A stretch of 44,114 nucleotides of DNA from a virus, in the IMG/VR virus record IMGVR_UViG_3300045988_076953; one strand, given 5' to 3'. The notes below the pieces were generated by a model that worked only from the letters and a program-made list of their open reading frames with translations, ran no database searches and was not told where the DNA came from. A program made the translations under genes and the position numbers. The first letter of the stretch is position 1. Each line of letters begins with the position of its first letter. Positions 1 to 44,114 of the stretch are shown here, one piece after another.

Positions 1-119
1 AAGTTGGTCGCGTCATTGCGGTGCCTCCTTACTCATATAAGCTGGTTTGGGCGTTGGTCTGTTGGATGAGCATCACGGAGTTGGTGCTGGGCTTCCAGCG
101 CTGGATGTACTCCACCGCC
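1..119. repeat. Terminal direct repeat, copy 1 (identical to 43996-44114)
   Basis: aagttggtcgcgtcattgcggtgcctcc...gtactccaccgcc is present at both window ends, read base by base. Confidence 0.95.
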
Positions 120-748
120 TGGGTGAAATCCTTGCGGGGCACGTTGCACACGCTGTTGACGCGAAACCAGTCCTGCACGTCCCGGTTGCACTCGCTAAAC
201 AGCTTGCCGCGCACATGGGGGTCGTTGTAGGCCGGGGCCGCCTTACCGCCCAGGGCTTCCACCACCACCCGGCCAACGGCCTTTTTCAAGGTCTGCTGCT
301 GGCTGTAATCCACCGTCATGGTGTTTTCCAGCGCGGTGATGCGGGCCTCTTGCTTTTGGGTGCGGTCATCCAGAAGGAAGAGCGCCTGCATCTCCTTGCT
401 GAGTTTGGGCATCGTGTAGCTGCCCGTCTTGCGCAGGGTAGGCAGCACCTCGCCGGTCACCCAGCGCTTGAAACGCACCGCACCTTCCAGCTTGCTGCCA
501 AAAATCAGGCTGTACACGCCGCTTTCGTTGACGATGACCATTTTCTGCATTCCGCCGGGGGTCATCATTTCGGTGACCCCCTTGTCTACATCATCAACGT
601 GGTTTGCTACGGCGTTGGCGAGTGACTTCCCTTCGCCGTACCCAAGTGCTGCTGCAATGTCCTTGCCCACGAACCACGGCTCGCCGTTCAGGTCTACCGT
701 GCGGATATCCCCAAACTCGGGGTTGTTGAAGATTTGAATGGATCTCAT
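29..748 (-). CDS. Phage antirepressor (Bro-N domain with a C-terminal KilAC/ORF6C-like region)
   Basis: ORF 29..769. The N-terminus IQIFNNPEFGDIRTVDLNGEPWFVGKDIAAALGY is the classic Bro-N signature. Start moved to Met8 (ATG at 748), 9 nt downstream of AGGAGG. Confidence 0.8.
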   Translation of the reverse strand: MRSIQIFNNPEFGDIRTVDLNGEPWFVGKDIAAALGYGEGKSLANAVANHVDDVDKGVTEMMTPGGMQKMVIVNESGVYSLIFGSKLEGAVRFKRWVTGEVLPTLRKTGSYTMPKLSKEMQALFLLDDRTQKQEARITALENTMTVDYSQQQTLKKAVGRVVVEALGGKAAPAYNDPHVRGKLFSECNRDVQDWFRVNSVCNVPRKDFTQAVEYIQRWKPSTNSVMLIQQTNAQTSLYE

Positions 749-752
749 ACGC

Positions 753-956
753 TCATACCTCCTTACCATTTACGAGCAGCGCATCCACCGATACGCGGAA
801 GTAGTTCGCAACCTTAATCAGCTGCGAGATGCTGGGACCGTATACGCTGCGTTCCCACTTCCCGATTGAGCCGTTGCTCAGCCCTGCCGCAACTTCAAGT
901 TCCGTGCGGCTCAGACCATGCAATTTGCAAAACTGGTCGATTTTTGAAACATTCAC
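753..956 (-). CDS. Cro-like XRE-family HTH regulator
   Basis: ORF 753..962. FCKLHGLSRTELEVAAGLSNGSIGKWE is an XRE-type HTH. GTG at 956 lies 8 nt after AGGAG. Divergent from the CI-like gene. Confidence 0.75.
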   Translation of the reverse strand: MNVSKIDQFCKLHGLSRTELEVAAGLSNGSIGKWERSVYGPSISQLIKVANYFRVSVDALLVNGKEV

Positions 957-962
957 TAGCAA

Positions 963-1185
963 TTCTCCTCTCTGGGCTTGAAAATCGCTAGAAAATATGC
1001 TACTATGCAGATGTGAAGTACAAAGTGAATAGAATCTAGCGTATGCCCGATATAATATTGTCAGGGGCTTTTGGTTTTGTTTGCCCTGTGCTTTATATTA
1101 TAGTAGCCAAGTGGCTATTTTTCAATAGTCAATTTTCAATCTCATAAACATTTGGCTATTTGCACAAAAAGAAAGGTCTTTTTCT
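963..1185. promoter_or_regulatory. Lysis-lysogeny switch region (divergent promoters plus candidate operators)
   Basis: 223-bp AT-rich gap between divergent HTH genes. Candidate rightward promoter TTGGTT(1071-1076)-17 nt-TATATT(1094-1099). TATAATAT (1051-1058) and inverted ATATTATA (1095-1102) flank the hairpin CAGGG..CCCTG. Direct repeats TGGCTATTT at 1112-1120 and 1153-1161. Confidence 0.55.
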
Positions 1186-1557
1186 ATGCGCAATGTGGAG
1201 CGAGCTAAAAAAATCGCTGCTGACAAAGGTATCAATATATCTTTTGTGTGCAGAGAGATCGGAAAAAGCAGAGGTTACATCTCTCAAATGCTGACTACCG
1301 ACAGAGACTTTCCAGATGAACTGCTTTTGCCAGTAGCCAATGCACTAGGTGTTACGGTTGAAGAACTCACCGGCGAAAGCGAGAAAAAAGAAAAGCCCAA
1401 CGCCTTAGATGGCGTTGGGCTGGGTGTACTATTAAAGGAATGCGAAGGGCTGTCCAAGGAAGAGCTGGAAGAAGCCAGGGAAATTCTTGATCGCTTGGAT
1501 GCAGATAAACTCAATGCTGCCCTGCTGATGCTTCGAGGACTTGCAGGTAAGCAATGA
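1186..1557 (+). CDS. CI-like XRE-family HTH repressor
   Basis: ORF 1186..1557. ISFVCREIGKSRGYISQMLT is an HTH motif, followed by a C-terminal acidic/coiled region. It heads the + strand lysogeny module. Confidence 0.7.
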   Translation: MRNVERAKKIAADKGINISFVCREIGKSRGYISQMLTTDRDFPDELLLPVANALGVTVEELTGESEKKEKPNALDGVGLGVLLKECEGLSKEELEEAREILDRLDADKLNAALLMLRGLAGKQ

Positions 1558-1659
1558 ACTCTTTGAGTTGTTCTCTCGTCAGTTTTCGCATGAGTTCTTC
1601 AATTTCTTTTCGCGGTTCGTCCATGATTACCTCACTTCCTTATATAATGGGTGATTACA

Positions 1660-2223
1660 ATGGTTGCTTTTGCTTGGGTTGTTATTATTGCCGGGCTTAT
1701 CGTGGGCTTTGGAAATCGCGCAGATGAGAAGCGCGAGAACCCATCCGCCAAAGGCATGACGCGCGTACAAAAATGGTCGTTCGGTGCCGTTGCAGTAGCG
1801 GCGGTTTATGCCCTCATGATAGCACCGAGTTTGGATACGGGCACATCCGCGCCTGCAACGTCCGTGGAAGATCGTTCTGGCCCCTGCACATACAAAGTCA
1901 CGGCTGACTTTGAGGAGGAGTGGAACAACTCCGTGGGCCATGACTGGAAGTTTTACGCCACGGTAAACGGGGAGACAATCACCAACAGTGGCGTGGAAAT
2001 CACCTGTGACGTGGGAGACCGCGTGGATTTGTACGCCCAGTGCGTTGAGCGGGACACATACCCCGATATAGGAGAGGATAACTCCTATATCATTATTGAA
2101 GAAGATGATTTATGGAATCCTTTTACTGTGTATAGTGATGTTACGGTCACGGAAGATCGCGGGCGGTACGCCGGGAACACAGCCGGGATTGCCGTGACGT
2201 TTACGTTTGAACCTGTAGAATGA
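1660..2223 (+). CDS. Membrane protein of the lysogeny module (candidate superinfection-exclusion or moron protein)
   Basis: ORF 1651..2223. Two N-terminal hydrophobic segments (VAFAWVVIIAGLIVGF, FGAVAVAAVYALMIA) followed by a soluble domain. ATG at 1660 preferred. No recognisable family. Confidence 0.5.
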   Translation: MVAFAWVVIIAGLIVGFGNRADEKRENPSAKGMTRVQKWSFGAVAVAAVYALMIAPSLDTGTSAPATSVEDRSGPCTYKVTADFEEEWNNSVGHDWKFYATVNGETITNSGVEITCDVGDRVDLYAQCVERDTYPDIGEDNSYIIIEEDDLWNPFTVYSDVTVTEDRGRYAGNTAGIAVTFTFEPVE

Positions 2224-2295
2224 AACCATGTACTTGTTGTCCACACAATAGCATAAACTCGCGGCTTTTACCACGTCTAAAATTGCGTAAAAAAA

Positions 2296-2344
2296 GAGCG
2301 TTTCCCGGCATTCGACAGCTGAGAAACGCTCTTTTGGTATTTTT
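2296..2344 (+). terminator. Rho-independent terminator
   Basis: GAGCGTTTC (2296-2304) pairs with GAAACGCTC (2323-2331), followed by TTTTGGTATTTTT and preceded by an A-run. Confidence 0.7.
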
Positions 2345-2363
2345 GCACAAAGGAGGATGACAT

Positions 2364-2942
2364 ATGTTGTACGATGCAAAGAGGATTGCAGCACTCATGG
2401 CACAGGCAAGGGAAAGGTCGGGCATTGCGCAAGAGACGCTTGCCGCGCTGCTGCACGTCAGCCCGCGCACGGTGCAGAGATGGGAGCACGGGGAGAAGCC
2501 GCCCACACTGGAAGATTTTATAAACTGGTACAGAGCGTTAAGTTTGAACTGGTTTCCGGATGTTCTCCGCCTGGCCCACCCGGAGTTGTACACCGACTTT
2601 GACGGCAGCCACGCGGATGTGGAGCAGAGGCGGAACGGGCTGTTTAAGTACCTGGCAGACTGCCCGCCGGGCGAAGTGGACAAGCTGGCATTCCTGATAT
2701 TCGGCGCACACGGCAGTGAATGGCCGTCCATGCTGGACGAGTACGTAGCAAACGCCCATTGCAGCATGGCAAGCCGGACAGCCGTGTGCAGGCTGATAAT
2801 TGACAACTACGAGCTGGAGTCCATCACCGGCGACTTGGTGGAGCCGGAGAAGGCAAAGCCGAACCTGCAAAACCTGCACAGCGCCCACGATGCAGGCAGA
2901 CAGGCCGCCCAGATGAAGAAGAATGAGTACACCATGAAATAA
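2364..2942 (+). CDS. Second XRE-family HTH protein with an unknown C-terminal domain
   Basis: ORF 2364..2942. RSGIAQETLAALLHVSPRTVQRWEHGE is a canonical HTH. RBS AAAGGAGG lies upstream. Confidence 0.7.
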   Translation: MLYDAKRIAALMAQARERSGIAQETLAALLHVSPRTVQRWEHGEKPPTLEDFINWYRALSLNWFPDVLRLAHPELYTDFDGSHADVEQRRNGLFKYLADCPPGEVDKLAFLIFGAHGSEWPSMLDEYVANAHCSMASRTAVCRLIIDNYELESITGDLVEPEKAKPNLQNLHSAHDAGRQAAQMKKNEYTMK

Positions 2943-2972
2943 CTTGCCGGTAACTTGCCGGTAACTTGCTGC
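2940..2972 (+). repeat. 11-bp tandem repeat TAACTTGCCGG x2 plus the degenerate copy TAACTTGCTGC, just upstream of the int RBS
   Basis: Read directly: taacttgccgg taacttgccgg taacttgctgc. It begins with the stop codon of the upstream gene. Confidence 0.85.
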
Positions 2973-2988
2973 ATAGGAGGTGCAAACC

Positions 2989-4143
2989 ATGACGTGTGTG
3001 CGATGCTCAAGAGACATCCCAGAAGGGGCGCTGTTTTGCCCGTGGTGTGGCAAACGGCAGACGGTGGCCACCCGGCCAAAGGCAAGAAGGGCAAAGGGGA
3101 ACGGCTCCATTGCACGTCTGCAAGGGCGCAGTTCACCCTACAAGGCCGTTTACAAGGGGGCCTATATCGGTTGCTATAAAACCAAACAAGACGCGGAAAG
3201 AGCAATTCTCGCGGCCTCAGAGCAAGAGCCTGATTTGGAGTACCGAAATTACACCATGCAACAGGTGTATGACGCGGTAGTTTCTGACCGCGCTTTCCGG
3301 CAGAACACAGAGAAGTACCGGATTGATGTGGCATCAGCGTGGAACTATATGATAGAGCTGCACAGCATCAAGGCAATCAACGTGCGAAAAGAAACATTGG
3401 AGGGCATCCTGTACCGGGCAGAGGATGAAGGAAAATCAAAGTCCCACCAGCACAAACTCCGCTCGCTCATGCACAAGCTCTGTATGTTTTGCGTCCAGCA
3501 CGGGATCCATCAGACGGATTACTCCGAGGGCCTGAAACTCACCGCCGACGTGAAGAGCCAGCGTGTGCCATTTGACGATGCAGATTTGCGGCTGCTGTAC
3601 CAGCACCGGTTTGAGCGTGTGCCAGGCATTATCTGGTTCTTGTGCATGAGTGGTTGCCGCCTTGTAGACCTCGCGAAGATTTCCCGTAATGGCTGCATTG
3701 ACTTTGAGCGCCACGGCATCCGTCTGGAAGGCTCCAAAACTGCCGCCGGGAAGAACCGGTACATTCTTCTCGACCCCATCACGTGGGACGTGTTTATGCA
3801 CTTCTGCAACGACACAAAGCCCGGCCAGCGCATTTTCCGCAGCCCAAATGGCAGCGCCTGGAACATCCGCAATTTCCGGATACGAGAATTCTACACGGGC
3901 CTGGAAGAAATAGGTGTGCAGAATCCGCACCGCTATGTCCCTTACTCATGCCGTCACACCTTCGCCAGTCTCGCGGCCAAAGCGAACGTGGACAAGGAAG
4001 CGCTGCAACGCGCCATCGGCCACCAGATCGGCAGTTCTGTCACGGACGATTATTACATTTCGCAAGATGCACACATCGCCGTCGCACAAGAAGAGTTTGA
4101 AAAAATGGCAAACGAGATTAAATGTATTATTGATGCAACGTAA
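2989..4143 (+). CDS. int: Tyrosine recombinase / phage integrase with an N-terminal zinc ribbon
   Basis: ORF 2980..4143. CVRC..CPWC zinc ribbon. Catalytic-type motifs MSGCRLVDL (Arg), YSCRHTFAS (H-x-x-R), IGHQ (His) and DDYY (Tyr). ATG at 2989 is 8 nt after AGGAGG. Confidence 0.85.
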   Translation: MTCVRCSRDIPEGALFCPWCGKRQTVATRPKARRAKGNGSIARLQGRSSPYKAVYKGAYIGCYKTKQDAERAILAASEQEPDLEYRNYTMQQVYDAVVSDRAFRQNTEKYRIDVASAWNYMIELHSIKAINVRKETLEGILYRAEDEGKSKSHQHKLRSLMHKLCMFCVQHGIHQTDYSEGLKLTADVKSQRVPFDDADLRLLYQHRFERVPGIIWFLCMSGCRLVDLAKISRNGCIDFERHGIRLEGSKTAAGKNRYILLDPITWDVFMHFCNDTKPGQRIFRSPNGSAWNIRNFRIREFYTGLEEIGVQNPHRYVPYSCRHTFASLAAKANVDKEALQRAIGHQIGSSVTDDYYISQDAHIAVAQEEFEKMANEIKCIIDAT

Positions 4144-4146
4144 TTT

Positions 4147-4168
4147 GTTACACTATCCGTTACACTAT
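4147..4168. repeat. Candidate arm-type integrase binding sites (GTTACACTAT x2)
   Basis: GTTACACTAT at 4147-4156 and 4159-4168. A near copy, GTTACTCTAT, lies at 4341-4350 on the other side of the tRNA-fragment core. Confidence 0.5.
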
Positions 4169-4204
4169 GCGCCAAATTCCGCAGAATTGGAACACATTTG
4201 TTTT

Positions 4205-4250
4205 TGAACAAAAAACAAAAGGCACCATGCAAACAACGTTGCACGGTGCC
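4205..4250. terminator. Strong hairpin terminator (minus-strand sense, downstream of the tRNA fragment; also closes int on +)
   Basis: GGCACCATGCAA..TTGCACGGTGCC hairpin (4221-4250). On the minus strand it is followed by TTTTGTTTTTTGTT; on the plus strand by ATTTT. Confidence 0.75.
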
Positions 4251-4254
4251 ATTT

Positions 4255-4304
4255 TGGTGCGCTGGAAGGGACTCGAACCCCCGACCTTCTGATTCGTAGT
4301 CAGA
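4255..4304 (-). other. attP core candidate: 3' 50 nt (positions 27-76) of a tRNA-Arg(ACG)
   Basis: The reverse complement reads TCTGA-CTACGAA-TCAGA (anticodon arm, ACG), AGGTC, GGGGG-TTCGAGT-CCCTT, CCAGCGC-A-CCA. There is no D-arm or 5' acceptor upstream. It is adjacent to int. Confidence 0.75.
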
Positions 4305-4340
4305 ATTTTTGAGCGATTTTCAACGAAAATGAGTTTAACT

Positions 4341-4350
4341 GTTACTCTAT
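4341..4350. repeat. Third arm-type-like site (GTTACTCTAT)
   Basis: One mismatch to the 4147/4159 repeats, on the opposite arm of the putative attP. Confidence 0.35.
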
Positions 4351-4357
4351 TGTTGCA

Positions 4358-4483
4358 TTATAAGTGCTTTACGCGGTCTCGTTCTTCGGCCTTCTTTGCG
4401 TCGTTCCACTTGTCCATGGTGCCCACCAGATAGCCGGTGATACGGCGGACGCGCTCAAAGGGGATGTTGTTACCAATATCCAT
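4358..4483 (-). CDS. 41-aa ORF resembling the glycyl-radical C-terminal segment of anaerobic ribonucleotide reductase NrdD
   Basis: Hand translation: MDIGNNIPFERVRRITGYLVGTMDKWNDAKKAEERDRVKHL. RBS AAAGGAG lies 7 nt upstream, directly after the giant ORF's stop codon. The R-x-x-G-Y-L ... WN..K..E...RVKH pattern matches recalled NrdD C-termini. Confidence 0.5.
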   Translation of the reverse strand: MDIGNNIPFERVRRITGYLVGTMDKWNDAKKAEERDRVKHL

Positions 4484-4494
4484 ATTTTACTCCT

Positions 4495-7400
4495 TTACCG
4501 TTTGGATTTCCAGTTGGACGAGCTGGCATCCCAGAATGCATCTTTCATGGCCTCGCTCATGTCGCTGTCATTCAGCCATGCACGGGCCTCGCTCTGGTTA
4601 ATGCCCGTCTTGCCGTCCGTGTTCGCGTACTTCCGGTAGGCAATCCAGTTCATCAGCCCATCAATGCCATACTGATTGTAGATGTCAATGCGCTTCTGCT
4701 CTTCGGTGCCAACGGAGTAGTCAGGCACAATGTCCAGTGCCGCAATCTTGCCTGCGGTGCTGTACAGCTCAGGGATAAGCTGCACTTGCTGCTCTTCGGT
4801 GTAGCGAGAATCCAGCACGGCTTCGGCCATGTCCTTGCGCAGCTGGCCAGACTGTGTTGCAAAGTCGGTGTACTCCTGCGGCGAAAGCTGATAGCTGTGG
4901 CGCTCCTTGTTGGATGTCCACGACACTTTCTTTTCAGCGACTTCCGGAATTACGCTGTTGTCGCCAGAGCTGTTGGCCAAATCCAGCACACCCTGCTTCA
5001 CAGGGTCGTCCGTTGTCTCGCTGTAGTAACCGGGGGAGAGCATATTGTATGCCAGCCGCCCGGCAAAACTTCCGCCGGTGTTCGGTTTGGTGTCGCCGAA
5101 TGCATCAATGTACGGCTGCCCAGTCTCGGACAGGAACGGGATTTTGTTGCGGATTTTGTTTGCTGTGTAGCCAATGTCGGACTCAAGGCCGGTTGTGCCG
5201 CTATATGTACTGCGCCGCACGGGGTCAATGCTTCTGGCGACTTGCCCAGCAAGCGTTGGAATGCCCTGTGTTGCATAGCTGCTCAGGGATTGTTTCGCCA
5301 TGCCGTAGATGTAAGGGTCCTCGGAGTAGCGCAAAGATTCAAGGTTGTCATTCAGCCCCTGCAAGAAGGACATTTCCAGCAAAGGCTCAAGCACTTGCTG
5401 CGACGCGGACGCAACGCTATTCAGAGAGGCCCCATCACTTGCAGCCAGCTTTGCATACTCTGCTCCGGCAAACATCGGAATAGCGGCAGCGTTGGCCCAG
5501 TCGATGGTGTAGCTGTGCAGCTTCCCGTCGTCGTCCACCAGCTGGAGGCTGTATTCTTGGCGGCCTTCCAGATTTGCCTTGTCCTTTTCATCGTCGCTAA
5601 TTCCGGCAGTGAGCAAGCCCTTCTCGGCCAGGATTCCGCCCAGGGCAAACAGCAAACTACCCGTGACGGAAGCCGCCGCATGATCGAGCATCAGGTTTAC
5701 ATCGCCAGTGCCACGCGCAACCTTGATGCCCTCTGCGGCAGTAGACACAAAGCCCAGCGGGCTATACTGCAAGCTCTGCTTTGCCACATTGATGGGCGTT
5801 TTCACAAAGGGCAGCTGGCCTTCCACGATGTCGCCCAGCACACGGGATGCAAAGTTGTCGGAACCTCGCAAGTCGGCCTTGAATTTGGCCACGGCAGAGG
5901 CGGTTTTGGACTCCGCATGGTAAGTGTTGATTAGTGCCTGTTGGATAGCATGTGCTCTGGCCTTGTCAAGCAAATCCAAACTTTGTGCGTCCGTCGCGTC
6001 GAAAATGCTTGCGTCCGCGCCGTTTGCTTTGAGGTATTGCGCCAACGACCATGCATAGTTGTTTTTCAGGCCAGCAACGCCGAGAACGCCCTTGTTTGTG
6101 CCACTCGCAGCAGAATCCTGAATCCAGTCAATCGCGGCATCCATGGCTTTGTTAATGCCGCGCAGACCTTCCAATACACCAAAAGTGCCCTCATAGTCGG
6201 AGACTTCCAGTGGCGCGCTTGCCCTTGCAGCTAGGCTGTCCAAAGCGGACAGGAACTTGGTTACAATGTTGTTACTATCAGGGGATGCAAGGTTCCGAAA
6301 TGTTTCGCGGTGTTGCTGCATGTCGCGCGCCAGATTCATGCGCTCGCTTGTGCCGGAAAGCTGACGATAACTGTTCAGATCGGCATCGTTGGCGGAAGCT
6401 GCAAGCAGTGCGCGACCGTTCTCGGTGAACGGGGTTACAATCGCCGTTGTGCGTTCAACCTTTCCAGGGGCAACTTTGTTAATCATCCACTCCATGGATG
6501 CAAGCACAACGTCCTTTGCACGGGCGTTCAGGCCCATTGACACGTTGCCGCCGATGTTTTTCTCGTTGGTACGAGCACTAAGCAACATAGATGTGTAGCG
6601 CCATGCGTCCCATGCGTCGCGGAAAGAGCCACTCAGATTTTGCGCTGCAATGGTTGCCACTTCGCTTTCCATCAGCACCCGGTCGCGGCTGTTCACGGGG
6701 AGCTGTTCCGCCCGCTCTGCAAGGTTGAGGATTTGCTGGCACTGCTCCGCAGTCAAGGGCTGTACGCCAAATTTCGACGCGGCATAGGCTTTCACATCTT
6801 CGTTGTCGTAAACGCCCATGCGCAAAAGCTCCAAAAATTGGTCGTGCGTGGACTTGCTCGTTTTGCCTTTCCCGCCCCGGATGGCTTTCAGGTTTGCGTC
6901 CGCCGCTTCCGACAATGCTTTGGAATACTCGTTCATGGCCATTTCGGCAATGCGTTGTGCTTGCGTGTCGTCCATGTCGAAGGTGTCCTGAATGCGCTCC
7001 TGAATTTCTCGAAGAGTGGACTGTTTGTCCCCACGACCTTTTTTGACTAGGGCCTTGAAGTCAAGCCCTTGATCTTTGGTGTACTTGGACACAAGTTGCT
7101 TTATCGTGTCTTTCCCGTACAAACCGGATTCTCCGGCGTCATCGAAGAATGCTTGCAGGCGGCTGCTCATGTCAGCGTTGTCTTTATACCTTTCGGTAAG
7201 CGCTTCCTTTGCCGCTTCCCATACATGCGAGTATGTCTCTTGATTGTCCAACGCGGTTTGCAGCTTTTCCTCAACCGTCAGCTTCGGCTTTTGGGGCCGT
7301 GCACCTTTTTCGGTGTCGCTTGTCGCCATCTTGGTCAGCTGGGAAAGCATTTCGCTTTGTACAACGTCCTCAACACTGGATTCTTTCCCGTCCGTTACGT

Positions 7401-10400
7401 GCCGCTTTACGGCAGCCGCCAGCTTGCGGCTCAGTACATCTTCGGCAGAGGGCTGGTTCGCCTCATCCTGCGTTTTTTCTGTCCGCTTGCCGCGTTTTGT
7501 CGCATTGCTGGGCTGTGCATCCGTGTCTGTGGCCTGCTGCTGCACAGCTTCAATGGCTTTCTGCACCGCGTCATTGGCTTTTTGCGTGGCCGTATCCTCT
7601 GCGTTTGCAACGGCCGTCTCCACATCGCCCTTGTATTGGTCGAACTTTCGCTTGTTTTTGCCATTTGCTACACGGTCAACGGCGGTCTTGATGCTCTTCT
7701 GCGACTGCATCACGGCGGTTTCCGGAGTGGTAAACTCCTGCGTCATTTGCAGTGCTTGCGCATTCATGGTGTTGGATTCACTAATGCGCTGAGTAAACTT
7801 CATCTTTTGGGCAAGAGCCTGCTTATATGCGTCTCCGCTCTTGTCCATGTCGCCCAAAGCCAAATCCCACTCGCGCAGCACGCTTCCGGCCAGCGCGGTG
7901 TCATCTGCGTCCCACTGCTCTTTGCTGGTCAAGCGGGACACGATCTCGTCACGGCTTTCGGTCTCCATGCTGTTGGCCGCAATTTTCATGCGGTCTGCGT
8001 TGCTCACACGCTCGTGGGTAAACTTTTGCTCGCCGCCTTGATCTCTCTGCACAAGAGGTTGCAGGTAATCATTATCGGTGTCGCGCGTCATATGGCTCTG
8101 GCTGGCAACTTCGGGCCGGTCAAATTGCCGTTGGGCCGCGCCTACCGTGTTGGGATGGTCAGCCAATGTGGGGATAGGCTCTTGCACACTCTGGTTTGCG
8201 GTGGGCATGAGTTCAGGAATGCTGCCGCTTTCGGCGGGGGTGGTGAGCAGACTGTCGCGGTATGCCAGCGCCTCGTCGTAGTCGTCGAATACGGGAAGGT
8301 TGGCAAGCTCTACATCGGTCTGCATATGGAAGCCGCCGTCAGCTTCGTCCATACGTAATCGTCTCGCAATGTCTTGCGCCGTTACGCCGTCGAGCAGCTT
8401 CATCACATAAACATCTTTCGCGCCGTATGTCCAGCCGTCTTCCACCGCTCCCGCATTGAACGGGATACGGGCGACTGCCTCGAAGCCTCGGCCGTTGTAT
8501 GTATGTACTAACTCGTCGCCGTAGCAGTCCAGTTTGCGCCCGCCGTTTTCCACGGCAGTAATCAAAAGGGAGGTTGCCGCCTGCTTCGCCTTACTTTGCG
8601 GGTTCTTGAACACCGCTTCAATGTCTCCGTCCGCCGTCACCAGCGCACCGGCCATATTGTCTGCGTTCATAAAAGTGATGGTCCCGGGCTGGTTCAGCTC
8701 TTCGACGGTTTTCGGGCTCACCATGAGGCCATGGGGATTCTTCTGTCGGGCCTCTTCCAACGCAGTCGAAAAGAGCTGAGGGTCACTCGATGTGTCTCTC
8801 AGCTCAAGGGGGGTGGCCCCGCTCTGTTCGATGGCTGCCTGCGTTCCCGGAGATACCGTCAAAAATCCACGTAGTACTTGACTTCCTCTAGTGGTGTCCC
8901 GCTCGCCCACAAGGCCCTCGCCAGATTGCGCTCTCCCCCCGTTTTCAGGGTTGCGTAATAATTCTGGAATTCTTTCTCGTCCTTCTCCGTTCGGTTCCGC
9001 AATACTTCCGCTTTCGCTTCTCGTTCCGTCATAGCTCGCACCTCCTGTGTAGGTCTCATTGGTTCCATCATATCCTGTGTTGGCTGTACTGTCAATGGAA
9101 TGCAGGTACGGAATTTCATTCTGCGCACCTGTCCTCAGTGCGTTCCGCGTCTCGCTGCTAGTGTCCGGCAGCTTCACGCCCGTGGCCTCTTCAAACGCTT
9201 GCCGCAGTTCGCCGCCGGGCTTCAGCTGGTCAATCTGCTTGTTTGTCAACGTGCCGTTGCGGTATGCATCCACAATCACGTCAATGGCCGTTTTCGGGGT
9301 TGCATTGGGTGTTACCACGCCAAGCTCCGGAATGCTTTCCTGCGTGGCCTCTAGCGGCTGCTGTGCGACGGTTTCAGGACTGGGTGATACAGATTCAGGT
9401 TCGGGGAATACGGAGGTTTCAGGGGCGGGCGATACCGGTTCTGCCTGCTGCACATCCGTGTCCACAGGGGCATTCTCTTGCGCTTCACGCAAGCGATTCA
9501 CGCCGCTGCCAATGAGAGAGCTTCCGGCCGCACTGATTGCGCCGCCCAGTGCGCCGCCAAGCGCCTGCTGCCCAAGTTCGGCAAGGCTGAAGTTTGCATC
9601 CGGGTCTCCGGCCAAAACGTCGAGGCCGTAGTCTGCTGCATACTCAGAGGCTTCCTGCCCGCCTTCGCTCAGTGCTTGCCGGGCCATAGCGCGGACAATG
9701 CCGGGGCCATTTCCGGCCATGAGTTCTGCGCCCTGCTCAAGGGGCAGCTTGTTGGTAATGGCGGACACTACGCCGCTCAGGCCACTGCGCAGCACAGCCT
9801 GATTCAAAGGTACGCCGCGCTGTTCCAGCTCGTTCTCCCGGTTGCCTGCCGCGCTTGCGCCCATGAGGGCGGGAATCAAAACGGGGGCAGCTTCTGGCAC
9901 GGCCGCCGCTGCTGCAAAGGCAGGAAGGTTCTGCGCGACACTTCCGATTGTACCCACCAAAAACCGGCCGGTGTTGCCAAGGCCCGCCTGTGCTTTCTGG
10001 TTCTGGTTCTGGGCAAAGTCCAGCATATTGCTCACAACTTGATTGCGCTCGGGGGTTACTTGATTTTCAGCCCGCACACCCTTTGCGCTTGCAATGCGGT
10101 CAAGCACCTGCTGGAATTCCGGGGTGGCAACGGGGCCGTTTGGCGTGTCGGTGTAGGCCCGGCCCATCTGAATCAGAGCGTCCCGCTGCTCGTTGGCGGC
10201 TTGCAGATCATCGGATGCTGCCTCATACTCCGGGATGTCCATACTTGCAGACTGGCCACGGATTGCGCGGGCCGTGGCATCGCCCATGTTCGCCAAGCCA
10301 GCAGCAAAGCCGGAGACTGCACCAAGTCCGGTTGCGCCTGCACGGCCAGCAAAAGAGTCCACGCCCAACGCGGTTGCATAGGTGTCATGCTGGTTTTGCA

Positions 10401-11229
10401 GTTGCCGGTATTCTCGGGTTTTGGTCTTTCCCTGCTTTTGCAGCTCCCGCATCCGCTGGTTTGTTGCGGTCAGACGTGCATCCAGCTCCTGTGTCGTGAA
10501 GTTCTGTTTTGCGACAGAGGCCCTGGATTTGGTTCTGGATTTTTGTTTTGCTGCCGTCGCTTGCGGGGTTTGGACTCCGCCTAGATCCACGCTGTCCTCA
10601 GCCGATACGCCACCACGCGCCTTCTGCATCTGCTTATAGGCGGAAGCGCCTTTTGCCAAACCTTTCACGCCAGCGGCAACCCGTTGCGAAAAGCTTTTCT
10701 TTGTGGCACTGCCTTTCCTTTCAGGTGCGAAGGTTCTGCTTGCGGCGGTAAGGCTGGAAATGCCGGCAGTGTCTCCGACGTTCTCCTTGATGCGCTCGCG
10801 GGTGTTCGCATCTTGGGTTTCTTTTCTTTCTTGCAGGGCCACCCGCGTTTTGGCCATTTCTTCCAGCTCTGAATCCAGTGCTTTAAGCTCTTCCTTCTTC
10901 AGCTTCTTGCTCTTTGTGGTGGAAGAGGATGCTTTTTTCGCCGCACTTGCGGCTGCCCTTGCTTCTTTTTCTGCTGCCGCCTGGGCTGCCTTCGCTTCCT
11001 TCTCGCGCTGTGCTTCAACGGCTGCCAGCTGCTTTGTGTAGGCCGATGTAAAGCTGCTGGCGATGTCTCCATAGTCGGGCAGAGTTGTGGGCGCAGCGTT
11101 CATGGCTTGCTGGCCGGTGTACCGGGCGCTGCTCATGCCCGTTTTGCCGCTGTTTATGGCGTTCTGCTGGGCTTGTGCATAGTTTTTAAGGTAGGCGTTT
11201 AGAAACGCTTCCTGGTCAGAATAGGGCAT
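4495..11229 (-). CDS. Giant 2244-aa multidomain protein (candidate virion-internal/ejection or polyvalent protein)
   Basis: Uninterrupted ORF with RBS AAGGAGG. N-terminal Ala/Lys/Glu coiled-coil. Gly/Ala-rich hydrophobic segments (about nt 9840-9970). Pro/Glu linker (about 9360-9480). An alpha/beta domain TITFMNADNMAGALVTADGDIEAVFKN...GGRKLDCYG (about nt 8290-8830). Long helical and C-terminal regions. Confidence 0.85.
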   Translation of the reverse strand: MPYSDQEAFLNAYLKNYAQAQQNAINSGKTGMSSARYTGQQAMNAAPTTLPDYGDIASSFTSAYTKQLAAVEAQREKEAKAAQAAAEKEARAAASAAKKASSSTTKSKKLKKEELKALDSELEEMAKTRVALQERKETQDANTRERIKENVGDTAGISSLTAASRTFAPERKGSATKKSFSQRVAAGVKGLAKGASAYKQMQKARGGVSAEDSVDLGGVQTPQATAAKQKSRTKSRASVAKQNFTTQELDARLTATNQRMRELQKQGKTKTREYRQLQNQHDTYATALGVDSFAGRAGATGLGAVSGFAAGLANMGDATARAIRGQSASMDIPEYEAASDDLQAANEQRDALIQMGRAYTDTPNGPVATPEFQQVLDRIASAKGVRAENQVTPERNQVVSNMLDFAQNQNQKAQAGLGNTGRFLVGTIGSVAQNLPAFAAAAAVPEAAPVLIPALMGASAAGNRENELEQRGVPLNQAVLRSGLSGVVSAITNKLPLEQGAELMAGNGPGIVRAMARQALSEGGQEASEYAADYGLDVLAGDPDANFSLAELGQQALGGALGGAISAAGSSLIGSGVNRLREAQENAPVDTDVQQAEPVSPAPETSVFPEPESVSPSPETVAQQPLEATQESIPELGVVTPNATPKTAIDVIVDAYRNGTLTNKQIDQLKPGGELRQAFEEATGVKLPDTSSETRNALRTGAQNEIPYLHSIDSTANTGYDGTNETYTGGASYDGTRSESGSIAEPNGEGRERIPELLRNPENGGRAQSGEGLVGERDTTRGSQVLRGFLTVSPGTQAAIEQSGATPLELRDTSSDPQLFSTALEEARQKNPHGLMVSPKTVEELNQPGTITFMNADNMAGALVTADGDIEAVFKNPQSKAKQAATSLLITAVENGGRKLDCYGDELVHTYNGRGFEAVARIPFNAGAVEDGWTYGAKDVYVMKLLDGVTAQDIARRLRMDEADGGFHMQTDVELANLPVFDDYDEALAYRDSLLTTPAESGSIPELMPTANQSVQEPIPTLADHPNTVGAAQRQFDRPEVASQSHMTRDTDNDYLQPLVQRDQGGEQKFTHERVSNADRMKIAANSMETESRDEIVSRLTSKEQWDADDTALAGSVLREWDLALGDMDKSGDAYKQALAQKMKFTQRISESNTMNAQALQMTQEFTTPETAVMQSQKSIKTAVDRVANGKNKRKFDQYKGDVETAVANAEDTATQKANDAVQKAIEAVQQQATDTDAQPSNATKRGKRTEKTQDEANQPSAEDVLSRKLAAAVKRHVTDGKESSVEDVVQSEMLSQLTKMATSDTEKGARPQKPKLTVEEKLQTALDNQETYSHVWEAAKEALTERYKDNADMSSRLQAFFDDAGESGLYGKDTIKQLVSKYTKDQGLDFKALVKKGRGDKQSTLREIQERIQDTFDMDDTQAQRIAEMAMNEYSKALSEAADANLKAIRGGKGKTSKSTHDQFLELLRMGVYDNEDVKAYAASKFGVQPLTAEQCQQILNLAERAEQLPVNSRDRVLMESEVATIAAQNLSGSFRDAWDAWRYTSMLLSARTNEKNIGGNVSMGLNARAKDVVLASMEWMINKVAPGKVERTTAIVTPFTENGRALLAASANDADLNSYRQLSGTSERMNLARDMQQHRETFRNLASPDSNNIVTKFLSALDSLAARASAPLEVSDYEGTFGVLEGLRGINKAMDAAIDWIQDSAASGTNKGVLGVAGLKNNYAWSLAQYLKANGADASIFDATDAQSLDLLDKARAHAIQQALINTYHAESKTASAVAKFKADLRGSDNFASRVLGDIVEGQLPFVKTPINVAKQSLQYSPLGFVSTAAEGIKVARGTGDVNLMLDHAAASVTGSLLFALGGILAEKGLLTAGISDDEKDKANLEGRQEYSLQLVDDDGKLHSYTIDWANAAAIPMFAGAEYAKLAASDGASLNSVASASQQVLEPLLEMSFLQGLNDNLESLRYSEDPYIYGMAKQSLSSYATQGIPTLAGQVARSIDPVRRSTYSGTTGLESDIGYTANKIRNKIPFLSETGQPYIDAFGDTKPNTGGSFAGRLAYNMLSPGYYSETTDDPVKQGVLDLANSSGDNSVIPEVAEKKVSWTSNKERHSYQLSPQEYTDFATQSGQLRKDMAEAVLDSRYTEEQQVQLIPELYSTAGKIAALDIVPDYSVGTEEQKRIDIYNQYGIDGLMNWIAYRKYANTDGKTGINQSEARAWLNDSDMSEAMKDAFWDASSSNWKSKR

Positions 11230-11246
11230 GGAGTCCTCCTTATTTC

Positions 11247-11278
11247 AAAAAATCCCGGCCGTGTTTCAGGCCGGGCGG
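11247..11278 (-). terminator. Rho-independent terminator or attenuator immediately upstream of the giant-ORF RBS
   Basis: Minus strand: CCCGGCC-tgaaacac-GGCCGGG followed by ATTTTTTG, then AAGGAGG and ATG about 20 nt later. Confidence 0.7.
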
Positions 11279-11287
11279 AGAATGAAA

Positions 11288-12052
11288 TCAGTTGTAATAG
11301 TCCTCGTCGTCGTAACCCATCAGCTTACGCAGCCATGCGCTTACGTTGCCAGCGTTTCCGCCGCTTCCCTGCGTGATGTTTACGCTTGCAGGGGTGTTAG
11401 TGGCCACAAGGTTTGCCAGCGTGGGGGCAAGGTTGGAGAGCTGCGCAGCGTCTCCGCTGGCCCGCTGGGCTTCCAGCTGTGCAAGGTTGTTTTGGTAGGT
11501 ATTCTGCAAGCTGGCCAGTTGCTTCAAGCGCTCGGTTTCAAGCTGGTTGCGGGCGTTTCCGTAGTTGTTGTTCATGCTGGCCAGTGTGGTTTCAGAGGCT
11601 CCACCATTTAGCCCCTGAGCGCTCATCTGCTGGGGCAGGTTGCGGAGGGTCTGCATTTTGTTGATGTAAGCCTGTTTCAGCGCGTCATTGGTGGTGTCGG
11701 TCAGCTGATTTGTGGCAAAGCTGAGGTTTTCCTTCTGGGCTGCCGCTGCCTTTTGATACGCTGCTTCCCGCTGTCGCCGCTGTTCTGCCATGATAGAAGC
11801 CAATGCATCTGCATATGCGTCGGCATAGCTGGGGCCACTGGAAGCGGGTGCGGCCTGAACGGCAGGTGCAGAATAAGAGGATCGGCCAGACGAAGAACCG
11901 CCACTGCTTCCGGAGTACTGCTTTCGCACAGAGGCAGCATTCGCCGCGTTGTTGCCTACGCTCCATCCGCTGTTGTTGTACATTTTTCGAGCGCCGCCTT
12001 GTGCAGCAGCCTGCTTTTCATAGTCACCCAGGCTTACAAGCTTTCTTGCCAT
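11288..12052 (-). CDS. 254-aa Ser/Gly/Ala/Gln-rich coiled-coil protein (possible virion-internal protein)
   Basis: ORF 11288..12052. Low-complexity N-terminus and long Q/N/L-rich helical repeats. Sits just upstream of the giant ORF. Confidence 0.6.
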   Translation of the reverse strand: MARKLVSLGDYEKQAAAQGGARKMYNNSGWSVGNNAANAASVRKQYSGSSGGSSSGRSSYSAPAVQAAPASSGPSYADAYADALASIMAEQRRQREAAYQKAAAAQKENLSFATNQLTDTTNDALKQAYINKMQTLRNLPQQMSAQGLNGGASETTLASMNNNYGNARNQLETERLKQLASLQNTYQNNLAQLEAQRASGDAAQLSNLAPTLANLVATNTPASVNITQGSGGNAGNVSAWLRKLMGYDDEDYYN

Positions 12053-12070
12053 ATTCCCATCCTTTCTAGA

Positions 12071-12103
12071 TAAAAAAGCTCCAAGGATTTCTCCTCAGAG
12101 CTT
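12071..12103 (-). terminator. Rho-independent terminator
   Basis: Minus strand: AAGCTC..AGGA-gaaa-TCCT..GAGCTT followed by TTTTTA, directly after the stop of the 12108..12677 gene. Confidence 0.6.
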
Positions 12104-12107
12104 ATTG

Positions 12108-12677
12108 TCAGGAAAACGCTTCTCCGATTTCCTGCAATTTGTGTTTGTACTTTCGGTGCAACGCGGGTTGCCTGTCGAGAATCGCGGTCATATCATAATC
12201 AACTGCTTCCAAGTCAATCATCATGCCCGTTGCGGTTTTCAATTCGTTCTCCACGTCCTGTGCCATGCGTCCGATGTAGTCAGCGCACACAATGTCTCCG
12301 GTGCTGTAAAGCGCTTGTGCGTGTGCCTGCAAGCTGTTCACCGTGTTGGATTCCCAATTCACCCAGCGATTAAACAAGTCCTTTACAGCCATGCGCTTTA
12401 TGCCTGTGTCAACTTCAAGTCGGGTTCGGCCCATCCAGCTTTCCGGCAGGATCGCCGGATTGTTTGCGTGTGCGCCCGGTATCAGGCGGTTGTACCGCTC
12501 GATGTAAAACCGCACCATGTTCCGATGTTCGGCGGCCTCGTCCATGAAGCGAAACTCTTGCAGCCGCTTGTAACCGTCAAGATGCAGGAATGTGAAGCAC
12601 TGCGCCATCTGGTCGTGCAGCATAATGCCTTCGATTTGGCGGGCCGATATAGCGGAGAAGATTTCTTCCCGGGTCAT
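12108..12677 (-). CDS. Ferritin-like four-helix-bundle protein (tentative)
   Basis: ORF 12108..12677. Helix pattern with QIEG...MDEAAEHRNM (E-x-x-H)...NWES...DVENE, reminiscent of ferritin/Dps-type di-iron ligands. Confidence 0.45.
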   Translation of the reverse strand: MTREEIFSAISARQIEGIMLHDQMAQCFTFLHLDGYKRLQEFRFMDEAAEHRNMVRFYIERYNRLIPGAHANNPAILPESWMGRTRLEVDTGIKRMAVKDLFNRWVNWESNTVNSLQAHAQALYSTGDIVCADYIGRMAQDVENELKTATGMMIDLEAVDYDMTAILDRQPALHRKYKHKLQEIGEAFS

Positions 12678-12680
12678 ATC

Positions 12681-13022
12681 TCAGCCCTCCATAATCATGC
12701 GCAGCAGGGTGTCCACATCTCCACGGTGGAAGGTCATCCTGCCCAGCACCGGCACATCAACTTTCAGGCCGTTGTCGGGGATGCTCTCCCGCGCCGCCTC
12801 TGCCGCCAGATCAATATCCAGTTGCCCGTCAGCAGTCAGCCCAAACGCCTTTGCAATGGGGTTTTCTGCAAGCGAATTCATGGCGTTCCCGCTTCGCGCA
12901 ACAAACACATATTTAGCGGCATTTGCGGCAAACCGGCCCAGACTTCCTTCCGGCAGTCGGCTGATGATCTCTTGCTCCATATAGCGGTTAATGCCCCGCT
13001 GTACCATGTCCATGCTAACCAT
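12681..13022 (-). CDS. Hypothetical protein
   Basis: ORF 12681..13028. GAAGGAGG RBS with ATG at 13022 preferred. No family recognised. Confidence 0.55.
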   Translation of the reverse strand: MVSMDMVQRGINRYMEQEIISRLPEGSLGRFAANAAKYVFVARSGNAMNSLAENPIAKAFGLTADGQLDIDLAAEAARESIPDNGLKVDVPVLGRMTFHRGDVDTLLRMIMEG

Positions 13023-13076
13023 AACCATCCTCCTTCAAAGAGAATGGGGGCGAAGCATAGCCCCGCCCCCATCGGC

Positions 13077-13643
13077 TCAGTTCCCGTTGCAGCACTTGTC
13101 GCACTTGGGCAACGGGTTGTACAGGGTCTGCGCCGTGGTGCCGGTGCCGGTGGTAACGTCCGCAACCATCTTCGGATAGAAGGTGGCGTTTGCATAGGTC
13201 ACGATGGAGTTGTCACCGCAGCAGCGCCGCTCGGCTTCCAGGTTGATCTTCTCGGTCAGGCTGTCGCGCACAGCGGCAATGTCCTGCCGGGCCAGCACAA
13301 AGCTGTCCTCGGTTTTCTGGTTGTGAACAGCTTGCGCCGCCTGCACTTCCTCAATGCCGCGCAGCCGCCCGTCAATGTACTTGTACATTTCCAGCGCCTT
13401 CTGGTCGTTATAGGCATTCGCATCACGCAGCGCAATGTCGGATTCCAGCTTCGCATTTTTCTGCACAAGGTCGAGTTCGTACCGGTTGATCGTCTGGTTC
13501 TCGCTGCACTCGGCAGCACGCCCGCCGTTCAGCGCCATGGCCCCAATGCCACCTACAGAGTTCAGCACGCTAAGAATAGCTGCGCCAATGGCTGTTGCCA
13601 GGCCAGCGTTTGCCACGCCTCTGGATGCATAAGTCATTTCCAT
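13077..13643 (-). CDS. Hypothetical protein: N-terminal Gly/Ala hydrophobic segment, coiled coil, C-terminal Cys cluster
   Basis: ORF 13077..13643. GVANAGLATAIGAAILSVLNSVGGIGAMAL, then a heptad-like region, then RRCCGDN...PKCDKCCNGN. RBS AAAGGAGAA. Confidence 0.6.
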   Translation of the reverse strand: MEMTYASRGVANAGLATAIGAAILSVLNSVGGIGAMALNGGRAAECSENQTINRYELDLVQKNAKLESDIALRDANAYNDQKALEMYKYIDGRLRGIEEVQAAQAVHNQKTEDSFVLARQDIAAVRDSLTEKINLEAERRCCGDNSIVTYANATFYPKMVADVTTGTGTTAQTLYNPLPKCDKCCNGN

Positions 13644-13669
13644 ACGGTTTTCTCCTTTCGTTTGGTTCG

Positions 13670-13703
13670 TATATCAGGGGAGGCGTTTTCCTCCCCTGAT
13701 ATA
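13670..13703. promoter_or_regulatory. Perfect 14-bp inverted repeat (TATATCAGGGGAGG-cgtttt-CCTCCCCTGATATA) in the leader of the 13643 gene
   Basis: Read directly. It lies 26 nt upstream of the ATG at 13643, in a 130-nt AT-rich gap after the lysis genes. Confidence 0.8.
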
Positions 13704-13774
13704 ATCCTACACCATCTAAAAGACGTAAAACCGTACTTTTCAATTCGTATTGTTATACAATTTTTGACCAAAAG

Positions 13775-14050
13775 TTAGTGCGTGTCCATGTATGTTTCTT
13801 TCGAGCTGGTTTTGCGCGGCGGTAAAATAGCGCTGTATCTTTGCACACCATCGTACTTTTCCTTTAGCCGTGCGGTGATTTTGTCCACCTTCGCCAGAGA
13901 CATTCCAAGTTTCATGGACTGCTCAACTCTAGTCCACCCAGCAACCCGTGTCCGCATCACCGCTTCTTCGTCCTTCGACAAGATGGCGAGACGTATAAAC
14001 TCCTCAAGGATAATTTTATTCCAGGGGACCTGGTGCGACACGTCAATCAC
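13775..14050 (-). CDS. Small sigma-70 region-4 / LuxR-like HTH protein (tentative)
   Basis: ORF 13775..14050. LSKDEEAVMRTRVAGWTRVEQSMKLGMSLAKVDKITARLKEKY resembles sigma region 4. Overlaps the holin stop by 4 nt. Confidence 0.4.
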   Translation of the reverse strand: MIDVSHQVPWNKIILEEFIRLAILSKDEEAVMRTRVAGWTRVEQSMKLGMSLAKVDKITARLKEKYDGVQRYSAILPPRKTSSKETYMDTH

Positions 14051-14307
14051 TCCCCGCCAAGCAGCTGCTTAAACACCTGGTGCAGACCGGTGGACGCAAG
14101 ACCAGATGCAAGGCCCGACAAAATCACACCAGCGTCCACGGCAGGCCAGTGCATCCACACGGCCAGAATCACGCCCAGAACGGCGCACATAGTGGGGATG
14201 TACTTGTTATCAACATCCTTCACCCACGACTTGACGACGTAGCCAACGCACAGGCAGATACCCACGATGACAGGCACCATGTACTCAGAAATGAACGAAA
14301 TATCCAT
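14047..14307 (-). CDS. Holin (multi-TM small membrane protein)
   Basis: ORF 14047..14307, 86 aa, with hydrophobic segments (MVPVIVGICLCVGYVV, MCAVLGVILAVWM, VILSGLASGLASTGL). Lies downstream of the endolysin. Confidence 0.6.
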   Translation of the reverse strand: MDISFISEYMVPVIVGICLCVGYVVKSWVKDVDNKYIPTMCAVLGVILAVWMHWPAVDAGVILSGLASGLASTGLHQVFKQLLGGE

Positions 14308-14309
14308 AA

Positions 14310-14561
14310 TTATTCCTCCTCCAGCGCTTTCAGTCGCTGCTCATGCTGGGCCAGCTCCTTGTCGTGGCCGTCCAGCCGCTTGTAAAAAATCTTGTGACTT
14401 TCGCGGTTTTCGCCTTCCAGCTTGTCAAGCGCTCGCTGGAAGTTGTCAACCGCCACAGTCAGCTTTGTAATGTTGCTGTTGAGCTTGATGAGCGGGCCAC
14501 TCACAGAGCCGATAAGCCCGACAAGCACCACAACAACACCTACCACCGTCCATTCTTGCAT
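14310..14561 (-). CDS. Membrane-anchored coiled-coil protein of the lysis cassette (XhlA-like, tentative)
   Basis: ORF 14310..14561. N-terminal TM segment WTVVGVVVVLVGLIGSV, then a coiled coil. Confidence 0.45.
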   Translation of the reverse strand: MQEWTVVGVVVVLVGLIGSVSGPLIKLNSNITKLTVAVDNFQRALDKLEGENRESHKIFYKRLDGHDKELAQHEQRLKALEEE

Positions 14562-14562
14562 T

Positions 14563-15552
14563 TCAGCCCTCCAGCAGGCTGGGGTTCACCAGACCGAGCA
14601 GCTTGTCCAGCTTGGCTTCAATGCGGCCCAGCTGCTCGGCGGTGTCGTCTTTGCCGCTGTCCGGGGCCGGAGTGGGGGCAGGCGTGGGTTCCGGCTCGGG
14701 TTCAGGTTCCGGTTCGGGCGCGGTATACTCCACGCAGCCCACCGCCAGAGCGGCGGCCTTTGCGGCGATGGCCTTCCGGTCGCCTGCGCTGGCGGGGCCG
14801 ATGATGAGATAGTCGCCCGCGTCCTCGTGGGGCAGGCCTAGGCTGTCGGCCAGGGCTGCCAGGGTCTTGCGGTCGCCGCCCGATACCGGGCCAACTTTCA
14901 GAAGATCGCTCATGGGTGTATCCTCCTTCTTTTCGCCGGTGATGATCGCCGGATAGTCCTTGTAAGCGTGGTTACAGTCCACGCGCCCGGAAATGCCCGG
15001 GACGCTTCCGCTGCTGGTATACTGCCACATCCCATAGGGGCCAGTGTAGTCCGTGCGGGCGGTGTAGTGGGCCAGCCAAAAGTCATAGCGGCTCAACGCG
15101 GCCATGTCAAGATAGGCCGCAGCGAAAGACTTGTAGGTGTACATGATGCAGTAGCGCCCCAGCTCCTCAATGCGGCTCAAAAACGCCGCGCAGAGGCTCG
15201 CGTTCACAGCGCGCGAAAAGCGCTTGTACAGCGTCGCGTGCTCAAAGTCAAGGGCGATGGGCATATCACACGCAAAGCCGTCCAGCATGGCCACACAGAC
15301 GCTTGCGGCCGCTCGCATGGCGGTTTCGCTCGTTGCGTAGCTGTACAGATATACACCGGTATGCAGGCCCGCAGCATGTGCACCGGCCATGTTCTGCTGA
15401 TAAAAACGGTCTTCGGTGATTGTACCGTCCGAGTTAATCCAGCCCTGTCGCACCATCGCAAAGCCCATGCCGGATGCTTTTACCTTGTTCCAGTCAATGG
15501 TGCCCTGATACTTGGATACGTCAACGCCCTCCATCATGCTCAATCCAGCCAC
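14563..15552 (-). CDS. Endolysin: GH25 muramidase with an atypical C-terminal repeat region
   Basis: ORF 14563..15552. GVDVSKYQGTIDWNKVKASGMGFAMVRQGW is the GH25 signature. The C-terminus has two ~25-aa repeats (GPVSGGDRKTLAALADSLGL / GPASAGDRKAIAAKAAALAV) and an (EP)n-type linker. Confidence 0.85.
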   Translation of the reverse strand: MAGLSMMEGVDVSKYQGTIDWNKVKASGMGFAMVRQGWINSDGTITEDRFYQQNMAGAHAAGLHTGVYLYSYATSETAMRAAASVCVAMLDGFACDMPIALDFEHATLYKRFSRAVNASLCAAFLSRIEELGRYCIMYTYKSFAAAYLDMAALSRYDFWLAHYTARTDYTGPYGMWQYTSSGSVPGISGRVDCNHAYKDYPAIITGEKKEDTPMSDLLKVGPVSGGDRKTLAALADSLGLPHEDAGDYLIIGPASAGDRKAIAAKAAALAVGCVEYTAPEPEPEPEPEPTPAPTPAPDSGKDDTAEQLGRIEAKLDKLLGLVNPSLLEG

Positions 15553-15707
15553 CCCATTTCTTTCAGGTCAGCCTGCACCTCGTCAATTTCTGCCTGCGTG
15601 ATTTCGGCCAGTGCGTAGACGGGTACGCCAGCCGCATCGGCGGCTGCCTCTTGTGTGCCGCCATACACAAGAGCCTTGATGGCTTCTTGCTTTTGCTCGT
15701 AAGTCAT
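15540..15707 (-). CDS. Small hypothetical protein
   Basis: ORF 15540..15755. ATG at 15707 lies 9 nt after GAGAGG. Overlaps the endolysin start. Confidence 0.4.
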   Translation of the reverse strand: MTYEQKQEAIKALVYGGTQEAAADAAGVPVYALAEITQAEIDEVQADLKEMGWLD

Positions 15708-15724
15708 AGTTCTCATCCTCTCGA

Positions 15725-16477
15725 TCAAATTCTGTAAATGGCCACGGCCCCGCACTCGCTATAGTTGCTACTGCCGCTGGTGACGGAAACCCACTGGCTG
15801 CCATTGAGCGTAAACGTGCCGTTTCCGCCCCACACGCTGCTCTGCCCATACACCCGCTCAGCGCCGTAAATGCGGGTGGAAAGGGTGCCCGCGTCCGCAA
15901 TGTAGCAGTTGGCCACGGCAATGGCCCCACACGCCCGGTAGGTGCCCGCCGGGAGCCAGCAGCCCCAGCCGCCGAAGCCGGAGGTGCCGCCCATCTGCCA
16001 CGCCAGCTTGAGCCGGTTGTAAGAGCCACCGCTCCAGCGGCCGTCACCAACGGCGGCAAACATCGCCATGGCGTGGCCCCTGCCGGTGATGCCCAGCACC
16101 GTATTCCCAGCACAGAGGTTCCCGTCGTTCAGGCCGATGGTCGAGGCGACTTTGGCAAAAGTCTCGCCCACATAGCTTTCACCGCTATAATAGCCAGCCG
16201 GGGGCTTCAGAAAGAGCCGAGACACGCCGTCCGTATTTTGGTAGGCTTGCGTGTCTCGCTCCACGGGTGTGACAGCGACGCTTGGGAAGGCGGTAGATGC
16301 ACCAACAGCCCCATGCTTGCCCACCGTGTTCCGGTTCAAAATCGTGCCGGTCACCTGCTCGCCGTCCTTGCCGTGGGCGGTGGCCCCTTCCAGCAGCTTC
16401 GCCGCCGCCACGGTGTCCTTGGTCAGGTCGATCAGCACCTTGGCGTTAAAAACGATTTTACTGTTGCCCATAGCCAT
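15725..16477 (-). CDS. Tail fibre / receptor-binding protein paralogue (250 aa)
   Basis: ORF 15725..16477. Shares the N-terminal KIVFNAKVLIDLT..TAHGKDGEQVTGT module with 16477..17064. Shares the NTVGKHGAVG...DGVSRL.L.PPAG.Y.G.SYVGETFAKVAS neck with 17707..19011. Its C-terminal tip is unique. Confidence 0.65.
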   Translation of the reverse strand: MAMGNSKIVFNAKVLIDLTKDTVAAAKLLEGATAHGKDGEQVTGTILNRNTVGKHGAVGASTAFPSVAVTPVERDTQAYQNTDGVSRLFLKPPAGYYSGESYVGETFAKVASTIGLNDGNLCAGNTVLGITGRGHAMAMFAAVGDGRWSGGSYNRLKLAWQMGGTSGFGGWGCWLPAGTYRACGAIAVANCYIADAGTLSTRIYGAERVYGQSSVWGGNGTFTLNGSQWVSVTSGSSNYSECGAVAIYRI

Positions 16478-17064
16478 TACCCGATGGTCACGGTTTTGCC
16501 GCCAGATGTGTTGTCGCTCACCGCATAGGGGATGGCGGCCACAACCACTTGTGACAGGCAGTTATAGCCTGTATCCGGCAGCACCGTTTGCGCAGTGGCT
16601 TTGGGCGTTACGTTCTTGCTTTGAGGCTTCATGCCCTCACTCCCGGACATTGTACCGCTGACCCCCAGCACGGTCACGCCCTTGCGGATGTTGGTAGGGA
16701 TGAGCTTTGCCTGTTCGGTCGAGTCGATGGTGACCTTGCCGCTGCCGTCGTGGTAGCCCTGGGGCACGGTGTAGGCCCCGGCCTTGGTGCTGATCGTTCC
16801 GGTCACCGCCCCGCGATTAGGCATTTCGCCGGAAACTTTTGCACCTTTCACATATGCGGTTTTTCCGGACAAAATTTCTGCCGCCGTAGCGGTGGCGTCG
16901 CCCGTATCGGCATCGAAGTCACAGGTGCCAGTGATGGGCGCACCGTCTTTTCCGTGGGCTGTGACCCCGGCAAGCAGTTTATCGGCAGTGACGGTATCGC
17001 CGGTCAAGTCAATGAGGACTTCACCATTAAAAATCACTTTGCTGTTGTAAGTAGCTGCTGGCAT
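16477..17064 (-). CDS. Tail fibre-like protein (195 aa) with repeated LL.G.TAH/Y..G..ITGT modules
   Basis: ORF 16477..17064. Internal repeats DKLLAGVTAHGKDGAPITGT and AEILSGKTAYVKGAKVSGEM. Confidence 0.6.
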   Translation of the reverse strand: MPAATYNSKVIFNGEVLIDLTGDTVTADKLLAGVTAHGKDGAPITGTCDFDADTGDATATAAEILSGKTAYVKGAKVSGEMPNRGAVTGTISTKAGAYTVPQGYHDGSGKVTIDSTEQAKLIPTNIRKGVTVLGVSGTMSGSEGMKPQSKNVTPKATAQTVLPDTGYNCLSQVVVAAIPYAVSDNTSGGKTVTIG

Positions 17065-17065
17065 G

Positions 17066-17365
17066 TTATGTATCCTCCCCGATGTACACTGTGTTCCCGC
17101 CCGACGTGTTGCCCACGTCCCAGCGTTTGATTTCTCGCACTATGATGTTGTTTGAAAGATATTTGTTTTCCGTTTCGAGTTCTTGTTCGCTGCCTTTCGG
17201 CGTTACTTCATACGGGCCGAGGTAATTTTCTGGCAACGTGGTTTCCCCGCTGAAAGCGAAATCGAACGTTGCATCCGTACTACTAAGGTCAACCGAAAAC
17301 CGCACGTCCTCGACAACATCAAAGGTGGCAGCGAACGTTGCCTCTGTGCTGCTCCAGTCCGGCAT
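17066..17365 (-). CDS. Hypothetical virion-module protein
   Basis: ORF 17066..17365. ATGA-type overlap with the upstream gene. Confidence 0.55.
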   Translation of the reverse strand: MPDWSSTEATFAATFDVVEDVRFSVDLSSTDATFDFAFSGETTLPENYLGPYEVTPKGSEQELETENKYLSNNIIVREIKRWDVGNTSGGNTVYIGEDT

Positions 17366-17679
17366 TAAATCACACCGTCCTTGAGCACTTCATCGGTCTC
17401 AGCCTCAACAATATCGCTTTTGAGCGCTGTGCCATCTTTTTTTCGTAGACGCACTTGAATTCGGATTTTACCGGCCTTCGGGTTAAAAGCAAGGGTGTCC
17501 TCCTGCCCAAGAGGAACCAGCAAATCCGTGCCTACCATTTGGCAATCTTCCAAACTTTTTTCCACCACGGTCTTGTTACGTTGCTCATACGTCACATACA
17601 AACTTGCCAGTTCGCTCTGCGTTACAGGCAACGTAATTCTGTTAGTTACGGTTGTGCCGCTGGAGATTACGGTGCTCAT
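17365..17679 (-). CDS. Hypothetical virion-module protein
   Basis: ORF 17365..17688. ATG at 17679 lies 10 nt after AGGAGG. Confidence 0.55.
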   Translation of the reverse strand: MSTVISSGTTVTNRITLPVTQSELASLYVTYEQRNKTVVEKSLEDCQMVGTDLLVPLGQEDTLAFNPKAGKIRIQVRLRKKDGTALKSDIVEAETDEVLKDGVI

Positions 17680-17706
17680 GTTTGTCACACCTCCTATTGC
17701 TTTTAA

Positions 17707-19011
17707 TCACACGTAGCAGATAACGCCCTGCCCGTGCGGCGTACCGCCGCCGAAATTGCTATCCCATTGCATATAAATGTTCTGGTTTGCACTCACATAG
17801 AACGTAGCAACGTATAAATTGTTACGTCCTGGCGTGGCCACCTGCTTAGAGCCGATGATGATTGACTTGATTTGCATATCGTGGTCAGCGTCGCCCGCAA
17901 ACAGGAAAAGCAGAGTGCCAGCGGCGGGTGTGCTTCCCAACAAATGAGAAGAGTAGTCAGTGGGAATGGAGCCATGCCAAACCGCCTTCGTCACGCCGGT
18001 TCCTTTTACGCCAATCACCGTGTTCCCAACGCAAAGTTTTTCTGCCGTCAGGCTGATTGCGCTGGCTACTTTGGCAAAAGTCTCTCCCACATAGCTGTTC
18101 CCATCGTAAAATCCAGCAGGGGGTTGCAAGCACAGCCGGGATACGCCATCAAGGTTGTTGTTCATCTGTGTGTTCGCCGTCACGGGAGTGACGGGCGCGC
18201 TTGGGTAGTATTGGCTGATTCCCACAGCCCCGTTTTTTCCCACGGTGTTGCGCGGCAGAATGGAACCTTTTTTAACCGTTTTGTCGCCGGAATAAAACTT
18301 TTTGCCCGAAATCACGTCTCCGGTGTCTGCATCGGCGAGGGCGAGTTTTGTGAGGGATAAGCCCCCGCCGCCATTAAAATTTATCTCTGTACCGTCCCAC
18401 ACAAAGCTCAGCCACCGGCCCGTGACGGGTTCACCGGCCAGTGCATCGGCAAAGGTTTCCGCGCCCACATAGGCGGGCACTTCCTTTCCGCCTAGCATCA
18501 CCGTGTCCCCGGCTTCCACGTTATCCGTCATCTTCACGCGGCCGCTCATGCCAGAGCCGTTAAAGTGGTGCACGTTGTCCATCTTGGTGTGCTTGTAAGT
18601 GCTTACGCCACGAGAGTCTGCATAGGCAAAAATGTCTCGCTGTCTGCCGGTCGGGTCGTACATGGCTTGCGTCATATCCGCACTACCAATCTGGGAAATT
18701 CGGTCGCTGATTGCCGCGTCTGTCTGGCCTTTTGTATACGCACCAACCTGTTCCGCAGTTACATTGTGCGGATTTTCCAGGTTGTCAATGTGGCCTTGCA
18801 CTGTGCGGTTTTTGCCGGCTGCGCCGATTTGGCTTGCCGCCGAAGGCGCGGCAAGATCATCCACCAGCTGATTGAGCTTCGGCACGATAACTTCCCGCGC
18901 CGTTTGCTCAAACTTTGCCTGCATCTCGCTTGTGGATAGGCCGGGCGTATCAGGCAGACCAATAACGCCTTTGTTTTGCAAATCTTCATCTGTGATTTTT
19001 GTGAAGGCCAC
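17707..19011 (-). CDS. Tail fibre / receptor-binding protein (434 aa)
   Basis: ORF 17707..19011. The N-terminus MAFTKITDEDLQNKGVIGLPDTPGLSTSEMQAKFE is typical of Firmicutes phage fibre N-termini. The central neck is shared with 15725..16477. Confidence 0.7.
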   Translation of the reverse strand: MAFTKITDEDLQNKGVIGLPDTPGLSTSEMQAKFEQTAREVIVPKLNQLVDDLAAPSAASQIGAAGKNRTVQGHIDNLENPHNVTAEQVGAYTKGQTDAAISDRISQIGSADMTQAMYDPTGRQRDIFAYADSRGVSTYKHTKMDNVHHFNGSGMSGRVKMTDNVEAGDTVMLGGKEVPAYVGAETFADALAGEPVTGRWLSFVWDGTEINFNGGGGLSLTKLALADADTGDVISGKKFYSGDKTVKKGSILPRNTVGKNGAVGISQYYPSAPVTPVTANTQMNNNLDGVSRLCLQPPAGFYDGNSYVGETFAKVASAISLTAEKLCVGNTVIGVKGTGVTKAVWHGSIPTDYSSHLLGSTPAAGTLLFLFAGDADHDMQIKSIIIGSKQVATPGRNNLYVATFYVSANQNIYMQWDSNFGGGTPHGQGVICYV

Positions 19012-19593
19012 TTACCACCACCCACTTTCGCTTGTAAATTCCGTGTCGATGTTTTCTGCCTGCCGGTTTTGCAGGCGTTCAAACGCCGTTTCAAACTCGT
19101 TGCGGTACGTTGTCGCAATCGCCAGATCATCGTCCTTGTACAGCTGGCTTGCCATGTACATAGGCACAAGCGCCGCCGCATCTTCCGGCAGGTCGATTTT
19201 TTGTGCGTCCGGCGTGTTCTCTGTGATTCTGGCAGGCTTTGCGTTGTAGTACACGAGCACAGATTCAATGCCTTTCGGAACCACCAGCAAATGCCCGCCC
19301 AGAAGTTTCAAGGACACCGGCCGGGGTTCGTCTCCATCCATACAGTATGTTTCAAAGTCTCCCACATTGAGGAAGTCAATGAGTTCATCTTCAAGATCAA
19401 ACGTTCTGGATTGCGCCGGGTCTTTCGTCAGCGTATCGTGCGAACGGATGTGCTTTCCGGCTTCCGTTGTGGCAATCATCTGGATTGCTTCGTTTGCGGC
19501 TTGCGGCATCGCGTCGATGTAATCCTCTGCGCCTTCATCCTTAGAGGTAAACATCTTCTGCAAGGTTGCGGTTTTGCATTCTCCCCACGTCAT
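19012..19593 (-). CDS. Head-tail adaptor/connector-like protein (tentative)
   Basis: ORF 19012..19593. Lies directly after the putative portal gene. Contains LVPMYMASQLYKDDDLAIATTYRNEFE. Confidence 0.4.
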   Translation of the reverse strand: MTWGECKTATLQKMFTSKDEGAEDYIDAMPQAANEAIQMIATTEAGKHIRSHDTLTKDPAQSRTFDLEDELIDFLNVGDFETYCMDGDEPRPVSLKLLGGHLLVVPKGIESVLVYYNAKPARITENTPDAQKIDLPEDAAALVPMYMASQLYKDDDLAIATTYRNEFETAFERLQNRQAENIDTEFTSESGWW

Positions 19594-21509
19594 ACGTCTG
19601 CCCCCTCCAAATGGTCGCTGTCAGCCATGTTCAGTTGTCCCATATCCATCTGCGCATCCGGCTGCATGGCGGCCTGCTGCATTTGCTGCTGCTCGTCAAT
19701 CTGCTGTTTGATTTCGGTTTTGACCTTGCCAGCGCCCGGGAATCCGTTATCCTCGAGATACGTCCAGAAGCGGTAGCTGGTGGTCAACTCTCCAATCGGG
19801 CCAAACGCACCTGCCTGATACTTCACGTCTGCCATATCCCACAGCCGTTCGCGGTTTGCGTCCATGTTCGGGGACGGGTCAACGCCAAAAATAAACTCAT
19901 CATCCCAGTACAGCTCACCGGCGGCATCCCGTTTCAGGAAATCCCACCGGTTGAAATGGGCGAACGTCTGCTCACCGCCGATTGCCGTGTAAGTCATCGG
20001 GTACGGTTGGTCAGCATAGGCCAGCATGTACTTGAAGAGCAGCTTGTACAGCCGCCCATACGCCTGATTCTTCATCTCGCGTTTGGACTGCAAACGGCCA
20101 GCCGCCTGCTGTGCAGCAAACTGCTTCGCGCTGCCGCTGGTTGCAGATGCATCGTACTTGCCCTGATACGAATCGTTAATGCCCAGCGTACTCTTGGCCC
20201 AGCTGTAATTGCTTTCCAGCATTTGCTGTTCGCGGCTTGTGTCGGGCTGAACATTGATAACAGAGATCAGCGCCTTTTCCGCCGGGTTTTTCAGCCGCAT
20301 GATTTTCAGCTCTTTGTCGCTGGTTTCAACCTGAACGCCTTGCGGAAGCGTAACATAGCTGCCGCCTTTGAGCAGCTTCTCTTCAATCTTCGTGCCAAAC
20401 TTCTTGATCGCGTTTTGCTGATCTTCAATCACATCAACGTCGCTCACGCCCAAGAAGCGGCCGAACATCCGCACATTGCTGCGGAGAATAACGGGAATTT
20501 CTTTCGGCTCGTAGTACGGGATTTGCGTGGGCACGTTTGGGCCGGGCATGGTAATAGCCACGCCTTCATCGTCCACCTGCGGGGTTCCGTCCGGGTTCAT
20601 CACAAGTTCGTCTTTACCCGGGGTGCTTGCCGCAACAGTTTCACCGCCAAAAATGGTGATGTCCTCGGTCAGCTCTTGCACATCCAGTGGGCCTTCCACA
20701 AACTTTTTGCTGCCGCACTCGCACACATCGCCGGACTTCGGGCGGCCGCATTTCGCGCACACTTTACCGCGCCGTTTCTGGCAGTTGTCCAAATCTTCCA
20801 GAGTTACGTCTCCGCACCAGCTGTACAGGCCAATACCGCCTTCATCGTTACGATAATACGCGATATTTTGAGTAACAATGCCACTTACAGAGCTCGGATT
20901 CTGCCCTCTGGCCGCCACATCATCCTCTGTTTCATCCTTGATTTCAACGCCGTACCGCCGTTCAAGGTAGCGTTTCGGCTGGCTTACAAGAATGAAAATG
21001 TACTCCATCTTGTCGATGTCGTACACGCCGGGCTGCGGAATAACCTGCTTCGGGTGGCGCTCTGTCAGCGTTACGTCGCCCAACATGCAGTGGTATCCGC
21101 CGTGGGGATCCCACTCAACGTGGAAAAAGTCGCCGCCCTGAATGGGGACGGTTCGCTCTTGCAGGTCGTTCAGCTCTTTCAGGTTGAGCTGCTTGCTCAG
21201 GTTCAGCAGCAGAGCCTCAATCTTTTTTGCAAGCTCTTTGTCCTCTTCGTGGATAGCCGTGACGCGGGGGGCGGGGATAGAGGAATCCACCTGGCTTTCG
21301 ATCAGCTCGTACACGATGTTGCGGACGTTGGTTGCCTTTTTTTCTGCGTCTGTACCATTTGCGCCACGAATGTTTTTATCGCCACGGTACAGTGCTTCGC
21401 GGGTATCCATAATGGTGCGGTCGTACTGCTTTCTTGCGTCATCCAGCCGACTTTGCCATTTCCCCCGCTTTGTGGCATCGTCAGCAGCGTGTTTCAGCTT
21501 CTCGAACAT
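19590..21509 (-). CDS. Portal protein (putative), with a small Cys4 insertion
   Basis: ORF 19590..21509, 639 aa. The N-terminal region ...VRNIVYELIESQVDSSIPAPRV... and the size are portal-like. Also contains CAKCGRPKSGDVCECG. Confidence 0.55.
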   Translation of the reverse strand: MFEKLKHAADDATKRGKWQSRLDDARKQYDRTIMDTREALYRGDKNIRGANGTDAEKKATNVRNIVYELIESQVDSSIPAPRVTAIHEEDKELAKKIEALLLNLSKQLNLKELNDLQERTVPIQGGDFFHVEWDPHGGYHCMLGDVTLTERHPKQVIPQPGVYDIDKMEYIFILVSQPKRYLERRYGVEIKDETEDDVAARGQNPSSVSGIVTQNIAYYRNDEGGIGLYSWCGDVTLEDLDNCQKRRGKVCAKCGRPKSGDVCECGSKKFVEGPLDVQELTEDITIFGGETVAASTPGKDELVMNPDGTPQVDDEGVAITMPGPNVPTQIPYYEPKEIPVILRSNVRMFGRFLGVSDVDVIEDQQNAIKKFGTKIEEKLLKGGSYVTLPQGVQVETSDKELKIMRLKNPAEKALISVINVQPDTSREQQMLESNYSWAKSTLGINDSYQGKYDASATSGSAKQFAAQQAAGRLQSKREMKNQAYGRLYKLLFKYMLAYADQPYPMTYTAIGGEQTFAHFNRWDFLKRDAAGELYWDDEFIFGVDPSPNMDANRERLWDMADVKYQAGAFGPIGELTTSYRFWTYLEDNGFPGAGKVKTEIKQQIDEQQQMQQAAMQPDAQMDMGQLNMADSDHLEGADV

Positions 21510-21518
21510 GGCTCCTCC

Positions 21519-21550
21519 AAAAAAATGTCCCCACCATCAGGCAGGGACAT
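21519..21550 (-). terminator. Attenuating terminator between the capsid and portal genes
   Basis: Minus strand: ATGTCCC-12 nt-GGGACAT followed by TTTTTTT, then GGAGGAG and ATG. Confidence 0.65.
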
Positions 21551-21571
21551 CGGTAAATCAGGTAGGTTTAA

Positions 21572-22582
21572 TTAGGCAGTCAGAGTAGTGCCGCCGGTCA
21601 CGCCGCCGCCGCACAGGGCGATGCAACGCCAGTTGTTGAAGCCAGCGCCGAAACGGGCGCGGCCACGGAACACGTTGGCGTCGGTGTTGGGGTCAATCTC
21701 GCTCTTGACGGTCAGGGCAACACGGTCAACCCAGGGCATACACAGATAGTCGTCCTTGAACTGGCTGTCCATCATCAGGAAGAAGGGCTTGCCGCCGATG
21801 GACTTGGGCAGATAGGGCCAGATCAGCACGTTCCACAGGCCGGCCTGGAAGTTCATTGCATTCTTGTTGCTCTCAGGGTCCAGGTCGCTGGACACGGCAG
21901 CCAGAACGGCACGCTTCAGGGAAGCCACGTTGGGAATGATGATGGTGTCGGGAGCGACGTTCAGCAGATTGCCGTCGTCGTCGGTGAAGCTCTGCATGGC
22001 CTCCTGAACCTGATCCAGAATGCTGGTGCTGAAATCAGCCTTGAAGAAGTTGCTCTGGGTCAGCTTGGTGCCCTTTGTGGCACTGGGGTGAGCGGTCGAG
22101 AACAGGGCCACGCCGTCAGCAGAAGCGGTGCTGTAGGTCTTGTTCTGAATCTTGACGGAAGTGCCAGTGCCACCGGCCAGCAGGGAAGCGGCGAACTTCT
22201 CACGAGTGCGGTTGTAGCTGGTGGAGAAGATACCGGCGCGGCTCTTGATCTTGCCGATCTTTGCATCCTCGATCATCTCCTGCGTAACCTCAAAGCTGGA
22301 CTTCCAGGTGGTAGGCTCAATGACCTTGGAGAAGCCTTCCTGCATACCAGTCTTGGGGTAAGCGCCATTCTCGCCCACGTCCTCGAAGTCACCCACGCTG
22401 GTCTCGTTGGTGTACTTCTCGGCGAAGTTGGTGGAACTTTCCATGTTGAAGATGTTGGAAATCAGGCTCTTCTCCTCGAACGCCTCAACGCCGCTCTCGA
22501 TCATCGCCTTGATGGGTTCTTGGCTCTTGCCGAACACGCTGTTGGCAACGCCGGAACCCTCAGAAAAAATGATGTTAGCCAT
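21572..22582 (-). CDS. Major capsid protein (HK97-fold type, putative)
   Basis: ORF 21572..22582, 336 aa. Strong RBS AAGGAGG. Preceded by scaffold-like and decoration-like genes and followed by an attenuator. Confidence 0.7.
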   Translation of the reverse strand: MANIIFSEGSGVANSVFGKSQEPIKAMIESGVEAFEEKSLISNIFNMESSTNFAEKYTNETSVGDFEDVGENGAYPKTGMQEGFSKVIEPTTWKSSFEVTQEMIEDAKIGKIKSRAGIFSTSYNRTREKFAASLLAGGTGTSVKIQNKTYSTASADGVALFSTAHPSATKGTKLTQSNFFKADFSTSILDQVQEAMQSFTDDDGNLLNVAPDTIIIPNVASLKRAVLAAVSSDLDPESNKNAMNFQAGLWNVLIWPYLPKSIGGKPFFLMMDSQFKDDYLCMPWVDRVALTVKSEIDPNTDANVFRGRARFGAGFNNWRCIALCGGGVTGGTTLTA

Positions 22583-22591
22583 ATATCCTCC

Positions 22592-22960
22592 TTACAGGAA
22601 ACGGCCACGGACAACGCCGTTGGCCTTGTTCTCGGTGGAATCGACGGTAAACACACCGTCAGTGGCGGTGGCAGTCACGCTTAGAGCATCGGTGTTCAGG
22701 GTCACTTTCGCACCGGCGGAAGCCACGGCAGCGGTGCTGGTGGTCTCAAACACGGTGGTGGGCTGAACGCGGATGCAGGGATACAGGCCGTTGCTGTCGG
22801 CAGGGCCCATGATGATGTGAGAGGGTTTTGTAGTCGCGCCGCACTTGGCCAGACTGCCAGCGGTCAGCACAGCGGCAGAGCCACGTGCCAGACTGGTAGC
22901 ACCGGGCTGGTGCTCAAAAGGCTCCACGTCTGCAATGTCTCGCATAACAACGATAAACAT
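22592..22960 (-). CDS. Small capsid-associated protein (decoration/DUF2190-like, tentative)
   Basis: ORF 22592..22960, 122 aa. Ala/Thr/Gly-rich and beta-rich. Lies between the scaffold and capsid genes. Confidence 0.4.
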   Translation of the reverse strand: MFIVVMRDIADVEPFEHQPGATSLARGSAAVLTAGSLAKCGATTKPSHIIMGPADSNGLYPCIRVQPTTVFETTSTAAVASAGAKVTLNTDALSVTATATDGVFTVDSTENKANGVVRGRFL

Positions 22961-22962
22961 GG

Positions 22963-23760
22963 TTACTTATCCTTTCCATATTTCTTGTGGTACGCCGCGA
23001 TTTGGTCGCGCGTCCATTTAGGATTAAACTTGCGATACTCCGCGATGATTTCATCGGTCAGGCCGTCGCTTGCGTCATTTCCGCCGCCAATTGGGGCCAG
23101 ATGGTCTTTCCCCTTAGCGGTGTTAATGGCCGCCTGCGTGGCCGCTGCGCTCTTCTTGGCGGCCAGCCGATCGAAGAAGGCCGCTTTGAAAGCGCTCACC
23201 ATATCAACATTGCTCATCACAAGCTGGTTGAAAGTGTCAAATTCGGGGGCGTTACGAAGATCGCCCAGTGTCCGGAATTCGCCGTCCAGTGCGGTGATCT
23301 GCCGCATCTGCTCGTTGAATTGCCGCTGGCCGTCTGCTTCACGCTGGGCCTGAATTGCTTCTTTCGCCTGCTTGATGACGGGGCTGTTGTTGATTGCATC
23401 ATCGAGAATTTTGGGGTCGATTCCCTTCTGCTGCAAGGATTGCCGACGTTGAATGTCCGCCTGCGCGTCCAGTGCTGCGAAGTAATCGTCCATGCTTCGG
23501 ATAGGGTCTCCGGTGGCCGGGTTTGTCAAATGCCCGAACCGCTCAGTCACCATACGGTCGTACTTCTGCTTGGCCTTTGCATCAGCACGTTTCCGGCTGG
23601 TTTCCCATACTTCGTTAGGGATCTCCTGCTGCTGCCCGGCTTCGGCAGCTTCCCCTACGCCTTCATTGGTGGCAGGTTCTCCGGTAGTCTCTTCTTGTGC
23701 AGGTGCGGCTGCCTCCTGCTCGACTTCTTCAGTCACAACGCCGCTGGTATTCTCTTCCAT
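22963..23760 (-). CDS. Capsid scaffolding protein (putative)
   Basis: ORF 22963..23760. Acidic N-terminus, long helical Q/E/K/A-rich sequence, and a position upstream of the capsid gene. Confidence 0.6.
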   Translation of the reverse strand: MEENTSGVVTEEVEQEAAAPAQEETTGEPATNEGVGEAAEAGQQQEIPNEVWETSRKRADAKAKQKYDRMVTERFGHLTNPATGDPIRSMDDYFAALDAQADIQRRQSLQQKGIDPKILDDAINNSPVIKQAKEAIQAQREADGQRQFNEQMRQITALDGEFRTLGDLRNAPEFDTFNQLVMSNVDMVSAFKAAFFDRLAAKKSAAATQAAINTAKGKDHLAPIGGGNDASDGLTDEIIAEYRKFNPKWTRDQIAAYHKKYGKDK

Positions 23761-23773
23761 AATTCCTCACTTG

Positions 23774-23881
23774 TCACTTGCTGCGCAGATCGCCGCCCTT
23801 GGTCACGGTAGGCTTCTTGCTGCTAGAGCTGTTGGTAGCCTTCACGCTGGCGGTACTCTTGTTGCCATTCTCAATCTTCAT
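23774..23881 (-). CDS. 35-aa basic Ser/Lys-rich peptide (tentative)
   Basis: Hand translation: MKIENGNKSTASVKATNSSSSKKPTVTKGGDLRSK. AGGAGG lies 5 nt upstream of the ATG. Too short to appear in the ORF track. Confidence 0.35.
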   Translation of the reverse strand: MKIENGNKSTASVKATNSSSSKKPTVTKGGDLRSK

Positions 23882-24026
23882 GACGCTCCTCCTTTCCTTC
23901 CGTACTAAGGTCTCTTTCTGCCTGTGCTTGGCCGTAGCCGCTGCACTGCCGATTGCGGCAAATGAACGTCAACAGTTCACCGCTGACGTTGACCTTCATT
24001 TCAATGCCACATCTAGGACACTTCAT
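23871..24026 (-). CDS. Small zinc-ribbon protein
   Basis: ORF 23871..24065. MKCPRCGIEM...FICRNRQCSGYG (CxxC...CxxxxC). ATG at 24026. Confidence 0.5.
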   Translation of the reverse strand: MKCPRCGIEMKVNVSGELLTFICRNRQCSGYGQAQAERDLSTEGKEERHED

Positions 24027-24030
24027 GCTA

Positions 24031-25884
24031 TCACCCCTTGTACTTTCCGCTCTCAATAAACTCAATTGCCCATGCCATCAAACCGAACGGCTCATTCAGC
24101 GTCTTGTTTTCAAAGCGATAACGAGTTTTGTCAACCCGCTTCAACTTCGCCTTGGTGTGCAAGGTGCGTGCCGTGGTGTCGCTGGAAAAACTGAACTTCG
24201 AGAAAACAAGCTGTGCAAAGGACAGATAGCGTGAATTAAATGCATTCCGTTTCAGGGTTTTCCATTCGCCCTTGCGCAACACCCGCATATCCACACTGGT
24301 GGCAACTGCGGCCGCAACGCTAACTGCGAGATACCTGAATGTCTTGTTCTTATAGAAAAGGCGTCCCGAAATATCAGGGGTTTCCCACCATGCTTCAATC
24401 GGTTTGCCCATATCGTTGTAGCTGTCAAGGCTGGCCGGGTCGTCATAGAAACGGCATACCTTGCCGTCTGCCGTGCCGAAATACAGCCGCTCATCAATCA
24501 CCCACAGGGCGCTTGCCGGTACGTTGGTACGGAAGAAGCAAGCGTATTGTCGTGTAGAATACGGCTCAGAGGCAGCTCTGCCAATGTTTTGCAGGCCGTC
24601 GAGAATGTACGCATGGTCGTTCACGCACAGCCAATACAAGTCCTTGTGCACCACTGCCACCGCATCTTCGAGGTTCTTTTCCTTTTTCAGTTTCTCGTTG
24701 ATGTAGTAGCTTCGGTTCTGTGCGTATCGTTCGCCGCTAATGTCCGACGGGGTGATTGCGAACACGCCAAGCTTTGTCAAAAACACTGGTTCCGTGGACA
24801 AGTACGCAAACGATCGCTTCGCCACTGCTCCGGGGCCTTGCAACGTATTGATAATCGGGAACGCGGGCGTGGAGTTTACCAGATCGCCCCGCCGCACAAT
24901 CACGTTTCTATCGGGTTCTGCATCGTCCTTGTGTGTAGCAAGGTAGTTGTTTATGATGCTGTAGCCGATAATTGCGCTGCCAGCCGTGCCCAGCTGGGAA
25001 TATCCTGTATCCGGCCAGTATGTCGTGTCGTACTGCCCGGAATACCAGTCTTGGTTAGGATAATCCGGGTTCCCGGACAAGAACAGCCGGTCAGACGCGC
25101 CATTTACGCCAAATAAAATGCCAATATCGCATTTCAAAACGCGGTCTGCGTACCCTGAAACCGTCCGGCTCGCGGAGATTTCAACATTATCCTCGCCAGA
25201 TAGTGGAGAAACGCCAGGCGCAGTGTTGAATGTCACCGTGCCTTTGGTTCTATCAACCGTGAAACCGTCGTTTTTGTCCACCCATGCGCCGTCTGAATTC
25301 AGGATTTTCACCGTTACGGGTCCATCATCCAGCCCGGAAAAGCTCAGATGGTAAACTGTGTCGTCTTTCGTACCGGCAAAACGCTCCCTGAATTTCGGAG
25401 AAATCAGGTTTAGCGCCTCATAATCTGTGCCGCCGCCTTTCGGGGACTTTGCGATAGAAAACAGCGGAACCTTTGCAATTTCTGCCGCGTTCTTTACGCT
25501 GGTTCCGTCGTAAATCAGGATATGCGCGCCATCAATGATGGTCAAACTATCATTGAGTTGCCAGCTTTTGGACGGGGCGTTGTTCGCTTGCTCGTAAATA
25601 ACCGTACCATTTTCACGGTACAGCTTCGTTCCGGCGTGGATAATGCCATCTTTATCCTTTTTCAGCTTGTGATACCCGTTGATTTTCCCATCAAACGTTC
25701 TCACAAGCTCATAGCCCATGGATTTGCGCACTTTTCCGGGCACGTCCCGGATCATGTTCTGCCCGTTCGGGGACTGCCGTTTGTCAACGTTGCCGGGGGC
25801 GTTGCTGTAATCCACGCCCAGAAACGTATCGACCACCATTGTGCTAGGGGACACCTGGTCAGGAACTCTAAAATGTACTGCCAT
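24031..25884 (-). CDS. 617-aa virion structural protein (possibly a tail or nozzle component)
   Basis: ORF 24031..25884, with RBS AAGGAGGGG. Beta-rich sequence in the structural module directly after terL. Family not recognised. Confidence 0.6.
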   Translation of the reverse strand: MAVHFRVPDQVSPSTMVVDTFLGVDYSNAPGNVDKRQSPNGQNMIRDVPGKVRKSMGYELVRTFDGKINGYHKLKKDKDGIIHAGTKLYRENGTVIYEQANNAPSKSWQLNDSLTIIDGAHILIYDGTSVKNAAEIAKVPLFSIAKSPKGGGTDYEALNLISPKFRERFAGTKDDTVYHLSFSGLDDGPVTVKILNSDGAWVDKNDGFTVDRTKGTVTFNTAPGVSPLSGEDNVEISASRTVSGYADRVLKCDIGILFGVNGASDRLFLSGNPDYPNQDWYSGQYDTTYWPDTGYSQLGTAGSAIIGYSIINNYLATHKDDAEPDRNVIVRRGDLVNSTPAFPIINTLQGPGAVAKRSFAYLSTEPVFLTKLGVFAITPSDISGERYAQNRSYYINEKLKKEKNLEDAVAVVHKDLYWLCVNDHAYILDGLQNIGRAASEPYSTRQYACFFRTNVPASALWVIDERLYFGTADGKVCRFYDDPASLDSYNDMGKPIEAWWETPDISGRLFYKNKTFRYLAVSVAAAVATSVDMRVLRKGEWKTLKRNAFNSRYLSFAQLVFSKFSFSSDTTARTLHTKAKLKRVDKTRYRFENKTLNEPFGLMAWAIEFIESGKYKG

Positions 25885-25895
25885 GTTTCCCCTCC

Positions 25896-27377
25896 TTAGA
25901 ACGGATCTCCGAACTTCTGAATCATGTACGCCTTTCCCTCATCGTCTGCGTTGTAGTAATCCTCCCACAGGTCAGATTCCCACGTGACGTGTTTCTTTGC
26001 TTGCGTGGCTTCTGCGGGTGCAGTCCACCAAACACAAAAATACCGCAAGCTATCCACGGAGTGCGTCAAGCTATGCGGTTCCTTCGCGTAAACGTCAGGT
26101 TTACGTTCGTCCTTTTGAATTTTCTGCAAACACCGAAGCAATGTTGGGGTCTTGTACATTGTCAGCCATGCTGTATTTGTCGCCGGGTCAATGCGGAACC
26201 ACTCTTTCATGGCCGCGCATCCGGCAGGGAAGTCCCGGCTCACCTGCACCAATTGAAGCCCTGCTTCAAGGAACAGCTGCGCCCGGCTCTTGCCGCTTTC
26301 CTGACTGCGCCCCCACAGGTCAGAGGGGGCCAGGAACAACTCAACCTCCTCGCCCTTCGACAGTTTCAAGATGGTTTCTGCCGCCGCGCCGATGGGCAAA
26401 TTGCTTTCGTTATACTCTTTGTACACACAGGCATGGCCTGTTACATCAATGTTTACCCAATGGACGCTCAGCATATCAAGGCCGTAGTCCATCACGCAAT
26501 AGCGCCTGCCCTTTGCGGGAAGTTTATCCACACAATGGGTTTCCTTCCTCACTTCGGGGAAGAACGCGCCGCCGGGGACTTCCAATGCCTGATCTACAGT
26601 TGCGGGGTATTCCTGATAGGTCTTATCTTCGCCCAGCGCGTTCAGCGTCCGTTTGTACCACGCTTCATCCCGGCGGGGGTCAGCGCTCCACGGCAAAAAC
26701 AACTTTGTGAACCCGTTGTCCGGGTTTGTGTAGATCTCCTCAAACAGCGTCCCGCGCTTGATTGTAGACAGACCAATGACCCGGCCGCCGGTTGGACGGT
26801 TGATGACAGGGAACGCTGCTTGCCAGATTTCTTCCGCGTACTGCTGGAACGCCCATTCGTCAATGATAATCAAGTCAGCCGTGAACGAACGACCGGCAGA
26901 GGGGGACGAAGGAAACGCTTTGAAAACGCCTTCCGGGCCGTCTGGCCATCGCACCCGCAATTCCAATGCGGATGCCTTAAACACAGGCCCGCTCCACCCG
27001 GCGGGTACAGCGCCCTCTTCCGCAATGAACTCTGGCATGTAGCGCAAAATCACGCCCATACGCCGCACAAGCTCTTTCGCCTCGTCCTCTGTTCTGGACA
27101 AGCCAACAATCGTTCGGCCCGTATTTAACGCCAAAAGTCGGCTTGCCTCAGCCAAGGCAAGCCATGTAAAACCAAGTTGCCGCGCTTTCAGCACAACAAT
27201 CAGCCGATCATTTGCGAATGCTTGCAAGGCTTTCTTCTGCCCGTCCCATAGCTTGAAGGGAACGATCAGTTCAGCTGCGTCCTTGTCCTCAATGTGGACA
27301 TACGTTTCCACGAAGTAGGCCGGATGCTCCATGCAGTATTTCGCTTCCGCTTTTCTTACGTCTGCAAATCCTGCCAT
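25896..27377 (-). CDS. terL: Terminase large subunit
   Basis: ORF 25896..27464. Walker-A-like LKARQLGFTW and Walker-B-like DLIIIDEWAF, with a C-terminal nuclease-like half. Start placed at MAGFADVRK (ATG at 27377). Confidence 0.8.
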   Translation of the reverse strand: MAGFADVRKAEAKYCMEHPAYFVETYVHIEDKDAAELIVPFKLWDGQKKALQAFANDRLIVVLKARQLGFTWLALAEASRLLALNTGRTIVGLSRTEDEAKELVRRMGVILRYMPEFIAEEGAVPAGWSGPVFKASALELRVRWPDGPEGVFKAFPSSPSAGRSFTADLIIIDEWAFQQYAEEIWQAAFPVINRPTGGRVIGLSTIKRGTLFEEIYTNPDNGFTKLFLPWSADPRRDEAWYKRTLNALGEDKTYQEYPATVDQALEVPGGAFFPEVRKETHCVDKLPAKGRRYCVMDYGLDMLSVHWVNIDVTGHACVYKEYNESNLPIGAAAETILKLSKGEEVELFLAPSDLWGRSQESGKSRAQLFLEAGLQLVQVSRDFPAGCAAMKEWFRIDPATNTAWLTMYKTPTLLRCLQKIQKDERKPDVYAKEPHSLTHSVDSLRYFCVWWTAPAEATQAKKHVTWESDLWEDYYNADDEGKAYMIQKFGDPF

Positions 27378-27508
27378 ACTTCTTCCTTTCCCTTGTGCGC
27401 AGGCCCATTGCAGGGCCTTACTGGGCGGAGGCTTTCCCGCTTGCCCATCTATTTGCACGCACACCCCGTTCCCGCCCTCCGGGCTTATCCTGTGCCCGGC
27501 TCACCCAT

Positions 27509-27582
27509 TGGTTGGGCTGGCAGGTGTCGAACCTGCTATGTGGGAGTCAAAGTCCCATGCCTTACCGTTTGGCCACAGCCCA
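27509..27582 (-). tRNA. tRNA-Gln (anticodon UUG)
   Basis: The reverse complement folds as TGGGCTG-TG-GCC..GGC-A-TGGGA-CTTTGAC-TCCCA-CATA-GCAGG-TTCGACA-CCTGC-CAGCCCA-A-CCA. 74 nt, with the U1-A72 pair typical of tRNA-Gln. Confidence 0.85.
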
Positions 27583-27690
27583 ATAAAAAATCCCCGCATG
27601 GTACGCATCAGAGAGAGAGAGGCGCGCGGGGGTGCCTGCCGTGAACTCCCGCTTGCGCCCCGGCGGGATATTTTAACGGGTCATCGGCTT

Positions 27691-27766
27691 TGGAGCCGCC
27701 AGAAGGACTCGAACCCTCGGCCTGCTGCTTACAAGACAGCCGCTCTACCAACTGAGCTATGACGGC
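27691..27766 (-). tRNA. tRNA-Thr (anticodon UGU)
   Basis: The reverse complement is GCCGTCA-TA-GCTC-AGTTGGTA-GAGC-G-GCTGT-CTTGTAA-GCAGC-AGGCC-GAGGG-TTCGAGT-CCTTC-TGGCGGC-T-CCA. 76 nt. Confidence 0.85.
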
Positions 27767-28221
27767 ATAATGGGGCGTTGCCGCCCCTCCTACTTTGCGT
27801 GTAGGGCCGCCCGTATGAACTTACCCGCCACACGGCACGGGGAACAAAACCTTTAGCTTTGATTTGGGTACCAGCCTCACAAAGCACGTGAAAACAGGCT
27901 ACAATGCCGCCTGTCAGGGCCGGAGAACAACAATGGTTGTGAATGGTAAAAAATTTTTTTCGAGTACCACCCTTTTGAGAAGATGGGGTGGGTGAACCCG
28001 ATGGGGGGGGTATTTTTTGAAAAAAGTCTGGCGAGAAGCCCTTTTCGCTACGCCCCGCCCCGTCCTCGGACACCCGCCCCTGCCCCACAGAGGGGGGGGT
28101 GGGGGCCTCCAGAGAATAGCGGTACAGAATATCTATGCTACTATCATCAGCAGCCCGGTGCCCATGGTACAGCCTAACCTATTTCGCTAAATTGCTGTTT
28201 GACGAAATAGGAATCGACGAT

Positions 28222-28698
28222 TCAACGTTTCTTTCTTCCCTTTGCGGAATTTACCGCGCCAGAATCTGCACTTTTGGTGCTGGATGCATCCAGCCGGGCC
28301 GCAACCTTGCGCGCCAGCTGCACGTCCTCAGCGCTCAGCTGCTGCACTGCCAGCGTCTCGCCGGGCTTGTCGCCTGCGCTGTCCCTCACCCATGCCGCCG
28401 CCGCTGTGTCGCCGTCCTGGGCCTTGATGATCTGCGCGATGGCTATGGCGTCGTACTGATCTAGGGCCGTATCGCGGGCTTTTGCGGCCCTCTGCGCCGC
28501 CTCTGCCAGCTCGCTGTCTGTAGCTCCGGTGTACTCCATCGCCAGGAGATCGTCCAGGACGTCCCGCAGAGCTCTTTTGCGTCGTCTGGACTCCGTGGCC
28601 GCCGCCTGGCCCTTGCGGGTAAAAGCGGTCTTTTCCTCCGGCTCCATGGCAGTGATCGGCCGGAGATTTGCCAGCGCTCTGTCTGTCGGTCTCGCCAT
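28222..28698 (-). CDS. terS: Terminase small subunit (putative)
   Basis: ORF 28222..28698. Basic N-terminus and AIAIAQIIKAQDGDTAAAAWVRDSAGDKP, which resembles small-terminase families of Firmicutes phages. Lies upstream of terL. Confidence 0.5.
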   Translation of the reverse strand: MARPTDRALANLRPITAMEPEEKTAFTRKGQAAATESRRRKRALRDVLDDLLAMEYTGATDSELAEAAQRAAKARDTALDQYDAIAIAQIIKAQDGDTAAAAWVRDSAGDKPGETLAVQQLSAEDVQLARKVAARLDASSTKSADSGAVNSAKGRKKR

Positions 28699-28754
28699 AT
28701 CCTCACCCCCTTATAAAAGAGGGAGGCCCCCACGTTGTGAAGGTCTCCCCTGCA

Positions 28755-29081
28755 TTATGTGTCTTGTCTTGCCTGCCTGATAGCCTCAGCCAGCAGCCGC
28801 GCTGCCGTCTGTGCCGGCGTCTCGCCGTCAGCCTCTAGGCCCTGGACTGCATCAGCTCTCAGGCTGAGCCGGATGCGGTCGCCGTCTTCGGTGGCCTGTG
28901 GCTGTGTGCCGTGGGCCATCCGTGCCCGGACTGCCTCCAGTACGTACCCCTGTAGGCTCTGCCCGGCTGCTGCTGCCGCCGCTCTGATGCTCTCGCCTTC
29001 AGGGCGCAGCGGCTTTATCATGATCTGATCACACTTTGCGTTATATTTTGCGTTACCTCGTCGTTTCGCTTCGCTTTGCAT
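28755..29081 (-). CDS. Ribbon-helix-helix (CopG/Arc-like) DNA-binding protein
   Basis: ORF 28755..29081. KYNAKCDQIMIKPLRPEGESIRAAAAAAGQSLQGYVLEAVRARM fits a beta-alpha-alpha RHH layout. First gene after the divergent promoter hub. Confidence 0.5.
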   Translation of the reverse strand: MQSEAKRRGNAKYNAKCDQIMIKPLRPEGESIRAAAAAAGQSLQGYVLEAVRARMAHGTQPQATEDGDRIRLSLRADAVQGLEADGETPAQTAARLLAEAIRQARQDT

Positions 29082-29102
29082 GGCTGTACCTCCTTATAGG
29101 AG

Positions 29103-29132
29103 AGTATACCACGCTCCGCCGGTTCCCGTCAA
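29103..29132 (-). promoter_or_regulatory. Sigma70-type promoter driving the RHH/terS/late direction
   Basis: Minus strand: TTGACG (29132-29127), 18-nt spacer, TGgTATACT (-10 at 29108-29103). Confidence 0.55.
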
Positions 29133-29198
29133 CGTGTACAAACTGCACAATTTCCCGTTAACCAATTTGTGAGATTCTCCAAACTTCCCGTTAACGGG
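29123..29198. repeat. Three direct copies of TTCCCGTYAAC (candidate operators); the third forms the palindrome CCCGTTAACGGG
   Basis: Copies at 29123-29133 (TTCCCGTCAAC), 29152-29162 and 29185-29195 (TTCCCGTTAAC). A degenerate inverted copy, CGTTAGCGGG, lies at 29211-29220 inside the + promoter spacer. Confidence 0.8.
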
Positions 29199-29227
29199 TT
29201 GACAACTTACACGTTAGCGGGTATACT
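29199..29227 (+). promoter_or_regulatory. Near-consensus sigma70 promoter for the + strand island, unit 1
   Basis: TTGACA (29199-29204), 17-nt spacer, TATACT (29222-29227). The first gene's RBS AAGGAGG lies at about 29267. Confidence 0.7.
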
Positions 29228-29279
29228 CTAGCCATAGCAAGCGACACAGGGCCGCAAGCAGAAGAGCAAGGAGGACGAC

Positions 29280-29618
29280 ATGAGCAAAGCACTTACCACC
29301 GATGATCTCATCAAAAAAATGGCGTGGCACGTAGCCCGCGAGGTAAAGCACTACAAGAGCGACTTTGACCTCGACAAAGAGGCGCTGTCCGAGGCGCTGG
29401 CTGCTGGCCGCTATGGCCAGTATATCTGGATTACTCGCACCTGTGGCACGTATCTCGTGCCGGTCGGCATCGCGGCCACAGACCCCGACCGGAGTGCCGA
29501 GGTGCTGGCAGTTATCCGGCGCGCATGGTCGGACGCCGAGCGCCGCGAGTACTGCATCACCCTGGGCCCCTGCAGCCACTCTTTCCAGCCCCTCCGGCAG
29601 AAGGAGGCGAGAGCATGA
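29280..29618 (+). CDS. Hypothetical protein (island gene 1)
   Basis: ORF 29280..29618 with RBS AAGGAGG. Confidence 0.6.
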   Translation: MSKALTTDDLIKKMAWHVAREVKHYKSDFDLDKEALSEALAAGRYGQYIWITRTCGTYLVPVGIAATDPDRSAEVLAVIRRAWSDAERREYCITLGPCSHSFQPLRQKEARA

Positions 29619-29827
29619 CGCTCTACTATATCAACTGGGACCGTGACGACTGGTCCCTGTGCAGCGTCCAGTCTGAGCACCTCGTCGAGATCTGGCCCGG
29701 CGCGTGGGTTGACTGCTCCGGCAGGATCCCCGGCCCGGTCCTCGATCGGCTATATACCACCGCAGACGGGGCGCTGCACCACAATCCGGCCCGTAGGTGG
29801 CCCGCGGCACAGGAGGTGCGCACATGA
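29615..29827 (+). CDS. Hypothetical protein (island gene 2)
   Basis: Internal ATG (29615) of ORF 29525..29827, preceded by AAGGAGG. Overlaps the upstream stop by 4 nt. Confidence 0.5.
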   Translation: MTLYYINWDRDDWSLCSVQSEHLVEIWPGAWVDCSGRIPGPVLDRLYTTADGALHHNPARRWPAAQEVRT

Positions 29828-29916
29828 GACTCACCCGCATGGAGTGCCTGGCGATCGGCTTTGGCTGGGGCGTATCGCTCCCCATGCTATGGCTGCACTG
29901 CCTGGGCATGATCTAA
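29824..29916 (+). CDS. 30-aa hydrophobic peptide (tentative)
   Basis: Hand translation: MRLTRMECLAIGFGWGVSLPMLWLHCLGMI. ATGA overlap with the upstream gene. Too short for the ORF track. Confidence 0.3.
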   Translation: MRLTRMECLAIGFGWGVSLPMLWLHCLGMI

Positions 29917-29988
29917 GACCCGCAAGGCCGACGGCATCCGCCGCCGCTGGTGCAAGTCCAGCCGCCCAGATGGGCGGGCGCTCATGGG
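29914..29988 (+). ncRNA. Structured intergenic RNA element, copy 1 (unknown function)
   Basis: TAAGACCCGCAAGGCCGACG..CCGCC[GCTGG-TGCAAGT-CCAGC][CGCCC-AGAT-GGGCG]GGCGC-TCATGGG. Homologous to 31805-31879, with compensatory stem changes. Confidence 0.5.
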
Positions 29989-30041
29989 CCCATTCACATC
30001 GACACAGCCGCCACGGCGGCACATCATAAGGAGGGTACACC

Positions 30042-30434
30042 ATGAAAGCTTATAGCGAGATCAAGGAAGATCTGGAAGCCAGAAAAGACCGCAGCGCATG
30101 GGGCAGAGGCGTCAACGCCTACGCCCTGGAGCTGCTGGAAGAACTCAGAGAGCGGGCAGCTTATGAGGGGCGCGACCCTAAACCGGGGAAAGAGTGCCGG
30201 GAGTGGATGCTGAACGGGGCGCAGAACTGGAATGAATATTTCTGGGGCGGCTCTGCCCTCATTTATAACGGTGACATTGCCGAAAGACTTTGCACCCCGT
30301 CCGAACTCAAGAAAACCCGCAACGGCGAACGCAGACCGAACAGCCGGGAAGAATGGTTAGACACTCAGGCAAGAGCACTATACCAGGCTTGTAACCGTGT
30401 AGCTTGCTTGTATAGCTCCATAGTGACGGAATAA
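30042..30434 (+). CDS. Hypothetical protein (island gene 4)
   Basis: ORF 30042..30434 with RBS AAGGAGGG. The conserved-looking motif SAWGRGVNAYALELLEEL is not assignable from memory. Confidence 0.65.
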   Translation: MKAYSEIKEDLEARKDRSAWGRGVNAYALELLEELRERAAYEGRDPKPGKECREWMLNGAQNWNEYFWGGSALIYNGDIAERLCTPSELKKTRNGERRPNSREEWLDTQARALYQACNRVACLYSSIVTE

Positions 30435-30451
30435 GGGAGGAAAAACAGACA

Positions 30452-30676
30452 ATGAAAAAGTACACACAGCAGGATTTGCGCCAGCTTGTAAGGCTTGGAG
30501 TTGCAGAGGACTACACCAACAAGCCCAGCGAATACGCCCAGACATTGAGAAGGCTTGAAAAGGTAGGCTATAGCACGGGTGTATATGGCTTGAATGGTGG
30601 CTTAGTGCAAGACCCGGAAACGGGTACATTGTACGCCATTATCGGACGCTGTAGTAATTTGTTCATCGTGTTTTGA
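30452..30676 (+). CDS. Hypothetical protein (island gene 5)
   Basis: ORF 30452..30676 with RBS GGGAGGAAAAA. Confidence 0.6.
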   Translation: MKKYTQQDLRQLVRLGVAEDYTNKPSEYAQTLRRLEKVGYSTGVYGLNGGLVQDPETGTLYAIIGRCSNLFIVF

Positions 30677-30798
30677 CCCCCGTTGCGGCGGGTATAAATA
30701 GCCAGTTAGGCCGCAAGCGTCCCGGCATTTTGCCGGGGGTCTGGAAAGTGTAGGCTTTCAAACCTGCACCACAGAAAGAAATATAGGAGGGTAAAATT

Positions 30799-31017
30799 AT
30801 GCTTTCGCTGAGTTTTCAAGCCCGTATTTTCCAGAACTACCACAGCGGGCAGGACTGCACCAACGGCAGAAAATACCGTTATACCGTTCAACGCAACCCG
30901 CTGGCGTTTGGGGCGTTGGTTTGGATTATGCGCCAGCCGTTGCGAGGTGGCTCTTGGGAATGGGTACAGCCTTTAGCGTTGAATATGCAATTCACGCCCC
31001 GCAATAGTGTTAGATAA
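30799..31017 (+). CDS. Hypothetical protein (island gene 6, tentative)
   Basis: ORF 30799..31017 with strong RBS TAGGAGGG. Unusual composition. Confidence 0.4.
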   Translation: MLSLSFQARIFQNYHSGQDCTNGRKYRYTVQRNPLAFGALVWIMRQPLRGGSWEWVQPLALNMQFTPRNSVR

Positions 31018-31096
31018 ACTTCACCACAGCCCCGGAAACGGCAAGTCGTCGCCCGCCGGGCCATGCAGGAGATTGCAGCGCTCAAAGCGTAACGCA

Positions 31097-31128
31097 ATAG
31101 GGAGATACGAAATCCCGTATCTCCCTAT
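31097..31128 (+). terminator. 13-bp perfect hairpin ending island unit 1
   Basis: ATAGGGAGATACG-aaatcc-CGTATCTCCCTAT. There is no long T-tract, so it could be a terminator or a processing site. Confidence 0.5.
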
Positions 31129-31248
31129 CTCTACATACTAAATATATCATATTTGCGATATATTTGGTAGTGTATCAGACTGTTTTCGGCTGTTGCATTT
31201 GCGGCAGCCCGCACAAAAAATAATCTCAAAATTTAGGCAAATTGCGAA

Positions 31249-31277
31249 TTGCACCACCACCCAATGAGTGGTATAGT
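31249..31277 (+). promoter_or_regulatory. Sigma70 promoter with extended -10 for island unit 2
   Basis: TTGCAC (31249-31254), 17-nt spacer, TGgTATAGT (-10 at 31272-31277). RBS CAGGAGGG precedes the ATG at 31321. Confidence 0.6.
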
Positions 31278-31320
31278 GTAGACAACGAAGCAAGCCGAGC
31301 AAAAACAGGAGGGCAAAACG

Positions 31321-31524
31321 ATGACGAAGATTAAAGACGGCTGGCACCGCATTTGCGGCGCTGATGTGTACGTAGAGAATGGCCGTGTCCTGCGCGGCTT
31401 GAAGAACGGCGGCACGGAAACCGCTTACCCCTACAAGCCGGCATCGAAGAAGTACGGCGGCGGCTGGGACATCGGCACCCCGTCCGTGTCAGCATTCCGG
31501 CGCGGTCCCTGGGTACTCATGTAA
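31321..31524 (+). CDS. Hypothetical protein (island gene 7)
   Basis: ORF 31321..31524. Confidence 0.6.
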   Translation: MTKIKDGWHRICGADVYVENGRVLRGLKNGGTETAYPYKPASKKYGGGWDIGTPSVSAFRRGPWVLM

Positions 31525-31543
31525 AGAGGAAGGAGAACAGACG

Positions 31544-31807
31544 ATGAAAAAAGCCGAGTTGAAAGACGTTGCCACCCGGTACGGGATGGGCATTATCCGC
31601 GAGGAAGTCACAAGCAAAGGCGTCGGGCTGTACCTCGTGACCGAGGAGGACATCCCGGAGCTGGATGCCCTAGCCAGCACACCCCCGTTTTCCGCAGCGC
31701 CGGGAGCGGTGGTCGCAACGAAAGAATACAGCCCGTGCGACAACACCCACACTTACCGCGTCTACTGCCCCTCAAACTGGTTTGACCTGTGGGGATGGGC
31801 AGACTAA
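31544..31807 (+). CDS. Hypothetical protein (island gene 8)
   Basis: ORF 31544..31807 with RBS GAAGGAGAA. Confidence 0.6.
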   Translation: MKKAELKDVATRYGMGIIREEVTSKGVGLYLVTEEDIPELDALASTPPFSAAPGAVVATKEYSPCDNTHTYRVYCPSNWFDLWGWAD

Positions 31808-31879
31808 GGCCCGCAAGGCCGACGCTCACGCGCCGCCGGTGCAAGCCCGGCCACCCCTTACGGGGTGGGCGCTCATGGG
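31805..31879 (+). ncRNA. Structured intergenic RNA element, copy 2 (unknown function)
   Basis: TAAGGCCCGCAAGGCCGACG..GCGCC[GCCGG-TGCAAGC-CCGGC][CACCCC-TTAC-GGGGTG]GGCGC-TCATGGG. Confidence 0.5.
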
Positions 31880-31903
31880 TACACAAAGAAGGAGGAAAGA
31901 ACC

Positions 31904-32323
31904 ATGAAAACAGAAATCGTCGTCTCCATTGGGGGCGCTGTCAAGCGTTCGCCCAACCGCGAACCGGACGAGTACGCCTACTTCGCTCAGGTGCGCGGTT
32001 TTTCGTTCGCTGCGCTTCCCGTACCTGACGGGTGGCAATGGAGCATTGGCTTCCAGGGGGACGCGCCGCACCGCAAAAGAGTGACAATCTCCCTGCCGGA
32101 CTTCATCTTTAAGGACAAGGTATGGGAGTTGCATTCCGAGTACCGCACGGACGACGGGCTCGGCGACCTTGTTGTAATCACATGCGACCCCATCCGCGTG
32201 TGTGGAAACGTTGAGGCCGCAATAGACGCAGCGATCAAAACGATCGTTGTTTCCGCTCCCACAAAGTCTGGTAAGCGGGAAAACATCCCGTTTACCATCG
32301 AGGCAGTATCACCTATCTGGTGA
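31904..32323 (+). CDS. Hypothetical protein (island gene 9)
   Basis: Internal ATG (31904) of ORF 31865..32323, preceded by GAAGGAGGAAA. Confidence 0.6.
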   Translation: MKTEIVVSIGGAVKRSPNREPDEYAYFAQVRGFSFAALPVPDGWQWSIGFQGDAPHRKRVTISLPDFIFKDKVWELHSEYRTDDGLGDLVVITCDPIRVCGNVEAAIDAAIKTIVVSAPTKSGKRENIPFTIEAVSPIW

Positions 32324-32387
32324 TGCGTCGTCCCCCCCGTGCGGGGGACGTGGATTGAAACAAGATATCAGCAGGAGGAAATCAATA

Positions 32388-32705
32388 ATGTGGAACAAAT
32401 CTGAACTCTTCGCAATGGCTCAAGAGCAGCCGAAGGAAATCTTTAAAAGCAATGTAACCCTGAGCATCCCGGACAACGCGCCGGGCTGTGTTGATCTCGA
32501 CGCAGAAGCCGAACGCTTGTCCCGCTTTTGGGACGTTGCGCACATGACTGTGCGGGAACTCGCAGAAGCCACCGGAATGAGCCAATCTGCCTTTGCCCGG
32601 GCTGCTTGCATCCCTCTGCGTACCATGCAAAACTGGTGTGGGTCACAGCGAAATTGCCCGGATTATATCCGCTTTTTGTTGGCGGAGCATTTCGGGCTGA
32701 TCTAA
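32388..32705 (+). CDS. HTH-containing small protein (island gene 10)
   Basis: Internal ATG (32388) of ORF 32247..32705, after CAGGAGGAAA. MTVRELAEATGMSQSAFARAACIPLRTMQNW is HTH-like. Confidence 0.55.
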   Translation: MWNKSELFAMAQEQPKEIFKSNVTLSIPDNAPGCVDLDAEAERLSRFWDVAHMTVRELAEATGMSQSAFARAACIPLRTMQNWCGSQRNCPDYIRFLLAEHFGLI

Positions 32706-32755
32706 AGTGAGGCGCGGAGTTGTCCCGCGCCTCTTGTCAAAAAGGAGGTATACCC

Positions 32756-33490
32756 ATGCCGAAGGTCCAAAGAAAATACGAATTTACCGGCGAAACGAAA
32801 GAGTTTTCCGGTCACACCCTGCACCGCATCCGCGCAGTGCGTGATTTTACCACATCGTCAGGCCCCGTAAAGTCAGGCTGTCTTGGCGGCTGGATTGAAA
32901 GCGAGAAAAACCTCGACCAAGACTATACCGCATGGGTTGCAGACGAGGCCATGGTTTTCGAGGCTGCGTCGGTCTCTGAAGAGGCGTGTGTGTCCGGTCA
33001 TGCGCAAGTCTTTGGCGAGGCCATTGTAACAGGTGGCGCAGAAGTCACCGACAACGCCCGCATTTTCGGCACCGCGTTTATACTGGACTCCGTGAAAATT
33101 TACGGAGATACCCAATTTTGCGGGGATACGATGGTATCCGGCGCAGTGTATGACCACGGCATCGTGATGCATGCGCCCGAACGGGACGTGAAGTTGTGGT
33201 TTATCCGGGAACCGGGTGATGTATGGAATGGCGAATGCTCTCGCGACGCAATCACCGATGACGGGCGTTACATGGAGATCACATGCAAAGCCCCAGACTT
33301 AAAGCGAGAACCGGGCGAAAGTGAGGACGAGTACGAGGCCCGCTTGCTTGACGCCACAGAATGGGAAACTCCCGTCCGAGTTACTGACATCCGCAAAGAC
33401 GGAAAGCGGACTGTCGTTGCAGAAAATGGCAACGCAACATTTTCTCTTCCGCGCTCAGGCATCATCGTATATACCCCAGATGACGACTAA
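32756..33490 (+). CDS. Left-handed beta-helix (hexapeptide-repeat, YdcK-like) protein with a C-terminal extension
   Basis: Internal ATG (32756) of ORF 32720..33490, after AAAGGAGG. HTLHRIRAVRDF...GCLGGWIESEKNL, then repeating A.V...A.V.G.A.V units. Confidence 0.55.
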   Translation: MPKVQRKYEFTGETKEFSGHTLHRIRAVRDFTTSSGPVKSGCLGGWIESEKNLDQDYTAWVADEAMVFEAASVSEEACVSGHAQVFGEAIVTGGAEVTDNARIFGTAFILDSVKIYGDTQFCGDTMVSGAVYDHGIVMHAPERDVKLWFIREPGDVWNGECSRDAITDDGRYMEITCKAPDLKREPGESEDEYEARLLDATEWETPVRVTDIRKDGKRTVVAENGNATFSLPRSGIIVYTPDDD

Positions 33491-33497
33491 TAACAAA

Positions 33498-33540
33498 AGA
33501 GGTCACACCCTTCCGGATGTGGCCTCTTGCTTTTTATTTA
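33498..33540. terminator. Bidirectional rho-independent terminator between convergent units
   Basis: AGAGGTCACA-cccttccgga-TGTGGCCTCT, with TGCTTTTTATTT on + and TTTTGTTATTA on -. Confidence 0.75.
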
Positions 33541-33941
33541 TCCAGATTCTTCACGGCGGCACGATGCAGGGCATAAACCCAGTCAATGCTGTACCCGCAT
33601 TTGTCTGCCACCTGCTGCCATGTGCAGCCGTCCACGTACCGCATTGCAAGCACTGTCCGCTCTGTCCGGCTTTCCAGCTTTTTCAGCGCAGCCGAAATCT
33701 CAGTCAGCGCTTCTTTTGCTTCGTCCATGGCCTGCATTGCGTCCTCGCGGATGGCTTCAATCCGCTCCACCGCCGCCGGGATGTGGTCGCTTGTTCCTCC
33801 GCGCCCCAGAGTAGAGGACACGCTAGCCGTGCATTTCGTGGCCTGCGTGTTGGCCTCTTCCAGCCGGGCAGTTGCCATGCGGTAGTCGCTCAGCGCGTCC
33901 TGATACCGTCTCAGCCAGGCTTTTCTCTCGTCATACGTCAC
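33534..33941 (-). CDS. Sigma-70 region-4-like transcriptional activator (candidate late-gene activator, ArpU/RinA/DUF1492-like)
   Basis: ORF 33534..33986. C-terminal RTVLAMRYVDGCTWQQVADKCGYSIDWVYALHRAAVKNL. GTG at 33941 lies 8 nt after GGAGG. Last gene of the early operon. Confidence 0.6.
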   Translation of the reverse strand: MTYDERKAWLRRYQDALSDYRMATARLEEANTQATKCTASVSSTLGRGGTSDHIPAAVERIEAIREDAMQAMDEAKEALTEISAALKKLESRTERTVLAMRYVDGCTWQQVADKCGYSIDWVYALHRAAVKNLDK

Positions 33942-34140
33942 TAGGATCACCTCCCTTCTTCGGCTCATCCGCCGCAAAAAGCTCAATCACCTGCGCCGCC
34001 CGTTCCGTCATATCCGGGATGCACAGCTCAGGGTTTGGCCCCTGATAGTAAGCACACCCCTTGCAGTCGTCCACCGTGCGGGCCTTCCCGCAGCGCCGCA
34101 GAGCGTCCGCCAGCTGGGCAAAAGTGATGTAGTCGCTCAT
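33931..34140 (-). CDS. Hypothetical protein (69 aa)
   Basis: Internal ATG (34140) of ORF 33931..34257. ATGA overlap with the ASCH gene stop. Confidence 0.5.
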   Translation of the reverse strand: MSDYITFAQLADALRRCGKARTVDDCKGCAYYQGPNPELCIPDMTERAAQVIELFAADEPKKGGDPSDV

Positions 34141-34676
34141 TTTAATTCCTCCACATAGCACCAACTCTGGGGCGGTTTTTTTACAATGCAATCTTGGCAC
34201 GTCCCGCAATTTGGAATTGCAAAACCCAAGTCGTTGTATTTGCATTCCCGGTTCCACGGTTTGAACCGGTTGAGCTGTTTCGGGTCATCGTAGATTTCCA
34301 GCTTGGAAATGTGCCAAGCGTACCCATCCTTACCGCCCAGGTATTTTTCAATTTGGGGCGTTGTTAGGCAGCTTTCGGAAAAGTCAAAGGAATCATCTAT
34401 CGTGTGCCCGTTTTTCATAGCAGCGAGCCGAATCCCAGGCAACCCGGAAAAGCCAACGTGAGTTAGCCATGTGATCTTGTCGCAAAAGAACTCCCCAACA
34501 ACCTTCCCGTGTTTTCCCCACATTCCCATTGCAACGCCGCTATTGGTGCAGTAGATATGGCACTTAAACGGCGTTCCCATATTTGGGCGGGTCTTTCTGA
34601 CTTCTAGCGTCTTTTCTCCGGCCAGAATCTTTTCCACCCACTCCGGGCGGATGCTGATAAGTACCGCTTTAGCCAT
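34137..34676 (-). CDS. ASCH (PUA-like) domain protein
   Basis: ORF 34137..34694. MAKAVLISIRPEWVEKILAGEKTLEVRKT is the ASCH N-terminal signature. ATG at 34676 follows GGGGAGG. Confidence 0.65.
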   Translation of the reverse strand: MAKAVLISIRPEWVEKILAGEKTLEVRKTRPNMGTPFKCHIYCTNSGVAMGMWGKHGKVVGEFFCDKITWLTHVGFSGLPGIRLAAMKNGHTIDDSFDFSESCLTTPQIEKYLGGKDGYAWHISKLEIYDDPKQLNRFKPWNRECKYNDLGFAIPNCGTCQDCIVKKPPQSWCYVEELK

Positions 34677-35052
34677 GTTCAGTCCTCCCCACAATCTGGT
34701 CGATCACGTTTTTGCATTCGGCTACCATCTCCTTGGTTGTCCACCTCTTACTGTACCCGAGATCCAGAAACTGGAGATCTCCGGAATAGTCCATACAGTG
34801 TGCGTAGTCCCACCCCAAGAAATTTCCTTCGTGGTCAACCGTTGTCAGATAGTCGCGGTGATATGTAATACCTCCATGGCAATCAATATCACGCTCATTG
34901 ATCGCGCGTAATCCCAGCGGCGCAATGTCAACGTAAGCGCAGGGGTGTGTGCCTAAGCTCAGAACGTAAAACGGTACGCCGCGATAAACTCCATCCGCCA
35001 GCCGTACCGGTGGAATCCTGCCTTCCTTATAAATCATTTCCTGCATGTTCAT
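34669..35052 (-). CDS. Hypothetical protein (127 aa)
   Basis: ORF 34669..35052 with RBS GAAGGAGA. Confidence 0.6.
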   Translation of the reverse strand: MNMQEMIYKEGRIPPVRLADGVYRGVPFYVLSLGTHPCAYVDIAPLGLRAINERDIDCHGGITYHRDYLTTVDHEGNFLGWDYAHCMDYSGDLQFLDLGYSKRWTTKEMVAECKNVIDQIVGRTEHG

Positions 35053-35089
35053 GTTATCTCCTTCCCGCCCGGGTTGCCCCGGGCTTGTA

Positions 35090-35764
35090 TTATCCCCATT
35101 GCTCCGCCATAGCTTTGGCGATACCGGGGAAAGTCTTGCTTCTTGCTTTTTGCGTTCGAGGGTCGTTCCATCTTAAAACTTTTCCGTTTTCATCTGTGGC
35201 ATAATTGGCATGTGCCCCAACGCTATACCCTCCCGGCAAGATTGTTCCTCTGTCGACTATGCTTGTGGGCCTTAGAGGCGGCACGTTTTTCAGCCATAAA
35301 CACGTTTTTTTTCGTGCTTTATGGCCGAACTCATACGGCTCGATGATACAGTCTGGTTTCCTGTAGTGCGTGGACATGTATCCAACCGGGTTTTCAATCG
35401 CGATTTTGTCGACATTCGCCGTTGCAAACCCCATAAAAAATTTTGCGGCGGCGGCTCTCGCTGCAATCCTTTGCTGCGCCTTTTCGCCGTATCTGGCAAT
35501 ATTAAACCAGCGATTCCCAGAAACAGCCAGGTAAGTGCACGGCGGGTGAGCGATCAGCAAGTCCCACTTGCCTATGTCGTGCGTTTTGCCATCCATCGTT
35601 GTGACCTGCCTACTCTCAACCGCTTGCAGCGCATCGCCTAGGATGTGCCACTCAGGGTGACCGCCGGACGGCTCCTGAATGTCGCAGCTGTAAGCCTCGT
35701 GCCCACGCTCGCGGAACGCCTTGCAAACCGTCTGCGATTCTTCACACGCGATCAGTACCTTCAT
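35090..35764 (-). CDS. C5-cytosine-methyltransferase-like protein lacking a canonical motif I (function uncertain)
   Basis: ORF 35090..35764. WDLLIAHPPCTYLAVSG (PC-type motif IV), AIENPVG (ENV-like motif VI) and TFPGIAKAMAEQW. The N-terminus is VLIACEESQ rather than F.G.GG. Confidence 0.4.
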   Translation of the reverse strand: MKVLIACEESQTVCKAFRERGHEAYSCDIQEPSGGHPEWHILGDALQAVESRQVTTMDGKTHDIGKWDLLIAHPPCTYLAVSGNRWFNIARYGEKAQQRIAARAAAAKFFMGFATANVDKIAIENPVGYMSTHYRKPDCIIEPYEFGHKARKKTCLWLKNVPPLRPTSIVDRGTILPGGYSVGAHANYATDENGKVLRWNDPRTQKARSKTFPGIAKAMAEQWG

Positions 35765-35933
35765 TGTGCTTTCTCCTAATAATCATCTGGCCCCGCGAAT
35801 TGGTCTCCCACAGGGACGGTTTGCCATATCTGAGCCACGTTTGCACAAACACAGCTCTCTCTTCTGCGGTGTCAAAACGGGCCTTCTTGAAGCTTCCTAG
35901 GTGCCGCCAGCTCACCCAAAAGCCCGGCTTCAC
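35742..35933 (-). CDS. Hypothetical protein (63 aa)
   Basis: ORF 35742..35933. ATGA overlap with the upstream stop. Confidence 0.4.
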   Translation of the reverse strand: MKPGFWVSWRHLGSFKKARFDTAEERAVFVQTWLRYGKPSLWETNSRGQMIIRRKHNEGTDRV

Positions 35934-36409
35934 AAATCACCACCCAGCTCAAGGTACTTTTCCAAGTACCAAATGGCTTTTTCCACGTCCTCTTTGGGCG
36001 TTTCGTGCTTTTGCTTGCAGCGCCACAAGTATTTAAAAGCGTTGCAGAGGCAAAACGCCCGCACGTCATCCCGTCCCATCGTCTCAAGCATCGCGTCGAT
36101 GCACTCAATCTTGCCCGCATAGTGGGTGGGGTGATCTACTTCTTCCGTTTCCGCCTCTTCACGCTCCGGCTCAAGCCCAAGAATTTTTGCAAAAACTGGC
36201 GCTTGGTCGTCAACCTTAATGGTGTACCCGTCCACCCCTTTCACGCTGGTGGGGTCGCATGCATCTCCTTTATCCGCCGGGGAAAATCGGTTTTCGGCGA
36301 ATTCGTACAGGTTCGTACCACGCGGAAAAGAGTGTTTGCACTTCGCGCACGGCATACAATACACCGGCACGCTTTGAAATTTGCACTTTTCGCACATATT
36401 ATCATCCAT
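35930..36409 (-). CDS. DUF3310-family protein with an N-terminal Cys-rich extension
   Basis: ORF 35930..36409. HPTHYAGKIECIDAMLETMG...FCLCNAFKYLWRCKQK...EDVEKAIWYLEKYL matches the recalled DUF3310 pattern. Confidence 0.7.
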   Translation of the reverse strand: MDDNMCEKCKFQSVPVYCMPCAKCKHSFPRGTNLYEFAENRFSPADKGDACDPTSVKGVDGYTIKVDDQAPVFAKILGLEPEREEAETEEVDHPTHYAGKIECIDAMLETMGRDDVRAFCLCNAFKYLWRCKQKHETPKEDVEKAIWYLEKYLELGGDL

Positions 36410-36848
36410 TTTTTAGCTCCTCCGTGTTATTGCGCGGCCTAAACACCGCCACCATGCTCGGAAAGGGCGCGCTGTTTTTGCTCCCGCCGAACTTCAGCCT
36501 CCCGCGCACGAACCTGATTTCGGCACGGCCCAGAACATAGTCATGGAACCATCGCGTGTCAGTTCTCGCTGGCAAAAGGCACACGACCGTGTTGCCGCGT
36601 TCAGCTTCGCGGCGGGCCTTGCGCACCCACTTGCCAATTTCCCGCCCATATGGCGGGTTGCACCATGTTGAGCTTGCCCAGTCCTGCCGCAAACCGTCTT
36701 GTGCGGGGGTAAAAAACAACTCGCATTTGGCGTTGCATGGCAAAGCGCACGCATCCAGCACAAACTTGAATTCACGGTTTAACTCGTCGTAAAAGTCTTG
36801 TGGTGTGCTCCACAGATCGGGTTTGCTTGAGTACATCCCCTCATTCAA
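36402..36848 (-). CDS. dam: Phage N6-adenine DNA methyltransferase (Dam family)
   Basis: ORF 36402..36848. WSTPQDFYDELNREFKFVLDACA...WCNPPYG...LLPARTDTRWFH...GRLKF. TTG start 9 nt after GGAGG. Confidence 0.85.
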   Translation of the reverse strand: MNEGMYSSKPDLWSTPQDFYDELNREFKFVLDACALPCNAKCELFFTPAQDGLRQDWASSTWCNPPYGREIGKWVRKARREAERGNTVVCLLPARTDTRWFHDYVLGRAEIRFVRGRLKFGGSKNSAPFPSMVAVFRPRNNTEELKNG

Positions 36849-37197
36849 CGTCGCTCACCTCCACTGTCACTCCGTCCCGCCCATCGTAGGCGAAACAATC
36901 TTCAAAACCGACGACCCAACGATTGTTATCGTTGGGCAAGAAGCCCGCGGCTTGCATCCCATCAAGCACAAACTTTTTCCCAAATGCCACGTTGTCTTTG
37001 TCCCTTCGCCGTGTCCTCTCGTGCCACGTAAAGCGGATTTTAACCGGCCCGGTTACAGGTGGCAGCCCCCGAAAGTAGAGGGCCACCGCCTGCGTGTAGT
37101 CGGACTTGACTTTTCCACCTGCGTACCGATTTCGGCGGCAAGCGTTTGTGTACTCATTTGCCCCCGGCAGGCGAAAGGGGAGATCAACTGTAATCAT
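36841..37197 (-). CDS. rusA: RusA-family Holliday junction resolvase
   Basis: ORF 36841..37197. Typical size, with RRRDKDNVAFGKKFVLDGM...NDNNRWV acidic catalytic-type motifs. Confidence 0.7.
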   Translation of the reverse strand: MITVDLPFRLPGANEYTNACRRNRYAGGKVKSDYTQAVALYFRGLPPVTGPVKIRFTWHERTRRRDKDNVAFGKKFVLDGMQAAGFLPNDNNRWVVGFEDCFAYDGRDGVTVEVSDVE

Positions 37198-38377
37198 TCA
37201 CCGCCACCTCCTCAAACCGCTGCTGGCTTCCAACGAAATTGAACGGCAAATCGCCGGTAATACCGTCTTTGTTTTTTGCAATGCGAACGGTGTATTTGCC
37301 CGTCTCCTTGTCGTTGTGCAGCAGAATGATGTTGTCCGCATCCTGCTCAATCTGGCCGCTGTCGCGCAAGTTTTCCATCGTGGGCAGGTCGCCAGCCCCG
37401 GCGCGGTTCAGCTGGCACAACGCCACAACGCAGATTTTGGTTTGCTGGGCAAAGTCGTGCAAATCCTTCGACACCATTGTGGCCCGCTCGTAGCTGTCCT
37501 TCCCACGGGAAGGGATAAGTCCCAAATAGTCGATGAAAACCACATCAAACTTCTGCGCTTGCGCGTCCATTTTCAGCCACTGTACACCGCGCCCGTTGGC
37601 TTCCACGATTTCGAGCGGGCAAGTGGCAAAGTGGTCAAGCGCCCGCAACTGAATCTCGTTTGCGTTGTCCATCTGCACCGCATAACGGCGCACACTGTCG
37701 TATTGCAGCCGCATGATGTTGGTGCAAATCCTCATGCTGAGACGTTCTTTTGACGTCTCGTAGCTGTAATAGCCGACTCTCTTGCCGTTCTGCGCGATCT
37801 GCCGGGCTACCTGCAAGGTGAATGCCGTCTTGCCGCTGCTGGGCCGTCCGCCGATCACCACAAAGTCACCCGGCCCCCATCCGGTGTAACGGTCAAGCCG
37901 CCCGAACCCGGTGGCGAAGTAGGGCGGCCGCCCGCCAGCCATGGCCCGCATGAACCACGTGGCACAATCCATGGCGTTGAAGCGCCCGGTGCTCTGCTTG
38001 CCTGCCAACATATGCGCCAGTTCCTGCGCCGCGCTCTCCACATCATCTTTGGAGCATCCGCTGCTTGCCAGCTTCAGGCCCACAGCCTGTGCCCGCTGCA
38101 CCAGCGTGTGATCCTTCACGGCGGCAATGTATGCGGGGTAGTTGCTGTAAGCAATTGGGGCTTCAGCGCACTCTGCAAGCAGCTCCTTGCCCATCACAGA
38201 GGCTGCGCTTACCGTGTCCAACTTACGGTGCCTTGCCCACAGGCTGGCCAGCTTGTCGTACACCTCGCCAAGTTCCGGGTCGCTAAAGTCGTCACCCGCG
38301 ATAGCGTCCAGGATGTATGGCTGTGCCTTCTGGTTTACAAGCAGGCAGCCAATGACAGCTTTTTCCGCCTCGATCAT
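37184..38377 (-). CDS. dnaB: DnaB-like replicative helicase
   Basis: ORF 37184..38377. N-terminal AEKAVIGCLL. Walker A GGRPSSGKTAF. Walker B VVFIDYLGLI. RecA-like C-terminal domain. Confidence 0.85.
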   Translation of the reverse strand: MIEAEKAVIGCLLVNQKAQPYILDAIAGDDFSDPELGEVYDKLASLWARHRKLDTVSAASVMGKELLAECAEAPIAYSNYPAYIAAVKDHTLVQRAQAVGLKLASSGCSKDDVESAAQELAHMLAGKQSTGRFNAMDCATWFMRAMAGGRPPYFATGFGRLDRYTGWGPGDFVVIGGRPSSGKTAFTLQVARQIAQNGKRVGYYSYETSKERLSMRICTNIMRLQYDSVRRYAVQMDNANEIQLRALDHFATCPLEIVEANGRGVQWLKMDAQAQKFDVVFIDYLGLIPSRGKDSYERATMVSKDLHDFAQQTKICVVALCQLNRAGAGDLPTMENLRDSGQIEQDADNIILLHNDKETGKYTVRIAKNKDGITGDLPFNFVGSQQRFEEVAVNDYS

Positions 38378-39081
38378 GGCAAGTACCTCACCTCCCGTTT
38401 CTTCTGTTCGGCTGGCATTTCATCTTCCCACGCCATGTCGTGCAGCCAAGTGGCAGGGTAAGGGATAAATTGCCCGCCGTCCTTTTGCCAGTCAGCACTT
38501 TTCTTTTGGCACGAGATCGCTTCTAGGATTCTGGCTTGTAAAGAGCTATCAGGTTTAAGTTTCTTCCAAGCTGATAATGCCTTCCCCTTGCTCTTTTTCT
38601 TTGGGTAGGCAGCCCAAAAGGCGGCAAACCCATCATCACTCGCGCAGCGGTTTGCGCATATGAGAGGATCTTTAGATCCTCGAATATATATATTATTATT
38701 TATATTATGGGGTGAAGTTTTTTCATCACCCCCATGAAAATTCTGCATGGGGGGTGAAGCTGGCGCATTATCTTTTTCAGGTGTTTTTTCGGGTTCCGGC
38801 TCTTGTCCAGGCTCGACTGCGCGGTAGTCGCAGAAGGTCACACCGCCGACATCTCTTGTCCGCTTTTCCAGCAGCCCGCGCTCTGTCAGGGTGGAAAGCT
38901 GCTGGAAGATTGCCCGCTTGCTGCATCCGCACCAGTCAGCCAGATAAGCCGCCGTGCCAGTAAACCACTCACCAGCTTGCGAGAATCCGAAAACACAGGC
39001 GTACACAAGCAGGGCGTTGCCGGTAAGATTCAGGCGGGAGCGCATCCACCCCTGAATCACGATGTAATTGTTATCTTTCAA
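38374..39081 (-). CDS. Replication initiator / replisome organiser (N-terminal wHTH, C-terminal DnaD-like W-rich domain)
   Basis: ORF 38374..39081. LTGNALLVYACVFGFSQAGEWFTGTAAYLADWCGCSKRAIFQQLSTLTERGLL (wHTH). A low-complexity linker. FAAFWAAYPKKKSKGKALSAWKKL...IPYPATWLHDMAWEDE. Confidence 0.6.
   Translation of the reverse strand: MKDNNYIVIQGWMRSRLNLTGNALLVYACVFGFSQAGEWFTGTAAYLADWCGCSKRAIFQQLSTLTERGLLEKRTRDVGGVTFCDYRAVEPGQEPEPEKTPEKDNAPASPPMQNFHGGDEKTSPHNINNNIYIRGSKDPLICANRCASDDGFAAFWAAYPKKKSKGKALSAWKKLKPDSSLQARILEAISCQKKSADWQKDGGQFIPYPATWLHDMAWEDEMPAEQKKREVRYLP
38664..38760. other. Candidate replication origin embedded in the initiator gene linker
   Basis: Palindrome GAGGATC-ttta-GATCCTC (38664-38681). 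A 27-nt pure A/T run (38682-38708). GGGGTGA at 38709-38715 and 38751-38757, with inverted TCACCCC at 38726-38732. Confidence 0.45.
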
Positions 39082-39095
39082 GGCGCTGCCTCCGA

Positions 39096-39512
39096 TTAAA
39101 AGGGCAAATCTTCGTTGTCGTCGATGACCGCAAAGTCATCCGTCGCCGCTGACTGGGCAAATTCGCCCGCTGTGCCCTGTTTCTGGGCGCCCCCGTCATT
39201 CTTCCCGCCGCAGAAGAAAGCCCTGTCAGCGGTCATTTCCCACGTCGTGCGGCGATTGCCGCTGTTGTCGGTGTACTCCCGGCAGTGCATGGAGCCGCTG
39301 AGCGCGATCATATCCCCCTTGTGAAACCATCCGGAGATAAACTCGGCAGTCTTGCGCCATGCTGTCACCCGGAAGAAGTCGGTGTGCTTCTCGCCGTTTC
39401 GGCTCTTCGGGCCGTCCACAGCCACGGAGAAAGAACCTACTGCGTCTCCGGCCTGCGTTTGGCGCATCTCCACGTCGGCGGTCAGGCGGCCCATAATGAT
39501 GATTTGATTCAT
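39096..39512 (-). CDS. ssb: Single-stranded DNA-binding protein
   Basis: Internal ATG (39512) of ORF 39096..39659. MNQIIIMGRLTADVEMRQT (OB fold) and the C-terminal acidic tail DDNEDLPF. Confidence 0.85.
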   Translation of the reverse strand: MNQIIIMGRLTADVEMRQTQAGDAVGSFSVAVDGPKSRNGEKHTDFFRVTAWRKTAEFISGWFHKGDMIALSGSMHCREYTDNSGNRRTTWEMTADRAFFCGGKNDGGAQKQGTAGEFAQSAATDDFAVIDDNEDLPF

Positions 39513-39516
39513 GTTT

Positions 39517-39861
39517 TTAATCCTCCCGGTAACTTTTGCCAAATTCGGAGCGGAATTCGTCCTCGCTCCATCCATACTGCTCCATCGCGCACTGCTGCGC
39601 GAACCATTTAAGCGCGTGATCGGCAGTCGCGTTGTTGTGCACGGCTGAAATCCCGTCAATGTGGTGGGCGTGGTGACAAAGGCTCACCCACAGCCCCAGC
39701 CGTTTTGATTTGTCTCTATACGGGCCGTAAAAAATCTCGTGTCGATCTAGCTTGTCGCGGTATCCATTCGCTCTGCAAATGAAACATTCGTCCATGTATT
39801 CCTGCACAATGCTAGGGGCGTACCCGTTCCGGTCAAGCCTTACGCCGTACTCGTTTGTCAA
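39517..39861 (-). CDS. HNH-like / zinc-binding nuclease-fold protein (tentative)
   Basis: TTG start (39861) 7 nt after GAAGGAGG, with a TTGA overlap on the ninB-like stop. CFIC...LDRHEIFYG...SLCHHAHH...VHNN. Confidence 0.45.
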   Translation of the reverse strand: MTNEYGVRLDRNGYAPSIVQEYMDECFICRANGYRDKLDRHEIFYGPYRDKSKRLGLWVSLCHHAHHIDGISAVHNNATADHALKWFAQQCAMEQYGWSEDEFRSEFGKSYRED

Positions 39862-40352
39862 TGCCACGCCTCCTTCAACTTTTCCAATTCCGCCGGGGTT
39901 GCAGTCTCGATTCCCTGCGCCCGGCACTCCTGCACTACAAGGTCAATCAGGCGCGACATCTGGCGGGTGTCGTATGTGCTAGATCCCTGATACAGCACCA
40001 CGTTTTTACATCCGTCAATCTTGCTGTCCACCACATCGGCAGCCCAGCCCAAGCCGTTTTTGCCCCAAAGCTGCACCAGCTTGTCAACGGCCTTCTCAAC
40101 GCAGCACACCGTCTCGCTGTTGCCTCCGACTTCCCGGATTAGTTCCCGGTAAATCTCTCCCTTCGGCTTGTGCAAGGCGGCGGCCAGCTTGTCCAGCAGC
40201 ACCCAGCAATAGGCGTTCGCGTCAAGGCTTCGCCGTTACCGGTGCTTGTCAATCTGGATGTCGATTAGCTGCTCAGGCTCAAAACCCTGGCACACATGCA
40301 GCAGGTTCCCGATGTGGTCTGGGAACTGGCTTGCCTTGATGCAGAGCTTCAT
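39858..40352 (-). pseudogene. ninB: NinB-like recombination mediator interrupted by one in-frame TAA (codon 39)
   Basis: ATG at 40352 (ATGA overlap with the Sak stop). MKLCIKASQFPDHIGNLLHVCQGFEPEQLIDIQIDKHR-TAA(40238-40236)-RRSLDANAYCWVLLDKLAAAL..., all in one frame, verified base by base. RSLDxN..W and GSSTYDTRQMSRLIDLV resemble lambda NinB. Confidence 0.6.
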
Positions 40353-40987
40353 CCCTCGATCCTCGCGGGCTGCTGGTCATCCTGCGCTCGTGCGGCCTTC
40401 TCGCAGGTAATGCACATCACCTTGCCACGCTTGTGCTTCGTCCAGCCCGCCACCTGTGCCGGGGTCATGATCGAGCCGTCCTGCTTCTTTGCGCCCTGCA
40501 CGGGCTTCCCGCACACCTCACACAAGATAGGCTTCTCGGGGGCCGGTGCAGGTGGCTGCTCGTACTTCGTGCGGTCCTGCTGCCAGTAGATGTTGGCGGC
40601 AGCTCCAAGTGCTTTTGCGGCCACGCTGATTGCATCAGTGAGCGCCATTTTAAAGCACTCGTCAGATGTGTATGGTCCGTTTTTTTCGACTTTCACGAAG
40701 CCGCTGCCGCCCGTCCCGGGGATTCCATGGCTTTCTTCCCCGGCCACCTTATAAAACAAGGTGATGTTGCAGAAAGCTGCCACCTCGGGGCCGTTTCCGT
40801 GTTCCAGCCATTGCTTGTCGATGGTATACCACCAGCCGATGCCGCACGGGCCAAAAACTTCCGTCATGGCCTTAATGCGCCACATAGGGTTGATGTCGCT
40901 CATGCCCTTCAACCGGCCCGCATTGATGGGTTTAATTGCTTCCGTGGGGCATTCCCGCAGCTTGTTGTAAATTTCAAGATTTTCCAT
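40349..40987 (-). CDS. Sak / Rad52-like single-strand annealing protein with a C-terminal zinc ribbon
   Basis: ORF 40349..40987. INAGRLKGMSDINPMWRIKAMTEVFGPCGIGWWY is the recalled Rad52/Sak-type motif. CEVCGKP...CITCEK. Confidence 0.6.
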   Translation of the reverse strand: MENLEIYNKLRECPTEAIKPINAGRLKGMSDINPMWRIKAMTEVFGPCGIGWWYTIDKQWLEHGNGPEVAAFCNITLFYKVAGEESHGIPGTGGSGFVKVEKNGPYTSDECFKMALTDAISVAAKALGAAANIYWQQDRTKYEQPPAPAPEKPILCEVCGKPVQGAKKQDGSIMTPAQVAGWTKHKRGKVMCITCEKAARAQDDQQPARIEG

Positions 40988-40996
40988 GTTCCCACC

Positions 40997-41461
40997 TCAC
41001 TTGATTTGTACGCTCAGATTGTCCACCAGAGCGGCCCCGGGCACCTCAATGCCAGATTTAATGGCGGCCTTGATCGCGGTCTTGTCGGGGATGCACGTGA
41101 CCTTCTCGGTCATGTACGCGGCGGGGATCGCGGCCTCGTCCAGCACGTTGACCGCGGTTGACTTGCGGAAACTCACGGCGCATTCGTCCGTCACAAACTT
41201 CTCGCCGCCCAGCGCATCGGCAAGGTACCGTTTCAGGCTCTCGGCCTTCTTCTGGGCTTGCTTCATCCGCTCGTCAAAAGCGTCTCTCTCGGCCTTGTAA
41301 GCCGCCGCAGACGCATTCAGGTTCTTCAGCCACAGTGCCACGTTCTTGATTTTCTCCGTGCGTTCCATCTGGAGAGCGGCCAGCGCCTCTTCGTCGATCA
41401 ACTCACCCGTTTCCGGGTCGATGCAAGCCAGGATGGCCTTGTCAATCTCATACAGATTCAT
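40997..41461 (-). CDS. Siphovirus Gp157-family protein
   Basis: Internal ATG (41461) of ORF 40997..41515, after AAAGGAGGAAA. MNLYEIDKAILACIDPETGELIDEEAL is a typical Gp157 N-terminus. Confidence 0.6.
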   Translation of the reverse strand: MNLYEIDKAILACIDPETGELIDEEALAALQMERTEKIKNVALWLKNLNASAAAYKAERDAFDERMKQAQKKAESLKRYLADALGGEKFVTDECAVSFRKSTAVNVLDEAAIPAAYMTEKVTCIPDKTAIKAAIKSGIEVPGAALVDNLSVQIK

Positions 41462-41702
41462 TTTCGGTTTCCTCCTTTTCGGCTTCCTTTTCTTCTGCCT
41501 TCTCGGGCAGGCCACTGGTCTGGGTGTAATCCTCGATAATCAGCCGCACACGGCCAGCAAAGTTCTTGCAGTTCGGGAGTTTCTTGCCCAGTACCTCGTT
41601 CAGGTAAAGGCCGTCGATATACATGCTGCTGTAGCCGCACCAGATAACGCCGGTGCAGTCGATGTCCACCAGAGGCTTAAAAACGTTGTTGTTGTTTTCC
41701 AT
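41448..41702 (-). CDS. Hypothetical protein (84 aa, acidic C-terminus)
   Basis: ORF 41448..41702 with RBS AAAGGAGAAGAA. Confidence 0.55.
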   Translation of the reverse strand: MENNNNVFKPLVDIDCTGVIWCGYSSMYIDGLYLNEVLGKKLPNCKNFAGRVRLIIEDYTQTSGLPEKAEEKEAEKEETENESV

Positions 41703-41714
41703 TGTTCTTCTCCT

Positions 41715-41894
41715 TTACTTGTTTGTCACTCGTTTCCCGCAGCGGTTCGCAGCGGGAAGATATTCCGGGGTAGGCCCCTGTGGGGGCTTCTTCGTGGGTA
41801 GGCTGGCGCGGTCTGCATATGGCGTGTGAAAGTTCCCACCGTAGCACTTCCTTGCGGGCCGCTTGCAGTGCGCACAATCCATGTCGCACTTCAA
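41715..41894 (-). CDS. Small Cys-containing protein (tentative)
   Basis: TTG (41894) overlaps the upstream TGA (TTGA), 7 nt after GGAGGTG. ...DCAHCKRPARKCYGG.... Alternative ATG at 41882. Confidence 0.3.
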   Translation of the reverse strand: MKCDMDCAHCKRPARKCYGGNFHTPYADRASLPTKKPPQGPTPEYLPAANRCGKRVTNK

Positions 41895-42178
41895 GTTTCG
41901 CCACCTCCCATCCACGCACCCAGCCCAGCGGCCAGGCCGATCAAAAAGATTTCTCCGCCCACGGCCCAATAGCCGCGCTGGGCGTAGGCCACCGGCACCC
42001 AAATGGCCGCAGCCACCAGAGCGCCCATCAGGCCGCCGAAAATGCCACACCAGTTGACGCGGCCCAGGGTATTGGTTAAAATGTCCATAGTGCCACGCCG
42101 TGCAGGTTTGGCACCCTTCAGGTCGTCCCGGGTTGCAGCCGGGGCGGCCTTTTTGATTGTGATGTAAACCTCAGTCAT
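41891..42178 (-). CDS. Small two-TM membrane protein
   Basis: ORF 41891..42223. WCGIFGGLMGALVAAAIWVPVAY and EIFLIGLAAGLGAWMGG. The start is ambiguous (ATG at 42181 or 42178). Confidence 0.45.
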   Translation of the reverse strand: MTEVYITIKKAAPAATRDDLKGAKPARRGTMDILTNTLGRVNWCGIFGGLMGALVAAAIWVPVAYAQRGYWAVGGEIFLIGLAAGLGAWMGGGET

Positions 42179-42635
42179 CATTGCCTCCATTACACACGCG
42201 CACCGGTAATATAATGTGGTCAACCTTGCCGGTCGCTTGGTTTACAAACTTCACTGCGCCCAGTTCGTCGCGGATGTATGCCGTGTACTTCTCAGAGTTG
42301 TACCTCTTCATCATGCTTTCGCGTACCCACACATGTTTCGCTGCATCGCCAACGGCGCGATACTCGCGGAGGATCCCGCCGTTGGCATCAAACATGGTGC
42401 AACGTTTTGTAAGCTTGGCTTCCGTGTATCCGTCACCTAACACGAACAGGTTCTTCAACGAAGGCATATGCCGCATTTTCGCGATGTCAATGCACACATC
42501 TTCGGCAGGCACTAAAAACGCTGAATAGCCGTCAAACGTGATGTACGCATCGCCGTCATTGCACTCGTAGGCCACAAACGCCCTATGAACGACAATCGCC
42601 TTGAAAGCTTCTACCTGTAATTTCGCTTTGTCCAT
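42171..42635 (-). CDS. Hypothetical protein (154 aa)
   Basis: ORF 42171..42635 with RBS GAGTGAGGTGAAAAC. Confidence 0.6.
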   Translation of the reverse strand: MDKAKLQVEAFKAIVVHRAFVAYECNDGDAYITFDGYSAFLVPAEDVCIDIAKMRHMPSLKNLFVLGDGYTEAKLTKRCTMFDANGGILREYRAVGDAAKHVWVRESMMKRYNSEKYTAYIRDELGAVKFVNQATGKVDHIILPVRVCNGGNDD

Positions 42636-42644
42636 GTTTTCACC

Positions 42645-42800
42645 TCACTCCGCCCACATCGCCAGCAGCCAGGTGCCCAGCATGAGCACAGCCGCCGGGA
42701 CGATATGGGGCTTTTCGTCGGCCGCCACACAGGCGGCCACGTACCAGATAAGAGCGCCAAGCCCCAGCCATGGGCAGATGCTCAGAATCGCATCGATCAC
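42645..42800 (-). CDS. 51-aa two-TM membrane peptide (tentative)
   Basis: Hand translation from GTG at 42800 (GTGA overlap with the upstream stop, GGAGG 7 nt upstream): VIDAILSICPWLGLGALIWYVAACVAADEKPHIVPAAVLMLGTWLLAMWAE. Confidence 0.4.
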   Translation of the reverse strand: MIDAILSICPWLGLGALIWYVAACVAADEKPHIVPAAVLMLGTWLLAMWAE

Positions 42801-43399
42801 TTCACTTCCTCCCACTCGTAGCGCCCTTTGCCAGCGTTACGCCATTGGCCCAGCCCGCGCAGCTTGCCGTAGTCCAGGCACTCCCGCACCATGGCTTCCA
42901 GCTTCGGATCCAACAGCTGAATTTCAAACTCCAACGTGCTGCCCGCCGGGACGCTTTCCGACTTTGCAATGCTGGTTCGCGGCCCCATGGGAGTGTCGGC
43001 CCGCAAAGAGCGCTCGCAATAGTCCATCTTCATCCCGTTCAGGTTGAAGGGGATTTCACGGGGGGTTACAAAGAGCAACCCGTCAATGGCTTGTTTGTAG
43101 GCTTTGATGGCGGCACAAGCCTTGCCGCCGGGGTATCCAGCTTTTCCTGCCTTCGCCAGCATTTTGCAGGAATCCTTGAACATTCCCTTGATCTGGTAGT
43201 CCCAGATGAATGGGGTGCCGTCTGCCAGTTTCGGGAACACCGTCACGCGATCCTCGGCCTGCTGGGCCTTGATGTTTTCCACCTCCTGGGCGGATAGCTC
43301 TTCGTTGGGGGCTTTGCTGGCAATATACGTGCCCAACAAGTCCTCATTGCTGGGGCTGCTGCCCAGCACCTCTTCAATTGCCGTGATTCTGATTTTCAT
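42797..43399 (-). CDS. Hypothetical early protein (200 aa) with a C-terminal G-L-G-x5-G-K-G loop
   Basis: Internal ATG (43399) of ORF 42797..43450, after GGAGGAGAA. ...YGKLRGLGQWRNAGKGRYEWEE at the C-terminus. Confidence 0.6.
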   Translation of the reverse strand: MKIRITAIEEVLGSSPSNEDLLGTYIASKAPNEELSAQEVENIKAQQAEDRVTVFPKLADGTPFIWDYQIKGMFKDSCKMLAKAGKAGYPGGKACAAIKAYKQAIDGLLFVTPREIPFNLNGMKMDYCERSLRADTPMGPRTSIAKSESVPAGSTLEFEIQLLDPKLEAMVRECLDYGKLRGLGQWRNAGKGRYEWEEVK

Positions 43400-43425
43400 T
43401 GTTCTCCTCCGATTTAAGTTTTTTA

Positions 43426-43774
43426 CATTTGCTTTGCGTGGCCATTGCACTTCTTTTCCTCGCCTTGCTGTTGCTCGTCCATTCCACGCACTTCTTATCC
43501 GTCGCGCATCTATGCCTGGCGAAGCTCATTCCACAGCAATTCAACTCTGCGCTTTGCCTTTGCTAATCAGCGCCTCTCGTTTCCTTTGCTCTGCCCAGCG
43601 TAGCTAATCCGTCGCATGTCACAACACTGCTTTGCCATAGCGAATCCAATCCTTGCGTTGCCATTGCTCATCTATGCAATTCCGTGGCTGTGCCTTGCAC
43701 ATCCACTCAATGCCGCCGCGAAGCGAGACATTGCTGAGCCTTTGCATAGGTTCTCGGTGCATTGCCGCCGCATT
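43426..43774. repeat. About 330-bp non-coding region with degenerate short repeats (CATTSC / GCAAWGG units and DnaA-box-like motifs)
   Basis: No minus-strand ORF of 60 aa or more. Near-repeat gcgtGGCCATTGCac (43436-43450) versus gcgtTGCCATTGCtc (43655-43669). TTATCCGTC (43495-43503), TAATCCGTC (43605-43613), CATTCCACG (43480-43488), CATTCCACA (43527-43535), ACATCCACT (43699-43707). Confidence 0.55.
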
Positions 43775-44011
43775 TCAGAGCCATTCAGGCTCAATGGCAA
43801 CGGGGGGATGCCCGGTCATTTCTTCAAGCCACCGGGCCAGCTTGTGCTTGAAGATTTTCGGCTGGAGCTTTGCGCCGGGCGCGTTCATGGCTACCGCCCA
43901 CGGGAGACGGCCCGCTTCAATGGCGGCCGCCAGACCCTTGTTGTCCACAGAAACTCCGTTCGCGCGAAGCACCTCACAGCACTCAGTGATGGTTAAAGTT
44001 GGTCGCGTCAT
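43775..44011 (-). CDS. Small early protein, possible HTH (excisionase/AlpA-like) DNA-binding protein
   Basis: ORF 43775..44011. RBS AAGGAGG. The start lies inside the terminal repeat, directly after the antirepressor stop across the circular junction. TITECCEVLRANGVSVDNKGLAAAIEAGRLPWA is HTH-like. Confidence 0.45.
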   Translation of the reverse strand: MTRPTLTITECCEVLRANGVSVDNKGLAAAIEAGRLPWAVAMNAPGAKLQPKIFKHKLARWLEEMTGHPPVAIEPEWL

Positions 44012-44114
44012 TGCGGTGCCTCCTTACTCATATAAGCTGGTTTGGGCGTTGGTCTGTTGGATGAGCATCACGGAGTTGGTGCTGGGCTTCCAGCGCTGGA
44101 TGTACTCCACCGCC
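43996..44114. repeat. Terminal direct repeat, copy 2 (identical to 1-119)
   Basis: Same 119-nt string as the window start. Consistent with a circular-assembly overlap or genuine terminal redundancy. Confidence 0.95.

What the first reader, a model, noticed from the sequence alone, without database searches (positions are those of the whole stretch)
29914..31879. Twice-repeated intergenic RNA element whose stems differ only by compensatory changes (candidate novel structured RNA)
Two ~75-nt intergenic segments on the + strand (29914-29988 and 31805-31879) are clearly homologous.
- Both start at the TAA stop of an upstream ORF and end about 25-55 nt before the next RBS.
- There is exactly one copy per transcription unit of the + island.
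- Shared blocks: TAAGRCCCGCAAGGCCGACG at the 5' end and GGCGCTCATGGG at the 3' end.
- Between these blocks, two adjacent hairpins are enclosed by a short closing helix (CCGCC or GCGCC pairing with GGCGC), giving a compact three-way junction.
- Hairpin 1 is GCTGG-TGCAAGT-CCAGC in copy 1 and GCCGG-TGCAAGC-CCGGC in copy 2 (a T:A pair becomes C:G).
- Hairpin 2 is CGCCC-AGAT-GGGCG in copy 1 and CACCCC-TTAC-GGGGTG in copy 2 (a G:C pair becomes A:T, and the loop is not conserved).

Pairing is preserved while sequence changes, which is the signature of selection on RNA structure. I do not recognise the motif as any known riboswitch or leader.
Basis: seen in the sequence. Interest (0 to 1): 0.72.

Follow-up and report, generated by a model that had tools for sequence, protein, structure and literature searches.

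The report
Two twister-sister self-cleaving ribozymes in a phage
The twice-repeated intergenic element is not a new RNA: both copies are textbook twister-sister self-cleaving ribozymes (with a pistol ribozyme between them), sitting between small genes of a gut-phage operon, which is the usual setting for this known ribozyme class.

Summary
Two homologous ~75-nt + strand segments lie at the stated coordinates, and their stems differ by compensatory changes. Both copies are full-length hits to Rfam RF02681, Twister-sister ribozyme: 85.3 and 76.6 bits against a gathering score of 34. Every catalytic-core nucleotide defined by the four-way-junction crystal structure is present: L1 GCAAG / GCUC^AU and loop SL4 GUGCAAG(U/C)C. 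A pistol ribozyme (RF02679, 63.9 bits) lies between them at 30678-30744. The window is a tailed phage. The same ribozyme subtype occurs in more than 119 IMG/VR viral contigs and 71 genome stretches, mostly gut Oscillospiraceae, with up to 6 copies per array. In 113 distinct instances the published P1-P5 fold pairs in 98.7% of cells, and 10 of 20 pairs show two-sided changes. Predicted cleavage sites are C29983|A29984 and C31874|A31875. The likely role, which is inferred, is cutting a polycistronic phage transcript between cistrons. This arrangement was already described for clustered prophage ribozymes. One side observation: related phages swap the genes around these ribozymes while keeping the ribozymes. 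Verdict: already known, low interest.

The parts
29915..29994 (+). Twister-sister ribozyme copy 1 (TS1), full-length Rfam RF02681 match.
- P1: 29919-29921 / 29986-29988
- L1 5' strand GCAAG: 29922-29926
- P2: 29927-29929 / 29977-29979
- P3: 29932-29934 / 29941-29943
- P4: 29946-29949 / 29959-29962, with loop SL4 GUGCAAGUC at 29950-29958
- P5: 29963-29968 / 29971-29976
- L1 3' strand GCUCAU: 29980-29985
   Evidence: 76.6 bits (gathering score 34), E = 5.6e-16, model positions 1-81 of 81. Helix coordinates were read from the cmscan alignment. The core residues match G5-G9, G29-C37 and G59-U64 of the crystallised four-way-junction ribozyme (PMC5660989).
29983..29984 (+). Predicted TS1 scissile bond, C29983|A29984. 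It is equivalent to C62-A63.
   Evidence: Mapped from the conserved GCUC^AU strand of L1 (PMC5660989). Cleavage itself was not tested.
31806..31885 (+). Twister-sister ribozyme copy 2 (TS2), full-length Rfam RF02681 match.
- P1: 31809-31812 / 31877-31880 (the outer pair is G-U)
- L1 5' strand GCAAG: 31813-31817
- P2: 31818-31820 / 31868-31870
- P3: 31823-31825 / 31830-31832
- P4: 31835-31838 / 31848-31851, with loop SL4 GUGCAAGCC at 31839-31847
- P5: 31852-31857 / 31862-31867
- L1 3' strand GCUCAU: 31871-31876
   Evidence: 85.3 bits (gathering score 34), E = 1.8e-18, model positions 1-81 of 81. Sequence.
31874..31875 (+). Predicted TS2 scissile bond, C31874|A31875.
   Evidence: Mapped as for TS1. 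Not tested.
30678..30744 (+). Pistol ribozyme lying between the two twister-sister copies. It starts 2 nt after the TGA stop (30674-30676) of the 74-aa ORF. The predicted scissile bond is G30739|U30740, the conserved GU between P2 and the 3' strand of P3.
   Evidence: RF02679, 63.9 bits (gathering score 34.5), E = 1.8e-09, model positions 1-68 of 68. The G53-U54 cleavage site lies in the P2-P3 junction according to PMC6154101.
29824..29916 (+). 30-aa hydrophobic ORF that ends at the TAA immediately 5' of TS1. Its ATG overlaps the TGA of the preceding 70-aa ORF (29615-29827) as ATGA.
   Evidence: There is an AGGAGG 7 nt upstream of the ATG. Coding status is inferred.
30042..30676 (+). Gene block between TS1 and the pistol ribozyme: a 130-aa ORF (30042-30434) and a 74-aa ORF (30452-30676). 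Both are hypothetical proteins.
   Evidence: No Pfam, PHROG or NCBIfam match. The 130-aa protein has 45-56% identical hypothetical homologues in human gut phages.
31321..31807 (+). Gene block upstream of TS2: a 67-aa ORF (31321-31524, phrog_33937) and an 87-aa ORF (31544-31807) whose TAA stop abuts TS2.
31904..32323 (+). First cistron downstream of TS2 (139 aa, hypothetical). After cleavage its mRNA would begin with a 5'-OH at A31875, 29 nt before the ATG.
   Evidence: The homologous gene in L011 follows a hammerhead type II ribozyme instead of a twister-sister ribozyme.

Best explanation
Both repeats are twister-sister (TS) self-cleaving ribozymes of the four-way-junction type. They are encoded on the + strand in intercistronic spacers of an accessory-gene island of a tailed phage. 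The host is probably a gut Oscillospiraceae bacterium.

**How it works**
1. Once transcribed, each RNA folds into two helical stacks, P1-L1-P2-P3 and P4-P5.
2. Loop SL4 (GUGCAAGYC) docks into internal loop L1 (GCAAG / GCUCAU).
3. With Mg2+, the 2'-OH of the C in GCUC^AU attacks its own 3' phosphate.
4. The RNA is cut at C29983|A29984 and C31874|A31875.

**Products**
- The upstream mRNA keeps almost the whole compact ribozyme as a structured 3' end carrying a 2',3'-cyclic phosphate.
- The downstream mRNA starts with a 5'-OH, 58 nt (TS1) or 29 nt (TS2) before the next start codon.
- The pistol ribozyme cuts at G30739|U30740 and also stays on the upstream fragment.
- Together the three ribozymes would cut the island's polycistronic transcripts into single-gene or two-gene mRNAs. 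The stability and translation of neighbouring cistrons would then be uncoupled.

**Shown versus inferred**
- Shown here: family membership, an intact catalytic core, the fold with covariation, and intercistronic placement.
- Established for the class but not for these copies: self-cleavage and the cleavage site.
- Inferred: the operon-processing role.
For: - **Family match:** one search gives full-length RF02681 hits of 85.3 and 76.6 bits (gathering score 34), plus RF02679 Pistol at 63.9 bits.
- **Core residues:** (PMC5660989) define the conserved residues G5 C6 A7 A8 G9, G29-C37 and G59 C60 U61 C62 A63 U64, and show that A63U abolishes cleavage. All of these residues are present in both copies. 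Copy 1 has an SL4 identical to the crystallised RNA.
- **Fold:**, on 113 distinct homologues, finds the P1-P5 model paired in 98.7% of cells, against 31-52% for slid controls. Ten of 20 pairs show two-sided changes.
- **Phage context:** one search identifies terminase, portal, major head protein and DnaB-like helicase.
- **Distribution:** searches find the subtype in at least 119 viral contigs and 71 genome stretches, mostly Oscillospiraceae. 23 of the 119 viral loci hold 2-5 copies, and genome stretches hold up to 6.
- **Placement:**, 108 of 119 non-redundant instances have an ORF of at least 40 codons ending 0-16 nt upstream (random positions: 11.6%). 83 of 119 also have an RBS plus ORF within 110 nt downstream (random positions: 3.1%).
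- **Precedent:** PMC3088659 reports multiple ribozymes flanking single genes or short gene blocks of varying identity in prophages, with all ribozymes cleaving in ~2-kb in vitro transcripts. PMC6765202 proposes processing of polycistronic transcripts and notes that the motif class appears interchangeable.
- **Interchangeability seen here:** relative L011 has a hammerhead type II ribozyme directly before the homologue of the gene that follows TS2 in the window.
Against: - No cleavage assay or transcript data exist for these copies.
- Thermodynamic folding alone is uninformative in this GC-rich sequence: z-scores are -0.35 and -1.36, and the minimum-energy fold of copy 2 uses a non-native helix.
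- P1 is short, 3 bp plus an A-C mismatch in copy 1. That is the commonest state in the family but could slow cleavage.
- The biological purpose of bacterial and phage TS ribozymes has never been demonstrated (PMC6765202). No newer functional study was found.
- The homologue set was collected with a pattern that fixes the conserved blocks. The invariance of P2, L1 and SL4 is therefore built in by construction.
Confidence: 0.9

Rival explanations
1. The conserved ~70-bp ribozyme DNA acts mainly, or additionally, as the junction of exchangeable gene cassettes. "Gene + ribozyme" modules are shuffled between phages by recombination at or within the ribozyme sequence. RNA cleavage would then serve to make each cassette's expression independent of its neighbours. 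This reading does not exclude self-cleavage.
For: - **L006 and L011:** these relatives are 88-91% identical to the window on both sides of the island. In L006 the island genes have no detectable DNA similarity to the window's. Yet TS1 is 100% identical over 70 nt in both relatives, and the L006 copy of TS2 is 89% identical.
- **L011:** it carries an extra ~1-kb insert of two ORFs exactly between TS2 and the next gene. The insert ends with a hammerhead type II ribozyme. It also holds a truncated TS-like 5' half, ACCCGCAAGG, right after an ORF stop.
- **Alignment breakpoints:** in an all-against-all comparison of +/-1-kb windows around 271 TS instances, 59% of internal left alignment ends fall at a TS 5' edge (2.6% of bases). 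47% of right ends fall within 45 nt after a TS 3' edge (4.3% of bases).
Against: - Phage mosaic junctions fall at gene boundaries in any case, and the ribozymes sit at gene boundaries.
- The test windows were chosen around ribozymes, and ribozyme homology itself extends alignments up to its far edge. The enrichment is therefore inflated. Against an estimated ~5 gene boundaries per window it is only about 2-fold.
- No recombinase or site-specific machinery is associated with the ribozymes.
- Sequence conservation follows the catalytic RNA core and base-pair covariation, not a DNA-site pattern.
- No TS half-site remnants occur in the window beyond chance.
- Variable gene identity around clustered prophage ribozymes was already reported in PMC3088659.
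Confidence: 0.2
2. One reading: a previously undescribed structured cis-regulatory RNA, such as a riboswitch or leader-like three-way junction, repeated once per transcription unit.
For: The position is intergenic, compensatory changes are present, and the element lies upstream of an RBS.
Against: - Both copies are full-length, high-scoring matches to a curated ribozyme family.
- The proposed three-way junction helix lacks support.
- The conserved unpaired nucleotides are exactly the TS catalytic core.
- The distance to the RBS is not conserved: 39 nt for copy 1 against 10 nt for copy 2.
Confidence: 0.01
3. The copies are decaying or recently duplicated relics with no current activity.
For: Copy 1 has an A-C mismatch at the outer P1 position. 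No expression data are available.
Against: - All core residues are intact.
- The two copies belong to different sublineages, each closer to copies in other phages than to the other. Copy 1 is 100% identical to the L006 and L011 copies, and copy 2 is 89-90% identical to theirs, while copy 1 against copy 2 is about 77-80%.
- Every stem difference between the two copies is compensatory.
- Their scores of 76.6 and 85.3 bits fall within the 73-90.6 bit range of 50 other instances.
Confidence: 0.03
4. Cleavage at successive ribozymes produces RNA segments with a 5'-OH and a 2',3'-cyclic phosphate. These are then ligated into circular or spliced RNAs, by a host RtcB-type ligase or by ribozyme reversal, rather than simply serving as separate mRNAs. 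One such segment would be A29984-G30739, 756 nt.
For: The end chemistry of the predicted fragments fits this. The idea was raised for clustered prophage hammerheads in PMC3088659.
Against: That study looked for spliced or circular products and found none. Nothing in the window points to a ligase or to circular RNA.
Confidence: 0.04

Closest known systems
Twister-sister (TS) self-cleaving ribozyme, Rfam RF02681, four-way-junction form. Discovered by Weinberg et al. 2015 (Nat Chem Biol); structure in Zheng et al. 2017 (PMC5660989).
   Same: - The P1-L1-P2 stack is joined to P3, P4/SL4 and P5.
- L1 is GCAAG / GCUCAU, including the C-A cleavage step.
- SL4 is GUGCAAG(U/C)C, and the junction residues are GA and CC.
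- The setting is phage-associated, next to another ribozyme class.
- Both copies are full-length covariance-model matches far above the gathering score.
   Different: Nothing of substance. Copy 1 has an A-C mismatch at the outermost P1 position. The P3 and P5 loops differ, as they do throughout the family. Activity of these particular copies is untested.
Clustered hammerhead, twister, pistol and hatchet ribozymes flanking genes in prophages (Perreault et al. 2011, PMC3088659; review PMC6765202).
   Same: - Several self-cleaving ribozymes lie within about 2 kb on one strand.
- Each sits in an intergenic spacer and flanks single genes or short blocks of small hypothetical genes.
- The identity of those genes varies between related elements.
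- Different ribozyme classes occupy equivalent positions.
   Different: Here the cluster is TS-pistol-TS rather than hammerheads. A related phage (L011) adds a hammerhead type II ribozyme.
Twister ribozyme
   Same: Helical connectivity is similar, and the P4 loop and internal-loop nucleotides are related, which is the origin of the name. Both are found in the same genomic neighbourhoods.
   Different: Twister needs two pseudoknots and cleaves on the opposite strand of the P1-P2 loop (PMC6154101). No twister model matched the window even at E <= 1.
Pistol ribozyme, Rfam RF02679
   Same: The element at 30678-30744 is a full-length match with the conserved G-U cleavage step. It is typical of Firmicutes phage contexts (PMC6154101).
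   Different: It is a different fold from the element in the finding, and it belongs to the same ribozyme cluster.

Membership tests
Twister-sister ribozyme (RF02681) | Covariance-model score at or above the curated gathering score, over the full model length | tested here: met
   85.3 bits (31806-31885) and 76.6 bits (29915-29994) against a gathering score of 34. Model positions 1-81 of 81, not truncated.
Twister-sister ribozyme (RF02681) | Internal loop L1 between P1 and P2 with conserved GCAAG on the 5' strand and GCUCAU on the 3' strand. This includes the C-A cleavage step and the essential A63. | tested here: met
   sequence: 29922-29926 and 29980-29985 in copy 1, 31813-31817 and 31871-31876 in copy 2. 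Residue roles are taken from PMC5660989.
Twister-sister ribozyme (RF02681) | P4 hairpin with the conserved SL4 loop GUGCAAG(U/C)C, which docks into L1 (contacts T1 and T2) | tested here: met
   29950-29958 is GUGCAAGUC, identical to G29-C37 of the crystallised RNA. 31839-31847 is GUGCAAGCC, which matches the Rfam consensus. The docking itself cannot be tested here.
Twister-sister ribozyme (RF02681) | Helices P1, P2, P3, P4 and P5 forming a three- or four-way junction, supported by covariation | tested here: met
   113 distinct sequences: 98.7% of cells paired. Two-sided changes occur in P1 (1 pair), P3 (2 pairs), P4 (1 pair) and P5 (6 pairs). P2 is invariant, which is uninformative and was fixed by the search pattern. 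Between the two window copies, P3, P4 and P5 each carry compensatory changes.
Twister-sister ribozyme (RF02681) | [quoted passage not shown] | not testable with these tools
   Needs in vitro transcription and cleavage assays, or mapping of RNA ends.
Twister-sister ribozyme (RF02681) | Typical genomic neighbourhood: phage or prophage genes and other self-cleaving ribozyme classes nearby | tested here: met
   Phage structural and replication genes. A pistol ribozyme lies 684 nt downstream of TS1. A hammerhead type II ribozyme is present in relative L011.
Pistol ribozyme (RF02679), neighbouring element | Covariance-model score at or above the gathering score, and the conserved G-U cleavage step in the P2-P3 junction | tested here: met
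   63.9 bits against 34.5, model positions 1-68 of 68, with GU at 30739-30740. Cleavage-site definition from PMC6154101.
Twister ribozyme | A match to the twister covariance models (double-pseudoknot fold) | tested here: not met
   No twister family hit in the window, even in the permissive scan at E <= 1.
   pair 28-77 forms in only 38 of 113 sequences, with no two-sided changes in that helix. Column 28 covaries with column 19 (P3) instead.

The most novel reading that the evidence does not exclude
In phages of gut Oscillospiraceae, small self-cleaving ribozymes (TS, pistol, hammerhead) mark the boundaries of portable accessory-gene cassettes. On this reading, ribozyme and gene move together. 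The conserved ~70-bp ribozyme DNA supplies the homology at which cassettes are swapped or inserted. The RNA cut insulates each newly arrived cassette from its neighbours' transcript context. In layout this would resemble an integron array, but it would rest on homologous exchange and RNA self-cleavage rather than attC sites and an integrase.
Probability: 0.2. Interest if true: 0.55.

Novelty: already known. Interest (0 to 1): 0.15.

Why it matters
As found, it matters little. It adds two more twister-sister ribozymes and one pistol ribozyme to a class with hundreds of known examples, in the expected phage setting. It does show that an Rfam scan should come before any claim of a new RNA.

The residual value lies in the open question of what these phage ribozymes are for.
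- This locus and its two close relatives, L006 and L011, offer a compact natural experiment. The flanks are identical and the ribozymes are conserved, but the genes between them are swapped and a different ribozyme class sits at an equivalent site.
- At family level, 91% of instances begin within 16 nt of an upstream stop codon. This fits intercistronic processing and hints that translation termination could interfere with ribozyme folding.
- Both points are testable and bear on a function that has been unresolved since 2011-2015.

Tried and rejected
- **GenBank phage DNA search** of the island 29200-33500 (blastn) found no match, so no annotated relative was available.
- **Protein family scans** of the ten island proteins (Pfam, NCBIfam, PHROGs) gave no informative function. 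The only results were unknown-function PHROGs, an HTH-like regulator hint for 32388-32705, and a sub-threshold YdcK-like repeat for 32756-33490. A tblastn of the 130-aa protein found only hypothetical proteins in gut phages.
- **Single-sequence folding** gave non-significant z-scores, and the minimum-energy fold of copy 2 adopts a non-native helix. I rejected this as evidence either way.
- **Search for extra TS half-sites** in the window found nothing beyond chance.
- **Permissive Rfam scan** at E <= 1 found no further ribozymes in the window.
- **The discovery paper** (Weinberg et al. 2015) is not in the held library. The class definition was taken from the structure paper and from reviews.
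- **Cleavage strand.** A review cites the site as C13-A14 of construct TS-1, which at first suggested the 5' strand of L1. The crystal-structure numbering and the cyPhyRNA-seq paper show the site is on the 3' strand, GCUC^AU, and my assignment was corrected accordingly.
- **Literature searches** for a demonstrated function of phage TS ribozymes found none.
- **Breakpoint histogram** is kept only as suggestive evidence, because of ascertainment bias.
Full report
**1. Observation**

The two segments are present as described.
- Copy 1 is TAAGACCCGCAAGGCCGACGG...GGGCGCTCATGGG at 29914-29988.
- Copy 2 is TAAGGCCCGCAAGGCCGACGC...GGGCGCTCATGGG at 31805-31879.
- The 14-mer CCCGCAAGGCCGAC and the 13-mer GGGCGCTCATGGG each occur exactly twice in the 44-kb window at 0 mismatches. 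Both are on the + strand, and the two blocks are 57 nt apart in both copies.
- Each copy begins at the TAA stop of a + strand ORF. For copy 1 this is a 30-aa ORF (29824-29916) translationally coupled to a 70-aa ORF. For copy 2 it is an 87-aa ORF (31544-31807).

**2. Identity**

A scan of the whole window against Rfam 15 at gathering thresholds gave five hits:
- Twister-sister ribozyme RF02681 at 31806-31885: 85.3 bits, E = 1.8e-18.
- Twister-sister ribozyme RF02681 at 29915-29994: 76.6 bits, E = 5.6e-16. The gathering score is 34, and both hits span model positions 1-81 of 81.
- Pistol ribozyme RF02679 at 30678-30744: 63.9 bits against a gathering score of 34.5.
- Two tRNAs on the - strand.

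A permissive scan at E <= 1 added no further ribozyme.

**3. Anatomy against the solved structure**

The crystal structure of a four-way-junction twister-sister ribozyme (Zheng et al. 2017, PMC5660989) defines the following:
- P1, then internal loop L1 (G5 C6 A7 A8 G9 opposite G59 C60 U61 C62 A63 U64), then P2.
- A junction joining P2, P3, P4 and P5.
- Loop SL4 (G29 U30 G31 C32 A33 A34 G35 U36 C37), which docks into L1.
- Cleavage between C62 and A63.
- The A63U mutation abolishes activity, and G5A nearly does.

Both window copies carry all of these residues:
- GCAAG at 29922-29926 and 31813-31817.
- GCUCAU at 29980-29985 and 31871-31876.
- SL4 as GUGCAAGUC (29950-29958, identical to the crystallised RNA) and GUGCAAGCC (31839-31847, the Rfam consensus).

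The predicted scissile bonds are therefore C29983|A29984 and C31874|A31875. A review cites the site as C13-A14 of construct TS-1. The structure numbering, and the statement that the short fragment of TS is the 3' one (PMC8782182), place the site on the 3' strand of L1.

The pistol ribozyme's conserved G-U step in the P2-P3 junction (PMC6154101) maps to G30739|U30740.

**4. Fold tested on homologues**

- The genome hits are mostly gut Oscillospiraceae: Oscillibacter, Dysosmobacter, Colidextribacter, Pseudoflavonifractor, Faecalibacterium, Gemmiger and Angelakisella.
- 23 of the 119 viral loci carry 2-5 copies. Genome stretches carry up to 6 within 4-8 kb.
- Fifty instances re-scanned with Rfam scored 73-90.6 bits, so the window copies are ordinary members.

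I aligned 113 distinct instances, including both window copies, and counted pairs.
- The published P1-P5 structure pairs in 98.7% of cells, against 31-52% when partners are slid. Ten of 20 pairs show two-sided changes.
- Examples: P1 outer pair AU 73 / GC 17 / GU 8 / CG 4; P3 pair GC 72 / CG 38 / UA 2; P4 pair UA 82 / CG 29; all six P5 pairs vary on both sides.
Its only variable pair forms in 38 of 113 sequences, with no two-sided change, and that column covaries with P3 instead.

Two caveats apply.
- The search pattern fixed P2, L1 and SL4, so their invariance is built in by construction.
- Single-sequence folding is uninformative in this GC-rich RNA, with z-scores of -0.35 and -1.36.

**5. 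Context**

- The window is a tailed phage. It encodes a large terminase (25896-27464, - strand), portal (19590-21509, -), major head protein (21572-22582, -) and DnaB-like helicase (37184-38377, -).
- The ribozymes lie in a + strand island of small hypothetical genes, about 29280-33490. The island is bounded by divergent promoter-like sites near 29100-29230 and a convergent hairpin near 33500.
- None of the island genes has an informative family match.
- All three ribozymes start 1-2 nt after the stop codon of the upstream ORF and precede an RBS.
- This placement is a property of the family. 108 of 119 non-redundant instances have an ORF of at least 40 codons ending 0-16 nt upstream, against 11.6% at random positions. 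83 of 119 also have an RBS plus ORF within 110 nt downstream, against 3.1%.

**6. Mechanism and role**

[quoted passage not shown] It is not tested for these copies.

Both TS and pistol cut near their 3' ends. Each upstream mRNA would therefore retain the folded ribozyme at its 3' end. Each downstream mRNA would begin with a short 5'-OH leader:
- 58 nt before ATG 30042 (TS1).
- 59 nt before ATG 30799 (pistol).
- 29 nt before ATG 31904 (TS2).

The most likely role is processing polycistronic phage transcripts into one- or two-gene mRNAs, which would uncouple the stability and translation of neighbours. This was proposed for clustered prophage hammerheads, which flank single genes or short blocks of varying identity and all cleave in ~2-kb in vitro transcripts (PMC3088659). 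It was also proposed for bacterial ribozymes generally (PMC6765202). The role remains inferred. I found no later functional study.

**7. Side observation: mosaicism**

- Two IMG/VR relatives, L006 and L011, are 88-91% identical to the window on both sides of the island.
- Inside the island, the L006 genes show no DNA similarity to the window's. TS1 is nevertheless 100% identical over 70 nt in both relatives, and the L006 copy of TS2 is 89% identical.
- L011 shares the TS2 block. It then has an extra ~1 kb with two ORFs, a truncated TS-like 5' half after one stop codon, and a hammerhead type II ribozyme. Similarity to the window resumes immediately after that hammerhead.
- In an all-against-all comparison of +/-1-kb windows around 271 TS instances, 59% of internal left alignment ends fall at a TS 5' edge, and 47% of right ends fall just after a TS 3' edge.
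- This fits "gene + ribozyme" modules. The test is biased, however: windows were chosen around ribozymes, ribozyme homology extends alignments, and gene boundaries are junctions in any case. Varying gene identity around such ribozymes is already in the literature. I keep this as the most novel reading not excluded, at about 0.2 probability.

**8. Verdict**

The elements are ordinary members of the twister-sister class in their ordinary setting, alongside a pistol ribozyme. Novelty: already known. Interest: low.

Noticed in passing
window 30678-30744 (+): A pistol self-cleaving ribozyme (RF02679, 63.9 bits against a gathering score of 34.5) lies between the two twister-sister copies. It starts 2 nt after the TGA stop of the 74-aa ORF, and its predicted cut is G30739|U30740. 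The island therefore holds three ribozymes of two classes within 2 kb.
   Followed up: partly
window 28887-33483, compared with L006 4015-7899 and L011 3699-7320: The + strand island is mosaic between phages that are otherwise 88-91% identical. The genes are replaced, while TS1 stays 100% identical over 70 nt and TS2 stays 89-90% identical. Across 271 TS instances, alignment breakpoints pile up at ribozyme edges.
   Followed up: partly
L011 6302-7321: A relative carries an extra two-ORF insert right after its TS2. The insert ends with a hammerhead type II ribozyme (7258-7321, 59.6 bits). The sequence ACCCGCAAGG at about 6971-6980, just after an ORF stop, looks like a truncated TS 5' half.
   Followed up: partly
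window 27509-27582 and 27691-27766 (-): Two phage-encoded tRNAs, tRNA-Gln(TTG) and tRNA-Thr(TGT), lie between the small + strand island and the large terminase gene. Both are conserved in relatives L006 and L011.
   Followed up: partly
window 27467-27540 (-): A sub-threshold match to the D12-methyl RNA motif (RF02950, 51.7 bits against a gathering score of 57, E = 1.3e-06) lies immediately upstream of the large terminase gene and overlaps the tRNA-Gln call. It may be a real divergent member, or an artefact of the tRNA.
   Followed up: no
window 31097-31128 and 31136-31169 (+): A perfect 13-bp inverted repeat (ATAGGGAGATACG / CGTATCTCCCTAT, 6-nt loop) is followed by a second AT-rich 13-bp inverted repeat. 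Both sit in the only non-ribozyme island segment conserved with L006 (72%) and L011 (90%). A promoter-like TTGCAC-17-TATAGT lies downstream at 31249-31277. This is likely the terminator or operator and promoter that separate the two units.
   Followed up: no
window 30009-30022 (+): A GC hairpin, GCCGCC-AC-GGCGGC, lies between the TS1 cleavage site and the RBS of the 130-aa ORF. After cleavage it would sit near the 5' end of the downstream mRNA and could act as a 5' stabiliser.
   Followed up: no
family level: L001-L119: About 91% of TS instances begin within 16 nt of the stop codon of an upstream ORF. Often the stop is fused to P1, as in TGACCC. A terminating ribosome would therefore cover the 5' strands of P1, L1 and P2, so translation could be coupled to ribozyme folding.
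   Followed up: partly
window 4495-11229 (-): A very large 2244-aa ORF lies in the structural module. Its only match is a weak unknown-function PHROG. It is presumably a tail, tape-measure or host-interaction protein.
   Followed up: no
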